DNA from: Gekko japonicus
Lineage: Eukaryota
Length of the DNA: 64,000 bases
Reading direction: 5' to 3'
NCBI RefSeq assembly: GCF_001447785.1
Contig: NW_015163194.1
Location: 1 to 64,000, forward strand
The notes below the pieces were generated by a model that searched no databases, was not told the DNA's origin, and saw nothing but the letters and a program-made list of their open reading frames with translations. Both the position numbers and the translations under genes were made by a program. Of the stretch, positions 1 through 64,000 are shown one piece after another (the first letter of the stretch is position 1; every line of letters begins with the position of its first letter).

Positions 1-668
1 GTTTTACTTTCAGGAGAAAAGGTTCTGGGTTCTGCCCCTGACCTGATCTTAGGGCTGACAGACCCCTCCGGTGGAGGTGGGGGTCCACTGTTGCCAGGCC
101 CTACCTCCCTGCTGCTGATCAGCAGACCAGCAGGAAGAATCTTACCCCCCCCCCAAAAGAGGGAGATCCATCTGACATGCAGGAACAAGTCTACATCAAT
201 GCCCACATGTCCCAAAAATGACGTCATCATGTCTGGGATGTTGGGGTGACACTCTGGTATTTGGGCAAAAACTCTCTAGTAGAAGCCAAATTTTCTGTAA
301 TTTTTTTGCCGAAATACCAGAGCATCATGGTAGGGTCCCAGGTGGGATGATGTCCCTTCCGGGTCACACTGGTGGTGATGTAAACATGTCGCTGTAGGTT
401 GGCTGGGCCTCTCTGCTGCTCCCAGTAAGACCCCCCCAACCCCCCACCAGTTGCCAGGAGGGACTGGGGTACTCTACGTGAACTACCACTCGGATGCCTA
501 ATAACAGTAGTCAGTTTATTATCACGTTATAATAATTTTTATTGACCCAGATACTGGATAGTTGATTTGGTTTTAGTGCTTCTGGTTTGTTTCCATTAAT
601 GGGGTCAGGAAGGCTCCCAACCTCGCTGGCTTTCTGCAAACTATACCAAACTGAATTACTCAGGAGGG

Positions 669-1108
669 ATTTTTGACACAGGTAATAGGGCTGTATTGTA
701 ACAATCTGTTTCAGAACAATGCTTTGGTAAAGGGATAGGGACCATGAATCCATACAACTGTGTATAATACTATCTATTGCTGTAATTATGCTCCAGTTAT
801 TCAGTATCTGTACTGCTTTGATTTCTGCATTGTTCAACATATCAAGTTAATGCTTACACTTTGTTTAATAATAAGTGAATAATATTGACACAGGTATTAG
901 GGCTTTTTGACACAGGTAATAGGACTGTATCGTACCATTAGGTTTCAGAATGATTCCTTGGTAACAGGATAGGGACCGTGAATCCATACTACTGTGTATA
1001 ATGCATACTGTCTTTTGCTGTAAGTATGCTTCAGTTATCCAGTTTCTGTACTGCTGTAATTTCTGCATTGTTCAACATATCAGGTTAATGCTTATGCTTT
1101 GTTTAATC
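669..1108. repeat. Diverged tandem repeat, ~235 bp x 2
   Basis: tttttgacacaggtaatagg...ctgcattgttcaacatatca..ttaatgctta..ctttgtttaat occurs twice. Confidence 0.8.
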
Positions 1109-1622
1109 TCCGCTTTCAGTTTTCTGCTTGTTTTCGTACATCTGCAATCTGAACCCTATTGGAGAGTTCATTGGATGTCCCATCCAATTTAACTGTGCTG
1201 GGTTCCATGGTGTTATACACCTTAAGTCTCAGTGAGAAAGGCAGATTATGAATAATCTGCTCACGGGGAGGGCGGGGTATAAATAGACTAAATAAATAAA
1301 AAATAAAAATAAATGAGTAAATAAAGTAATTCTATTGTGTGTATATTTTACTAAGGGCTTATACACTGATTTAGGCTTCCTCTATGATACCTTGAACACT
1401 TTTTTCAAGGGCTCTTTTTGTAGAAAAACCCCAGCAGGAACTCATTAGCACAATAGGCCACACCCAANNNNNNNNNNNNNNNNNNNNNNNNNNNNNNNNN
1501 NNNNNNNNNNNNNNNNNNNNNNNNNNNNNNNNNNNNNNNNNNNNNNNNNNNNNNNNNNNNNNNNNNNNNNNNNNNNNNNNNNNNNNNNNNNNNNNNNNNN
1601 NNNNNNNNNNNNNNNNNNNNNN

Positions 1623-1737
1623 AGGAAAGAAAGAGGGAAAGGAAGAGAAGGAAAGAAGGAAGGAAAGAGAGAAAGAGAGAAGGAAAGAAGGAGGAAAAGA
1701 AGAATGGAGAGAAGGAAAAGAGAGAGAGAGAAGGAAA
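1623..1737. repeat. Purine-rich (GA) low-complexity tract between assembly gaps
   Basis: Direct reading. Confidence 0.9.
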
Positions 1738-2193
1738 NNNNNNNNNNNNNNNNNNNNNNNNNNNNNNNNNNNNNNNNNNNNNNNNNNNNNNNNNNNNNNN
1801 NNNNNNNNNNNNNNNNNNNNNNNNNNNNNNNNNNNNNNNNNNNNNNNNNNNNNNNNNNNNNNNNNNNNNNNNNNNNNNNNNNNNNNNNNNNNNNNNNNNN
1901 NNNNNNNNNNNNNNNNNNNNNNNNNNNNNNNNNNNNNNNNNNNNNNNNNNNNNNNNNNNNNNNNNNNNNNNNNNNNNNNNNNNNNNNNNNNNNNNNNNNN
2001 NNNNNNNNNNNNNNNNNNNNNNNNNNNNNNNNNNNNNNNNNNNNNNNNNNNNNNNNNNNNNNNNNNNNNNNNNNNNNNNNNNNNNNNNNNNNNNNNNNNN
2101 NNNNNNNNNNNNNNNNNNNNNNNNNNNNNNNNNNNNNNNNNNNNNNNNNNNNNNNNNNNNNNNNNNNNNNNNNNNNNNNNNNNNNNNNNNNNN

Positions 2194-2386
2194 TCTGAAT
2201 CCAAACATCACGAGACCTTTTCATAATAAACTCTTTCCAGTTCAATGCATAATTTCAAAAACTTCACAGCAGAATGAATAAACTGGGTTCTGCCCGGTTT
2301 ATTCATTCTGCTGTGAAGTTTTTGAAATTATGCATTGAACTGGAAAGAGTTTATTATGAAAAGGTCTCATGATGTTTGGATTCAGA
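2194..2386. repeat. Long near-perfect inverted repeat (arms ~90 bp or more) in a Penelope-like terminus
   Basis: tctgaatccaaacatcacgagacc...gaataaa pairs with tttattc...ggtctcatgatgtttggattcaga; the left arm runs into the N gap. Confidence 0.9.
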
Positions 2387-3011
2387 ACTGAGACCGTTGT
2401 TTGATAAAGAGAGTTCGAAACGAATGATTAGCTCTGGGGAAGTTCGTCCTTCTTCAATGACTGTCTGTTGACGTCCTTCTGTGAAAAGAATAAACACCAT
2501 GAAGTGACTATATATTATGTACAACATCTGTGAGGTTTTCATCTTTGCACTGTTGCAGTAATTCTTTTGTATACTGATATTGTCATACTGCTGCCCCTTG
2601 TTTTTTGCTGTTATTTTACAAGGCTCCAGTGAACTCCCTTTAAGTGCAGGGAGCCCGAAGGCACCGGATGCCCCGTCTCTGTGCGGAGACTGGGCGTGCA
2701 GGGCTCTTTCCCGCTGGTGGGGAGGGGAGGGTCATGGCAGGCCCGGATGCCGGCCAGAACACTGTTCCAGTACATTCCGGCACAAAAATAGCCCTGCTTC
2801 CCCCCCCCCCTTTTAAAACCAAAATTAGTAGAAGAAAAAACATTCCAGCACAAAAATAGCCCTGCTTCCCCCCCCCCCCTGGAAAACAGAGATTGTTAGA
2901 AGAAAGAAATAATGCTTTAATAAGATTGCATAGTGAACATAATAAATTAAGTCCATGCCCTTTATTCCACAGTTGGGAGTTTACTTTGTTTAGGACTTCC
3001 CCCCTCCCCCT

Positions 3012-3980
3012 TTAAGCTGTCATATTTCTCCTCAGTAATGACACCTTTCTTCTCCTCAACCTGCTCAGAGCTTCCTTCACCTGATCATTCCTCAAGCAAT
3101 AAATCATGGGGTTCAGAAAGGGTGTAATGGAAGTGTAGAAGAGTGTAACAGCTTTTGTGACCTCTGCCTGATTTTCTCCTTCTGGACAGATGTACATTCC
3201 TGCCACAGAGCCATAGAAAAGCGTCACCACGATTAGATGGAAGGATATGGTGGAGAAGGCCTTCCTTCGACTGCCCTCGAAAGAGGGTTTCATCAGGGTG
3301 AGAATCACAATGCCATAGGAGAGCACAACAAACAAGACATTGCTTAAGACAAAAGTGTTGACAAACATCTGGCAGACAAAGGGAGTAACTCCTAGGGGTG
3401 GGCAGGCCAGGGCCAAGATGGTCCCAGCATCGCACAAAAAATGGTCAATGACATTAGGGCCGCAGAAGGACAACTTGGAGATCATAGTCACTGGAATGAT
3501 GTAGGCCATGAATCCAAGTCCCCAACAAGCAATCACCAGAGCAAAGCAGAAATCTTGGGACATAATTTGTGGATAGCGCAATGGGTGGCAGATGGCCAAG
3601 TACCGATCCAAGGCCATAGCTGAGAGGAAGAAATTTTCAGTGGTTCCAAAAGAAAATAAAAGGTAGAACTGGAGGAAACAGTCCCTGAAAGAGATGACAC
3701 CTTGCGGGGATGTCAGATCAAGGATCAATCGGGGCACAGTGGTGCTCACATAACCAATCTCCAGCAAGGAGAAGTTGCTCAGCAGAATGTACATGGGAAG
3801 CCGGGACAAGTGGTTGTCCAGAACCACCAGTATGATGATGGTGAGATTCTCAGCCAACGTGACCACATAGAGAATGGCGAAAAAGATGAGGAGCAGGAAC
3901 CGTTCCTGTTGGCCGACTCCAAATCCCAGCAAAATGAATTCCGTCACTGTGGTCCCATTGACCATTTGGCCCAACTCCAT
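3012..3980 (-). CDS. Olfactory receptor, class II, OR11-like, intact, 322 aa
   Basis: Single-exon 7TM ORF with OR motifs: N-glycosylation site NGT, EFILLGF, PMYILLSNFS, MALDRYLAICHPLRY, FCGPNVIDHFLCD, KAFSTISFHL, PFLNPMIYCLRN. A candidate acceptor (ctgattccAG) lies directly before the ATG. Confidence 0.95.
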   Translation of the reverse strand: MELGQMVNGTTVTEFILLGFGVGQQERFLLLIFFAILYVVTLAENLTIIILVVLDNHLSRLPMYILLSNFSLLEIGYVSTTVPRLILDLTSPQGVISFRDCFLQFYLLFSFGTTENFFLSAMALDRYLAICHPLRYPQIMSQDFCFALVIACWGLGFMAYIIPVTMISKLSFCGPNVIDHFLCDAGTILALACPPLGVTPFVCQMFVNTFVLSNVLFVVLSYGIVILTLMKPSFEGSRRKAFSTISFHLIVVTLFYGSVAGMYICPEGENQAEVTKAVTLFYTSITPFLNPMIYCLRNDQVKEALSRLRRRKVSLLRRNMTA

Positions 3981-6044
3981 CTGGAATCAGATGACATAGT
4001 CATCTTCACATAGCAGAAGCAAATATTATCATCTTGTTTGCCTGTCCTAAAATGCTAAAGATTATGCTTCCGCAAGATTTTCCACCACATTGTGTTTTGA
4101 CATCCTATGGCAATACGTTTCTGAGCTGTTCTACAAAACATAGTTTCCAGAAGCCAAAGCAAGGCATGTGGAACTGACATTCACACAATTTCTTCCCTGT
4201 TCACCTCCATCTCTGCCTCTTTCTGCTGTCTCCTTTGTGTCAAATAGTATATTGTAAGTTCCTTGGGAGGGGGACTTTTTAATTCTGCAAAATGCCCTAA
4301 TGAGTGATGCTGCTACCACAAAAGGACACTTTGAAGTAGCCAGAAACCTGACCTCCCCTGGCTATGGATACGAGTTCCCTCTCCCTTGCTGCTCGATGCT
4401 GACATGGTGTCAATTCAAATAATGGAAAACCAATTCATTGTAAACATAAAAAGGGGACATATAACCTCACCTAAAAACATGCATATGCATTCCCCATTTT
4501 TACCTGAAGAAGCCCCGCCCTACTGTGTAAGACTGCTTAGATTGTAATTTCTGTCTTGATATACTTTCCCAGATATAAACAAAGATATAGAAATGGAATA
4601 ACAAACACATGTACCATGCTATTTTCCCCAGTGGGAACACAACGTGGCTTTCCACTGTTCTCCTCTTCTCCTTTTTATCCTCACCAATACCCCATGCAGA
4701 AGTTTAAGCTGCAATATGTAGGGCTCAAGGTCCCCCAGTGAGATTCCATGGCAGAGTGGGGATTCGAACCTGGGTCTCCCAGACCTGGGTCCAGTCATCT
4801 AATGACTATGCCACACTGTCTCTCAAACGACTGTGTCACTACTTGGCTTCCTGGCTGCAGTCAGAATCTTCAGTCTCTCTCCTCCAAGGGTCACCCCAGA
4901 TAGTGTTATCCTAGCACAGTGATGGCTGGTCAGGTGTGCACATGCAGAAATCATTATCCCTCAGGAGTGAAGCTGATGTGTCTCGGCACATACACAGGAA
5001 GAGGGAGACCCTACCCCTAAATTGTGTGAATTCTTCTCATACATGATCACGAACACTCACACCTGCAGCTTTCCCCTCAAACAGTAACACTGCAGTCTGG
5101 GTTTTAGGAAGCCTCTTTGAGAGAAGAAAAGCTTGAGGAGGAAATCCTCACCTGCAGTTCAACAGGAGAGGGGGGGAAACACTTCCCAGGAGTTGAACAG
5201 AGAGTGAAAAGCTATAGGAAACAGAGATCTGGAACTAGACTTAATTGGCTTCCCCTTTCTTCTATCAGATCTCCTTCATAAACCACCCAATCATCATTTT
5301 GTATTTGCATAGGAATCACCTGTGGCTACATCCTTTATCTAAGAAATGCCCCCTGAGATGCTTCCATAATGTTGAGAGCCAGAGTGGTGCAGTAGTTAAG
5401 AGTGTCAGACTAGGACCTGAGAGATGCAGGTTCGAAATCAGCCAGACGTACCTGACAGAATTGTTGTGAAGAGAAAATAGAGATGGTATGGTCGAAGTAC
5501 CTCTTGAAAAGATGTTGTCTTCCAGACAGAGGATGCTGCTGATACTGAGCTAAGGTCTGCTGCTTGTACAGACGGCTACTGATAAGTCAGTAGGAAACAT
5601 GCGGCCTAACTTAAATGCATGTCTTGCTGGATCACAGTGAAGTCTGCTTATTCTGCAACTATTTGTCAAACATGCATTATCTAGCAAATAATAGGCAGTC
5701 TGTAGAAAGTTAATAGATGTGCATATGGTGTTCCTCCTTCTTCCCACCCTTCATTTTGATGTCTAATTTTATAATTAAAAACAGCATTCTATATTTGATT
5801 GAATGGTGTTAATGGGAAGCAGGAACAAAACCCCCAAAATGTTTCAGACCAGTCTCCCTTTTCGATGGCATTGTTGTCAAAACGAGGCTCATAGAAGGAC
5901 TTCTCAATCTCTCTCTGCTTCGATGTACCTCAGGAGGCTCCAAGGCTCAAACCGGTTCTGGTGGCGGAGACAGAGACATAGGTTGAGGACAGGAAATTCA
6001 GTTGTGGGTTCTCGATGGAGTATGAATGCATTCTTAAAAGATTT

Positions 6045-6173
6045 GCAGAAGTTTTCCTTCAGGAAATGAACCGATCTCGGGCACTTATTTACAGCGTTTA
6101 GTCCTTTTTCTCCCTGTCAAAACAAGATCTCCTCAGAAGACTAATTGTCTCAATTGGGAAAAGCAATTTTACA
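6045..6173 (-). promoter_or_regulatory. Putative OR promoter module (homeodomain TAATTG plus O/E-like sites) for 3012..3980
   Basis: AACAAGATCTCCTCAGAAGACTAATTGTCTCAATTGGGAAAAGCAATTTTACA, homologous to blocks upstream of five other ORs in this window. Confidence 0.6.
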
Positions 6174-6534
6174 TGATATTTATTTTTTCTTTGTAATGAG
6201 GCCTCCAATTAACGTTGATGGAACTATTTGACTTCTGCTGTAGTATTAGTTGGGCAGGATTCACCTTTTCAGCCCTCGTTTCACTGAACTTGACCACTTC
6301 TTTCTGGAGGTTATTGTTTGCTGCCTATCAGTTATCATGGGGGAGGGGAAATGGTCAGTCTCTTCTGCATTTATTGGGCAGCTGCTGGGTGGATGAGTTC
6401 CTATTTGCTGGTGCAGTGGGAGGTCCTGTCTATGCCTCCCATTTTGCTGCCTTCCAGGCTGTGGGGGCTGAAGGTAGGGCTCTGCTGACCCAGGATAAAA
6501 GTGAATACCTCGCCATTTAGCTACCATATCTGGT

Positions 6535-6823
6535 AGGGTTACCAAGTACCTACCGTGAATCGGCGGGAGACACATAGTCCCCAGCTGGAATATTCCTCCC
6601 TGTAACACACCATGACGTTGCCAAGAAGTGACGCCGGGCGACACTCGAGCAATGGGGCTGGAAACTCGATGGTACCATAGAGTTTCCAGCCCCATTGCCA
6701 GAGCGTTGCCCGGCATCACTTCCTGGCGACGGCATGGTGCGGCGTGTCTGTTTTCTGTGCGGGAATGGTTCTGAGAAGAAGTATGTGTCCCCCGCCAATT
6801 CTCGGTAAGTACTTGGTAAGCCT
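6535..6823. mobile_element. Non-autonomous DNA transposon with ~40-bp terminal inverted repeats (TAGGGTT-type; related copies at ~20080-20282, 24073-24285, 32000-32240)
   Basis: gttaccaagtacctaccgtgaatcggcgggagacacata pairs with tatgtgtccccgccaattctcggtaagtacttggtaagc. Confidence 0.7.
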
Positions 6824-7050
6824 CATACCTCNNNNNNNNNNNNNNNNNNNNNNNNNNNNNNNNNNNNNNNNNNNNNNNNNNNNNNNNNNNNNNNNNNNNN
6901 NNNNNNNNNNNNNNNNNNNNNNNNNNNNNNNNNNNNNNNNNNNNNNNNNNNNNNNNNNNNNNNNNNNNNNNNNNNNNNNNNNNNNNNNNNNNNNNNNNNN
7001 NNNNNNNNNNNNNNNNNNNNNNNNNNNNNNNNNNNNNNNNNNNNNNNNNN

Positions 7051-10000
7051 ACAGTTTTTCTTCATACCATTTTATGGCCTTATGCCATTTCTGGTTAAAT
7101 TTATCTTCTGATTTCCCCGCCAAGAACATGTTTAATTTATCCATTTCTATTACATCAAAAAGCTTGTTTATCAATTCTTCCTTATTCGGGATGTTATCCG
7201 ACTTCCAGTTCTTTGCGATACATATTCTCGCCATTGTAATTAGATATACAATAATACATGTTTCATTATATTTAATACCGTTGGGTGTAATATTTAATAA
7301 AAAGATTTCTGGAATTAATGGTAAGTCTATTTCTGTGATATCTTTTATCAACTGCTTAGTAATTTTCCAGAATCTTTGTATTTTCTCGCATTTCCACCAT
7401 ATATGGAGGTGCATTCCTGTATTGTTTTTACACCTCCAACAGTTCCCTGAAACATTTATATAGCATTTTTGCAACCTATCTGGCGTCCAATGCCACCTAT
7501 ATATCATTTTTATTATGTTTTCTTTATACGATGTTGCTCTTAATAGTTTAATGGATTTCCATGTCTTTTCCCATTCCTCTCTCTCTATCGTGCGGCCCAA
7601 GTCTCTTTCCCATTTAATCATCGATGTTTTTTTTCCACTCATCTATTAGCTCTTCTTCTAATAGCAGGTTGTATATTTTTCCCATCTGTTTTTCTTTCTC
7701 TCTTAGCCAGATTTTATCTAGTTGCGTTTCTGTACTGTAAAAATTTAACTTTTTATCTCTTGTAAATCTTGAGACTAGTTGATTTCTTTCCCATATTGAT
7801 AGATTTACATTCATTTCTTGCAGTGATTCCCACGACTTAAGTTCATTTTGTTCATCTAATAAATTCCCGTAGATTATCTTTTTCTCTTCTGTCTGTTATC
7901 TTTTTCTCTTCTGTCATTAATGATGGCATTACGAAAGCCATCATTAGATACCCACTTTGGTATTTTTGCGTAGTATCTTTCTTTTATTTGTCTCCATATT
8001 TGCATTAGAGGACCTCTTACTATATGATTAGAGAAGCACTTCTGTATCTTGTCTTTGTCATACCACACATAGGCATGCCAGCCCATGTGTAGATCATAAC
8101 CTTCTAGTTTTAGCAATTTTTGTCTTCTTATAACGCCCATTCTTTTATCCATCCCAATGGTGCTGCCTGGTAGTACAAGTTCCAATCCGGAAAGCTTAGC
8201 CCTCCTCTAGTTTTTTTTTCTCTTAGAAATTGTAACTTTATTCTGGCTCTTTTCCCTTGCCAGATAAATTTTCTTAGCCGCTTATTTAGATCTTCAATAA
8301 ATTTTTTATTTTTAAGAATTGGGATGCATTGCGCTAAGAATAGGATACGTGGCAGAACATTCATCTTTATCGTGGATAGTCTTCCCATAAACGATATTTG
8401 TAGATCTTGCCATCTTTGTAAGTCCTTCTTGATTTCCTCCAATGTAACTTTATAGTTATTTTCATACAGGTTTGAATTGTTATTTGTAATACTAATACCT
8501 ATGTACTTTACTTTTTTTACTATTTCTAATTTTGTGTTTTCTTGTAATTCTTTTCTCTCTTCTTTTGTGCAGTTCTTTGTCACTAATTTCGTCTTGTTAA
8601 TATTTATTTTGAGTCCGGCTACTGTCCCATACTGTCTTATTATTTGTAATAAATTTTTAATTGATGACATTGGATCTTCCAAGATAAAGACCAAATCATC
8701 GGCGAATGCTAACAACTTAAAGTGCTCTCCTCTCAATTTCAAGCCCTTAACTTCCTCGGTCTTTCTCACTATATCATTTAAAGTCTCTAGACCAAATATG
8801 AATAACAAAGGAGAGAGTGGGCAGCCTTGTCTTGTTCTTTTTTCTATGGGTATCCTTTGAGTCAAATCTCCATTAACTATAATTTTTGCCCATTGTTCAC
8901 GGTATATCGACTCTATCATGCTCATGAAATGGTTTCCACAATTCCAAATCTTTAGTTTCTGTTTCATAAAGTCCCAATTTACATTATCAAAGGCTTTCTC
9001 CGCATTGAGGAACATTAGCGCCAATTTCCCCCCCGGTTGATATTCATAATATTCAATGATGTCCACTATAATTTTTATATTTCTTTTAATTTGCCTTTTT
9101 TGGGAGAAAGCCAGCTTGATCCTGATGAATAATTTGGGACATGACTTTTTAAAATCTGTTCGCTAGTATTGTTGCATAGATCTTATAGTCTACGTTCAAT
9201 AGTGAGACTGGCCTATAATTTTTTATCTTAACACTTTCTGTATTCGGCTTATGGATCAATGAAATCAAAGCCTCATTCCATGATTGTAGTACCTTTGTTG
9301 TTTCCCCAATGCTATGTAACAAATCTTTATATAATGGTGTTATTTCATTTTCTAACTTTAGATATAATTCTACCGTGATTCCATCTGGGCCTGGTGATTT
9401 CTTTTTCTTCTGTTTCCTAAGGGCTTCCGTTATCTCACACATTGTAATTGTCTCATTTAATATTTTTCTCTGTGCTTCTGTAAATTTCCCTATATTGTAT
9501 TTCTTCAGATATTCTTTAATCTCTTTCTTATCTATTACGTCTTGACTATAGAGTTTTAAGGAGAAGTTTTCCACCACTTTTTTTAGTTTGTCATTTATAT
9601 ATTCTAATTCCGATTTTTCATTCTTTAGTGCCAAAATTGTTCTCTTCTCGCTCTCCTTTCTTAATCTGTAGGCCAGCCAACGTGTTGGCTTGTTTGCGTT
9701 TTCGAAGTAATAGGTTTTTGCATACTCTATCTTCTTTGCTATTTCCTGTGTTATTAGTATGTTGACTTGATATTGTATTAGTTTTATTTTTACTCTCGTC
9801 TCTCTGAGGTTTCCATTTTTTTCAACTTTTCTTCTTCCTTTTTTAAGTTCTCTGTCAGTTTTCTATATTTTTCTCGTTTTTGCTTCCTTTTCCATATATC
9901 GTGTGTTGTAAGTATTCCCCTTACATAGGCTTTTAAAGTGTCCCAAACTGTATTAAGTGTTACATCTTCCGTTCTGTTTATTTTTATGAAGTTTTTGATA

Positions 10001-10797
10001 TCCCCTCTAATCTTTTCTAAGAATTTTTTATCTTGCAGTAGCCCCACATTCAATCTCCATCTTGTATTTTTAACTCCATCACGCAACGAGATCCACATTG
10101 GGTTATGGTCCGCATATGTATTTGGCAAAATCTCAACTTCTAATAAGTCTTTTGCTATCTCTACATTTAGCCAAATCATGTCTATGCGGGACCACGCTCT
10201 AAATCTTGCCGAGAAGAAAGTGTAATCCTTTTTGTGGGGATTTCTTGTTCTCCAGATGTCTATTAAATTTAACTCTTCTGCCATTTGCAGAAATGATTTA
10301 GGTAACAGCATACCGCTTCTTACCGTTTTATTTGTTCTTTTCCTATCTTCTTTATCATTGAACACTGCATTAAAGTCTCCAGAAATCATTATATCTCCTG
10401 GACATTCTTTCACCAGTATTTCTTTTAACTCTTTATAAAAGGATTCTTGGTCTTGATTTGGCGCGTATATATTAACTATATAATCTTTTTTTCCATTATG
10501 TCTGATTTTCACCACTAGAATTCTTCCATTTCTTGTTTTATATTTCAATTCTGGATTCAGATTTTCTTTTACATATGTCACCAAGCCTCTTTTTTTTACC
10601 GAATCTGAAGCTACAAAAGCTACGCCTAATTTCTTGCATTCTAGGTATTTATTATGTTCTTCTTATATGTGGGTTTCTTGAAAACATACAACACTTAAAT
10701 TTAATTTTATTGTTTGATGGAAAATTTTTCTCCTTTTTTGTGGGCTATTCAGCCCGTTAACATTCACCGATAATAGAGATAATTTCTTAGTAGCCAT
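7051..10797 (-). pseudogene. L1 ORF2p (APE endonuclease, reverse transcriptase, C-terminal CCHC), frameshifted
   Basis: Motifs MATKKLSLLSVNVNGLNSP, NIYAPN, GDFN, SRIDMIW, ADHNP, KSPGPDG, YRPVSLLNVDYKI, RQGCPLSPLLF, FADD and CWRC..H.WW.C, spread over several frames. Confidence 0.93.
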
Positions 10798-10801
10798 CTT
10801 T

Positions 10802-11888
10802 TTAATCTTTTTTTGCCAGTACTATATTTTTCAGTTGCAATCTCGTTCTTATTTGTGATTCTGTTTTATATCTTATTTGCTGTCTCTTCTTTTCCTTGCG
10901 CAAATCCTTTCTTTCCATTCCCGTAACTTCTTCCCGAGCTGTTGCTCCATCTTGTGTGTCACCATCTTCCTCCTCTCCTTCCTCTTCTTCTCTGTCCCTC
11001 TGCCATCCCAGATCGTCACCTTCCTTCTCTAGGAAGTTTTCCAGTTTAAAAATGGAATCTATTCTATATCTTCGCATTTTATAAGTGAATAAGACACCTT
11101 CCGGTACCATCCATCTGTATTGAATTTGATTTTTTTCTTAAGAGCTCGGTAAGTATGTCATAGTTCCTACGCTTCTCTCTTACCCTCCATGGGACTTCTT
11201 TAAGCACTTTTACTTCCGCTCCCAAGATAGTTAGTTTTTTGTAATTTACTGCATGAATAATTTGGTCTCTAATTTTTTTCCTATGGAATTTTATATGTAC
11301 TTCCCTTGGAAGTTTATTCTTCCTTGCGTAGTTTGAGCTTTTACGCTGTACCGTTTCTATATCCTCTAAGATTTCTTTTTCATTTTCCAAATCAAATTGT
11401 TCTACCATATTTTTAACTAGCACTTCTTTTAGGTCTTTTTCAACTTTTTCACTTATATTTTGAAACCTCAGTATTGTTTCTGCTTTTTCCATTTCCAATA
11501 AGATTATTGTTTGCTCCATCTTGTCTACCTTTGTTTTGACCTCTTGGACTTCTTGGTCTATATCTTCAATCTTCTCCTCTAGTAGCGTTGTGTTTTCAAT
11601 AATTTTTTTAATATCCGCCTTTATCTCTTGTGTGTCTGATTTCAATTGCGCTGAGATTTCATTAATTTTTTCATGCAATGGTTCTATCTCTTTTTTAATT
11701 ATCTCTCCTGTCTGTTGTGCTGCTTGTTGTAGGTAATTTGACATTATTGTTTGTAAGTCTGTCAGTGACACTTGTGTGCCTCCTGTCTTTAGCTGTGCTA
11801 GCCCCCCCCTTGACTGGGGGATGGCGTCCCTATATTTTTCAATGAACCTGATGCCATTTCAGATTCTCTTGTTATTTCTGTCAGTCAT
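10802..11888 (-). pseudogene. L1 ORF1p (coiled coil plus RRM-like region), inactivated
   Basis: The ATG at 11888 is in frame with ORF 11079..11771 through a premature TGA at codon 10. A heptad-rich coiled coil and LPREVHIKF are present. A frameshift near 11110 leads into 10802..11110. Confidence 0.8.
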
Positions 11889-14812
11889 GCCTTTAAATTC
11901 TTAGTTGTTTTAATGGTCACTATTGGTGTTTTATACTTTTGTTTATTAATTATTAATTTATTTCACTTTCTTTTCTTTATTTTCCCAGCTGTCTCTATGT
12001 TTATGTGTTCTGTTTTACGTTTCCACCCCTTTAAATCCGCCTCATTCTACTATCCTGCAAACTTTCCCCTTTGTCTTCTCTTTTGCTTTCCAATTCAAGT
12101 TCTCCCTGCTACAAGTCACTTTCTATGATTGATTTTTCCCTCTCTGCTTTAGCACTATGCCTACAAGCCTCTAATGTCCACTTTAAATTTTAAAGTCCTG
12201 CTTTCTTCCCTTTCTGTCTTTTACTTTGGAGTTACGTTATTTCCGTCTGTTTCCGTCTGTTTCTTTTCTATTTTTACGCAAAAGCCGCTTGTTATGCCCT
12301 CCAGTCACTGATGGACGCAAACGACGCTTCTCCTTGACGCAAACGATGTTCCCCAATCCCTGCTTGTGTTTCTCATTCCTCCGCGACGTCACTCGGCTCC
12401 CCGGTCTCGCCGACGCACAGCTCCTCCTTCTCCTGGCTGAGATCTCCTTTTGGGCCACTTCTCGCCGCTCGTGCTGCCTCGTCCCTTGGTTCTTTTAAAG
12501 AAACACAAACCAACAGCTGTATGTAATCTAATTTGAGTCCCGAATTATTTATTATTTATTATTTTGTTCTCCCTGTATTTTCCCCCCTCTGTCTTTAATT
12601 CCGCGCTCTTCCCCTCACTTCCCAATCCCTTTGTGGATACTTTACAATAGCCCTTTTAGTTCCTAACTTCTTTCCAGCTTCACCCCCACCTTCTGCGTTT
12701 TTGCTTGGTCAACTATTCCCTTTACTTTAAACTTTACTCCTTTGTTTGGATAATTTGCAAGTTTAATAAGGTACTTAGCTTCGGCTTTTGTTCCCCAGCT
12801 TTCTTTTGTCCCCCTTTTGGCTTTCTCGTATCTCCGCTATACCAGATGGACGATTCTTCTCGCCGCCCTTGCTCCTTACACCTCCTTGCCTCGGGACAGC
12901 TTCCCGTACTCCAAGAGTGTTGCCACTTCTCTCAGTGAAAGCCCAAGTCCCTTGCTAAAGTCCTTTCTTCACGTAAGAACTTTGGTTGGTATTGGAACCT
13001 TAATTTGAGGTGAAGGAGAGGTTGGACACTCAGAGCTCAAACCTCTGCATCCTCCTTCGTCAAAACCGGAAACCGCTCATGATTTTAGTATTCTTAAATA
13101 AGGAAAAATCAAACTAAACTCTCCTTTTTAAGTTTAAAAATACTTTAACATATAAATATTGTTATTGAAATCTATAAGCGATATACCTGCCTTTTAGCAG
13201 CTTATTATTTTAAGGTAAAAAGGACTTTTTGTTTGCATAGAGAAATATCCACAAGCTAAACTGGTAAGGAATGTGATAACTGGCTGTCAAGATGATTAAC
13301 TGATGCGTTAAGTACAATTATACTTTCTGTAAAAAGAGATTTAAGCCTAAAAAACCCTTTTCCTTATTTGTTGTATGCTTTTTAAAGTTAAAAAATAACT
13401 TTCAATATTCTGTCTATACAAAGAATAACTGTTATGGTATAAGATATTTCTGAATGTCCATAAGAAAGGAAAGTTAGCTAAATTCTTAATTCTCTAATAA
13501 ATTTTGCTTAGCAAACTGCTAACAAGCAGAGAATGGGAACATGGCCAAGCAGGTGTGCAGTCATCTCAGAGGCAGCCAAGAATCAAAGATATTAATCATG
13601 GGTCCTGACAGTAGTTAAAAGGCCAATTAAGAATACAGAACTTATGTTATACGAGAAGGACCCCTACTGCCCAAGATAATATATTTTACAAAACCAGAAA
13701 CTTTAATTTAAATTTAAAATCTTTATAAAATTCTGAAAAAATCTTCTGATGTGATGTATCAAAATGAAGAATAATAGGTGAATTCAAGGTATTTATAAAA
13801 GCTTTATGCCATAGGCCACTTTGGAACATTAGAAAATACATGTAAAGGGTTTAATTCTTTGGAATATCATTATAACCTTGTACTTTTCTATATTTTAATA
13901 TACTTTTAATAAAAATAGGACACAAATTGCTATTAAGAGTGTTTTCATACACAAATATGCATGTATTAATGTAGAGAAACTATTTTTGTAATGGGAACAG
14001 TTAGATTTTATACTGAGAATGAACTCAGCTTGAAAGTTCATTCAAAGGTACCAGTATGAGGAGACAGCCAAGAAGATGCATTAATCATTTTTAATGAGAT
14101 GAGCACCTGCATTGTATGGTTGAAACGTGGCCAGGTAGCCTCTTGTTTGTCAAATGTGCAATTAATGATTGGTTAGACAAAGAAACTCAAACTGAGCAGG
14201 GGCAAATGATGTCAAGAATGATGTAAAGTTGGGAGGAGCAAGAAAAGCGTATAAGTGAGATCCTGCTGTTACTCACTGGACATCTGAGCTGAATTTTTAG
14301 CTGCATGTTGTTCCTTATTCGAATAAAAACCTTTCTACCTTTTACTGCCTGGATATTTTCTCTCACTGTATGGGTTTCAACTGGCTAGCCACATGTCAAA
14401 GAACCTTAGCGCCCTCAGGGTATTGCCTTCATACCTGTGGGAAAGTGGTGAGGCTTAGCTGCAGTATACTTTCATTTCTCTTCCCTCTGGTTCATCACCC
14501 TATACATCATGTGGTTAGCAACACAGAAGGTTACATCACCTCTCAGGTTTCTGATTGGCTTAGCAGGCCTGAGGTCAACGAGAGACCCTCTCCATAAAGT
14601 TAGTTAGCATTTACCATTACTTGGCACAAAGTAATTACTTGGCAAAAAGTATGTCAGTGTTTACCCAGCTGAGCTTGTGGCATCCATCTTGAACTGCTTG
14701 CTCACGTGGGCTATGACCCTAGGTATCTCTGCAAGAGAGAGCTGCTTTGGATTGCTGAAACTACCAGCCTGAGATGAACCAACATTGGGTAACTTGGAAC
14801 CTTGCTCAAATG

Positions 14813-15216
14813 CAGGGGTCATTTCCTGCAGGAGTGCACAGGAGCGGAGTTCCGGCAGTAAAGAGCCCAGGGGGTGGGCACATGCAACAAGCCCCACCCC
14901 CTGCTCCCAGCAGCCCTCAAGAAGCAGCCAGGTAAGTTGTAGAGCTCCCCCCAGCCCCCCAGTCCAAAACAGTCCAGTGGCACCTTTAAGACCAAGTTTT
15001 ATTCAGGTACAAGCTCTCTCTCCTCTGTGAGGGCAGATCTGCACGTGCCCCCCCCAATAGCTAGCAATCAAAAACCGTCCAGTGGAGCCTGAGCGGTGGG
15101 TGTTTCCTTCTGACACACTTCCGGTGATGTCAGGGGGTGTGACATATGCAAATAAGTTATGCTAATGAGTTATGCTAATGAGCTCCTGCACCTCTTTTTC
15201 TACGAAATGACCCCTG
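14813..15216. mobile_element. hAT-type MITE
   Basis: TIR CAGGGGTCATTT / AAATGACCCCTG; perfect 8-bp TSD ctcaaatg. Confidence 0.88.
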
Positions 15217-15676
15217 CTCAAATGTAATAGCTAAGCTGGATAAGCATAGAAATTATTGTTTTATGTCCTTCACAGTCTTGGCTATTTTTTCTATTTTTTG
15301 GAACTAAAATAAAATAATTATACTTTTATCTTGTTGTGGATTTTTGCTTTCGCTGAACTCAAAGCCTTCTTTCAGAAGCCTTAGCCTTTTGACCATCTAC
15401 CTGGCAATTGATTTTGTTTTGGAAACTCCATCTGCAGTCCTACCTTGAAGGGCTGACTTTTCTTGTTAAGTCCCTGAAAGGCTGGGAGACTGGTCCTTTC
15501 GCTCCTGAGCTGTTGTGATAGACTGAAAGGACTGGTGGCACATACCAAGACTGGGGTGAGAGCAGTCTCTCTCTGGTATTCTTTAAACTTTGTTTCGGCA
15601 GCAGCTCCCCTTAACAAAAGTTCTTAGCCTGGGTTTGAATAAGGACTTTTGGCATGGGCCTTGCCAGCTGTGATGT

Positions 15677-15888
15677 GGAGCTGTGGCTCAGTGGTAGAGC
15701 ATCTGCTTGGCATGCTGAAGGTCCTAGGTTCAATCCTGGCATCTCCAGTTAAAAGATCAGGCAGCAGGTGACGTGGAAGACCTCTGCCTGAGGCTCTGGA
15801 GAGCTGCTACCAGTCCGAGTTGACAATACTGACTTTGATGAACAGACGGTCTGATTCAGTATACAGCCGCTTCATATATTCATGTGTG
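15677..15888 (+). mobile_element. tRNA-derived SINE (Squam2-like); other copies at ~33290-33447, 39410-39530, 54470-54665, 56890-57060, 60368-60567
   Basis: A box (TGGCTCAGTGG) and B box (GGTTCAATCC) followed by a non-tRNA body and a CR1-like tail. Confidence 0.75.
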
Positions 15889-15971
15889 AGCAAGAAGCAT
15901 ACCCTCAAGGAGTTCCAAGTGCTCCTTGGGGACCTGAATTTTGCTTGTACAGTGGTATCACCTGGTTGGAC

Positions 15972-16329
15972 TGTAATGTATTGAAAGTATTACATGAATT
16001 GTCTAATTCACCTCCCATGTTAAGCTTCGAGCCAACAAAGGCTCCTCAGTAGTGTTGGCCTATTGGTCGCTCTGCAACAGCGACCAATCAGAGCTGTGCC
16101 TGTTCCCTGCGAGGGAAAGACTCTCATTGGACCTTATCCTTACAACCTCATTGGTTGTTAAATGTAAATAGGCGTGGCTATGTTAGCCCGGGAATGTTTA
16201 AAAGGAGCCTGGCTCCCCATGTTAGTTCGTTCTGGTTATGAACGCTTATAAGCGCTTGTTCGTTACTTCAATAAAGCTGATTCACTTGCTGAAGTCACTC
16301 TCTGACTCCTTGTTAGCGGCGATCTAACA
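15972..16329 (+). mobile_element. Solo LTR (~358 bp)
   Basis: TGTAA...TAACA termini, CCAAT/ATTGG boxes, TTTAAAA TATA-like site, AATAAA at ~16270, 5-bp TSD tggac/tggat. Confidence 0.7.
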
Positions 16330-16794
16330 TGGATCTTCTGTGCCCTCTTTGCAAGGACCACTGCAAGGGCTCCCTCCCCACACTACCACAGCAGGGTCAG
16401 GCAGCGCATGAAGGCCATCCTCCAGGTTTGGTGTCCATTTGGCAGTTACCCTCAGACTTGGGTCATTCTCTGGAAGTGCACTCGGATGCTCCTGGTGGAC
16501 GAAAGGAGCAGCAGAAAGGAGGAGTCCAGCAGCACCTTCAAGTCTCACAACACTGGTGGCAGGGGAGGAGCTTTTGTGAGTCACTGCTCACTTCTTCAGA
16601 TGTTTGGGAGTTTCCCCACAGGTAGTTGGTGCACTAGTCACCAGTGTCCCTCTCATCAGGCTGGGACTGACATTTTTAAGGGACCTCACTATTTTTGAGC
16701 TTTTCCACACCCTGGTCATGGTCACCATCCAGCAGGGCCTTTTCAGGAACAGGCATTCACTCTTTGGGCACAACAACTAAGCCGTGGTAAAGAT

Positions 16795-17000
16795 CAGTGT
16801 TCCCTCTAAGATGAGTTAGTGTGAGCCAACTCACCATTTTTTAGCCTCTGGCTCACACATTTTTGTCTTCGCTCAGAAAGGAGGGCTCCAGAGCAAACTA
16901 ATTTATGCAGCAGCCAAATCGCTGGCTCACAACTTTAATGCCAGTAGCTCACAAAGTAGAATTTTTGCTCACAAGACTCCACAACTTAGAGGGAGCATTG
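16795..17000. mobile_element. hAT-type MITE
   Basis: TIR CAGTGTTCCCTCTAAG / CTTAGAGGGAGCATTG; 8-bp TSD gtaaagat/gtcaggat (6 of 8 match). Confidence 0.75.
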
Positions 17001-17651
17001 GTCAGGATGATTCATCACCAGACCTTATTTTCTTTCTGAGTGGGTCCCATGGCAGGTAGACAGGTTTTTTTTGGCTTGCCCCTCTGCTGTCATCTCCTTT
17101 TTGGCCCGATACTTTGCAAATGCAGATAACATCTTGGAGAAAAAGTTCCGGGTTCTGGCCCCAGACCTGAACTTAGAGCTGCCAGACTCCCCCCTCCCCA
17201 TTGAGACAGGGGTCCACTGCTGCCATGCCCCACCTTGCCACTGCTAGTCAGCTGGCCAGCAGGAGGGAACTTACCCTAAAAAAGAGGGAGATCCATCTGA
17301 CACGCAGCAACATGTCTATGTCACTGAGGTCCCCTGAGAGTGACGTCATCACATCTGAGTAATTGGGTCGATGCTCTGGTATTGGGGCAAAAACTTTGGT
17401 AGATGCCAACTTAACCATAGATTTTTTTTGTCCAAATACCAGAGCATCATGCCGGCACCCTAGAGACAATGATGTCACTTCCGGTTCACCTGGGCAGTGA
17501 CGCGGAACACCCCCCTCCCCCGTAGAAAACAGAGATATAGTCTGAAGAAATAATGATTTAATAAGATGTCATTGTAAACATAATATATTAATTCTATGTC
17601 CTTGACTCCACAGCTGGGAGTTTAGTTTGTCTAGGATTCCTCCCCCCACTT

Positions 17652-18620
17652 TTATATTGTCATGCTTTTCCCCAGTAAGGACACCTTTCTTCTTCTCAAC
17701 CTGCCCAGAGCTTCCTTCACCTGATCATTCCTCAAGCAATAAATCATGGGGTTCAGAAAGGGTGTAATGGAAGTGTAGAAGAGTGTAACAGCTTTTGTGA
17801 CTTCTGCCTGATTTTCTCCTTCTGGGCAGATGTACATTCCTGCCACGGAGCCATAGAAAAGCGTCACCACGATTAGATGGAAGGATATGGTGGAGAAGGC
17901 CTTCCTACGACTGCCCTCGAAAGAGGGTTTCATGAGGGTGAGAATCACAGTGCCATAGGAGAGCACAACAAACAAGACATTGCTTAAGACAAAAGTGTTG
18001 ACAAACATCTGGCAGACAAGGGGAGTCACTCCTTGGGGTGTGCAGGCCAGGGACAGGATGGTCCCAGCATCACACAAAAAATGGTCAATGACGTTGGGGC
18101 CACAGAAGGACAACCTGGAGATCATAGTCACTGGAATGATGTAGGCCATGAATCCAAGACCCCAACAAGCAATCACCAGAGCAAAGCAGAAATCTGGGGA
18201 CATAATTTGTGAATAGCGCAGTGGGTGGCAGATGGCCAAGTACCGATCCAAGGCCATGGCTGAGAGGAAGAAATTTTCAGTGGCCCCAAAAGAAAATAAA
18301 AGGTAGAACTGGAGGAAACAGTCCCTGAAAGAGATGGTCCCTTGAGGAGATGCCAGATCAAAGATCAACCGAGGCATAGTGGTGCTCACATAACAGATCT
18401 CCAGCCAGGAGAAATTGCTCAGCAGGATGTACATGGAAAGGCGGGCCAAGTGGTTGTCCAGAACCACCAGTACAATGATGGTGAGGTTCTCAGCCAACGT
18501 GACTATGTAGAGAATGGCGAAAAAGATGAGGAGCAGGAACCGTTCCTGTTGGCTGACTCCAAATCCCAGCAAAATGAATTCCGTCACTGTGGTCCCATTG
18601 ACCATTTGGCTCAACTCCAT
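17652..18620 (-). CDS. Olfactory receptor, OR11-like, intact, 322 aa, close paralog of 3012..3980
   Basis: Same motifs, with about 26 aa differences from the 3012..3980 gene. The conserved PMY is changed to SMY. Confidence 0.93.
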   Translation of the reverse strand: MELSQMVNGTTVTEFILLGFGVSQQERFLLLIFFAILYIVTLAENLTIIVLVVLDNHLARLSMYILLSNFSWLEICYVSTTMPRLIFDLASPQGTISFRDCFLQFYLLFSFGATENFFLSAMALDRYLAICHPLRYSQIMSPDFCFALVIACWGLGFMAYIIPVTMISRLSFCGPNVIDHFLCDAGTILSLACTPQGVTPLVCQMFVNTFVLSNVLFVVLSYGTVILTLMKPSFEGSRRKAFSTISFHLIVVTLFYGSVAGMYICPEGENQAEVTKAVTLFYTSITPFLNPMIYCLRNDQVKEALGRLRRRKVSLLGKSMTI

Positions 18621-20546
18621 CTGGAATCAGATGACAGAGTCATCATCACATAGCAGAAGCAGATATTGTCTTNNNNNNNNNNNNNNNNNNNNGGCTTCCG
18701 ATCTGCTTGTCCTAAAATGTTAAAGGGGACCCTTCAGCAGGTCTCCCATCACATTGTGTTTTGACATCCCATGTAGCCCCGCACCTTTTCCTGCCTAAAG
18801 CAAGGATGACTGCAAAATACAAGGGGTAGCAGTATGACAATATCAAAACATGAAAGAAATACTGCAATAGTGCATATAATGAAAAAATGCTGTGATGCGA
18901 TGTCTGATCACTTCATGATGTTTTAATCTTTTCACAAACAGGATGCCAACAGATGGTCAATGAAGGACGAACTTCCCCAGAGCTACCGTTCGTTTCGAAC
19001 TTTCTTTTTCACACAACGGTCTCAGTTCTGAATCCATACATCACGAGACCTTAACAATGAACTCTTTTTCAGTTCAATCAGAATTTCAAGAGCTCTTGGC
19101 AACAAAATAATAATAAGTCTGGTCTTGTTTTTATTCTGTAAACCACTCTAAACACAGATGCTACTAAACCACGAAGTGTAGAACTTAGCTGTGACAAAAG
19201 CACTTTGAATATAGCCAGGATTCTGCCCTCACTTGTTCACTTGTTCACTGTTTCTGTTTTTCTTCCTTGCTGCTAGGTGCCGACATGATGCCAATTTAAA
19301 TAATGCAGAACCAATTCACTGTAAAAGATTTTTTTAAAAAAGATAAAAGTCAAATGCGAGCTATGGAATCTACCTCACCCAAAACCCCATGCATATGCAT
19401 TTTCCATTTTTACCAGAAGAATTTTTTCTCCTTGCTCAGTTTAAGATGGTTTAGGTTGCAATTTCTCTCTTGGCATACTTTATCTGATCTAAATAGACAG
19501 AACAACAGATAAATATTTATTTTACTTACTTAATTTATACCCTGCAACTCTCCCCGATGGGAACCCAGAGTAGCTTACATCATTCTCCTCTCCATTTTTT
19601 CTTCTCAACAATACTGTGAGGTAGGTTAGGCTGAGATTGTCTGTCTCACCCAAGGTTACCTGGCAAGCTTCCACGGAACAGCGGGGATTCAAACCTGGGT
19701 GTCCCAAATCCTCGTACAGTACTGTACGAACTACGCCACAGCAGCCCTCAAATAATGGTATCAATATTTGACTTCTTTACCTCACTCAGAACTTTAGTCC
19801 CTTTGCTTCCAGGGCCACTCCAAACAGGAAGTGTTATCTTAGGAGAGTGACTGCTGGTCCGGTGTGCTTACAGAAGTCATTTTCCCTCAGGAGTTCAGCT
19901 GGTGAGTTTAGACACATGCCCAGCTAGAGGGAGACCCACACCGAAAACTGAGTATTCCTCTCATACGTGGTCTCAAGAACTCACAGCTGCTGCTTTCCCC
20001 CTCAAACACTAACACTTCAGTCTAGTTTTAAGGAAGCATATTTGACAGAAGAAAGCTTGAGGAGTAATTCCTCACTTATGAGAGATGCCAGCCTCCAGGT
20101 GGGGCCTGGGGATCCCCCAGAATTACAGCTCATCTCCAGACTACTGAGATCAGTTCCCCTGGAGAAAATGGATGCTTTGGAGGGTGGACTCTATGGCCTT
20201 GTACCCCACTGAGGTCCCTGTCCTCCCCAGGCTCCATTCCCAAATTTCTGGGAGTTTCCCAACCTGGAGCTGGCAACCCTAGAACCCCACCCACCGGTGG
20301 CTAGGGGAATCTGGCAATCCTACCTATAATTCAGCAGGCACAACAACAAACTTGGAGGGACTGCCAAATAATGCCCTCCGTCATGTGTGCCTGAGTGTGC
20401 ATGGGAAGGGATTCTGGAATGGTTATTAACATTCTCTAATAAATGCAATATTTTGGTCATGTTCATAAGCTCAAGGGCTTGGGCAAAATCCAGTGTTTGA
20501 CGCGTCAGAGTGGAGAAATCTAGCTGATCAAAATCTTTGTTTAATT

Positions 20547-21070
20547 ACCTTTAAAAAAGAACCAGAAATTCTACTCTTAGGACTTAAAATGGAAGAAGTA
20601 AATGTAACAAAAAAGACTATGCTTTGGTACCTGATAATGACGGCAAGAATGGTGTATGCACAATGTTGGAAGCAAGAGAGAACACCAGAAATAGAAAAAT
20701 GGATACGTAAAATACTGTTTATGGCAGAGATGGACAAAATTACGAGAAAACTGAACAACAAAGAAGACCAAGAATTTTTTGAAGAATGGAATGACTTTAA
20801 AGATTATTTAGAGAAAAACTGGGATGTAAAACAAAATTTACTATGTTTAGAACAATATTGAGGTAAATTGAATGTTATCTTGAATGTACTGGAGGGACGA
20901 AGGGAGAAGCATTGCGGGAAGCCAATTTGAGGGGAAGGGAGGAGTGGGAATATGGGTATTGGTTAACTGAGGAAATGTTGAACATGTGGTTATATCCAAA
21001 AATAAAAGTTTTTAACCAGGAAAAAATGTTGAACGTGGTTATATTCAAAAATAAAAGTTTTTAACCAAAA
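20547..21070 (+). mobile_element. 5'-truncated L1 with 17-bp target-site duplication
   Basis: ORF2 C-terminus (EMDKITRKL..FFEEW); ~46-bp tail unit repeated twice with AATAAA; TSD aaaatctttgtttaatt at 20530..20546 and 21071..21087. Confidence 0.85.
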
Positions 21071-21902
21071 AAAATCTTTGTTTAATTGTCAGACTCATTT
21101 TACAAGACTTCCTCCTCTGTGGGTCTCTCTAGCTGTTAGCTTATCGTATTGCATTCCATCCCGCTTTGGGTCCTACCTCAGCCTCCTCTGCCCCAGTAAG
21201 AGATCCCATTTCTGGTCACAGCCAAACTGCTGATCCATCCAAATGAAGTCTGGGAGGAAGGAGACACCTTGCTTCCCAACTTGGAAGCTCAGCACCACAG
21301 ATTTGTGCAGTATGCTCCTAGTAGCATTAGGGATGTGCATTCGGTTTGTCCGAACTGAATGCACCCCCGAAAATGGCCCATTCGGACACTTTTTGGGCTG
21401 CTGCAGGCCGATTCAGATTCTCTGATCTGAATCGGCTTGCCGCCGAATTTCAGCGGCAATTCGGCCCCATTATATCCTATGGGCCATTGAAGTCAATGGT
21501 GAAAACATAGGGTATATTCTGGGGGCTGGAGGGAAGAGGGTTTGAGGGAGAGGCTCCAAACTCGCAGGGTAGCTGCTGGAGCCTCTCCCCAAGATACCAA
21601 CCAAGATAGAAGAACATTGGACCAGGGGGTCCAATTCTACAGGCCCCCAAACAGGTTGCTCTTATCCCCTCCATTGTTCTCTATGGTGGGGGGAAAGTAC
21701 GGTAACTTCAAGAGGGACATGAAGTACCCACCGAAAGCAGCTAAATGTGTACTTGATGAAACCTTACTCACATACAGAATCAGAGATCTGAATTAGAATA
21801 GAGCATATGAGGAGCGACCATGTGAAACCCACTTCATTATGCAGTAATAAATGACCATAATCCTCCCAGTAGAAAAGATAACAGTGACTCACGAAAGCTC
21901 TT

Positions 21903-22251
21903 AGGTAAAGGTAAAGGTTCCCTTGCTCGAAAGCCAGTCGAATCTGACTCTAGGGTTGTGGTGCTCATCTCCGTTTCCAAGCCGAAGAGCCAGAGCTCCG
22001 AAGACGTTTCTGTGGTCATGTGGCCGGCATGACTAAACACCAAGGCGCACGGAACGCTGTTACCTTCCCACCGAAGTGGTCCCTATTTATCTACTTGCAA
22101 TGTCTTGCTTTCGAACTGCTAGGTTGGCAGGAGCTGGAACTAGAGATGGGAGCTCACTCCATCATGCGGCACCCGGGTCTCGAACTGCTGAACTACCGAC
22201 CTTCCACAGCCTGCAGTTCAGCGTCTTAACTACTTGAGCCAACGCAGCTCC
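21903..22251 (-). mobile_element. Sauria SINE nested in a short Penelope fragment (21871..22357, TSD ataatcctcccagt)
   Basis: Same family as 46103. It is flanked by ctcacgaaagctc and cagactaacacggctac, which are typical Penelope termini. Confidence 0.82.
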
Positions 22252-22713
22252 AAATGTTGTGAGTCTGTAAGCAGGTGCTGGACTATTACTCTTTTCTATT
22301 GCTACAGACAGACTAACACGGCTACCCATCTTGATCTATAATGTATCATCTTGGTCTATAATCCTCCCAGTCATTGTTTTGTGTTTGCATAGGGATTCCC
22401 TGCGGCCAAATCCCTTATTAGGAAATAGCTACCAAGGATGCTCCCGTAATACTGAGAGCCAGCATGGTGGAGCAGATTGAGAGTAGTCACACTTGGGTCT
22501 GAGAACCCATGTTTGGAAGCCCACTCTCGCCATGGTAGCTTGCTGGAGGACCTTGGGTCAGTCACACGCTCTCAGCCTAATGTTTTGGTCCTGTAACACT
22601 GTAGTAACCTATAAGGGTGCTGTTTAGAGCTAGGGAGACCTTGCCCAACACTGAAACAATAGAAAGCATTACCTTGTAAGGAACTGAAAAAGGATTCTCA
22701 GCAGTGGTTCTTT

Positions 22714-22774
22714 GTTCCTGAGGAAGGACCAGAGGTCTGAAACACTGAAAAATTACCTGGGAAAAGTGTTGGAC
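22714..22774 (+). ncRNA. Type I hammerhead ribozyme motif
   Basis: Stem I GTTC/GGAC, core CTGAGGA plus an extra A, stem II GGACC-aga-GGTCT, GAAA, stem III ACACT/AGTGT, triplet GTT. Confidence 0.7.
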
Positions 22775-23807
22775 TTTCTATATATAATTCTGTATATGTA
22801 CTCTTTGGCCTCTGTATTTTCCTATGATGGATTGTGTGGGCCTATTGACTTCATATAATAGATACACTTTAAATGAAGTCTCCGTTATGAATACATTGTG
22901 GGAAATATAGCACACAGTTGTTTTGCTAGTTCTGTGTCACTTTTTACCGTGTGCTGTACCTTTGTTGTTGTAACTTGAATACATGCATTACTGGGTCACA
23001 GTAAAGCCCTCTTATACTGCAATGATTTGTGCTGATCTAATTGTCCAGCAGGAATTTGTGGATGTGCACACTGTATTCTCCCTTCTGCCCACCCTTCGCT
23101 TAGAATGGCTAGTTATATAACTAGAAATAGCACTGTATGGCTGTCTTTCTGAAACAATAGTTTTTATGGTTTGGTAGGAAACACCCCAACCCAGATCATT
23201 CGGACGAGCCTTTTTAGACAGCACTGTATCAAAACTAGTCTTCTGCGGCCCTGTTCACACGAGAGGTTTTGGGCCGAGAGAGGGACGGATCGGGGCCGCA
23301 GCAAATGGACGCGATCCCACAGCAACATCTGGGAATCGTGCTGCACCCGTTCCCAGCCCGTTCCCAATCCGCCCCTCCCGGCCAAACCCCGCTGCAAAAA
23401 AGAACCACCTACCTAGGTGGTTCTTTCCGAAAGGCCGCATCACTGCCGGCCGTGGGATCGCCGGCGCGTCCCCTCCCAATTGTCTCTTCCTCCCCAGCAT
23501 CTGATTGTGCCGGGGAGCAATGGCGCCGCGGCTCAGGGGATCGTGGGATCCTGCCGAGGCGTCTCTTTTTTGGTGTGGCTTTTAAAAGCCGCACTTTGGC
23601 CAGTGTTTTCCCTGCCATGTGGCAGGGACCTGAGAAGGACTTCTCAGTCTCTTTTTGTTTCTATGTACCTTGGTAATGCTCAGGCATTTAGCTGGGACTC
23701 AAGTTGGTGTTGGTGGTGAAGATAGAAGCAATTTCCCTGTAGGCTGATGATGGGAAGGCTAGTTGTATGTTCTCTGTGGAGTACGATTCCGTTTTTAAAA
23801 GATTAAC

Positions 23808-23940
23808 CGGAGCTTTTTTTCTGGAAAGGAACGACTCCTAGGACCTTATTTACAATGTGTGTGTCCCCCTCCTTTTTTAATGTCAAAACAAGATCTCTTC
23901 AGAAACTAATTGCCTCATTTGGGAAAAGCAATAATTTACA
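23808..23940 (-). promoter_or_regulatory. Putative OR promoter module for 17652..18620
   Basis: AACAAGATCTCTTCAGAAACTAATTGCCTCATTTGGGAAAAGCAATAATTTACA; candidate donor AG|GTACAT at 23667-23668. Confidence 0.6.
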
Positions 23941-24653
23941 TGATGTTTATTTTCCCCCCGCCATGTAATGAGGCCTTCAAGTTGCCCGGCTGAAATTATT
24001 TGACTTCTGCTGTCGGAATTAGTTGGGCAGGATTCCGTTTTTCATTCCTAGTTTCACTGAACTTGACCACTCATGGTTGCCATCCTCCAGGCGGGGCCTG
24101 GAGGTCTTCCACAATTACAACCAATCCCCAGACTACAGAGGTCAGTTTCCCTGGAGAAAATGGCCGCCTTCAAGGATGGACTGTAGGACATTGCACTAAA
24201 GTCCCTCCCCTCTCCAAACCCTGCCTTCCCCAGGCTCCAGTTCCAAATCAACAGGAGTTTCCCAAACCAAAGCTGGCAACCCTATGACTTGTTTCTGGAT
24301 ATTATTTCTTACTTATGAGATTGACTTGGAGATTTATACTGAGTATCCAGTATTTGAATGGTGTAGTTGTGGAAGTGTTGGTCTAAAATGGGATCGGAGC
24401 TAGTCTGGGTTATTAGGGCTGCTACTTGCCTCTTCGACTCCTCACCATTCTCTTACCCTTTCCCTTCTTTCACTTCCCTCTCAGTTGCCTCCTCCACATA
24501 ATGCCAGCTGGGTGACCTTGGGTCAGTCACAGCTCTCAGAGCTCTCTCAGCCGCCAAATAAGCCTAGCTTGCCACCTAGCAGTGCATAATGCTAAAAGAG
24601 TTGGAGCCTAAGGCTGCCAGACAATCTTCGGATCTCCTGGCTATACTACACAC

Positions 24654-25029
24654 CAGGGCTTTTTTTGTAGAAAAAGCCCAGCAGGAACTCATTAGCATAA
24701 TAGGGCACACCCAACAGCAGGAACTCATTAGCATAATAGGCCACACCTCTGACAGCACAGCTCATTGGTGTATTAGGCCACACCCCCATGTTACCAGACG
24801 TGTGTTCATCCGGCCACACCCACCTTTTGCTTTTTATTCTGTTTACCTTGTTTGTAGTCCAAACCCAGGGCTTTTTTGTAGCAGGCCACACACCCCTAAA
24901 GTAGCCAATCCTAATGAGTTTCTGCTGTTGGGTGTGGCCTATTATGCTAATGAGTTCCTGCTGGGCGTGGTCAACTTGGAAGCCAGCCGGAACTCTGTTC
25001 CTGTGCGTTCCTGCCCAAAAATAGCCCTG
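24654..25029. mobile_element. hAT-type MITE with internal direct and inverted repeats (related ends at ~1407 and ~2796)
   Basis: TIR CAGGGCTTTTTT / AAAATAGCCCTG; perfect 8-bp TSD ctacacac. Confidence 0.88.
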
Positions 25030-25714
25030 CTACACACAATGCCATAAGATTTATTTATTTATTTATTTAACTTTTGGCTTATATACTGCTTGAACCCCGA
25101 AGGGTCTCTGAGCAGTTTACATATTATTTATAGTGCCTATCTAGAGCCACATTAACAGGGGAAGTGATTGCCTACCAGCACCCAGGCAGCAGAGCGGGCT
25201 CTTGTTATTGTTCGGCTTTTTATTCCGGCGGGCTTCAGCTGTTGATATTTTCCGGCGTTCTTCCTCCTGGCGCCATGGGGCTGGTCTTAGTTCAGCGGCT
25301 TCCCCCGGTGGTGCCTCTGATTGAGTGGAAATTTAGACTGGGGCAGGAAGCCTTTCTCCCTCTTATGTCACCCAGCAAAGCATCATTTTAGTTGATCCCA
25401 CACGATCAATGACTTTTGTGTTATATAATAACGCTCCACATATCTATCTGCCTTCTGTCTCTTCCTGAACCGTTTTACCATTGCAGATAGGAGAGATAAT
25501 GAGAAGGAGAAGGTAACAGGCCCTGTTGAAGGAATGGGTAAAGAGTCTTCCTCAAACATACCTTCCTGCCAGGAACTGAACAGGGAACTAGGACTTCTGT
25601 ACTTTGGTGTTGGAAAACTTGGGATTCGTTAGCTGATCCTCCTGTTGGAGTGGTAAGAACCACATCAGTCCAGACCCAGGTATGTTTGGCCATCAGTCCT
25701 GTTGCCCGCCCACC

Positions 25715-26335
25715 CCTTGAATGAAACACAACACAAGTTATGGGTTAAACTGGAAGTTTTATTTATACATAAGCTGATCTGCACCAATGCATTAAAGCAC
25801 AGGTTGCATTAGGCTTGCCATGCAAGCCTCCTGGCAGGGCAAACCCACCTTGGCTCAGAACTTCCAGACCTTACTAGTCATGGATCACACGCCAGTGCGT
25901 AGAGGGGAAGGAAGGGCACATTCCAGCCCATGGCTGCAAAGCCTTAAGGCTTGTCATATGCTCCCCCCACCCCGAAGAGGCCCTCAACTGAGTCACCCTG
26001 ACTGCCAAGCCTATAGGCACCCAGTATGAGGACCCCCCATCGTTTATATCTCAGGATGCTTGCCAATTCAGCATCCCTTCAACCCATGCTTCTCTTGCCA
26101 CAGAGGGGGTTAGCCTGGGTTTAACTACCCTCCCGCCAACCATGACCCTCCGGTCACCCAGGCCACTTTGCAGATCAGCTCGACAAAAGACCAATCCGGT
26201 AACTCCCACTGTACTTTAGAACAGGTGCAGCACTGAAAGCCTGACCCCGGGTGGAGACCGTTGCCACCAAGATGCATGACCATAGCCGGGGCGCCAACTG
26301 ACAATCATCTGGAGCCGCTGACCACTATACGGGTG
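25715..26335 (-). mobile_element. DIRS/Ngaro-like tyrosine-recombinase retroelement remnant
   Basis: Minus-strand PAMVMHLGGNGL resembles the HLGGNDL motif of the Ngaro SGNH-hydrolase domain; polyA signal near 25758. Confidence 0.45.
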
Positions 26336-26339
26336 ACCT

Positions 26340-28978
26340 CAATCCTTGTGCCACCTCCTGCAAATCAATCCAACATGCACCAGCACCGGTAATTGCTATC
26401 TCACAGCCCTCCAAGCCGTTCCAATGCCGCTGAGTGGGTACCAATGTAATCCACTCTACCATCTCTGCCACTCTGTCGGGTTCTCGGTCCTTCACCAATC
26501 ACGGACAGTGGGGTGGGAGGGAGGAGTGGCTTTATTTATCCAGGAGGCTTACTCCTTCAGGGTGCTCCCACCGTTGAAGCTTGAGGATATTGAGTGCTCA
26601 GGCCTGATGTGGGAAGCCAGGGAGAGTTTGGCTATTTGGCTGGTGTACTGTCTGCCTAATGCACCAACCAACAGCCTGCCATCTCTGGTTGAGGCAGTGT
26701 TGGGCTGGGCATTGGAGTACCCTAGGCTGATAGTCTTGGGTGACTTCATAAAAACATAAGAGACGCCAATGTTGGATCAGGCCAAAGGCCCATCCAGCCC
26801 AACACTCTGTATCACACAGTGGCCAGAAATACCAGTGCCATCAGGAGGTCCACCAGTGGGGCCAGGACATCAGAAGCTCTCTTACTGTTGACCCCCCCAA
26901 GCACCAAGAAGACAGAGCATCACTTGCCCCAGAGTCCTTATCTATACCTTGTGGCTAATAGCCACTGATGGACCTCTGCTCCATATGCTTATCTAATTCC
27001 CTTTTGAAGCCGTCCATGCTTGTAGGACTTCAATGTCCATGCCGCAACGATGCGGCCTCAGTACCAGTGATGGACCTGGTGTTGTCCATGGTGGTGCTAG
27101 GACTCACCCAACTTGTAAAGGCCCCCACTCATCGGGCCGGGCATACGCTCGACCTGATCTTCGCAGCAGGGGTTACTGTGGACTGGATCACTGCCTTGGC
27201 AGTGCCATGGTTGGACCACCTTGCCCTGAAGGCCCCGGTGAATGTGTCACCCCAACCCTGTTTGGAGCCAAATGGACCCTCAGCGGCTCCAGATGTCTCT
27301 ACGGGATCCTATGCCCCCTGGTGACTCATTTGATGAGCTTGTTGAGGACTGGCACAGTTGGCTCTTGCCAGCCATCAACAAGATTGTTCCCCGATGCCCT
27401 CTGCACCCTCGCTCAAAGCTCCGGCTGATGAAGCGAGGGCTTAGACGGTTAGAGAGACGGTGGCGGCGCACCCGCGAAGAAGCAACAAGAGCACCGTATA
27501 GGACATTTATGAGATCCTATGAGGTAGCAATCAAAGCCGCAAAGAGACAATTCTATGCGACCATGGTTGCGTCTGCTAGCTCATGCCCAGCACAATTATT
27601 TAGAACCATTCGGTCATTAACAGAGCTGCTGCAGGGCAGACCAAATGTTAGGGAATTGGATATCAGCTGCGAGGCTTTTGCGAGCTATTTTGCAGATAAA
27701 GTCCTGCTGCTCTGCCGTGACGCTTCTGCCAGTATCTCCCTGCCACACTTTAGACAGTGAGCGAACTCGAGGCTCCATGCACGTCTTCTGGTTTTATTCT
27801 GGATTTTTTCAGTCCACTCAGTCTTGAGGAAGTCGACAGATTGCTCTCAACGGTATGCCCAACCATGTGCATCCTTGATCCGTGCCCTTCATGGCTTATA
27901 AAAGCTGGCCATGAGGGGTTATGAGGTGCCCTCAGGGTTATTATCAACAAGTCCTTTGCCGAGGGACTGTTCCCGGGGGCACTCAAGGAAGTGATGGTCT
28001 GCCCTCTCTTGAAAAAAAACCCATCTTTGGACCCAACTGAATTGGCCAACTCTTGGCCGGTCTCCAATTTGCCCTATTTGGGCAAATTACTTGAGAGAGT
28101 GGTGGCGATTCAGTTGCAGAGCTTTATGGATATCACTTCCATGCTAGACCCATTTCAGTCCGGCTTCTGGCCAGGTTATGGGACTGAGACAGCACTGGTT
28201 GCACTCACAGATGACCTCCAGGGGCGTCTGGATCGTTGCTGTTGCTGTTAGATCTGTTGGCGGCATTTGACACCATCGAACATCAGCTACTGATCCACCA
28301 CCTTGCCGACACTGGGATCCAGGGGCTTGCCTCGCAATGGCTTGTCTCCTTTCTCCAAGGTTGGGGACAGAGGGTGGTGTTAGGGGAACAGACATCCCAG
28401 AGGTACTCACTGGCTTGCGGGGTTCCTCAAGGGGTGGTACTGTCCCCGATGTTGTTTAACATCTACATGCGCCCCCTTGCCCAGATTGCCCAGAGCCATA
28501 GGCTTGGGTGCCATCAATATGCCAATGGCACCCAGCTATATCTGCTGTTGAGCGGCCAGTCTGACTCTACCCCAGATGACCTGGAGCAGGCGCTTTGTGA
28601 CATGGCGGGCTGGCTTAGACTGAGCCGGCTGAAATCGAATCCAATGAAGACAGAGGTCCTGTGCCTGAGTACAGTGATACATGCTTTGGTCACCTTGAGA
28701 TTAGACTACTGCAATGTTCTCTACATGGGGCTGCCCTTGTCTCAGATCTGGAAGCTGCAGCTAGTGCAAAATGTGGCAGTCAAGCTGTTGATTGGTCTCT
28801 CTATACGGGACCACATCCAGCCTGTGCTGAAGGCACTGCACTGGCTGCCAATAGCATACTGGATCCGCTTCAAGGTGCTGGTTGTGATCTTTAAAGCCCT
28901 ATATGGTCAGGGACCTGCCTACTTGAGGGACCGTCTTTCCCCACATGTGCCCCAGAGAGCACTGAAGTCAGGAACTGA
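26340..28978 (+). mobile_element. L2-clade LINE, degenerate ORF2 (endonuclease plus RT) with internal deletions
   Basis: Motifs GGVALFI, LIVLGDF/NVH, PTHRAGHTLDLIF, PVSNLPYLGKLLE, FQSGF..GYGTETAL, LDLLAAFDT, GVPQG.VLSPMLFNIYM, RLDYCN, LHWLPIAYWIRFK. Confidence 0.9.
26749..27025 (-). mobile_element. CR1 3' fragment nested in the L2, 7-bp TSD
   Basis: CR1-type tail (aacataag on +); TSD gacttca at 26742..26748 and 27026..27032, splitting the L2 GDFN codons. Confidence 0.8.
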
Positions 28979-29286
28979 GCCACAGCACCTCTCCACTAAC
29001 TTTCGCTCAGGTACTCAGTTATGCACATCTGTATAGGACCACGTTTCTGTGCATTTGCCCAGCATTTAATAGGAATCGTAACAGGAACAATCACAACAGC
29101 AGTATAAACAATATCTTTATAATGACGAGATCTATAGCAGTCTTTATACAGATCAGGAAACATAAATGAAAAATCAGTCTTTGAGAATACACTGGTAAAA
29201 AGGACCATCTCTCACACAACCTTTGCTGATTGATTGCCCTGAACAACAAAAATATAGAGATTCGTGTATTATTTCCTTTGATTGTC

Positions 29287-30214
29287 CTATATGATCCTGT
29301 TCTTTTTCAAGAGCCTGGTCATTGCTTCCTTTACCTGATCATTCTTGAGACAGTAGATCAGAGGATTAAACAGAGGGGTAACAGATGAGTAGAAAAGAGT
29401 CACCACTTTGGTGACCGTGGCATGGCTCTCCCCATTGGGTACGGCATACATAGCTGCCACAGAGCCAAAGAAAAGGGTCACCACTGCTAGGTGTGAAGAG
29501 ACCGTGGAGAAGCCCTTGCCACGGCTACTGTGGCTAGAGGCTTTCACCAAGGTGACACCTACAAATCCATAGGACACAACAATGAAGACGAAGGTGGCCC
29601 GCACCCCAGAGGAGACAATGAACTTGAAGAGGGGGGCAAGATACCCTATAGGAGAGCAAGCCAAGGCTAGAATGGGGCCAGGGTCACAAAGGAAGTGGTC
29701 AATAATGTTGGGACCACAAAAGGACAGCCTGGAGATCAAAACCACTGGTACAACATACACCACAAAACCAATAATCCAACAAGCAGCCACTAGAGCATAT
29801 CAAGAGTTTGGGGACATAATGTAGATGGTGGCAGATGGCCAAATACCAATCCAAGGCCATGGCTGAGAGGAAGTAACATTCGGTGCAGCCGAGTGAGAAG
29901 AAGACATATAACTGGATGAAGCAGGCATGGAAGGAGATGACCCCGTGTGTGAAAGACAGGTCAAAAAGCATTCTCGGCACAGTGGCAGTGAGATAGCACA
30001 TCTCCAAGAAGGAGAAGTTCCCCAGCAGGATGTACATGGGAAGGCGGGACAGATGAGAGTCTTGAATGACTATCATGATGATAATGAAGTTCTCAGCCAA
30101 AGTGAGGGTGTAGATAGCTGTGAACAAGGCGAAAAGCAGCATTTGTCCCTGTTGTCCCACGCTGAAGCCCAGCAGAATGAATTCCTGGACCACAATCCTG
30201 TTGACTAGCTCCAT
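29287..30214 (-). pseudogene. OR11-like olfactory receptor pseudogene (11-bp deletion frameshift)
   Basis: Split into ORFs 29699..30292 and 29287..29790. It spans 928 bp versus 939 bp for the intact paralog at 40289..41227. Eleven bp (cttggggtatt in the paralog) are missing at ~29820, and MALDR is changed to MALDW. Confidence 0.92.
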
Positions 30215-31433
30215 GTGGAATGCACCATCAGTCTGCGAGGAGGCTAATCGCTCACTGTCCATTGCTAAGGTGCTCCTTCTGACGTTTGGCATAGATGAAG
30301 CACGTGCTGGGAATAGTATAGTTTGGGTTTAGCATACGGCATGCAAGTGCTGCTGGGGGAAAGGATGGCTGCTGTTAAAAGAACCATTTATAGGCAAAGA
30401 CCAATCTGCATAACAGGAAAGCCAAAACGTCTGTAGTTTTCCACATTGAACCTAAGAACCTAAGAAGAGTCTTGCTGGATCAGACATATGGTCCCTCTAG
30501 CCCAGCATCCTGCCTCACACAGTGGACAACCAGTTCCTCTGGAGGGCCAAAAACAGGGCATAGAGGCCGAGGCTTTCTCCTGATGTTGCCTTCCAGCTCT
30601 GGGATTCAGAGACTTAGTGCCTCTGAACGTGGAGGTTTCCCTCAGTCACTGATAGATTTATCCTCCATGAATCTATATAATTCCCTTTTAAAACTGGCAG
30701 CGGGTGTTCCTTCTCTGGCAGTGGGTGTTCTATCATTAAATGATGTGAATTAGACTGGTTATGGGGATTTCAATTTTGCATATGCGATTCTTTCAAGTAA
30801 AACCTTTCCATTCCAACATGTTCCTAGTTCACAATACAAGAATACCTACTAAGGACCTGAGGACAGTTCTGACAGAACCATGCCATACTAAGTGATCCTT
30901 ACTATGTCCTCTTTCTTAAAAACATGCTTTGCTGGACCAGCACGAATCCCCTCTAAGCCACAGTAGTTTTCAGAAATCACAGCAATTGGTGGATCACAGG
31001 AAACTATTGATTGGTTCCCCAGTGGACCATCAAATGCCTTCTATGGTCTTTTAGACTGCAAGTTTGGTAATGAGAAACCAGCAGTATCTTCTCTTCTCGG
31101 GAAGCAGAAATCAATTTTTTTCAGAACTTTCTTGCATACTAGCCAATGGGCAATCATCACCCTCTCAGACCACCAAAGCCACCCCCTTCTGCTTTGGTAA
31201 TAATCCACGTTCCTGTACCTCTGTAATGCACAGACAGCTGCTCCCACAGTCAAGGGCATGAGGAAGTCACAGTACCAGCATATGAAGGGTGATGTATTAT
31301 TCCTTGTGTCAAACCCCAGGCTTCAATCTCATTTGTGTAGAGTGCACTGTTGGGTAGACAGCACTGTTGGATGCATGTGAAGATTTCTTATGAGTTCCCA
31401 CATGAAGGCCGAACAATGGTTTTGAAAGCTTTG

Positions 31434-31560
31434 TAGAAGCTTTCCTCCAGGAAATTAATGGCCCTTGGGACCTTATTTGTGGAAGGCTGCTCTGCTTTTC
31501 ATCTAAACAAGATGGTCTCCTCAGAGACCAGTTGCCCTATCAGAGAACTAACAATTTACA
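31434..31560 (-). promoter_or_regulatory. Putative OR promoter module with composite TAATGG-CCCTTGGGA site
   Basis: Composite site at 31456..31470, conserved block at 31506..31560, candidate donor at 31217-31218. Confidence 0.65.
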
Positions 31561-32499
31561 AAGCCTCCTCCCACCTCACAGTACTGTTTGTGAGTCTTCA
31601 GGTCAGATGGATGGAATGTTTTAAGTCGTGTCCTTCTAAAGCCAGCAGCCTATGATCTTCAAGTAAAATCCATTCTCTCAACTAAACCAAACTTGGTGCC
31701 CTATAGTAATTTTTACAGTCAGGTACTCCAGATCCAGCATTATCTTTCACATCCTTCAAGGCTTTCAATTTAATTCTTGGCTTTTCCCCTTGCCATATAA
31801 ATAACAGTGCTTCAGAGCAGGGTCCAGCCTCCAAACCAGCCATTTCTTCCTGGGTAATTTAACCATTGTTTCCAGTCTCCAGGTGGGGGCTGGAGACCAC
31901 TCAAAATTACAACTGCTCTCTAGGAGGGAGGGGGAGGAGATGGAAAGCTGAAATCAGAGGGACAGATAAAGGTAGGTTGGTTGTTGGCTGGGAAGGAGAT
32001 AGGGTTGCCACCTCCAGGTTGGGAAATTCCTGGATATTTGAGGGGTGGAGCCTGGAGAGGGTGGGGTTTGATGAGGGGTGAGACCTCAGATAGGTACAAT
32101 GCCATAGTCTCCCCTCTCCAAACCAGCCATTTTCTTCCTGGGGAACCATAGCTGCCAATGTCCAGGTGAGGTAGCAAAGATCAGTTCCTCTGGAGAAAAT
32201 GGTGGAGTCTGTGTCATTATACACTGCTGAGGTTGCCACAGCAAATTGATGCTGAGTGCACCCGCCCACAGCCTCTTTCTAGAGCTCATTGTATTTATTT
32301 TCACAACAGGCCTTATTCCTAGTAGGCTACAATGGAGAATTGATCCAGGACTATCTGGAGCTCTGGGGGTGTGTTTCTTTTGAGGTAGAGGCACCACATT
32401 TGCAGCATTGTTTCCAATTGAGGGAAAATGCATTAATATGATCAGAACATTAAATTCCCTGAGCCGGCAGCTAAATTTTTTTACACCAGCACCCCCTAG

Positions 32500-33065
32500 C
32501 ACAGCTTAGAGGGAATTATGGTACTAACCCAATTCTTTTGACCGGTGGTGGCCAAAGATGTCCAGGACTTCTGTAAGACCTGTGAGGTGGGCCAGTCCCC
32601 TCTCTCCCCCTTTACCCATCATCCACACTTCTTTTGGTCAAGTCACTATGGACTTTGTAGGCCCCCTCCCCTGCACACCTTGGGACTCCCAACGTCTATT
32701 CATGCTGATGGACTATGCCACCCATTACCTTGAGGCCTTTACCCTTTGGAACATGAAAAGTGCAGGGGTGGCTAAGGCCCTAATGCATTTCTCTGCCCAT
32801 GTGAGCTTACTGCAGGACACTCTAATGGATAGAGGGACTTTGTTAAGTTTTACAGATCTGCCAGATCTTCATCACCATACACCATCCTCAAATGGATGGA
32901 CTGGTGGAATGTTTGAACCAAATCATAAAATCAATGCTGAGGAAGTTAGCATGTGAATGGCCAACTGCATGGGACCTTTATATCGACACTTTGATGTTTG
33001 TGATCCGGGAAGCCCCACAGGCCTCCATGGGGTTCGCCTGGTTCAAATCCGTGTATGGGAGAAAG
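32500..33065 (+). mobile_element. Gypsy-type integrase remnant (duplicated at ~38620..39185)
   Basis: Motifs KDVQDFCKTCEV, MDFVGPLP, MDYATHY.EA, HPQMDGLVE.LNQ.IKSML, REAPQASMGF; frameshifted. Confidence 0.8.
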
Positions 33066-33740
33066 CATAGAATTTGGTGCAACAGTGGGACCAGAACTCT
33101 AGAAGCAATCCCACTGTTGCCCCTGAAGCACCAAGAATACAGAGCATCACTGCTCCAGACATAGTGTCCCATCTATTCCTTGTGCCTAAAAGCTACTGAG
33201 GGATCTGTGCTCCATATGTTTATCCAATCCCCTCTTGAAGCTGTCCATGCTTGTAGAAGCCACCACCTCCTGCAGCACTGAATTCCCTGTGTTACTGTCT
33301 ACTCAGACTGGCAGCAGCACTCCAGGGTCTCAGGTAGAGGTCTGTCACATCACCCAGTGCCTGGTCCTTTTAACTGGAGATGCTGGGAACTGAACCTGGG
33401 ACCTTGTGCATGCCAAGCAGATGCTGTACCACTGAGCCACTGCCCCTCTCCACTAACATTTGCCCAGCTACTCAGGAATACACATCTGTATAGGAACACA
33501 TTTCTGCGCATTTGTCCACGATTTAATAGGGATCAAAACAGGAAGAATAACAACAGCAGTATAAAGAATATATAATGTTCAGATCTGAAGTAGTCTTCAT
33601 ACAGAACAGAAACATAAATGAAAAACCAGTCTTTAAGAATGCACTAGTAGAAAGGACCATCACTTGTAGAATGTTTGGTAACTGATTGCCGTAGAATCAT
33701 GTCTTATTTATAGAGTCATGTATTATTTCCTTTGATTTTC

Positions 33741-34703
33741 CTATATGATCCTCTTCTTTTTCAAGAGCCTGGCCATTGCTTCCTTTACCTGATCATTCCT
33801 GAGACAGTAGATCAGGGGGTTAAGCAGAGGGGTAACCGATGAGTAGAAAAGAGTCACCACTTTAGTGACTGTGGCATGACTCTCCCCATCGGGACCGGCA
33901 TACATAGCTGCAACAGAGCCATAGAAAAGGGTCACCACTGCTAGGTGGGAAGAGACTGTGGAGAAGCCCTTGCCGCGGCTACTTGGACTAGAGGCTTTCA
34001 CCAAGGTGACACCTACAAATCCATAGGACACAACAATGAAGAGGAAGGTGGCCAGCAGCACAGAGGAGACAATGACATGGAGAAGGGTGGCAACATACCC
34101 TACAGGAGGGCAAGCCAAGGCTAGGATGGGGCCCGGGTCACAAAGGAAGTGGTCAATAGTGTTGGGACCACAAAAAGACAGCCTGGAGATCAAAACCCCT
34201 GGTACAACATGTGTCAGAATACCAAAGATCCAACAAACAGCCACTAGAACATAGCAAGAATCTTGGGACAGAGCATAGCAAGAATCTTGGGACATAATCT
34301 TGGAGTATTGCAGAGGGCGGCAGATGGCCAAATACCGATCCAAGGCCATGGCTGAGAGGAGCAACAATTCAGTACAGCCGAGTGAGAAGAAGACATAAAA
34401 CTGGATGAAGCAGGCATGGAAGGAGATGACCCCGTGTGTGAAAGGCAGGTCAAAAAGCATTCTCGGCACAGTAGCAGTGACATAACAGATCTCCAGGCAG
34501 GAGAAGTTGCCCAGCAGGATGTACATGGGAAGGCGGGCCAGGTGAGAGTCTTGAATGACCGTCATGATGATAATGAAGTTTTCAGCCAATGTGAGGGCAT
34601 AGATAGCTGTGAACAAGGCAAAAAGCAGCATTCGCCCCTGTTGTCCCACGCTGAAGCCTAGCAGAATGAACTCCTGAACCGTGGTTCCATTTACTAGCTC
34701 CAT
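33741..34703 (-). CDS. Olfactory receptor, OR11-like, 320 aa, with in-frame 8-aa duplication in intracellular loop 2
   Basis: Full set of OR motifs. SQDSCYAL-SQDSCYVL results from a 24-bp tandem repeat at 34246..34293. Confidence 0.92.
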   Translation of the reverse strand: MELVNGTTVQEFILLGFSVGQQGRMLLFALFTAIYALTLAENFIIIMTVIQDSHLARLPMYILLGNFSCLEICYVTATVPRMLFDLPFTHGVISFHACFIQFYVFFSLGCTELLLLSAMALDRYLAICRPLQYSKIMSQDSCYALSQDSCYVLVAVCWIFGILTHVVPGVLISRLSFCGPNTIDHFLCDPGPILALACPPVGYVATLLHVIVSSVLLATFLFIVVSYGFVGVTLVKASSPSSRGKGFSTVSSHLAVVTLFYGSVAAMYAGPDGESHATVTKVVTLFYSSVTPLLNPLIYCLRNDQVKEAMARLLKKKRII

Positions 34704-34950
34704 GTAGAAAGCACCATCAGTCTGTGAGGAGGCTAATCACCCACTGTTCATTGCTAAGGTGCTCCTTTTGATGTTTTGCATAGATGAAGCACCTGCTGGG
34801 AATAGTGTAGTTTAGGTTTAGTATATGGCATGCAAGTGCTGCTGGGGGAGAGGATGGTTGCTGTTAAGAGAGCCATTTATAGACAAAGACCAAAGACTAA
34901 TCTGTATAACAGGGAAGCCAAAACGTCTGTTGTTTTCCCCACTGAACATA

Positions 34951-35489
34951 GGCCGCGGGCACACGGGCAGGAAAATGTGGGGGGGAAGCGTGGCTGTTTG
35001 CTCCGAGGCAAAATAACGTGCGGTTGCACCAGCAGACGTACCGTGGAGGTCCCGTGGAGGTCCCATGGAGGTCCCGTGGTAGGGGGGAGATGCCGAGCAC
35101 ACCACAATCCTGCGCCGCGGCAAAGAAGCGGCGCGGTGCAGTGCGGCAAACGGGTGTTTTTTTCCCCAGACACCAAAGTGTGCACATGCCCCGTTGGGTG
35201 CTCATGCGCATCCCATGGACAGTTGAAAAAAAACAAACCTTTATACAAGGGGGCATGGGCGGGCGCCAGAACTACCACCAGAAACGCAATCAGACATCCG
35301 TCCTTGCCCCGCGGTTACCGGAAACTAGTACCTCCGAGGTACTAGTTTTTAACCGCGCATCTTTGGCGGGAAGCCTCGGGTTCGCCACGGGAGCTCTACG
35401 CTTCCCAGATGTGGTGGTGAGATCGCGCCCGAAACATCCACCTATCTTCCGTCTCTCTAGCATGCCTAATGCTCCATGTGACCGCAGCC
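34951..35489. mobile_element. PIF/Harbinger-type MITE (relatives at 41932..42244 and ~23247..23630)
   Basis: GGCCGCGGGCACAC...ATGTGACCGCAGCC termini, ATA TSD, absent from the matching site in sister units. Confidence 0.75.
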
Positions 35490-36477
35490 ATAATAACCTA
35501 AGAAGAGCCCTGCTGGATCAGGCTGGTGGTCCATCCAGCCCAGCTTCCTCTCTCTCACAGTGGACAACCAGTTCCTCTGGAGGGCCAACATCAGAGCATA
35601 GATGCTGAGGCATTCCCCTGATGTTGCCTCCCGCCTCTGGGATTCAGGGGCTTAGTACCTCTGAACATGGAGTTTCCCCTCAGTCACCATGGCTAGTAGC
35701 CACTGATAGATTTATCCTATGTGAATCTATATAATTACCTTTTAAAGCTGTTTGTTCCTGTGGCCATCACGGCATCTTCTGACATTGGGTGTTTTATCAT
35801 TAAATGTTATGAATTAGGCTGGTTATGGAGATTTCATTTTTGCATTTCCTTCCTTGTAAAACCTTTCCTTTCCAACTAGTTCACAATGCAATAATACTTA
35901 CTCAGGACCTGGGAACAGGTTCTGGCACAACCATGCCATGCTAAGTTATCCTTACTACATCGTCTTTCTTAAGAACATGCTTTGATGGACCAACACTAAA
36001 CCCATCTAGTCCACGGTAATTTTCGGAAATCACAGCAATTGGTGGATCATAAGTAACTGTTCACTGGTTCCCCAGTGGACCATCAAATGCCTTCTATGGT
36101 CTTTTAGACTACAAGTTTGGTAATGAAAAATCCAGCAGTATTTTCTCATCTCTGGAAGCAGAGATTAAAAGCTTTCAGACATTTCTTGCATACTGACCAA
36201 TGAGCAACCATCACCGTCTCAGATCCCCTCTCCCACCCCCTTCTGCTTTGGTAATGATCTATGTCCTGTACCTCAGTAACACGCAGACAGCTACTCCCAC
36301 AGTCAAGGGCATGAGGAAGTCACGGTACTGGCATAGGGCCATGTGTTATCCCTTGGCTCAAACCCCAGGCTCCGATGTCATTTGTGCAGAGGAGAGACAA
36401 GTGACTGCACTGCTGGATGTGTGTGAAGATTTCTTATGGGTTCCCACATGAAGGCCAAACCCTGTTTTCAAAGCTTG

Positions 36478-36604
36478 GCAGAAGCTTTCCTCCTGGAAAT
36501 TAATGGCCCTTGGGACCTTGTCTGTGGAGGGCTGCTCTGCTCTTCTTCTAAACAAGATGGTCTCCTCAGAGACAGTTGCCCTATCAGTGAACTAATAATG
36601 TACA
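36478..36604 (-). promoter_or_regulatory. Putative OR promoter module with composite TAATGG-CCCTTGGGA site
   Basis: Composite site at 36501..36515; candidate donor at 36270-36271. Confidence 0.65.
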
Positions 36605-37345
36605 AAGCCTCCCCCCACCTCAGAGTACTGTTTGTGAGTCTCCGGATCAGATGGATGGAATCATTACCTTTTTTGCTATGGCGCTAGTTGGGCTGCAGTA
36701 GACGTCTCATCTTAATTTCTACAGAATGTGAAATATTGTTTGCGAATATTGTTCTTTGCTTGCCTAATGAATATTTGGCGGAGTTGGTATGGAAACACCG
36801 GAAAAGAGATCCAAAATCATATTTCCCATTCTTCTTCCTTTTCCCCCTTACTTTTCCTTCCCTTTCCTCTCATAATTACCTCCTGCATCTTCCCCACATT
36901 CTTATAGCATCATCATTATCACCACCACCAGCTGCTGCCAGTTCAAGTAGAGACTACTCATCTGGATGCATTAATGGTCTGATGTAGTATAAGGCAAATT
37001 CATGTCTTCCTCTGGTGAAAGTCTGCACATATCTGGTACTGAATAATGGACTGGACAGCAATTCAGTCTAATACAAAGAATGCCAACAGAGAGTAATGTT
37101 GCACCGCTTTTTTTTTGGTGAGATTTAGTTTTGCTCTGAAAATGACGTGGTCTTGGAGGGCAGACATTAAAAAGTGCCATATTCAAACAGAACATGTAGC
37201 TGCTCATATGACAATGTTGAAATTATTGAACATGTGATCATCGAGTGTTATATTTTTACAAGTTGAGTGCCACTTTGATTACTCTTTTATTTAAATATAC
37301 AGAAATGCTGAATGAGGCATTTGAAGACACGAGGGCACAGGTGAT

Positions 37346-37803
37346 AAGAACATAAGAGACGCCAATGTTGGATCAGGCCAAAGGCCCATCCAGTCCAATA
37401 CTCTATCACACAGTTGCCAAAAATACCAGGTGCAATTAGGAGGCCCACCAGTGGGGCCAGGACATTAGAAGCCCTCCCACTGTTGCCCCCCCCCCAAGCA
37501 CTAAGAAGACACAGCATCACTTGCCCCAGAGCCCCTATCTATACCTTGTGGCTAAAAGCCACTGATAGACCTCTCCTCCATATGTTTATCTAATTCCCTT
37601 TTGAAGCCGTCCATGCTTGTAGCCACCACCACTGTGGCAGTGAATTCCCTGTATTAATCACTCTTTGGGTGAAGAAGTACTTCCTTTTATCCGTTCTAAC
37701 CCACCCGCTCAACAATTTCATTGAGTGCCCACAAATTCTTGTATTGTGAGAAAGAGAGAAAAGTACCTCTTTCTCTACCTGCTCTATCCCATGCATAATC
37801 TTA
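37346..37803 (-). mobile_element. CR1 LINE 3' fragment (further fragments at ~30450-30690, 33080-33290, 35497-35770, 39200-39410, 41450-41730, 57474-57780, 58480-58725)
   Basis: RT C-terminus GHSMKL..RTDKRKYFFTQRVIN and a (cttatgtt)n-type tail. Confidence 0.85.
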
Positions 37804-40288
37804 AAACCAAACTTGGTGCCCTATAGTAATTTTTACAGTCAGGTACTCCAGATCCAGCATTATCTTTCACATCCTTCAAGGCTTTCAATTTAATTCTTGG
37901 CTTTTCCCCTTGCCATATAAATAACAGTGCTTCAGAGCAGGGTCCAGCCTCCAAACCAGCCATTTCTTCCTGGGTAATTTAACCATTGTTTCCAATCTCC
38001 AGGTGGGGGCTGGAGACCACTCAAAATTACAACTGCTCTCTAGGAGGGAGGGGGAGGAGATGGAAAGCTGAAATCAGAGGGACAGATAAAGGTAGGTTGG
38101 TTGTTGGCTGGGAAGGAGATAGGGTTGCCACCTCCAGGTTGGGAAATTCCTGGATATTTGAGGGGTGGAGCCTGGAGAGGGTGGGGTTTGATGAGGGGTG
38201 AGACCTCAGATAGGTACAATGCCATAGTCTCCCCTCTCCAAACCAGCCATTTTCTTCCTGGGGAACCATAGCTGCCAATGTCCAGGTGAGGTAGCAAAGA
38301 TCAGTTCCTCTGGAGAAAATGGTGGAGTCTGTGTCATTATACACTGCTGAGGTTGCCACAGCAAATTGATGCTGAGTGCACCCGCCCACAGCCTCTTTCT
38401 AGAGCTCATTGTATTTATTTTCACAACAGGCCTTATTCCTAGTAGGCTACAATGGAGAATTGATCCAGGACTATCTGGAGCTCTGGGGGTGTGTTTCTTT
38501 TGAGGTAGAGGCACCACATTTGCAGCATTGTTTTCAATTGAGGGAAAATGCATTAATATGATCAGAACATTAAATTCCCTGAGCCGGCAGCTAAATTTTT
38601 TTACACCAGCACCCCCTAGCACAGCTTAGAGGGAATTATGGTACTAACCCAATTCTTTTGACCGGTGGTGGCCAAAGATGTCCAGGACTTCTGTAAGACC
38701 TGTGAGGTGGGCCAGTCCCCTCTCTCCCCCTTTACCCATCATCCACACTTCTTTTGGTCAAGTCACTATGGACTTTGTAGGCCCCCTCCCCTGCACACCT
38801 TGGGACTCCCAACGTCTATTCATGCTGATGGACTATGCCACCCATTACCTTGAGGCCTTTACTCTTTGGAACATGAAAAGTGCAGGGGTGGCTAAGGCCC
38901 TAATGCATTTCTCTGCCCATGTGAGCTTACTGCAGGACACTCTAATGGATAGAGGGACTTTGTTAAGTTTTACAGATCTGCCAGATCTTCATCACCATAC
39001 ACCATCCTCAAATGGATGGACTGGTGGAATGTTTGAACCAAATCATAAAATCAATGCTGAGGAAGTTAGCATGTGAATGGCCAACTGCATGGGACCTTTA
39101 TATCGACACTTTGATGTTTGTGATCCGGGAAGCCCCACAGGCCTCCATGGGGTTCGCCTGGTTCAAATCCGTGTATGGGAGAAAGCATAGAATTTGGTGC
39201 AACAGTGGGACCAGAACTCTAGAAGCAATCCCACTGTTGCCCCTGAAGCACCAAGAATACAGAGCATCACTGCTCCAGACATAGTGTCCCATCTATTCCT
39301 TGTGCCTAAAAGCTACTGAGGGATCTGTGCTCCATATGTTTATCCAATCCCCTCTTGAAGCTGTCCATGCTTGTAGAAGCCACCACCTCCTGCAGCACTG
39401 AATTCCCTGTGTTACTGTCTACTTGGACTGGCAGCATCACCGAATGCCTGGTCCTTTTAACTGGAGATGCTGGGAACTGAACCTGGGACCTTGTGCATGC
39501 CAAGCAGATGCTGTACCACTGAGCCACTGCCTCTCTCCACTAACATTTGCCCAGCTACTCACTTACAAAAACAAACGAAGGAGGGGAACCAGCGTACATA
39601 AATAGGTACAAAGTAAAAAAAAAATGCTGGCTGAATTCACAGAGGTGATCACAATATTAAAAAAAATTAAAATTTAATGCCGAGTTCAATAACGCAATAA
39701 CAATATAACAAAATAAAGCCAAGTTGTTCTTGCAAGAAACTACAGTAGTGCAGAAAAATAATGTCCCCAAAATTTCAATGTGTCTTACTCCTGTTGCATT
39801 ATAATTCTATAGTCCAACTTGACATCCATTCATCATAGAGTGGACTCATATAGTTCCTGAAAAATCCTTATAATCTTGAAATCCATAAACCATAGAAGAT
39901 GCATAGTCTGGATGCAAGCTGCCGCATTTTGAATAATACTTTTTCAAAACCAATAGGCTACAGTGGGACCCAATCTCAGTAGTAGCACATACAGAAGCCA
40001 GTTTATTCAATCACAAAGGTTAAACACATTTCTATAGGATCACGTTTCTGTGCATTTGCCCACCATGTAATTGGAATCAGAACAGTAACGATAACAACAG
40101 CAGTCGAAAGAATATCTTAATAACGTTGAGATCTGAAGTAGTCTTCATACAGATGAGGAAACAAATATGAAAAACCAGTCTTTAAGAATGCATCATTAGA
40201 AAGGACCATCTCTCACACAACCTTTGGTAACTGAGTGCCCTAAAACAACAAAAATATAGAGAGTCATGTATTATTCCCTTTGATTTTC

Positions 40289-41227
40289 CTATATGATCCT
40301 CTTCTCTTTCAAGAGCCTGGCCATTGCTTCCTTTACCTGATCATTCCTGAGACAGTAGATAAGAGGATTAAGCAGAGGGGTAACCGATGAGTAGAAAAGA
40401 GTCACCACTTTAGTGACCGTGGCATGGCTCTTCCCATTGGGTATGGCATACATAGCTGCAACAGAGCCAAAGAAAAGGGTCACCACTGCTAGGTGTGAAG
40501 AGACCGTGGAGAAGCCCTTGCCACGGCTACTGTGGCTAGAGGCTTTCACCAAGGTGACACCTACAAATCCATAGGACACAACAATGAAGAGGAAGGTGGC
40601 CAGCAGCCCAAAGGAGACAATGACATGGAAAAGGGGGCCAGCATACCCTACAGGAGGGCAAGCCAAGGCTAGGATGGGGCCAGGGTCACAAAGGAAGTGG
40701 TCAATAATGTTGAGACCACAAAAAGACAGCCTAGAGATCAAAACCACTGGTACAACATACAACAGAATACCAAAGATCCAACAAACAGCCACTAGAGCAT
40801 AGCAAGAGTCTTGGGACATTATCTTGGGGTATTGCAGAGGGTGGCAGATGGCCAAATACCGATCCAAGGCCATGGCTGAGAGGAGGAAACATTCAGTACA
40901 GCCGAGTGAGAAGAAGACATAAAACTGGATGAAGCAGGCATGGAAGGAGATGACCCCGCATGTGAAAGGCAGGTCAAAAAGCATTCTCGGCACAGTGGCA
41001 GTGACATAACAGATCTCCAAGAAGGAGAAGTTCCCCAGCAGGATATACATGGGAAGGCGAGCCAGGTGAGAGTCTTGAATTACTGTCATGATGATAATGA
41101 AGTTCTCAGCCAAAGTGAGGGTGTAGATAGCTGTGAACAAGGCAAAAAGCAGCATTCGTCCGTGTTGTCCCATGCTGAAGCCCAGCAGAATGAATTCCTG
41201 GACCATAGTCCTGTTGACTAGCTCCAT
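40289..41227 (-). CDS. Olfactory receptor, OR11-like, intact, 312 aa (start at MELVNRT)
   Basis: Full set of OR motifs. The ORF-track start at 41305 is probably intronic or UTR, because paralogs start at MEL and a candidate acceptor (cctcctcgcAG) lies just upstream of that ATG. Confidence 0.93.
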   Translation of the reverse strand: MELVNRTMVQEFILLGFSMGQHGRMLLFALFTAIYTLTLAENFIIIMTVIQDSHLARLPMYILLGNFSFLEICYVTATVPRMLFDLPFTCGVISFHACFIQFYVFFSLGCTECFLLSAMALDRYLAICHPLQYPKIMSQDSCYALVAVCWIFGILLYVVPVVLISRLSFCGLNIIDHFLCDPGPILALACPPVGYAGPLFHVIVSFGLLATFLFIVVSYGFVGVTLVKASSHSSRGKGFSTVSSHLAVVTLFFGSVAAMYAIPNGKSHATVTKVVTLFYSSVTPLLNPLIYCLRNDQVKEAMARLLKEKRII

Positions 41228-42770
41228 GTGAAACGCACCATCAGTCTGCGAGGAGGCTAATCCCCCACTGTCCATTGCTAAGGTGCTCCTTCTGACGTTT
41301 GGCATAGATGAAGCACCTGCTGGGAATAGTATAGTTTAGACTTAGCATATGGCATGCAGTGACTGCTGTTAAGAGAACCATTAACAGGCAAAGACCAAGG
41401 ACTAATCTGTATAACAGGGAAGCCAAAACTTCCGTTGTTTCCCCCACTGAACATAAGATCCTCAGAAAAGTCCTGCTGGATCAGACCAGTGGTCCATCTA
41501 GCCCAGCATCGTGCCTCACACAGTTGACAACCAGTTCCTCTGGAGGGCCAACAACAGGGCATAGAGGCTGAGGCCTTCCCCTAATGTTGCCTCCCTGCTC
41601 TAGGATTCAGAGGTTTAGTGCCTCTGAACATAGAGGCTCCCCTCAGTCACCATGGCAAGTAGCCACTGATATACTAATCTTCCATGAATCGATATTATTT
41701 TCTTTGAAGCTATTTATTCCTGTTGCCATCACTACATCTTCTGGCATTGCATTTTTTCATTAAATGATGTGAATTAGACTGGTTATGGGGATTTCAGTTT
41801 TGCAGTTATGCTATTCTTTCCAGTAAAACCTTTCCATTCCAACATGTTTCTAGTTCACGATACAAGAATACCTACTCAGGACCTGGGGACACTTCTGGCA
41901 GAACCAAACTATGCTACGTGATCCTTACTATGGCCCCAGTCACCCAGGCCAGATACGGGGGGGGGGGGGGGAAGGTGTGGCTAATTGCCCCGGCACAGTT
42001 TGATGCGCGATTACGCGATCAGATGCACCGGCGGCACACCACGGGTCCTTCCCTCGGCGCTGGCGGGTAAACGAGGGACTGGAGGGGAATGCTGCGCGCT
42101 GGGAGGTACTAGTTTTTTAAGGCACATTGTTGGCGGTAAGCCACGGGTGCACTCCACTTCCCAGATGTTGGGGTGTGATTGCACCCGGATAATCCGCCCA
42201 CCTTCCGTGCCTCTCCCGTGGCAACTTTGCCTGTGACCGGAGCCCAAGTTCTCTTTCTTAAGAACATAGTTGGCTGGACCAGCACAAATCCCATCTAGTC
42301 CACAGTAGTTTTCAGAAATCACAGCAATTGGTGGATCACAGGAAACTGTTCACTGGTTCCCCAGTGGACCATCAAATGCCTTCTATGGTCTTTTAGACTG
42401 CAAGTTTGGTAATGAAAAGCCGGCAGTATTTTCTCATCTCCGGAAGCAGAGATTAAAAGCTTTCAGACCTTTCTTGCATACTGACCAATGAGCAACCATC
42501 CCCATCTCAGATCTCTTCTGCCACCCCCTTCTGCTTTGGTAATAATCTATGTCCTGTACCTCAGTAATGCACAGACTGCTACCCCCACAGTCAAGGGCAT
42601 GAGGATGTCACGGTACCAGCATATGAAGGGCCATGTGTTATCCCTTGGCTCAAACCCCAGGCTCCAATGTCCTTTGTGCAGAGGAGAGACAAGTGACTGC
42701 ACTGCTGGATGTGTGTGAAGATTTCTTATGAGTTCCCACATGAAGGCTGAACCCTGTTTTCAAAGCCCTC

Positions 42771-42897
42771 CAGAAGCCTTCCTCCAGGAAATTAATGGCC
42801 CTTGGGACCAAGTCTGTGGAGGGCTGCTCTGCTTTTTATCTAAACAAGATGGTCTCCTCAGAGAACAGTTGCCCCATCGGAGAACTAACAATTTACA
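42771..42897 (-). promoter_or_regulatory. Putative OR promoter module with composite TAATGG-CCCTTGGGA site
   Basis: Composite site at 42793..42807; candidate donor at 42558-42559. Confidence 0.65.
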
Positions 42898-44158
42898 AAA
42901 CCTTCCCCCCCCCACCTCACAGTACTGTTTGTGAGTCTTCAGAATCAGATGGATGGAATCTTTACCTTTTTCGCTACGGAGATAGTTGAGGCTCAAAAGA
43001 CTTCTCATCAATATCTGCAAATGTGAAATATTGTTTGCAAATGTTGTTCTTTGCTCGCCTAACGAATATTCGACTGAGATGGTATGGAACTACGGGAAAA
43101 GAGATCCATAATCATATTCCTATTTATCCCCCCCCTTTTTTCCTTACTTTCCCTTCCCGTTCCTCTCATAGTTATCTCCTGCATCTTTCCCCGCATTCCT
43201 ATAGCATCATCATTATCACCACCACTCCTATATTTTACTTTGGTTTTCTTCTCCCGCAAACACCTTTTCTTCTGGAAAATGGCGGTGATTATATGAATGT
43301 GCAGACAGTGCAGGGGGCTCACCCCTTTAGGAGGGGAATGTTCCCTGCTTCAGCAAGCACACCATCTGAAAGCAAAGGACCCTGATTCTATCACCAGGGT
43401 GGTCACTACAAGTGTATCAAGGGATCAAGGGTGGAGCCCTCAGAAAGCTGCTTCCAGTTCAAGTAGAGACTACTCATCTGGATTTCTTATGAGTTCCCAC
43501 ATGAAGGCTGAACCCTGTTTCATAATGGTCATGCCTTCCTTTGGTTAAAGTCTGCACATTTCTGGTACTAAAAATGGATTGGACAGCAGTTCAGTTTATT
43601 ACAAAGAATGTCAACAGAGACTAATGTTACACCACTTTTTCAGTGAGTTTTAGTTTTGCTCTGAAAATGAGCCAGTCTCGGAGGGCAGATTTTAAAAAGT
43701 GCCATATTCAAATGGAACACGTAGATGCTCATATGACAAAGTTGAAACTATTGAACATGTGATCATGGAGTGTCCTATATTTAACAAATTGAGGACCAGT
43801 TTGATCACTCCTTTATTTAAAAATATGGAAACACCCATTGAGGCTTTTGAAGGTATGAGGGCACAGGTGATGTGATTATTATTGGATACAAATTATTCTG
43901 CTCCTCTTTCTGTGTGCAAAATTTATAGGAGCGATAATTAAATATCAGAAAAATAATATTAAGTAAGTTCTTATTTTATTTTATATTTATTTTTACACAG
44001 GGTCTAGATTGCATTAGAAATTGTATCTTTTGGAACAAAACTGGAAAGCATAATATTGCAGTACCGTCTAGGTTATGTTCACCTGATTAGGACAGAAGGT
44101 GATACGTTATGAGGCCTCTATAATACTCCTTAGCGTTGAGCCACTGATAAGTATTATA

Positions 44159-44542
44159 GGCCCCGGTCACACGGGCCAGATAACACGGGGGGGGGAGGCA
44201 TGGCTCTTTGCGCTGGTGCAATTAGACCCACCAGTACATGATCAGATGTGACGGCGGCACACCGCGGTTTCATCCATCAGCGCATGTGCATCAATGAGGA
44301 CAGCCGGGGGGGGGGGAGCCGCACGCCGGTGCGATCACACGGAACAATTCCATCGGCAGCCTATGGCAAACCATTTGCTAGTACATATGGTAAGATAATT
44401 TTTAACTGTGCATCTTTGGTGGCACGCCACGGGTTGGCCACGGGTGTGCTATGCCTCCCAGATGTTCCGGTGTGATTGCGCCCGGAAAATCCACCGAACA
44501 ACCATGCCTTTCACACAGCAAATGCTCTGTGTGACCGGGGCC
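44159..44542. mobile_element. PIF/Harbinger-type MITE
   Basis: Perfect 14-bp TIR GGCCCCGGTCACAC / GTGTGACCGGGGCC; 3-bp TSD ATA. Confidence 0.85.
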
Positions 44543-46102
44543 ATAATATATTTTTACTTGGTTTTATATTGAGCAATACTTTGTTTTATTATTGCAGCAT
44601 TGAGCCTATATGTAATCTTTATGTTTGACCACTGAAGAAGGCCAGTTGGCTGAAATACAACTACTTTTGGGTCACATAAGGTCCTATTTGTGACTATTGT
44701 ACGATTTTAATTCTTATTGAGGCTACATTTGGGCTGATAAATGTTTTTAAATCATTTTGTAATACACACATGTATTTTTGATAACCTGTATTATCTATAT
44801 GTTAATGTTCTATATCTACTGGTTTTAAGATTGGGCCCTCCAATTTGTATGTATTTAACCTTTTGGGGTTTTAATTAATATTTCTTGGGCTAAGTTTTTT
44901 CCTGCATTCCTTTTTCTTCTTTAGTTAAAAAATTTATCCCACATTTTTCAGATATTGACCTAACCATCATCTGCTTCTTAGGTGCTGTATCATACTTGAC
45001 AGGACTTTCTCATGTAATAATCTGAACCCACGAATTCCTAACATGGTGCTTGTGGGCACCATGGCAACTGCTGACTCTTTTCCTGGCACTTGCCAAGTGT
45101 TTCTGGAAAGTTGGTTGTGCCAGTTGGGGGTTTTGCCCAGCAAGGCTCCTGATTGGCCATTGGAGAATGGATTGGCTATGCAGATCCTCAGCACAAGGAT
45201 CTGCATTGTGTGACTGAAGGTAAGCTGTGGCAGCCATTTTGTGGTTGGCTTTGCTTCCTGTGGCTGCCATTTTGTGGTTTGGCCCAGCACACAGCGTTTT
45301 TAATTCCAAAGGTGCCTGCAACCTTGAGCAGGTTGGGGTTGGGGCCTTCTGTCCTAACCAGTCAGGGATCATATATCAAACATGATGATCTCACTAGGCC
45401 CTACCTTGGTAACCTTCATTGGTGATTTCATGCAAGACAATTGTCCCAAGACAGCTCTTGTCACCTGTAGGTAGGGTAAAATGCTAGGGCGAAATGTGGA
45501 TTGGGTGTACATCTATGTGCATATTCACATGCTTTGCACTGAAAGTTAAGCAATGTGAATGGGTGAGATCTGCAGTCTGATGTGTGTCATGATACACATC
45601 CATTTCACAGAGCTTACCCTTCTGCTCCTTATTGCATTCCCAGAGATATATTCAGTTATTCATCTACATCTGCTTAGTTTTTCACATTGTGCTCCTGCTA
45701 GCCAGTGGCATCAGCCCTGTTTGACTCGGCAATGAAACAGTGGTTTTCTCTTTACTCTGCCACTCAAACTCTTTCATAATGACCATTTGCACTCGGCTTG
45801 GTGAGAAATGGGTGGTGCCAGTCACAAAGCAAAGTTTAAAGGGGGATTGCAACCATTTTTAGTTCTAATAGGTCCAATGAGCTTCTTGCTGGGTCCAAAG
45901 AGCTTCTCGCTGGTGAAAAAGGGAGGAGGCCAACCCAAAAGATACTATGCTTGGAATCATGTGAGTTGTATTGACAAAAGTCATTTGGGATGGGGACTGT
46001 AATAGGGAGGAAAATTGGGTGAGATGGAGTGAAAATCCTGATTGAATCCCACTTAACGTTTTTTAAATATATTGAAATTTGGAAGCATGTAAAAGAATCA
46101 CA

Positions 46103-46450
46103 TGGAGCTGCGGTGGCTCAAGTGGTTAAGACGCTGAACTGCAGGCTGTGGAAGGTCGGTAGTTCAGCAGTTCAAGACCGGGGTTGCCGCATGACGGAGT
46201 GAGCTCCCGTCTCTATTCCAGCTCCTGCCAACCTAGCAGTCCGAAAGCAAGAAATTGCAAGTAGAGAAATAGGGACCACTTTGGTGGGAAGGTAACAGCA
46301 TTTCATGCGCCTTGGTGTTTAGTCATGCCGGCCACATGACCACAGAAACGTCTTCAGACAGCGCTGGCTCTTCGGCTTTGAAACGGAGATGAGCACCGCA
46401 ACCCTAGAGTCGGACTCGACTGGCTTTCGAGCAAGGGAACCTTTACCTTT
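46103..46450 (+). mobile_element. Sauria SINE, full length
   Basis: tRNA-like head, gctcctgccaacctagcagt body, (accttt)n tail, 13-bp TSD taaaagaatcaca. Confidence 0.88.
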
Positions 46451-47449
46451 TAAAAGAATCACAAAGAGTTATGCTCTACAGCATATACAGAGTTAGCTCC
46501 AACATGAGTTGCCTTTGTCCCAAGGAGGTTCAGCTCAGTGATGAGATAATTTGTCAGTAGCCACAAAATATCATCTGCACAGGCCATGTTCCGTCTTTTA
46601 AGTGTTGCTTGTTACATTTGCCTCTCCCATTCCTCTTCCTCTTCTGCTGTATTCCTTCTCCAGCCTCTCCCTTGACTATCCTCTCCTGTGGTTGATATTC
46701 AGATTGTAAACTCTTTGGGAGGAATATTATTCTGGCTCTTATGCGCCATGAGAAATAATGACAAAGTAAAAATTAACGCAACAATAATTTTCTATAACAA
46801 CATTCTGTATATGGGTATCACCATACTCTCTTGCACAGCTTCCAAGCAGCTCAGGAAAATATATGTGCATTTCTCCCTTTATCATTTTAATCTCACAACA
46901 ACCCTGTGAAGAAGGCAAGGCTGAGAGATAGTCTTTGTCACTCTGTGAGTGCACGAGTAAGAAGCTGGACCCTGGATCTTAGCTTGAGATCAGTTCTTAT
47001 GCATCCGCTTGTCCGCTTTCTTTGCCCGAACTGCTTTGCCGATGCAGAATGGAGAAATACCTTTGAAAAGCTTAGAAGAAGAGGGAGGTAATAGCGCTCC
47101 CTCATACATATCTATCTGGCCAATCCTCAAAGAAGCTCTCAGGGGTTTCCATAGTTCTCCTTTCCCCACTTTATCCTCACAATTTGGTTATGCTGAGAGA
47201 GAATGATCGTCCCAGAGAGCTTCTTGGGTGAATGGAGATCTGAAACCATCTCAGGTCTTCCTTACCTTGCAAGCCTATTTGCATGCATAGCAACCAACAC
47301 AACCCTCTCATTAGGGAAAGGGGCAAAGACTGTGGGCATAAAGAGGTGACTTGAATGGTAAGCAGCTATGCTGCATCTGGAAGCTAGAATGAAGGGCTAG
47401 GGAAAGCAGAGGCAGCAGTGAATGAATGATGTTTATTTCCGGTCAAAGA

Positions 47450-48260
47450 CCATTCGTCAGAATAATACATATTTGTTCAATACAAACAGATTAGCTTTCA
47501 GTCCAAAAGTATATATTTAGAGATATAACCTTAAAACCATTAAAATGTAAAAAAATAAAAAGTTTAACTGTCCATTATATCAGAATAACTATGAAAATGT
47601 CTAAAACTAAACTAATTATAAATCATACAAAAGGTGATTGAGGGTATTTATTGTGGAATTTTGCCAGCTGGAAGCAGGATTTAGCTATTTGTCTGGAGTT
47701 TTGCTGATCTTCCTCTGTCAGAAGTCTCTCTAGAACAGCACTATCTGCATCAGGTGCTGGCCTATCTCAGAGGGGAGAGATAAGCTTATCCCTGTAAACT
47801 TGATGAAAGGGGCAGCGGAAGAACATATGGGGCACCGATTCCACTTCTCCCAAGGAACATGGGCAGCACCTGTCTTCATATGGTATCTTTCTATATTTTC
47901 CCTCTAGAACAGTGGTTCTCAACCTTCCTAATGCCGCGACCCTTTAATACAGTTCCTCATGTTGTGGTGACCCCCAACCATAAAATTATTTTTGTTGCTA
48001 CTTCATAACTGTAATTTTGCTACTGTTATGAATCGTAATGTAAATATCTGATATGCAGGATGTATTTTCATTGTTACAAATTGAACATAATTAAAGCATA
48101 GTGATTAATCACAAAATCAATATGTAATTATATATTGTGAAATATTTATTTCTAATTACAGGCGACCCCTTAGACGACCCCTGTGAAAGGGTCGTTCGAC
48201 CCCCAAAGGGGCCGTGACCCACAGGTTGAGAACCGCTGCTCTAGAACCTTAGAGGGAATA
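47450..48260 (-). mobile_element. Old LINE 3' fragment (RTE-X-like) interrupted by the SPIN MITE; relatives at ~36990-37345 and 43540-43980 (+)
   Basis: VLEGKYRKIPYEDRCCPCSLGEVESVPHMFFRCP zinc-knuckle motif. Confidence 0.55.
47910..48238. mobile_element. SPIN (URR1-like) non-autonomous hAT transposon
   Basis: TIRs CAGTGGTTCTCAACCT / AGGTTGAGAACCGCTG, perfect 8-bp TSD ctctagaa, body matches the recalled SPIN/URR1 consensus. Confidence 0.9.
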
Positions 48261-49377
48261 GGAGGCAGCAGTGGGATCCCCAGGAAGGAAGCAAGGAAGG
48301 AAAAGAAAGGTACCAGGAGAGTCAGAAAATAAGTTTAGGCTAGCCCCTTCCCACTGACTCGGGTTAAGCTGGTCTTTATGGGTATTGCTTAACGACATTC
48401 CTACCATTAGAAGCTATTCCATTAACCTCGATTGTAACATGACATTGATTGATATTGTCCTACTAGCAGGCCTGTAGCCATGGGGGCATTTGGGGGCATT
48501 GCCCCCTACCGATGAATGCTGCCCCTCAGACAAAAGAAATAGATTTAAAAAATGTTTTTTATTGCAAGTACCAGGAGAGTCAGAAAATAAGTTTAGACTA
48601 GCCCCTTCCCACTGACTCGGGTTAAGCTGGTCTTAATGGGCATTGCTTAAAGACATTACTACCATTAGAAGCTAAGGGGGTGTGGCATATGCTAATGAGT
48701 TATGCTAATGAGTTCCCCTAGCTCTTTTTCTACAAAACGACCCCTGGTAGCAGGCCTGTAGCCATGGGGGCATTTGGGGGCATTGCCCCCTACCGATGAA
48801 TGCTGCCCCTCAGACAAAAGAAATAGATTTAAAAAATGTTTTTTATTGCAAGTTGCACGTGGGTGTTCCGAAATGACCCCAGGCACAGTCAAAGAAACTT
48901 CAGTCACATTTTTTTTCTTTTTTTCCAGGCCAAAAATTAAACGGGTTTTTAAAAATGCAATGAAATAAAATAGCCGAAAATAGAATAAAATTGCGAAATG
49001 AAAAATAGAGTTGGAGATTCCCCCCCCCGGCTTATGCAGAAAAGGAGTCCAGAATCGAGTCTCTACAATGGAGGGGACTAGAGGACCAGAGGAGGACTAG
49101 AGGTCGCAGTGGAGCCGGAGCTGCCGCTTCTGCCGTTGCAAGAGGAGCAGCAGGTGTGCCCAGGGTGCCCCCCTCGGTTTCTCCATGCCCCGCCAACCGA
49201 AATTTTCTGGCTGTGCCCCTGCCTACTAGAGATCATAAAATACAAAGAGGCAATCCAAGTTTACAAAATGCACCAGGGGACCTAACCCCCACTAGCTATG
49301 GCAGCGATTGTTCCCAAATAGCAAGCAGATCGGCATGTGCATTTGAGTTAATGGCTGTCCTGCTTCTCCCCATGACC

Positions 49378-50343
49378 CTACTTCATCCTCTTCCTTTGCA
49401 AGCGTCTGGATACTGCCTCCTTCACCTGGTCGTTCCGAAGGCAGTAGATCAGCGGGTTAAGCAGAGGGGTGACGGCAGAGTAGAAGAGAGTCACGACCTT
49501 CGTTGTCTCTGCGCGATCTTCCCCGTTCGGCTCTACGTACATTGCGACCACAGAGCCATAGAAAAGGGTCACCACGGCCAGGTGGGAAGAGACTGTGGAG
49601 AAGCCCTTCATACGGTTGCTCCGGCTTGATTTTTTGACCAGGGTGAGAGTTACAAATGCGTACGAGACTGCAATGAACAGAAAGGTGGCCAGAACAACAG
49701 AGGAGACAAAGATGTTGAAGAGGCGGGGTACATACCCCAGCGGGGGGCAAGCCAAAGCAAAGAGGGGACCCGGATCACACACAAAGTGGTCAATAGTGTT
49801 GGGGCCGCAGAAGGATAGCCTGGAGATCAGGAACACTGGTGCTGCGTACCACAAGAAACCAAGGATCCAGCAAGCAGCCACCAATTTGTAGCAGGCCTCT
49901 TGAGACATCATTTTCGGGTACTGCAGTGGGCGACAGATGGCCAAATAGCGATCCAAGGCCATGGCCGAGAGGAAGAAGCATTCGGTATTGCCGAGGGAGA
50001 AGAAGTTGTAGAATTGGAGGAAGCAGGCATGGAAGGAGATGACCCCATATGGGAAGGACAGGTCAAAGAGCATCCTTGGCACTGTGGCACTCACATAACA
50101 CATCTCTAGCCAGGAGAAGTGGCTGAGCAAGATGTACATGGGAAGGCGGGCCAGGTGAGAGTCTTGAACGACTATCGTGATGATGATGATGTTCTCAGCC
50201 AAAGTGAGGGCATAGACAGCCATGAAGAAGATGAGAAGGAGCAGGCGTCCCTGTTGTCCAACCCTGAAGCCCAGCAGGATGAACTCCTGTACTGTGGTCC
50301 CATTGCCCACCTTCGTCTCATGCACAGGACCACTCTGCATCAT
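49378..50343 (-). CDS. Olfactory receptor, OR11-like, intact, 321 aa (downstream copy of a 1261-bp tandem duplication)
   Basis: Full set of OR motifs; 5 aa differences from 50639..51604. Confidence 0.9.
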   Translation of the reverse strand: MMQSGPVHETKVGNGTTVQEFILLGFRVGQQGRLLLLIFFMAVYALTLAENIIIITIVVQDSHLARLPMYILLSHFSWLEMCYVSATVPRMLFDLSFPYGVISFHACFLQFYNFFSLGNTECFFLSAMALDRYLAICRPLQYPKMMSQEACYKLVAACWILGFLWYAAPVFLISRLSFCGPNTIDHFVCDPGPLFALACPPLGYVPRLFNIFVSSVVLATFLFIAVSYAFVTLTLVKKSSRSNRMKGFSTVSSHLAVVTLFYGSVVAMYVEPNGEDRAETTKVVTLFYSAVTPLLNPLIYCLRNDQVKEAVSRRLQRKRMK

Positions 50344-50638
50344 CGTTCAATAGAAAACAAAGCTCTTCCATCCAAAGCTTGGAGCAGATTCTGCCGTTGC
50401 AAGAGGAGCAGCAGGTGTGCCCAGGGTGACCCACTCAGTTTCTCCATGCCCCACCAACCAAAATTTTCTGGCTGTGCCCCTGCCTACTAGAGATCATAAA
50501 ATACAAAGAAGCAATCCAAATTTACAAAATGCACCAGGGGACCTAGCCCCCTCTAGCTATGGCAGCGATTGTCCCCAAATAGCAAGCAGATCAGCATGTG
50601 CATTTGAGTTAATGGCTGTCCTGCTTCCCCCCATGACC

Positions 50639-51604
50639 CTACTTCATCCTCTTCCTTTGCAAGCGTTTGGATACTGCCTCCGTCACCTGGTCGTTCCGAA
50701 GGCAGTAGATCAGCGGGTTAAGCAGAGGGGTGACGGCAGAGTAGAAGAGAGTCACGACCTTCGTTGTCTCTGCGCGATCTTCCCCGTTCGGCTCTACGTA
50801 CATTGCGACCACAGAGCCATAGAAAAGGGTCACCACGGCCAGGTGGGAAGAGACTGTGGAGAAGCCCTTCATACGGTTGCTCCGGCTTGATCTTTTTACC
50901 AGGGTGAGAGTTACAAATGCGTACGAGACTGCAATGAACAGAAAGGTGGCCAGAACAACAGAGGAGACAAAGATGTTGAAGAGGCGGGGTACATACCCCA
51001 GCGGGGGGCAAGCCAAAGCAAAGAGGGGACCCGGATCACACACAAAGTGGTCAATAGTGTTGGGGCCGCAGAAGGATAGCCTGGAGATCAGGAACACTGG
51101 TGCTGCGTACCACAAGAAACCAAGGATCCAGCAAGCAGCCACCAATTTGTAGCAGGCCTCTTGAGACATCATTTTCGGGTACTGCAGTGGGTGACAGATG
51201 GCCAAATAGCGATCCAAGGCCATGGCCGAGAGGAAGAAGCATTCGGTATTGCCGAGGGAGAAGAAGTTGTAGAATTGGAGGAAGCAGGCATGGAAGGAGA
51301 TGACCCCATATGGGAAGGACAGGTCAAAGAGCATCCTTGGCACTGTGGCGCTCACATAACATATCTCTAGCCAGGAGAAGTGGCTGAGCAAGATGTACAT
51401 GGGAAGGCGGGCCAGGTGAGAGTCTTGAACGACTATCGTGATGATGATGATGTTCTCAGCCAAAGTGAGGGCATAGACAGCCATGAAGAAGATGAGAAGG
51501 AGCAGGCGTCCCTGTTGTCCAACCCTGAAGCCCAGCAGGATGAACTCCTGTACTGTGGTCCCATTGCCCACCTTCGTCTCATGCACAGGACCACTCTGCA
51601 TCAT
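50639..51604 (-). CDS. Olfactory receptor, OR11-like, intact, 321 aa (upstream copy)
   Basis: Full set of OR motifs: PMYILLSHFS, MALDRYLAICHPLQY, KGFSTVSSHL, PLLNPLIYCLRN. Confidence 0.93.
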   Translation of the reverse strand: MMQSGPVHETKVGNGTTVQEFILLGFRVGQQGRLLLLIFFMAVYALTLAENIIIITIVVQDSHLARLPMYILLSHFSWLEICYVSATVPRMLFDLSFPYGVISFHACFLQFYNFFSLGNTECFFLSAMALDRYLAICHPLQYPKMMSQEACYKLVAACWILGFLWYAAPVFLISRLSFCGPNTIDHFVCDPGPLFALACPPLGYVPRLFNIFVSSVVLATFLFIAVSYAFVTLTLVKRSSRSNRMKGFSTVSSHLAVVTLFYGSVVAMYVEPNGEDRAETTKVVTLFYSAVTPLLNPLIYCLRNDQVTEAVSKRLQRKRMK

Positions 51605-52507
51605 CGTTCAATAGAAAACAAAGCTCTTCCATCCAAAGCTTGGAGCAGATAAAGCAAATAATGCTGGGCAATCAGTCGTCCTACAGCTCAGAGCAGGCTG
51701 GTGTTCCTGAGGCAAGGATTCCTGTTTGTAGAGATAGCCACTGGTGTGTCCAAGTTATGCTGAAGAAGAAGAATCCAATTTCTGAATATGGTTACATTTT
51801 TTTAAAAAAATCAAATATCGTTACCAAGAAGAAGGTTTAGATCAGAAGTGGTCTGGCTTCAGTCTTGTGTGACCTTGTCTGTGTGGGGGGTTTTTTGCTA
51901 GAACCCTGGTGATCTGCTCAGACCTTTTTAAATTTATAAAGCAATCTGGCACATTCATTGTCTCAGGACAGTTACAGAGCAACTATGTCGAGTCCTCTAG
52001 AGTGTACAGTTGTGCTGGAAAGAATAGCCCTTACTAGACCAACCCAAAGCTCCGTTTATCCAGAATTCAATGCAAAAACCACAGTCCACCTGAAATTAGC
52101 CAGTGGTCCTCCAACGGACCTTGATTTTCCTTCTACACATATCAGCTTAAGTGGCAACCAACCATTCGGTCCTTCTCTTTAAGAAAGGTGGAATGAAGCG
52201 CAAGCCTTTCCACCTCTACCCACTATTTCCCATCTTTATTGCTGTACCTTAGTCATTCTCAGAAAGCTGCTCCAACTAACCAGGGACTTGATGTAGACAC
52301 ATTGCTGGCTTTGGGGGGTGGGGCCTTAGGTACTACTCCTTTTATCAAAATCTGGGTTGAAATGCCATCTTCTTTGTGGTGAAAACAGACAAGATTTTAT
52401 CATGTGGGTGGACTTTAGGCAGGTTGGCCTTACAAAGGATGGATTAGGTCTGTATAGAGGATGGATCATGTTTTTAAAGGATTGCTATGAAGACTGCATC
52501 TAAAAAA

Positions 52508-52607
52508 AAATGGCCCTTGGGAAGTTGTCTACAGAGAGTAATTCTGTTTTCCAGAAACTAAATTTTCCTTAGAGATCAATTGCCTACTGGAGATTTAGTA
52601 ATTTACA
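52508..52607 (-). promoter_or_regulatory. Putative OR promoter module for the 50639/49378 pair
   Basis: AAATGGCCCTTGGGA followed by TCCTTAGAGATCAATTGCCTACTGGAGATTTAGTAATTTACA; candidate donor AG|GTACAG at 52246-52247. Confidence 0.55.
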
Positions 52608-53267
52608 AGATCTTCTTATCTTTCTGGGTACCAAATCCCCTGCACGGAATAGATGGAGCTATGGAGGTGGGGCTCACACTGGGATTACTTTGGCTATGCG
52701 GGGCTTTCTTCCACATGTCCAGTGAACCTGCTGCTTGGTCAGTTATGACTAGGGCTATGTGCTTGGATACATTCAGTCCAAAGATATACCTGGAGAAGTT
52801 GGCTTGGCGTGGATTCTCTGGTTTGACATTGGTTGTATTGGGCTTGCCACATTGGCCTGCGATTTTGCTGGGTTCTCTGGTTTGATGTTTGTTCTGTTTG
52901 TATTGGGAGGCTTTTGGTCAGTGGCTGCATGCATTTGGGTGTCTGGCTATTCTTTGCCCTGGAGAAAGCTCCTTTAAAGGGAAACCATGGAGGATGGCTG
53001 GGGATCAAATTGGTTCAGTTTCCATGAAACATGTAGAAACTTTAGGGGACAGGTAGCACTAACCCTGCTGCGATTTTAGTGCCATCTTCTCAAAAAACAG
53101 CCACTTCAACTTTTCAGAAATATTCCCCATAGGGAATAATGGACCCAAATAGTTTTGGAATCCCAAAACATCCCAAATCTGGATATCAAATTGGTATTTG
53201 GGACTGGAATAACTCAGAATACTGATAATTATGCCCTCCCCAATATCTGGATCTAAAGACCAAACAA

Positions 53268-53444
53268 CATTTTGTAAACAGCCTTGATGCCCCCTGGATC
53301 TCTCTCCACCAAGTTGCCACTGATGTCATAACTAGGGATGTTCACCTAAAAGGGGGGGGGCTTTTAGGTGAACATCCCTAGTTAAGACATCAGTAGCAAC
53401 TTGGTGGGGAGAGGTCCAAAGGCATCAAGGCTGCTTACAAAATG
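53268..53444. repeat. Inverted repeat, ~85-bp arms, G-run loop
   Basis: cattttgtaaacagcc...ttcacctaaaag pairs with cttttaggtgaa...ggctgcttacaaaatg, with about 7 mismatches. Confidence 0.9.
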
Positions 53445-54159
53445 TGTTTTGGATTCCTTTGTGTCCATGCTGCACATTTTGGAGGCTTCTGTTTATTCTG
53501 TTGGCTGTTGATTTAATGACCAGCAAATGATATGAGACCTGGAAGGTTTCTTCTGCATATTTGATTCAGAAAAGTCCTGTTCTCATTTGTCTTGTAGTCC
53601 AACCCTGGGGGGAAGGGGCATGTCTAACCTACTTTTGATTTATTGACATTCGCCACAGAAATCTCATGCTCAGAGTTCTGAGTCTAGGACCCAGGTTAAA
53701 ACATGAAATGGCTGAGTGATTAAGAGAGTTTGGTGAAGCAAGCTATGATGCAGCAGCAGCAGCAGCAGCAGAACTGGAAGCAGGAGATGGCCAGTTCTAC
53801 TACGGGCCTGATGGAAGCCCTCCGGGGGCCTGATCTGGCCCCCGGGCCGCATGTATGACACCCCTGGGTGGTTTTAATGCTGATGTTTGCAATTGTGTTA
53901 TACGTGTCAGATTGTAATGGTCTTTGGCCACAGGCAATAAACTTTATTGTATCATAACTAAACAAAGAGCTTCTTGTATGATCACAAGCAAATCACTTTC
54001 CCATGGATCGTTGATGGTGTCAATATTGCAGATATTAGTCTTCTGCTAAGACTTCTGTGCTTATACAGAAAGATTAGAGATGGAAGGTAATAATTAATTA
54101 AATAACAATTTAAACAGTAACTTGATCATTATTATTTTAATAACAACAGCAAAAAGAAC

Positions 54160-54430
54160 AACTACCATTGTGCCAGTTGTCATGGAAGCCCTTGGGCCAG
54201 TGCCTAGAAGCCTCAAGAAACACCTGGACCTTCTGAACATTCTGAACAATAATACCATTCTGAACAAATAATACCAGCTAAGCTCCAAAAGGCAGTGTTG
54301 CTTGGAACGGCAAGAATCCTGCAAAGATACATATGCAGTTCCCAAGAACCTGGCTAGATCTTGAATTGCAGAACACCATCTGTCAGTCAAACATATGACT
54401 GTGACAACTGATGATGGTGATGATAATAAA
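54160..54430 (+). mobile_element. R4/Dong-type non-LTR retrotransposon 3' fragment
   Basis: IVPVVMEALGPVPRSLKKHL..LQKAVLLGTARILQRY (restriction-like endonuclease C-terminus), flanked by TAA-rich sequence. Confidence 0.65.
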
Positions 54431-55020
54431 TGTAAACACCAAGCTACAATTTATGGACACTGAAGCTGCATTACACTGAAATCAGACCTTTGGTCTATCA
54501 CGATAAGTATTGTCTACTCAGACTGGCAGCGGGTCTCCAGAGTCTCAGGCAGACAGAGGTCTTCCACATCACCTACTGCCTGGTCCTTCACTGGAGATGC
54601 AGGAGATTGTACCTGGAACCTTCTGCATGCTAAGCAGAGGCTCTACCACTGAGCCATGGCCCCTCCCAATACACTAGTTAATTTGCATGTCATTTTTATT
54701 TTGTTGCCCTGGTAAAAAAGCTCATCCCTTCAAAACCACATGATTGACTGCACACAGATACCATTTGGTGCATTGCCAATAGTGTATAGAAGTACTACTA
54801 TACGTATAACTTTTTAGTCTGAGAACAGACCTGGAAGACATTTTCCCTCTGTGTGTGTTATTTTTCAAACAAGCACTTTGGTGATGACATCCAGCTTATA
54901 AATACACCCTATAAAGTTTCTATTGAAAACCACCTTGTGGCCTCTAGCCACATAACCAATTGGACTTTAGGTAAAGTTTGGGACATTGTACAAGTCACTT
55001 TGGTTCATCTGAAAAACAGC

Positions 55021-56265
55021 TCAGTTTTGTTCGCTCTTCACACAAGAATGAGAGAAAATGCACTTGTTCCTCAACCGCCCCATAGCCTCCTTCATTTCAT
55101 GATTCCTTAGTGTATATATGATAGGATTGAGGGCGGGCGTGACCACTGTGTAGAATATGGAAGCCATCTTGTCCACCCTGGAGCTGGAGAATGGTATGAG
55201 ATACACAAAGAGGCAGGGTACAAAAATCAGGCTGACCACCATCAAGTGTGAGCCGCAGGTGGACAGGGCCTTCCCTCCCCTTTCCTTGAAATGGCCCTTA
55301 AGAGTTGCTATGATGACGCCATAGGAGACAAGCAAGATGAGGAAGGAGACCAGGGAGAGGAGGCCACTGTTGGCCACCATGAGGAGCTCTGTGACATAGG
55401 CATTGGCACAAGCGAGCCTGACCAGCTGTGGGACGTCACAGTAGAAACTGTCCAGCTCATTTGGGCCACAAAATGGAAGCCGGAGGATCAGAACCAGTTG
55501 GGTTGCAGAATGGATGAAGCCTCCGACCCAGCACGAAACAAGTAGCCTGACGCAGCGTGGCCGGTTCATGGCGACCCTGTAAGTCAGTGGTAAGCCATGA
55601 GTGTGAGAAGCAGCATCTCTGAACCACCCAAAAAGTGGAGGAAGAAGAACTGGGCCATGCAGCCCCCAAATGAAACGGTCCTGCCACAGGTCACGAGGCC
55701 GGCCATCTTCTTCGGGGTGCGCGAACAAGACATCACAGTAGAAACTGTCCAGCTCATTTGGCCCACAAAATGGAAGCCGTAGGATCAGAACCAGTTGGGT
55801 TGCAGAGTGGATGAAGCCTCCAACCCAGCACGAAACAAGTAGCCTGACGCAGCGTGGCCGGTTCATGGTGACCCTGTAAGTCAGTGGTTGGCAGATGGCC
55901 ACGTAGCGATCATAAGCCATGAGCGTGAGGAGCAGCATCTCTGAACCGCCAAAAAAGTGGAGGAAGAAGAACTGGGCCATGCAGCCCCCAAATGAAATGG
56001 TCCTGCCACAAGTCACCAGGACGGCCATCATCTTCGGGGTAGCCACACACCCCAAGGCAGCATCGATGATGGACAAACTGGCCAGGAAAAAGTACATGGG
56101 GGACTGATGGAGGCGGGGCTCTGTGGTCACAGTTACCACAATGAGAAGGTTGCCAGACATAATGGTAGTATAGCAGACCAACATTGGGACGAAGAGAAGG
56201 AGTCGGATGGAATGGGAGCAGGAGATACCCAGGAAGATGAACTCAGTTACAGTGGAGCCATTCAT
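55021..56265 (-). CDS. OR4-like olfactory receptor with a 99-aa internal insertion (414 aa); chimeric gene or pseudogene
   Basis: OR4-type motifs: SPMYFFLASLS, GGSEMLLLTLMAYDRYVAIC, GGFIHS, LPFCGPNELDSFYCDVPQL, ANSGLLSL, KALSTCGSHL, NPIIYTLRN. Start at MNGST (56265). Segment 55729..56040 is repeated at 55432..55718. Confidence 0.8.
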   Translation of the reverse strand: MNGSTVTEFIFLGISCSHSIRLLLFVPMLVCYTTIMSGNLLIVVTVTTEPRLHQSPMYFFLASLSIIDAALGCVATPKMMAVLVTCGRTISFGGCMAQFFFLHFFGGSEMLLLTLMAYDRYVAICQPLTYRVTMNRPRCVRLLVSCWVGGFIHSATQLVLILRLPFCGPNELDSFYCDVLFAHPEEDGRPRDLWQDRFIWGLHGPVLLPPLFGWFRDAASHTHGLPLTYRVAMNRPRCVRLLVSCWVGGFIHSATQLVLILRLPFCGPNELDSFYCDVPQLVRLACANAYVTELLMVANSGLLSLVSFLILLVSYGVIIATLKGHFKERGGKALSTCGSHLMVVSLIFVPCLFVYLIPFSSSRVDKMASIFYTVVTPALNPIIYTLRNHEMKEAMGRLRNKCIFSHSCVKSEQN

Positions 56266-56279
56266 GGAGAGGACATAAC

Positions 56280-56301
56280 CTGGGGAAGAGAAGATGGTTA
56301 G
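56280..56301 (-). promoter_or_regulatory. 3' splice acceptor of the OR4-like coding exon
   Basis: Minus strand reads CTAAC (branch point) catcttctcttcccc AG|gttatgtcctctccATG, a canonical acceptor 14 nt before the ATG. Confidence 0.8.
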
Positions 56302-56351
56302 AGGACTGTGGTGTTCTGACCAGCCCTTCATGTGCAACACAGCAGCCATAA

Positions 56352-56736
56352 AGACAAATCCAGGTGGACAGCCGTGTTGGTCTGAAGAAGCAGAACAAAT
56401 TTTGAGTCCAGTGGCACCTTTATGACCAACAAAAGTTTATTCAAGGTATGAAATGGAAGTTAACAGTGCAATATATATATGCAGTGCAATATATATATGC
56501 AGATACCTCTATACAGATGAACAGCAAATTAACATATATCTTTAGCAAATGGAGACTGTATGAACTTAGCTTGCTATTTCTGTTCAATCTTTGCATATGT
56601 CAAAACATCTTCATTAAGTTGTATGCTAATTTGCTGTTCACCTATGTAGAGGCATCTGCCTATATAGATGAACTGTTAACTTCCATTTCAATGTATCTGA
56701 GGAAGTATGCTTGCACAGGAAAGTTCATACCTTGAT
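56352..56736. mobile_element. Non-autonomous Penelope-like element with internal long inverted repeat
   Basis: agccgtgttggtctg..agtggcacctttatgaccaac terminus, degenerate minimal hammerhead at ~56693-56730, TSD acagcagccataa/acaacagccataa. Confidence 0.65.
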
Positions 56737-57788
56737 ACAACAGCCATAAGGTATTGGAATTCTTAGACACTGGTGAACAAAGTTCGCAAAGCTTGTTTTA
56801 TGACATTTATGAGGCCGTAGATGCTATCAAAATAAACGTCAATCAAAATAATTTTCTGTAAAGGCATTCTGAGTCAAAATATTGGTTAATCAAAACCAGT
56901 ATTGTCTCCTCTGACTAACATTGGATCTCCAGGGTCTCAGGCAGAAGTCTTTCACATTAGCTACTGCCATATACTTTTTTTTTAAATTAACCACGGAGGA
57001 CTGAACCTGGGACCTTCTGCATGAAAAGCCGATTCTCTACCACTGAGTCATAACCCCTCCCCAGATGGTGGACTGTGGAATGAGATATTCTCTTATATTG
57101 GTATTTTCCACCAATGGGAAAAGAACGAAGGAAGGAAGAATTAAGGAAAGAAATGTCTTCTAAAGACTTGATAGACAAGGGTGAAAAAACCAAACTGCCT
57201 GTCCAAGATCAGTTAATTGTTGAGGCACGACCAATCTCTTAAACGAATATGAGAATTTGCACTCTTGTGTAAAAATGCAATCCTAAACAGGTCTACTCAG
57301 TGTAGCTTACTCCCAGGAAAGCGTTCTTGGTATTGCACTGTAAGAAAATTCATTGCTGGTTTAGACCAAAAATCATCTAGTTCAGCATGTTTCAGAAGAA
57401 CCCCAGTACTGAGTAGACCAGTGACCCAAAAAGCAGACTGTGGTCTACCTTCTATCAACCTTTGTTTCATTCTTCATAAGAACATAAGAGAAGTCAATGT
57501 CATATCAGGCCAATGACCCATCTAATCCAACACTCTGTCACACAGTGGCCAAAAATACCAGGTGGGCCAGCAGTGGGGCCAGGCCAACAGAAGCTCTCCC
57601 ACTGTTGCCCCCCCCCCAAGCACCAAGAATACAGAGCATCACTTGCCCCAGCCTGAGAGTTCCTATCTATACCTTGTGGCTAAGAGCCACTGATGGACTT
57701 CTGCTCCATATGCTTATCTAATTCCCTCTTGAAGCCGTCCATGCTTGTAGCCGCCGCCACCTCCTGTGGCAGTGAAGTCCATACTTCA

Positions 57789-57989
57789 GGGTCCCTTAGA
57801 ACATAACATAGGTAAAAAAGAGAAAATCAATCTCTGGCTAGCCCAAATTCTGTATGAGGAATGGCTTTCATTCTTAACTCTCTAGATTATAGTGGGTCCC
57901 TTAGAACATAACATAGGTGAAAAAGAGAAAGTCAATCTCTGGCTAGCCCAAATTCTGCATGAGGAATGGCTTTCATTCTTAACTCTCTA
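57789..57989. repeat. Tandem duplication, ~106 bp x 2
   Basis: gggtcccttagaacataacataggt...cttaactctcta occurs twice. Confidence 0.9.
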
Positions 57990-59027
57990 CTAAGACTGGG
58001 CTTTGTTTTGCAACTGAATTTCCCGGCTGCAACAAGGGATGAGAAGTGAATTTGAGGGGTGAGGAGGCTGAAGCTTTGTCATAGCTTGGCACACAGCACT
58101 TCCACTCAGAGTTAGGGTTCCCACGAGTGAAGGAAGGGCCCTCCTGCATGCTAGACTCTTTACCTTCCCCTTACTAACCTGTCAAGCTCCAGGGATGATA
58201 AACCTAGCTGCCACCAGCCAAGTCTTACCATATTGGAACTCCTAGGCTTTTGTCCCTCCCTAGGAACCAGAAGGATCCTCACTTTATCAGGCTCTCTCCA
58301 TGTTCAGGGGCAGTCCATCACCTCTGAATCCCAGTGCCAGGAGGCTACCTCAGGGGAAGGCCTCAGCCTCTTTGCCCTGTTGTTGGCCCACCTGAGGAAC
58401 TGGTTGGCCCCTGTGTGAGACAGAGCTTGGAAGCTACACATGGGCAGCCCTGGATAGTAGTTGGATGGGATACCACCAAGCGTTTGGAGCAGAGGTCCAT
58501 CAGTGGCTATTAGCCACAAGGTATAGATAGGGACTCTGGGGCAAGGGGTGCTCTGTCTTCTTGGTGCTTGGGGAGGTCAACAGTGGGAGGGCTTCTAGTG
58601 TCCTGGCCCCACCACTGGACCTCCTGATGGCACCTGGTATTTCTGGCCACTGTGTGACACAGAGTGTTGGACTAGATGAGCCTTTGGCCTGATCCAACAT
58701 TGGCGTCTCTTATGTTCTTATGTTATGGAAGGCCAGGGTTGTTACTCGGGGGCAGATGATGGCAAACTGCCTCTGTTCACCTCTTGCCATGAAAACTCTA
58801 CGGGGTCACCATAAGCCAGCTATGACTTGAGAGCCCTTTCCACCACCAGAAGGTTTTCTGTCCTGGCACTAACCAGTTCCCAACCTACATGGCTTCACCA
58901 AAGCAGCTGCCTTTCACTTTGGAGGAAGCTTTGAGCTCACTAAGAGAGACTTTTTGCAGCGTTCATTGAAAAATTTGGATAAATATTTTGGTATTTGGCA
59001 ACCTTGTGCTTGGAAATATCCGTTGAA

Positions 59028-59077
59028 CTCCCTGAGGAAGACACTGAAACAGGAGGATATCTGGACCTCTGTCGGAG
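59028..59077 (+). ncRNA. Type I hammerhead ribozyme motif (Penelope-associated)
   Basis: Stem I CTCC/GGAG, core CTGAGGA plus an extra A, minimal stem II G-ACAC-T, GAAA, stem III ACAG(G)AGG/CCTCTGT, cleavage triplet GTC at 59071-59073. Confidence 0.7.
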
Positions 59078-61411
59078 AAAGACTGAGCACTTATTCAAAA
59101 TAGACTTAAAGGAGTCCTCCCTCTTAAAACTTTTGTATAATTAAGGAGGACTGATATTAGTAAAGGGGTTGTGCAATGTCTTTTGTGATATATTAAGAGA
59201 CGATACTTAGATGTTTTGATATATGATTCTTTCTATGTATTAAGGCTTATAGGATAAATAATATATGGTGAATAAATTGTAAAAATATAAAACAAAAAAA
59301 TATATAAAAATTATTTGNNNNNNNNNNNNNNNNNNNNNNNNNNNNNNNNNNNNNNNNNNNNNNNNNNNNNNNNNNNNNNNNNNNNNNNNNNNNNNNNNNN
59401 NNNNNNNNNNNNNNNNNNNNNNNNNNNNNNNNNNNNNNNNNNNNNNNNNNNNNNNNNNNNNNNNNNNNNNNNNNNNNNNNNNNNNNNNNNNNNNNNNNNN
59501 NNNNNNNNNNNNNNNNNNNNNNNNNNNNNNNNNNNNNNNNNNNNNNNNNNNNNNNNNNNNNNNNNNNNNNNNNNNNNNNNNNNNNNNNNNNNNNNNNNNN
59601 NNNNNNNNNNNNNNNCCAGTGGGGCCAGGGCACTAGAAGCCCGCCCACTGTTTTTCCCCCAAGCACCAAAAACTCTAATCTTTTAATTTCCCCTTCTTAA
59701 TTGCCCACCCAGACAGCAGAAGTAGATACAGATAACCTGTCCCGTGCTTATTTTCCTCTTGCAGAGCTAATAGCAGTTTGGAGAAGGTTACTGAAATCAG
59801 GCAAATAGTATCAGGAGGAAAAGAGAATCCGTCCTGCCTGCGCACTGCTGCTCTGACGCCTCCTGCAGCTTCTCTCCACAAGAGTTGGAATATTCAGTTT
59901 CACATCCGTTGAAAAAGGTGTGCTTTATTCCTAGTAGGAAACTCCTAAGGCTTCAAAAGTTATCAGCCTCAGCGGGACAGATACAGAGTTGAAGACTCAC
60001 CTTCTGTTCCCAATCCGACCAAGCTCATTCTTCAGTTGTTAGGCAGCATTGGTCTGTCCTCAGATGTCCTGCAAGTTTGTCGGTCTCTTGAGATTGCACT
60101 GCAAGGATGAGGAGAGATGCCCGAGATGAAAGTTAGTGCCAAGGAAGAGGGAAATAGGAAGAAAAAAGAGAAAACGTGGACAAAAAAAACAAATCTCCTG
60201 TCTCTTTGTGGGGAGAGTGCTGATGGTTGACATATTGTGAGCACTCGGCAAGCAGTGAATTAACCTGCATTCATAAGAAATGCAGAAACTGGAACAAATG
60301 CACTCATACAGAAATACAGCCTCCACACTCCCATCCTATAAGTATGGAACTGATTAGGTCTTGAGGAGGGGCTGTGGCTCAGTGGTAGAGCATCTGCTTG
60401 GCATGCAGGAGGTCCCAGGTTCAATCCCCAGCTTCTCCAGTTAAAAGATCTGGCGGTAGGTGATGTGAAAGTCCTCTGCCTGGAACCCTGGAGATCCACT
60501 GCCAGTCTAAGTAGACAAGACTGGCTTTCATGGACCCAGAATGTGATTCAGTATAAGGCAGCTTCCTTAGATCAAGTCTTTTTTTCTCTCTGTAGGCAGC
60601 TCGATGCGTCTGGGGACCTCAGAAGCAGAGAATGAAGGCGGGGCTCTCCTGGAATGCAGTCTCAAAATATCTTACAAAATCTCCCTCTCTCTTCAAGGCA
60701 TGCAAACCCACAGTTCTTGTTGCAACCCCTACCTCAAAGACCATCTTCATTCAGGGTGCCAGGTCAACCTCAAAAGCTATTTTTGGAGAGGCTGGTGGCA
60801 AATCTTACCCTTCTCTGCTTGCAATGGTGGAAATCCCAGCAGTCTCTTTGGTAAGGGAGTGGGTTCTATTTTCGCACTTTACTGTGAATCCTGGAATATT
60901 TTATTGGCTTGTCACTGAGCCTTAGGGGAAAAGGGAGTCACAGAAGCTGTTTCCAGATCCCCATTCAGATAATTATTGCCTCCTGCTCAGAATGGAAAAT
61001 GTGGATAAGGGGATACAGTCTGGAGAGACTCAACAGAAGTTCCACAAATGTACATAGTAGAGCTGATTTGCCTGATATCTCCATAAAGAGTTTGAGTATG
61101 GATGTCCACCAACCTCAGTTTTGGAGGTTTTGCTTAATGATATTCCGAGGCACTACCCTTGTGCTACCCCATACCAGAGGTCCCAGTCTCAATCTCCTTA
61201 GAGTGGGCACATTTTGGAAACGTTTTCATCCCTCTTCCCCCATTGGATTGCAGTTGGTTGGGAGTTGTGGGGGAGAAGCATCCGAGAGCCAGTTTGATGT
61301 AGTGGTTAAGAGCAGCGGACTGTAATCTGGAGAACCAGATTTGATTCCCCACTTCTCCACATGCAGCCAGCTGGGTGACCTTGGGTCAGTCACAAGTTCT
61401 CTCAGAGCTGT

Positions 61412-62067
61412 TCTCTCCAACATTGAGGGGAATGAGAGGACGTAATTTTTAAAAGCTTTTCTGGTGTGAGGTACCACCTGGTGATGATCTTGTATGTCTG
61501 TAATTTTGTTGATACGACTGGCGAGTTCATTAACTTGGAGGTCCAGATTTGTGACCGTTGTTGTTCTGTGATGTTATTCTCACAATCTTGTTGCCACTTG
61601 TGCTGGTGTCTCTTTATTTCCACCTTGGTGGATCAAAATGTCATATGTTGCCGTGATCAATCCTTTGGAATTTTTGTTGTCTGTTCCAATGAGGTTTTCA
61701 TTTTGTTGTCTTTTCCAATGAGAGGTTCTTTTATTATTGCCGATATACCAAGATGTTGAATCATGTGATTTAGTTGGAGATAGAGATGTCCTCTCATTTC
61801 CCTCAATGTTGGAAAAGATGTGGAGAAGTGGGAACATTTACCCACTGTTTGTGGCAGTGTAGAAGCATCAGATCTTTCTGGCAAGACGTTCTAAACCAAA
61901 TAAAACTAATCACAGGTTACGAAGTACCATTCGACCCAACTCTAATCTTTTTGGGCATCTGGAAAGCAAAAAATATACCAATGTTCAGTCGTGAATTGAT
62001 CACTAGGCTCATAGTGGCTGCTAAAACATCTATAGCCTCTAAATGGAAATCAGACAAGACTCCAACA
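61412..62067. mobile_element. L1 3' fragment with 5' inversion (twin-priming structure)
   Basis: Minus-strand ORF2 piece (YKIITRWYLTP..SSHSPQCW) at 61412..~61785 abuts a plus-strand piece (SSHFPQCWKRCGEVGTFTHCLWQC) from ~61787. About 30 bp are duplicated at the inversion point. Confidence 0.85.
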
Positions 62068-62603
62068 NNNNNNNNNNNNNNNNNNNNNNNNNNNNNNNNN
62101 NNNNNNNNNNNNNNNNNNNNNNNNNNNNNNNNNNNNNNNNNNNNNNNNNNNNNNNNNNNNNNNNNNNNNNNNNNNNNNNNNNNNNNNNNNNNNNNNNNNN
62201 NNNNNNNNNNNNNNNNNNNNNNNNNNNNNNNNNNNNNNNNNNNNNNNNNNNNNNNNNNNNNNNNNNNNNNNNNNNNNNNNNNNNNNNNNNNNNNNNNNNN
62301 NNNNNNNNNNNNNNNNNNNNNNNNNNNNNNNNNNNNNNNNNNNNNNNNNNNNNNNNNNNNNNNNNNNNNNNNNNNNNNNNNNNNNNNNNNNNNNNNNNNN
62401 NNNNNNNNNNNNNNNNNNNNNNNNNNNNNNNNNNNNNNNNNNNNNNNNNNNNNNNNNNNNNNNNNNNNNNNNNNNNNNNNNNNNNNNNNNNNNNNNNNNN
62501 NNNNNNNNNNNNNNNNNNNNNNNNNNNNNNNNNNNNNNNNNNNNNNNNNNNNNNNNNNNNNNNNNNNNNNNNNNNNNNNNNNNNNNNNNNNNNNNNNNNN
62601 NNN

Positions 62604-62870
62604 CTCCACTTGCACCTGCTGATGTGACCTTGGGTCAGTCACAAGCTCTGGCACAGCTGTTCCTGAAAGAGCAGTTTGTGTCAGGGTTCTCTCAGCCCCA
62701 CCTACCTCACAGGGTGTCTGTTGTGGGGAGGGGAAGGGAAAGGAGTTTGTAAGCCGCCCTGAGACTCCAAATGAAGGGCAGGGTATAAATCCAGTCTCTC
62801 CTCTCCTCTCCTCTCCTCTCCTCTCCTCTCCTTCTCCTTCTCCTTCTCCTTCTCCTTCTCCTCCTCCTGC
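62604..62870 (+). mobile_element. MIR/Ther1-derived SINE (Squam3-like) with (CTCTC)n/(CTCCTT)n tail; other copies at ~4645-4825, 5373-5490, 19515-19750, 22453-22580, 46850-47250, 61284-61415
   Basis: Core gtgaccttgggtcagtcac and cctacctcacagggtgtctgttgtgg, followed by a microsatellite tail. Confidence 0.72.
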
Positions 62871-63394
62871 TAGACCAGTGGGGCTATATTCCTTGGCCAT
62901 GTTCCAGTTGTCTGTAGTTGATGAGTTTGGACAGGATGTGAATAATGTTGCATAAACTCTGAGTAGTCAGAGGGGCATTTTGATGTTCCTCCTCATCCCA
63001 TTTTACCCCATCTAGTTTATGCCTAACTGTTTTTAATGAAACCTGGACTGGGACAATTGCTGATGCTTTTCACTAGTAGGCACTGAAGCTTCCATTCTAG
63101 TGCCGCACGAACCCAGTAGCCTGGGCAACGAGGGTGCATTCCCTCTTCTTCTCCTTCACTGAGAATGAGGGGAATGGGAGGAGTTCAGTTACTTTCACTG
63201 ATATTGTCACACATCCAGATGTGATTTGTTCCATGACGCTGTCATGTTCTATTTCAGTAAGGACAAAAAAGGGGGGGGAAAGACTGAACCTAAAACCTAG
63301 AATTTGGAACCTATAAAGGTTAGTCAAGAATAGAAGAGGGCCAACTCTTAAAATCCAATTATGAAACCTAAAAAATATACATGCATTTATTAAA

Positions 63395-63738
63395 GGTAAA
63401 GGTTTCCCTTGCTCGAAAGCCAGTCGAGTCCGACTCTAGGGTTGCGGTGCTCCTCTCCGTTTCAAAGCCGAAGAGCCAGCGCTGTTCGAAGACGTCTCCT
63501 TGTTCATGTAGCCGGCATGACTAAACACCAAGGTGCACGGAACGCTGTTCCCTTCCCACCGAAGTGGTACCTATTTATCTACTTGCACTTTCTTGCTTTC
63601 GAACTGCTAGGTTGGCAGGAGCTGGAACTAGAGACGGGAGCTCACTCCATCATGCGGCACCTGGGTCTCGAACTGCTGAACTACCGACCTTCCACAGCCT
63701 GCAGTTCAGCGTCTTAACCACTTGAGCCGCCGCAGCTC
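63395..63738 (-). mobile_element. Sauria SINE
   Basis: Same family; TSD tgcatttattaaa/tgtatttattaaa. Confidence 0.85.
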
Positions 63739-64000
63739 CATGTATTTATTAAACACAAATTAAAATAATGAATAAGAGGATTAAGGATTAGGAAACAACC
63801 GGGCATGTTCCCAGACAACTCAGAGTTTAAAGAAAAATGGTATGCCATCATGAAGAAGTGCTCCTACGATTTGATGGCTCTTTTAATTGAAACAGCCAAG
63901 ACGAAGAGTTTTAAATTGGAGCAAGAATTGGAAATTTTGAGAACAGATATTAATAAAACTCTGGAGGAGAAACCTTTTTCTGAAAAACTGTCCAAGTTAG
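63739..64000 (+). mobile_element. Penelope-like element ORF N-terminal region (continues past the window end; probably begins before the SINE at ~63100)
   Basis: Translation RGLRIRKQPGMFPDNSEFKEKWYAIMKKCSYDLMALLIE resembles the N-terminal domain of Penelope-like ORFs. Confidence 0.6.

What the first reader, a model, noticed from the sequence alone, without database searches (positions are those of the whole stretch)
49128..51649. Two intact olfactory receptors 295 bp apart sharing one promoter: candidate dicistronic or alternatively spliced OR pair
Seen: the 1261-bp duplication copied the CDS, 250 bp of 3' flank and only 45 bp of upstream sequence. The downstream gene (49378..50343) therefore has no copy of the promoter module or first exon, which lie at ~52246-52607. 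The spacer 50344..50638 has no AATAAA or ATTAAA on the minus strand; the first one I found is at ~48842, beyond both CDSs. Candidate acceptors precede the second ATG (ctcctcttgcaacggcAG and atctgctccaAG). Both ORFs are intact. Established: vertebrate ORs are normally kilobases apart with their own promoters and follow one neuron-one receptor. Inference: one promoter choice could give a dicistronic mRNA, or two receptors by alternative 3' exon use.
Basis: partly seen in the sequence, partly recalled or inferred. Interest (0 to 1): 0.8.

Follow-up and report, generated by a model that had tools for sequence, protein, structure and literature searches.

The report
Back-to-back gecko smell-receptor gene copies
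In this draft gecko genome one smell-receptor gene is written twice, head to tail and 295 bases apart, but two other sequenced animals carry it once and no RNA shows either copy in use, so "two receptors run from one switch" remains an untested idea.

Summary
The sequence observation holds. A 1,261-bp unit (49128-50388 and 50389-51649, genes on the minus strand) is repeated head to tail with 19 substitutions and no indels. Each copy carries an intact 321-aa OR11G2-like olfactory receptor ORF. The 295-nt spacer has no poly(A) hexamer. A promoter/first-exon module conserved in three paralogs lies only upstream of the upper copy.

The duplication is not corroborated outside this assembly. In two deeply sequenced animals (X1, X2) the locus sits at single-copy depth, and one contig leaves the window exactly at the junction. 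A thin third DNA sample also favours one copy. One RNA run of unknown tissue has no reads on the receptor sequence.

The 19 differences behave like old allelic variants, not like divergence after a duplication. Reads from the assembled animal were not available, so the junction itself could not be tested.

My estimate:
- About 0.5: a real but young or rare tandem duplication, with the lower copy a promoter-less passenger in the upper copy's 3' UTR.
- About 0.4: a false duplication in a short-read draft.

Shared OR 5' exons (mouse, human) and read-through OR arrays (insects) are already known. Interest is low to moderate. The scan has noted this stretch only as this same finding, not on other DNA.

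The parts
50389..51649 (-). Upper copy (U) of the 1,261-bp unit: 250 nt of 3' flank, the CDS and 45 nt of 5' flank
   Evidence: Offset-1261 identity and BLAST at 98.5% over 1,262 nt
49128..50388 (-). Lower copy (D) of the unit
   Evidence: It carries 18 of the 19 states that differ from other animals' sequence
50639..51604 (-). U coding sequence, 321 aa, OR11G2-like class II olfactory receptor
   Evidence: Pfam 7tm_4 E=6e-38. Best named relatives are gecko 'olfactory receptor 11G2-like', 83-88% identical
49378..50343 (-). D coding sequence, 321 aa, differing from U at 5 residues (I81M, H138R, R238K, T308K, K313R)
50344..50638 (-). Spacer of 295 nt: the 3' flank of U joined to the 45-nt 5' flank of D. 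It has no poly(A) hexamer and no O/E-like site
50388..50390 (.). Duplication junction, with one shared base (50389) and no N
   Evidence: Contig X1 record 1 matches 50389-50468 perfectly and leaves the window at 50389
52247..52530 (-). Upstream module conserved in three paralogs: O/E-like site (52513-52522), a putative non-coding first exon, and a donor AG|GT at 52248|52247. Present only upstream of U
   Evidence: Alignment A1 and motif scan. No RNA support
51639..51665 (-). Candidate acceptors of U: the paralog-conserved AG (51665-51664, outside the duplicated part) and AAG (G at 51639, pyrimidine fraction 0.75)
50378..50391 (-). Candidate acceptors of D: CAG formed by the U 3' flank (G at 50391, pyrimidine fraction 0.70) and the copied AAG (G at 50378, 0.50)
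48842..48847 (-). First AATAAA downstream of both coding sequences; likely the shared poly(A) signal
50437..50573 (.). Moderately repeated element inside the 3' flank of the unit (its twin is at 49176-49312). Ten of the twelve flank differences fall in or beside it
   Evidence: Contig depth about 5,760 against about 80 in neighbouring bins in X1 and X2; positions of the differences

Best explanation
The assembly holds a head-to-tail duplication of the single coding exon of an OR11G2-like class II olfactory receptor. My best reading is that it is a genuine but young or rare structural variant of the sequenced animal. It would have been made by a non-homologous tandem duplication with one base of microhomology. 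That event copied the CDS, part of the 3' UTR and 45 nt upstream, but not the promoter/first-exon module or the poly(A) signal. If so, transcripts starting upstream of U run through the spacer and through D to the AATAAA at 48847. D then lies inside the 3' UTR of U's mRNA and is not translated, except in any minor mRNA form that splices exon 1 to the AG at 50391 or 50378. The 19 differences are probably allelic variants of a locally very polymorphic locus, which a short-read assembler distributed over the two copies, rather than divergence since the duplication. Shown: the repeat, both ORFs, the missing signals, the conserved upstream module, and single copy in other animals. Inferred: that the junction exists in an animal, the route of transcription, and non-translation of D.
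For: The repeat and its anatomy are. The join is seamless, with 1-nt microhomology and no N. The two SNP-dense 3' blocks give unique anchors 1,261 nt apart. Identical stretches of 294, 287 and 209 nt lie between them. A k=29 de Bruijn assembler with local gap filling (methods of the Gekko japonicus draft) can rebuild such a structure only if reads support the junction, because it has no route to write shared k-mers twice in one contig. All 5 amino-acid differences sit at positions that vary among orthologs or are conservative. OR 3' UTRs of 1.2-1.8 kb, and OR remnants embedded in them, are ordinary in mouse and human (PMC7055050). Honeybee tandem OR duplicates that lost the terminator between them are transcribed by read-through from one promoter (PMC12001030).
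Against: X1 and X2 (about 80x) carry the CDS at 79-87x, the same as the single-copy flank (75-94x), and X1 record 1 leaves the window at 50389. The thin raw-read sample X11 gave about 2 reads on the unit, against about 4 expected for one copy and about 9 for two. U and D differ by 1.5%, about as much as either differs from X1/X2 (about 2-3%). U is identical to X1/X2 over the roughly 300 nt of 50389-50711 that two zero-difference contigs cover, where D has 14 differences across 50389-50761. D keeps the conserved K308 while U and X2 have T. That is the pattern of two old alleles. Gaps lie inside neighbouring OR genes, so this cluster is poorly assembled. No RNA evidence exists.
Confidence: 0.5

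Rival explanations
1. False (heterotype) duplication. The animal has one copy with two divergent alleles, and scaffolding plus gap filling of a short-read draft wrote both alleles in tandem. There is then no biology to explain.
For: Single copy in X1 and X2, and probably in X11. U-D differences match the local allelic diversity, cluster in one block (14 in 373 nt against 5 in 888 nt, Fisher p=8e-5), and include an ancestral state in D. One X11 read mixes window-type and X-type variants within about 60 nt, which suggests one gene pool with very high local diversity. False duplications are among the commonest assembly errors and rise with heterozygosity (PMC8081667). The likely source assembly is SOAPdenovo k=29 + SSPACE + local gap filling. 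First readers flagged several other tandem exon duplications of about 0.85-1.5 kb in this genome, including a frame-shifting one in DKC1 (unchecked).
Against: There is no N at the join. A de Bruijn assembler cannot place identical stretches of 200-290 nt twice in a contig without a read-supported loop edge, so an unsupported butt joint made at the gap-filling stage is needed. The classical artefact leaves a gap between the copies (PMC8081667). I did not verify that the window comes from that assembly.
Confidence: 0.4
2. The duplication is real and one promoter choice yields two receptor proteins in one neuron, either from a dicistronic mRNA or by alternative use of the two coding exons.
For: No promoter module and no poly(A) hexamer lie between the copies. 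Acceptor-like AGs precede the D ATG. Both ORFs are intact. Mouse and human each have 7 OR loci that share 5' UTR exons with a neighbour (PMC7055050).
Against: This reading needs the duplication to be real, as discussed above. There is no RNA on the locus. The paralog-conserved acceptor is not in the copied 45 nt. Translation of a second long ORF is not expected in vertebrate mRNAs (established knowledge). In ants only the first gene of a read-through OR array is translated (cited in PMC12001030). The two proteins differ at 5 mild positions, so even co-expression would hardly change what a neuron detects.
Confidence: 0.08
3. An old tandem duplication whose coding parts are kept alike by gene conversion while the 3' flanks diverged.
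For: The CDS is 0.7% diverged against 4.8% in the 250-nt 3' flank.
Against: An old duplication should be present in X1 and X2, which are single-copy. The U flank is identical to theirs, so nearly all the change lies on D alone: 18 states against 1. Most flank differences lie in a repeated element.
Confidence: 0.03

Closest known systems
Mouse and human OR loci that share 5' UTR exons with a neighbour, and OR remnants embedded in the 3' UTR of another OR (Barnes et al. 2020, PMC7055050)
   Same: Two OR coding regions on one strand would be served by one upstream non-coding exon/promoter, or the downstream one would lie inside the upstream gene's long 3' UTR.
   Different: Those cases are backed by RNA splice junctions, and the embedded ones are mostly pseudogene remnants. 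Here both ORFs are intact, they lie 295 nt apart and are 98.5% alike, and no RNA is available.
Read-through (polycistronic) transcription of tandem OR duplicates in honeybees and ants (PMC12001030; review PMC8481607)
   Same: A duplication that drops the terminator and the downstream promoter leaves a short spacer, and the upstream promoter transcribes both genes.
   Different: Insect ORs are an unrelated protein family with a different system of receptor choice. This has been shown there by RT-PCR and ATAC-seq; nothing has been shown here.
Copy-number variants and young tandem duplicates in vertebrate OR clusters
   Same: OR clusters grow by local duplication. This window itself holds pairs at 92% (2868-4027 and 17510-18667) and paralogs at 76-77%.
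   Different: The usual units are several kb and include the promoter; genes here lie 6-15 kb apart. This unit is 1.26 kb and lacks a promoter.
False heterotype duplications in draft assemblies (Rhie et al. 2021, PMC8081667)
   Same: Two near-identical copies side by side, with differences at the level of allelic variation, in a polymorphic and repeat-rich region; absent from other individuals.
   Different: There is no gap between the copies, and read depth in the assembled animal could not be checked.

Membership tests
Vertebrate class II olfactory receptors (Pfam 7tm_4), OR11G2-like group | Match to the olfactory-receptor 7TM profile above the curated cut-off | tested here: met
   PF13853 at 133.9 and 131.6 bits against a cut-off of 27
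Vertebrate class II olfactory receptors (Pfam 7tm_4), OR11G2-like group | Single uninterrupted coding exon of about 310-320 codons carrying the conserved OR motifs (LPMY, MALDRY, KGFST.SSH, NPLIY) | tested here: met
   Two 321-codon ORFs. The motifs fall in invariant columns of the alignment with 8 squamate orthologs and 2 in-window paralogs
Vertebrate class II olfactory receptors (Pfam 7tm_4), OR11G2-like group | Closest named relatives belong to the group | tested here: met
   Gecko and lizard 'olfactory receptor 11G2-like' proteins at 76-88% identity
Vertebrate class II olfactory receptors (Pfam 7tm_4), OR11G2-like group | Expression in olfactory sensory neurons | tested here: inconclusive
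   One RNA run of unknown tissue gave no reads on the locus
OR loci sharing a promoter/5' exon or read-through transcript | RNA splice junction or continuous RNA joining the upstream gene's exon or transcript to the downstream CDS | tested here: inconclusive
   RNA run X10 had zero depth from 50574 to 53587 and no joints on the locus. The tissue is unknown and only about 3% of the run was read
OR loci sharing a promoter/5' exon or read-through transcript | No promoter and no terminator between the two coding regions | tested here: met
   No poly(A) hexamer and no copy of the paralog-conserved upstream module or O/E-like site in the spacer. This rests on motifs only
Genuine tandem duplication (structural variant) | Junction present in reads of an animal | not testable with these tools
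Genuine tandem duplication (structural variant) | Present in other individuals or relatives | tested here: not met
   X1 and X2 are single-copy by depth, and a contig leaves at 50389. X11 favours one copy
False heterotype duplication | Differences between copies behave as allelic variants | tested here: met
   Pairwise differences are U-D 19, U-X about 26 and D-X about 43 per 1.26 kb. They show block structure, and D carries an ancestral state
False heterotype duplication | Each copy at half depth in the assembled animal, with a gap or unsupported join between the copies | not testable with these tools
   The animal's own reads were not available. No N lies at the join

The most novel reading that the evidence does not exclude
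The duplication is real, and the promoter-less lower copy is translated from an mRNA that splices the upper gene's first exon to a chance acceptor created at the junction. One promoter choice would then put two slightly different receptors into one reptile olfactory neuron. That would be a natural vertebrate counterpart of insect single-promoter OR arrays, and a snapshot of how a new OR gene starts out before it gains its own promoter.
Probability: 0.08. Interest if true: 0.65.

Novelty: new member of a known kind. Interest (0 to 1): 0.25.

Why it matters
If the duplication is real, this would be a very early stage in the birth of an olfactory receptor gene: an intact copy with no promoter and no terminator of its own. 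It would allow a direct test of whether vertebrate receptor choice is made per promoter or per coding sequence. If it is an artefact, it shows how draft assemblies inflate OR gene counts. The gecko genome paper reports a threefold OR expansion from such a draft (PMC4673495). Either way, the case can be settled with one PCR or a look at existing long-read data.

Tried and rejected
I chose that stretch to avoid an internal long repeat. As a result the 40 unmatched letters of X1 record 1 could not be compared with 49088-49127.
- No offered run is the assembled animal; the best share of words was 0.34.
- I considered that U starts exactly 40 nt before the first U/D difference, as a k=41 bubble arm would. 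I dropped this because the Gekko japonicus draft used k=29.
- I considered that the D flank differences were borrowed from other copies of the repeated element. This cannot explain the CDS differences, where D keeps the ortholog-conserved K308.
- Rfam gave nothing on 48000-53000.
- A search for earlier read-based checks of tandem duplications in this genome found none.
- I made no spliced exon-1 + CDS model and searched none; the exons were examined separately by reference.
- No N run was filled.
- The identification of the genome as Gekko japonicus rests on an earlier scan note plus gecko best hits. I did not verify it.
Full report
**Observation**

A 1,261-bp unit is repeated head to tail. 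The lower copy (D) is 49128-50388 and the upper copy (U) is 50389-51649; "upper" means upstream in the genes' minus-strand sense. The copies differ by 19 substitutions and no indels:
- 12 in the 250-nt 3' flank,
- 7 in the 966-nt CDS,
- none in the 45 nt upstream of the ATG.

Of the 7 CDS differences, 5 change the amino acid (I81M, H138R, R238K, T308K, K313R) and 2 are silent.

Both ORFs are intact at 321 aa and match Pfam 7tm_4 far above its cut-off. Their best named relatives are 'olfactory receptor 11G2-like' proteins of geckos, at 83-88% identity. The OR motifs fall in invariant alignment columns, and the gecko-type MMQ start is shared with other geckos.

The join shares one base (50389) and has no N. 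The window is an OR cluster whose other genes lie 6-15 kb apart. The nearest paralogs are 76-77% identical, so this pair is an outlier.

- *Poly(A) signals.* None of 12 poly(A) hexamer variants occurs on the minus strand in the spacer or in the D CDS. The first AATAAA is at 48847.
- *Upstream module.* An O/E-like site (52513-52522) recurs upstream of two paralogous genes. An alignment of the three upstream regions shows a conserved module of about 270 nt that ends in a shared AG|GTAC donor at 52248|52247. This supports a promoter and non-coding first exon for U. The spacer holds nothing similar.
- *Acceptors.* The acceptor conserved in the paralogs maps to 51665-51664, which is 15 nt outside the duplicated 45 nt. 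D would therefore have to use either a CAG formed by the U 3' flank (G at 50391, pyrimidine fraction 0.70) or the copied AAG (G at 50378).

**Is the duplication real?**

No offered run comes from the assembled animal; the best share of words was 0.34. I laid four runs on 50300-54400.

*X1 and X2.* These are Logan contigs at about 80x from two samples of one study. They differ from the window by about 2-3%.
- They carry the CDS on one contig each, at depth 79.2 and 86.7. Their single-copy flank contigs are at 75-94.
- X1 record 1 matches 50389-50468 without a difference and then leaves the window exactly at the junction. Its 40 unmatched letters were not shown.
- Both animals therefore have one copy.

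*X11.* This is raw DNA at about 0.7x. It gave about 2 reads on the unit, where about 4 are expected for one copy and about 9 for two (P of 2 or fewer: 0.19 against 0.008).

*X10.* This RNA run, of unknown tissue, gave no reads on the CDS, the unique part of the spacer or the upstream module. Its only reads fell on repeated elements.

**What the 19 differences look like**

At the sites where the contigs of X1 and X2 can be read, they carry the U state at all but one of the 19 positions. Two sites (50593, 50628) fall under X1's two unlisted differences, and X2 is U-type there.
- Two zero-difference contigs (X1 record 1, 50389-50468, and X2 record 9, 50492-50711) show U identical to X1/X2 across about 300 nt of 50389-50711.
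- Elsewhere U differs from them by about 2.6% (Poisson P about 2e-4).
- D has 14 of its differences in the matching 373 nt and 5 in the other 888 nt (Fisher p=8e-5).
- D keeps the ortholog-conserved K308, while U and X2 have T.
- One X11 read mixes window-type and X-type variants within about 60 nt. This suggests one gene pool with very high local diversity.

U and D therefore look like two old alleles, not like copies that diverged after a duplication.

Ten of the 12 flank differences lie in or beside a moderately repeated element at 50437-50573, where contig depth is about 5,760 against about 80 nearby.

**Weighing the two readings**

An earlier scan note names this genome as the Japanese gecko draft. 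That fits the gecko best hits, the 148-kb scaffold and the N runs. I did not verify it. That draft was built with SOAPdenovo at k=29, SSPACE and local gap filling.

*For an artefact:*
- The locus is a single copy in other animals.
- The differences between copies look allelic.
- Gaps sit inside neighbouring OR genes.
- False duplications are well known to rise with heterozygosity (PMC8081667).
- First readers noted other tandem exon duplications of about 0.85-1.5 kb in this genome, still unchecked.

*For a real variant:*
- The join is seamless.
- A de Bruijn assembler cannot write identical stretches of 209-294 nt twice without a read-supported loop edge.
- A real duplication with two SNP-dense anchor blocks would be rebuilt exactly as seen.

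One scenario fits all the observations. The animal is heterozygous for a young duplication, and the assembler assigned the other allele's variants to one of the copies.

I put about 0.5 on a real variant and about 0.4 on an artefact. I cannot decide between them without reads of the assembled animal.

**Mechanism if real**

U would be transcribed from the conserved module. With no terminator in the spacer, the transcript would continue through D to the signal at 48847. That gives a 3' UTR of about 1.8 kb, which is within the mouse and human OR range (PMC7055050).

D would be an untranslated passenger, as in ant and honeybee read-through OR arrays (PMC12001030; PMC8481607). Translation of D would need alternative splicing onto chance acceptors. 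All of these steps are inferred.

**Comparison and novelty**

Shared OR 5' exons and ORs embedded in 3' UTRs are documented in mouse and human. Single-promoter OR arrays are documented in insects. Young tandem OR duplicates and false duplications are both ordinary. At best this is a new member of a known kind, and at worst it is not a real feature.

I built no joined exon model and searched none. No N was filled.

Noticed in passing
window 31684-33320 and 37804-39440: A 1.6-kb block is present twice at 99.6% identity, 6.1 kb apart. Each copy lies downstream of one of two OR paralogs (33741-34703 and 40289-41305), which did not match each other in a search requiring at least 90% identity. The block contains a decayed integrase-like ORF (32558-32956). 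It could be a young retroelement piece, a gene conversion or another assembly duplication.
   Followed up: partly
window 48310-48853: Just downstream of D lie two adjacent units of about 260-285 nt. One block is 100% identical over 106 nt, one is 95% identical over 107 nt, and the middle does not align. Each unit carries an AATAAA on the minus strand (48563, 48847). Part of the second middle recurs at 15158 and 24700.
   Followed up: partly
window 53588-53866: A very high-copy repeat: contig depth above 600,000 in X1 and X2, and about 230x per strand in the thin DNA run. It is also abundant in the RNA run, with sharp read boundaries at 53626 and 53866. It is probably a young SINE-like element.
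   Followed up: no
window 55432-56040 (inside ORF 55021-56349): An internal tandem repeat of about 300 nt at 87% identity lies inside a 442-aa OR-like ORF. Another first-reader note flagged this feature (s1-821612).
   Followed up: no
window 2194-2386: A 193-nt stretch that is its own reverse complement at 95%, directly after the N run 1738-2193.
   Followed up: no
window 50300-53360 against runs X1 and X2: Animals carrying one shared species label, which appears to be the window's own species, differ from the window by 2-3.7% across this OR locus. Next to that is a 320-nt block with no difference. Local diversity is unusually high, or the sampled populations are deeply split.
   Followed up: partly
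window 2868-4027 and 17510-18667: Two OR genes (3012-3980 and 17652-18620) with their flanks are 92% identical, 14.6 kb apart. This is an ordinary, promoter-including OR duplication, useful for comparison.
   Followed up: no

What the first reader, a model, noticed from the sequence alone, without database searches (positions are those of the whole stretch)
55021..56265. OR4-like 414-aa ORF that looks like a fusion of two paralogs, kept open by compensating frameshifts
Seen: a 312-bp segment (55729..56040, TPK..CDV) is followed by a 10-bp filler (55719..55728) and a second copy (55432..55718) that lacks 25 bp covering DRYVAICQ. The net gain is 297 bp, so the frame is restored with no stop codon. 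About 46 residues are read out of frame (LFAHPEED..FIWGLHGPVLLPPLFGWF..) and TM4 plus half of ECL2 appear twice. Of about 15 substitutions between the copies, about 10 are synonymous in the OR frame, far above neutral expectation. Inference: the copies diverged under purifying selection as separate genes and were then joined by a deletion. The out-of-frame hydrophobic stretch could speculatively act as an extra helix and give a 9-TM topology. Otherwise this is a pseudogene that ORF-length annotation would call intact.
Basis: partly seen in the sequence, partly recalled or inferred. Interest (0 to 1): 0.7.

Follow-up and report, generated by a model that had tools for sequence, protein, structure and literature searches.

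The report
Gecko smell receptor with doubled middle
A gecko smell-receptor gene in this draft genome carries its middle part twice yet reads through without a stop, likely because a DNA-repair accident joined two diverged working copies out of step, leaving a probably broken receptor that protein databases hold as a full-length entry; other animals' sequence did not show the join, so an assembly error remains possible.

Summary
In detail: a 414-aa OR4Q3-like ORF with a 312-bp segment, 10-bp filler and 287-bp second copy; 10 of 15 differences are synonymous (P 0.0007-0.005). The copies therefore diverged as working sequences and were then joined out of register. Whether they were young paralogs or deep alleles is unresolved. 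Close gecko relatives carry 1-3 lineage-specific copies, but both halves share one orthogroup.

The open frame needs no selection. The shifted frame is already open in copy A and in 4 of 15 receptors checked, and 16% of simulated deletions would reopen it. The 9-TM idea is not supported: the shifted stretch is less hydrophobic than every true helix and is disordered in two AlphaFold models.

The join is unconfirmed. None of 4 runs shows it, and two contigs leave it at its edge. The assembly is fragmented and has a suspect 1.26-kb tandem repeat 4 kb away. However, three sequence versions exist in this genome, and part of copy B is matched exactly in another sample.

Verdict: likely a dead receptor with an intact-looking frame (0.55); artefact 0.25; low interest. 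A word search of the scan's earlier findings returned nothing like it.

The parts
55021..56265 (-). 414-aa OR4Q3-like ORF = a normal 315-aa receptor plus 99 extra residues
   Evidence: exact sequence in public protein sets as a one-member cluster
56280..56294 (-). pyrimidine tract and AG splice acceptor 14 nt before the start codon (likely end of the 5'-UTR intron)
   Evidence: sequence; function inferred
56041..56265 (-). single-copy 5' part (N-terminus, TM1, most of TM2)
   Evidence: about 98% identical orphan contig L002
55729..56040 (-). copy A, codons 76-179 (end of TM2, TM3 with DRY, TM4, first half of ECL2), in frame
55719..55728 (-). 10-bp filler at a non-homologous junction (codon 179 joined to codon 76); shifts the frame
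   Evidence: its 8-nt inverted match at +55027 is within chance (12-18%)
55591..55718 (-). copy B, first part, read out of frame (with the filler: residues 180-225); 9 differences from copy A
   Evidence: disordered in both models
55590..55591 (-). point of the 25-bp deletion in copy B; it starts at the first stop codon of the shifted frame and restores the OR frame
55432..55590 (-). copy B, second part, in frame (second ICL2, TM4, half ECL2); 6 differences from copy A, 5 synonymous
   Evidence: 151 of 151 letters matched by a record of run X7 at 55428-55578
55021..55431 (-). single-copy 3' part (rest of ECL2, TM5-7, tail)
   Evidence: covered by one contig each in runs X2 and X3

Best explanation
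This is a gecko OR4Q3-like odorant-receptor gene with a 297-bp in-frame internal repeat, likely made when end-joining repair fused two already diverged working copies out of register, and it likely encodes a non-functional receptor whose frame stayed open by luck. Shown: the repeat anatomy, the synonymous excess, the absence of homology at the junction, and three versions of the segment in this genome. Inferred step 1: copies A and B evolved as working sequences (young tandem paralogs about 60:40 over deeply diverged alleles). Inferred step 2: a break after codon 179 of one was joined through 10 filler bases to codon 76 of the other, as a deletion between tandem genes or an unequal join between homologues. 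Inferred step 3: a 25-bp deletion, in the same event or earlier/later, removed the first stop of the shifted frame. Predicted step 4: the protein has eight hydrophobic helices with only a polar, proline-rich 46-residue linker between TM4a and TM4b, so either one TM4 is left out of the bundle as a 99-residue loop or TM5-7 insert upside down; either would most likely block folding and trafficking.
For: Synonymous excess 10 of 15, P 0.0007-0.005. A-B divergence 15/287 exceeds A vs orphan contig 5/314, window vs X2 18/808 and the neighbouring tandem pair 19/1262 (Fisher P 0.02, 0.015, 0.0005), and is close to window vs organism B, 50/899. Over the same 89 nt the genome holds three versions (A-B 5, A-L002 1, B-L002 5 differences), more than two alleles of one locus allow. 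B's second part is matched 151/151 in run X7. The contig has no N gap between 18692 and 59318, and A and B share no run longer than 46 nt. Heteronotia has 2 and Eublepharis 3 lineage-specific copies of this gene. The shifted frame is open for 42 codons in copy A itself and in 4 of 15 OR stretches; 1821 of 11660 simulated deletions (16%) leave the ORF open. Shifted stretch: best 19-residue hydropathy 0.88 against 1.25-2.60 for the eight helices; pLDDT about 22-43 and no helix in two models, each of which holds only one TM4 at high confidence. Short non-templated inserts at junctions are described for end-joining (PMC6258378, passages).
Against: None of 4 runs shows the junction; X2 record 16 and X3 record 24 reach its edge and go on for >=252 and 340 letters that do not fit it. 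X2 and X3 show one record per place over most of the 3' part and X2 mixes A and B states, which argues against two long-separate genes. No second 3' end or B-type 5' end is found in the own genome. A gap-less 1262-bp, 98.5% head-to-tail repeat 4 kb away may show this assembly laying haplotypes in tandem. The in-frame parts show no decay: 7 distinct private residues against 8-19 in seven gecko orthologs, so loss of function is predicted from topology, not seen in the sequence. That the deletion starts exactly at the first stop could reflect selection for an open frame. The folding alignments have no rows for the shifted stretch, which lowers its pLDDT whatever it does.
Confidence: 0.55

Rival explanations
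1. Assembly artefact: haplotype or paralog fragments were laid end to end and the gap closed, so no animal carries the 414-aa frame; the synonymous excess is that of two working alleles or genes.
For: Genome of 191,500 contigs with an orphan 98% allele-like contig for this gene. Neighbouring gap-less 1262-bp 98.5% tandem repeat. 0 of 4 runs show the junction and two contigs leave it. No other 414-aa form among 52 longer hits; one-member cluster. Heterotype false duplication is the main source of false gains in older assemblies (PMC9516828, passages).
Against: Three versions of the same 89 nt need an extra copy anyway. No gap between the copies and no overlap homology at the junction. 5.2% divergence is above local allele-level values. 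It needs two odd joins (filler and 25-bp deletion). Contigs show presence, not absence, and the laid animals differ from the window by 2% or more where they cover it well.
Confidence: 0.25
2. Simple tandem duplication inside one allele; the copies then diverged by neutral decay, error-prone repair near the junction, and later crossovers with intact alleles that refreshed the outer parts.
For: Both halves sit in one orthogroup. X2 and X3 look single-copy and X2 is intermediate between A and B. B's out-of-frame part is further from X2 (6/129) than the 3' coding part is (7/466; Fisher P 0.04, but P 0.13 against all 808 nt) and holds the radical changes M>K and D>G.
Against: The strongest synonymous bias (5 of 6, P about 0.01) is in the part where copy A lies next to the junction and could not easily be refreshed; by the gecko ortholog alignment the one amino-acid change there is on B's side. 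pS of 14% is far above the 1 synonymous change in 314 nt between A and L002.
Confidence: 0.12
3. The join is real and the gene still works, as a 7-TM receptor tolerating a 99-residue loop in ICL2 or ECL2, as a 9-TM receptor, or after splicing out the insert.
For: A complete in-order 315-aa receptor is contained in the ORF either way; the model aligns with consOR4 (8uyq) at Z 29.8, rmsd 2.8, 306 residues. No excess of private residues. The deletion removes exactly the first stop.
Against: No ninth helix by hydropathy or folding. No strong splice pair: 13 GT/GC-AG pairs give 305-325 aa, the best donor is a GC site at 6 of 9 consensus letters, and exact 297-nt removal needs a GC donor. D82V, N47T and S338G hit residues shared by 7 of 7 gecko orthologs. 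No relative has such an insert among 52 longer hits.
Confidence: 0.08

Closest known systems
Gecko OR4Q3-like receptors (XP_060110888/XP_060110886 Heteronotia, XP_056720151 Euleptes, XP_077171567 Paroedura, three Eublepharis copies); solved relative consOR4, PDB 8uyq
   Same: 84-92% identity, all OR motifs, same clade for both halves; fold match Z 29.8
   Different: These are 315-329 aa with one TM4; none has the 99-residue insert
Chimeric human OR8U1 from OR8U8/OR8U9 (PMC2570968, passages and figure legend read)
   Same: A deletion between tandem OR paralogs yields one fused open frame
   Different: OR8U1 arose by in-register NAHR in a 119-bp identical tract and has normal length; here the join is out of register, without homology, with filler and a duplicated TM4, and the two parent genes have not been found
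Pairs of compensatory frameshifting mutations (PMC8935012, abstract and section 5 read)
   Same: Two frame-shifting events bracket a stretch read in another frame; most candidates there are single-species and few survive quality filters
   Different: Those are 1-2-nt indels that rewrite an existing segment; here the shifted stretch is an addition inside a duplication, seen in one assembly only
False heterotype duplication / false exon gain (PMC9516828, passages read)
   Same: Adjacent near-identical copies in an unphased, fragmented assembly, unconfirmed by reads
   Different: No gap between the copies, three versions rather than two, and divergence above the local allele level

Membership tests
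Class II odorant receptor, family 4 (OR4Q3-like) | 7tm_4 domain and OR motifs (GN, PMYFFL, MAYDRYVAIC, FYCD, KALSTC, PxLNPIIYTLRN) | tested here: met
   PF13853/PF00001 on P0121; motifs (motif list partly as in PMC4626375 passage)
Class II odorant receptor, family 4 (OR4Q3-like) | groups with named OR4Q3-like orthologs | tested here: met
   both halves in an 8-row gecko clade, support 100/99 and 90/91
Intact functional odorant receptor | about 310-330 aa with exactly seven helices in order and short loops | tested here: not met
   414 aa, TM4 twice, 99 extra residues; seven can still be assembled in a model
Intact functional odorant receptor | expressed in olfactory neurons, reaches the surface, signals | not testable with these tools
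   no olfactory RNA laid; no assay
NAHR-type chimeric OR (OR8U1 kind) | in-register crossover inside a tract of identity | tested here: not met
   codon 179 joined to codon 76 through 10 filler bases
NAHR-type chimeric OR (OR8U1 kind) | two parent paralogs present on another haplotype or in a sister species | tested here: inconclusive
   not found in own genome; X2 and X3 look single-copy but records are filtered and contigs may collapse
Compensatory frameshift pair (pCFM) | two indels that shift and restore the frame without a stop | tested here: met
   +10 filler with a 312-bp repeat and -25 deletion
Compensatory frameshift pair (pCFM) | high-confidence set: 1-2-nt indels shared by several species | tested here: not met
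   10 and 25 nt; one-member cluster, no relative with the insert
False heterotype duplication | assembly gap between the copies | tested here: not met
   no N between 18692 and 59318; a closed gap would leave none
False heterotype duplication | only two versions of the sequence in the animal | tested here: not met
   A, B and L002 differ over the same 89 nt
False heterotype duplication | half read depth and discordant pairs over the copies | not testable with these tools
   raw reads of the source animal not available; laid runs are contigs of other animals
   hydropathy 0.88, crude insertion cost 6.9 against -1.4 to 5.1 for true helices and 8.0 for ECL2; coil at pLDDT <50 in two models; no dedicated topology predictor was available

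The most novel reading that the evidence does not exclude
The join is real and the gene is still selected: a vertebrate odorant receptor that works with a 99-residue insert made of a spare TM4 and 46 residues of frameshifted sequence, rescued by a deletion that removed exactly the first stop codon, with either TM4 able to serve in the bundle.
Probability: 0.07. Interest if true: 0.65.

Novelty: new variant of a known kind. Interest (0 to 1): 0.22.

Why it matters
As most likely read, it is a small but clean example of a receptor that passes the usual 'no stop, long enough' rule for an intact OR (860-bp rule in PMC10832353, passage) and sits in protein databases, while its topology is probably broken or the sequence is an assembly product; OR counts from such drafts include cases like this. 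If it proved real and functional it would show that an OR tolerates a 99-residue insert with a spare helix, which two literature searches did not turn up.

Tried and rejected
Split trees: cannot separate A from B, since the nearest named orthologs are only about 90% identical. Templated origin of the filler: an 8-nt inverted match 690 bp away occurs by chance in 12-18% of controls; not counted. Splicing-out: no convincing donor (simple consensus count, no trained model). Nonsynonymous-rich allele-level differences (8:3) against synonymous-rich A-B differences (5:10): Fisher P 0.11, not significant. Alignment A3 put every TM4 on copy B and was not folded. Expression: no RNA holder listed; X7 is only guessed to be RNA and its one record has depth 2, so it says nothing on expression. 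Run X1, the best holder, had nothing laid on the gene: no evidence either way. Why X2 record 16 was laid over only 129 of 751 letters is unexplained. Remnants of a second copy in window 44001-54600 and contig 58001-74000: none, only a 72% paralog. Paper PMC3821386 (error-prone CNV formation) was not held; only its title was seen in a reference list. Literature searches for an OR with internal duplication or an extra helix returned nothing relevant (listings only, apart from passages of PMC10832353 and PMC4626375). No supplements were read.

Full report
Observation. The window lies in a cluster of odorant-receptor genes on a 148-kb contig of a 2.49-Gb assembly in 191,500 contigs. The closest named proteins are gecko OR4Q3-like receptors, so the animal is taken to be a gecko. 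Over six mutation models the neutral synonymous share is 0.245-0.312 and P(>=10 of 15) is 0.0007-0.005; pN/pS is 0.16. The bias is clearer in the in-frame part (5 of 6) than in the part now read out of frame (5 of 9). The exact 414-aa sequence is held by NCBI, UniRef and nr as a one-member cluster.

What the repeat is. The protein is a normal 315-aa receptor plus 99 residues. The junction joins codon 179 to codon 76 with no homology, so it is not an unequal homologous crossover like OR8U1 (PMC2570968, passages). Short non-templated inserts at junctions are described for end-joining repair (PMC6258378, passages). A possible template for the filler in the gene's own 3' end is within chance.

Did the copies come from two genes? 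For: A-B divergence (15/287) is higher than A against the orphan contig L002 (5/314 in the coding part), the window against run X2 (18/808) and the neighbouring tandem pair (19/1262), Fisher P 0.02, 0.015 and 0.0005. It is about that of the window against organism B (50/899). Heteronotia has two and Eublepharis three close copies. The Eublepharis three form their own clade in both trees and the Heteronotia pair in the 5' tree, so this gene duplicates repeatedly. Against: both halves fall in the same 8-row gecko clade, which cannot separate sequences 95% alike. The own genome holds no second 3' end and no B-type 5' end, as either a deletion or an allele join would predict. In one search, X2 and X3 give one record per place over most of the 3' part. 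X2 has the A state at 55435, 55626 and 55629 but differs from B at only 6 of 129 letters where A and B differ at 9, so it is intermediate. That fits recombining alleles, gene conversion or collapsed contigs. I put paralogs over alleles at about 60:40.

Is the join real? Four of 24 listed runs were laid, on 54600-55875 only, all as contigs. None crosses the junction. X2 record 16 (751 nt) fits 55591-55719 and X3 record 24 (431 nt) fits 55628-55718; each goes on beyond the junction edge with letters that do not fit the filler (at least 252 and 340). X1 had nothing laid on the gene. X7 record 32 matches 55428-55578 in 151 of 151 letters, so B's second part is natural sequence, but it reaches neither the deletion nor the junction. 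These animals therefore appear to have an ordinary gene, which neither proves nor excludes a private or segregating allele. For an artefact: the fragmented assembly, the orphan allele-like contig, and a gap-less 1262-bp head-to-tail repeat at 98.5% 4 kb away; heterotype false duplications are common in such drafts (PMC9516828, passages). Against: over the same 89 nt the assembly holds three versions, there is no gap within 3 kb, A and B share at most 46 identical letters in a row, and two unusual joins are needed. I give the artefact 0.25.

Why the frame is open. The shifted frame is already stop-free for 42 codons in copy A, where it is never read, and in 4 of 15 OR stretches scanned. Its first stop is the TGA inside the codons for the MAYD motif, and the 25-bp deletion begins exactly there. 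Of 11,660 simulated deletions of 1-40 nt, 1821 (16%) leave the ORF open. Since the gene was noticed because it is open, luck suffices, though the exact position of the deletion is the one hint of selection. Single-species compensatory frameshifts mostly fail quality filters (468 candidates, 5 kept in vertebrates; PMC8935012 section 5).

The 9-TM idea. The best 19-residue window of the shifted stretch has hydropathy 0.88 against 1.25-2.60 for the eight helices, and a crude insertion cost of 6.9, nearer ECL2 (8.0) than any helix (-1.4 to 5.1) (both scales recalled, helix limits set by eye). Two AlphaFold models were made with opposite bias. With 112 homologs, which MAFFT placed on copy B in the 14-row alignment shown, TM4b is confident (79-90), TM4a weak (55-63) and 164-228 below 50. 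With 20 half-length paralog rows aligned to copy A, TM4a is confident (81-92), TM4b weak (about 55) and 166-238 below 50. Neither puts a helix in the shifted stretch. Both lack alignment rows there and do not model a membrane, so this is absence of support, not proof. In a cell both TM4 copies are equally hydrophobic, so inversion of TM5-7 or exposure of a spare helix is the likelier outcome (inference). No strong splice pair removes the insert.

Function. The in-frame parts carry 7 distinct private residues against 8-19 for seven gecko orthologs, so there is no visible decay; the join is young or the gene is still constrained. Three of the seven (N47T, D82V, S338G) alter residues shared by all seven orthologs, and D82 is retained in L002. 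No expression or assay data bear on it.

Comparison and verdict. It works like a chimeric OR made by a local rearrangement but is not of the in-register OR8U1 kind, and it resembles a compensatory frameshift pair but fails the high-confidence features. None of 52 longer relatives has this insert in the orthogroup (the 31 stored proteins of 340-500 aa were checked for internal repeats, and five distant mammalian entries also show two overlapping OR pieces). Searches for ORs with internal duplication or an extra helix found nothing relevant. The scan's earlier notes hold nothing matching by words but flag possible false duplications elsewhere in this assembly (unchecked leads). Best reading: real out-of-register join of two diverged working copies, probably a dead receptor, 0.55; artefact 0.25; one-allele duplication 0.12; functional insert-bearing receptor 0.08. 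Interest 0.22.

Noticed in passing
window 49128-50389 and 50389-51650: Gap-less head-to-tail 1262-bp repeat, 98.5% identical (19 mismatches), each unit holding a 321-aa OR (2 synonymous, 5 non-synonymous differences). Either a very young tandem duplication or two haplotypes laid in a row.
   Followed up: partly
L002 (G000:C102643:1-432): Orphan contig about 98% identical to the gene's 5' part; 4 non-synonymous and 1 synonymous difference in 314 coding nt, plus a 1-nt insertion upstream. Likely the other allele.
   Followed up: yes
window 31684-33474 and 37804-39561: 97.7% identical 1.8-kb blocks (8 mismatches, 33 gap letters) inside an older OR segmental duplication.
   Followed up: no
window 33741-34703 (-): 320-aa OR with a small in-frame tandem repeat of about 8 residues at the start of TM4.
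   Followed up: no
window 29286-30292 (-): OR paralog whose open frame is only 197 aa, with DRY read as DWY and a frameshifted end; likely a pseudogene.
   Followed up: no
window 56449-56690: MITE-like inverted-repeat element with many genomic copies about 200 bp upstream of the gene.
   Followed up: partly
window 6700-11750 (-) and 61786-62622: Broken L1-like LINE ORFs (family label from recalled motifs, not tested) interrupted by assembly gaps.
   Followed up: no
G000:C26467 (7945-8162, 18031-18248) and C5528 (116000-116058, 124922-124980): Pairs of OR hits with equal scores about 9-10 kb apart on other contigs; further candidate young or false tandem duplications.
   Followed up: no
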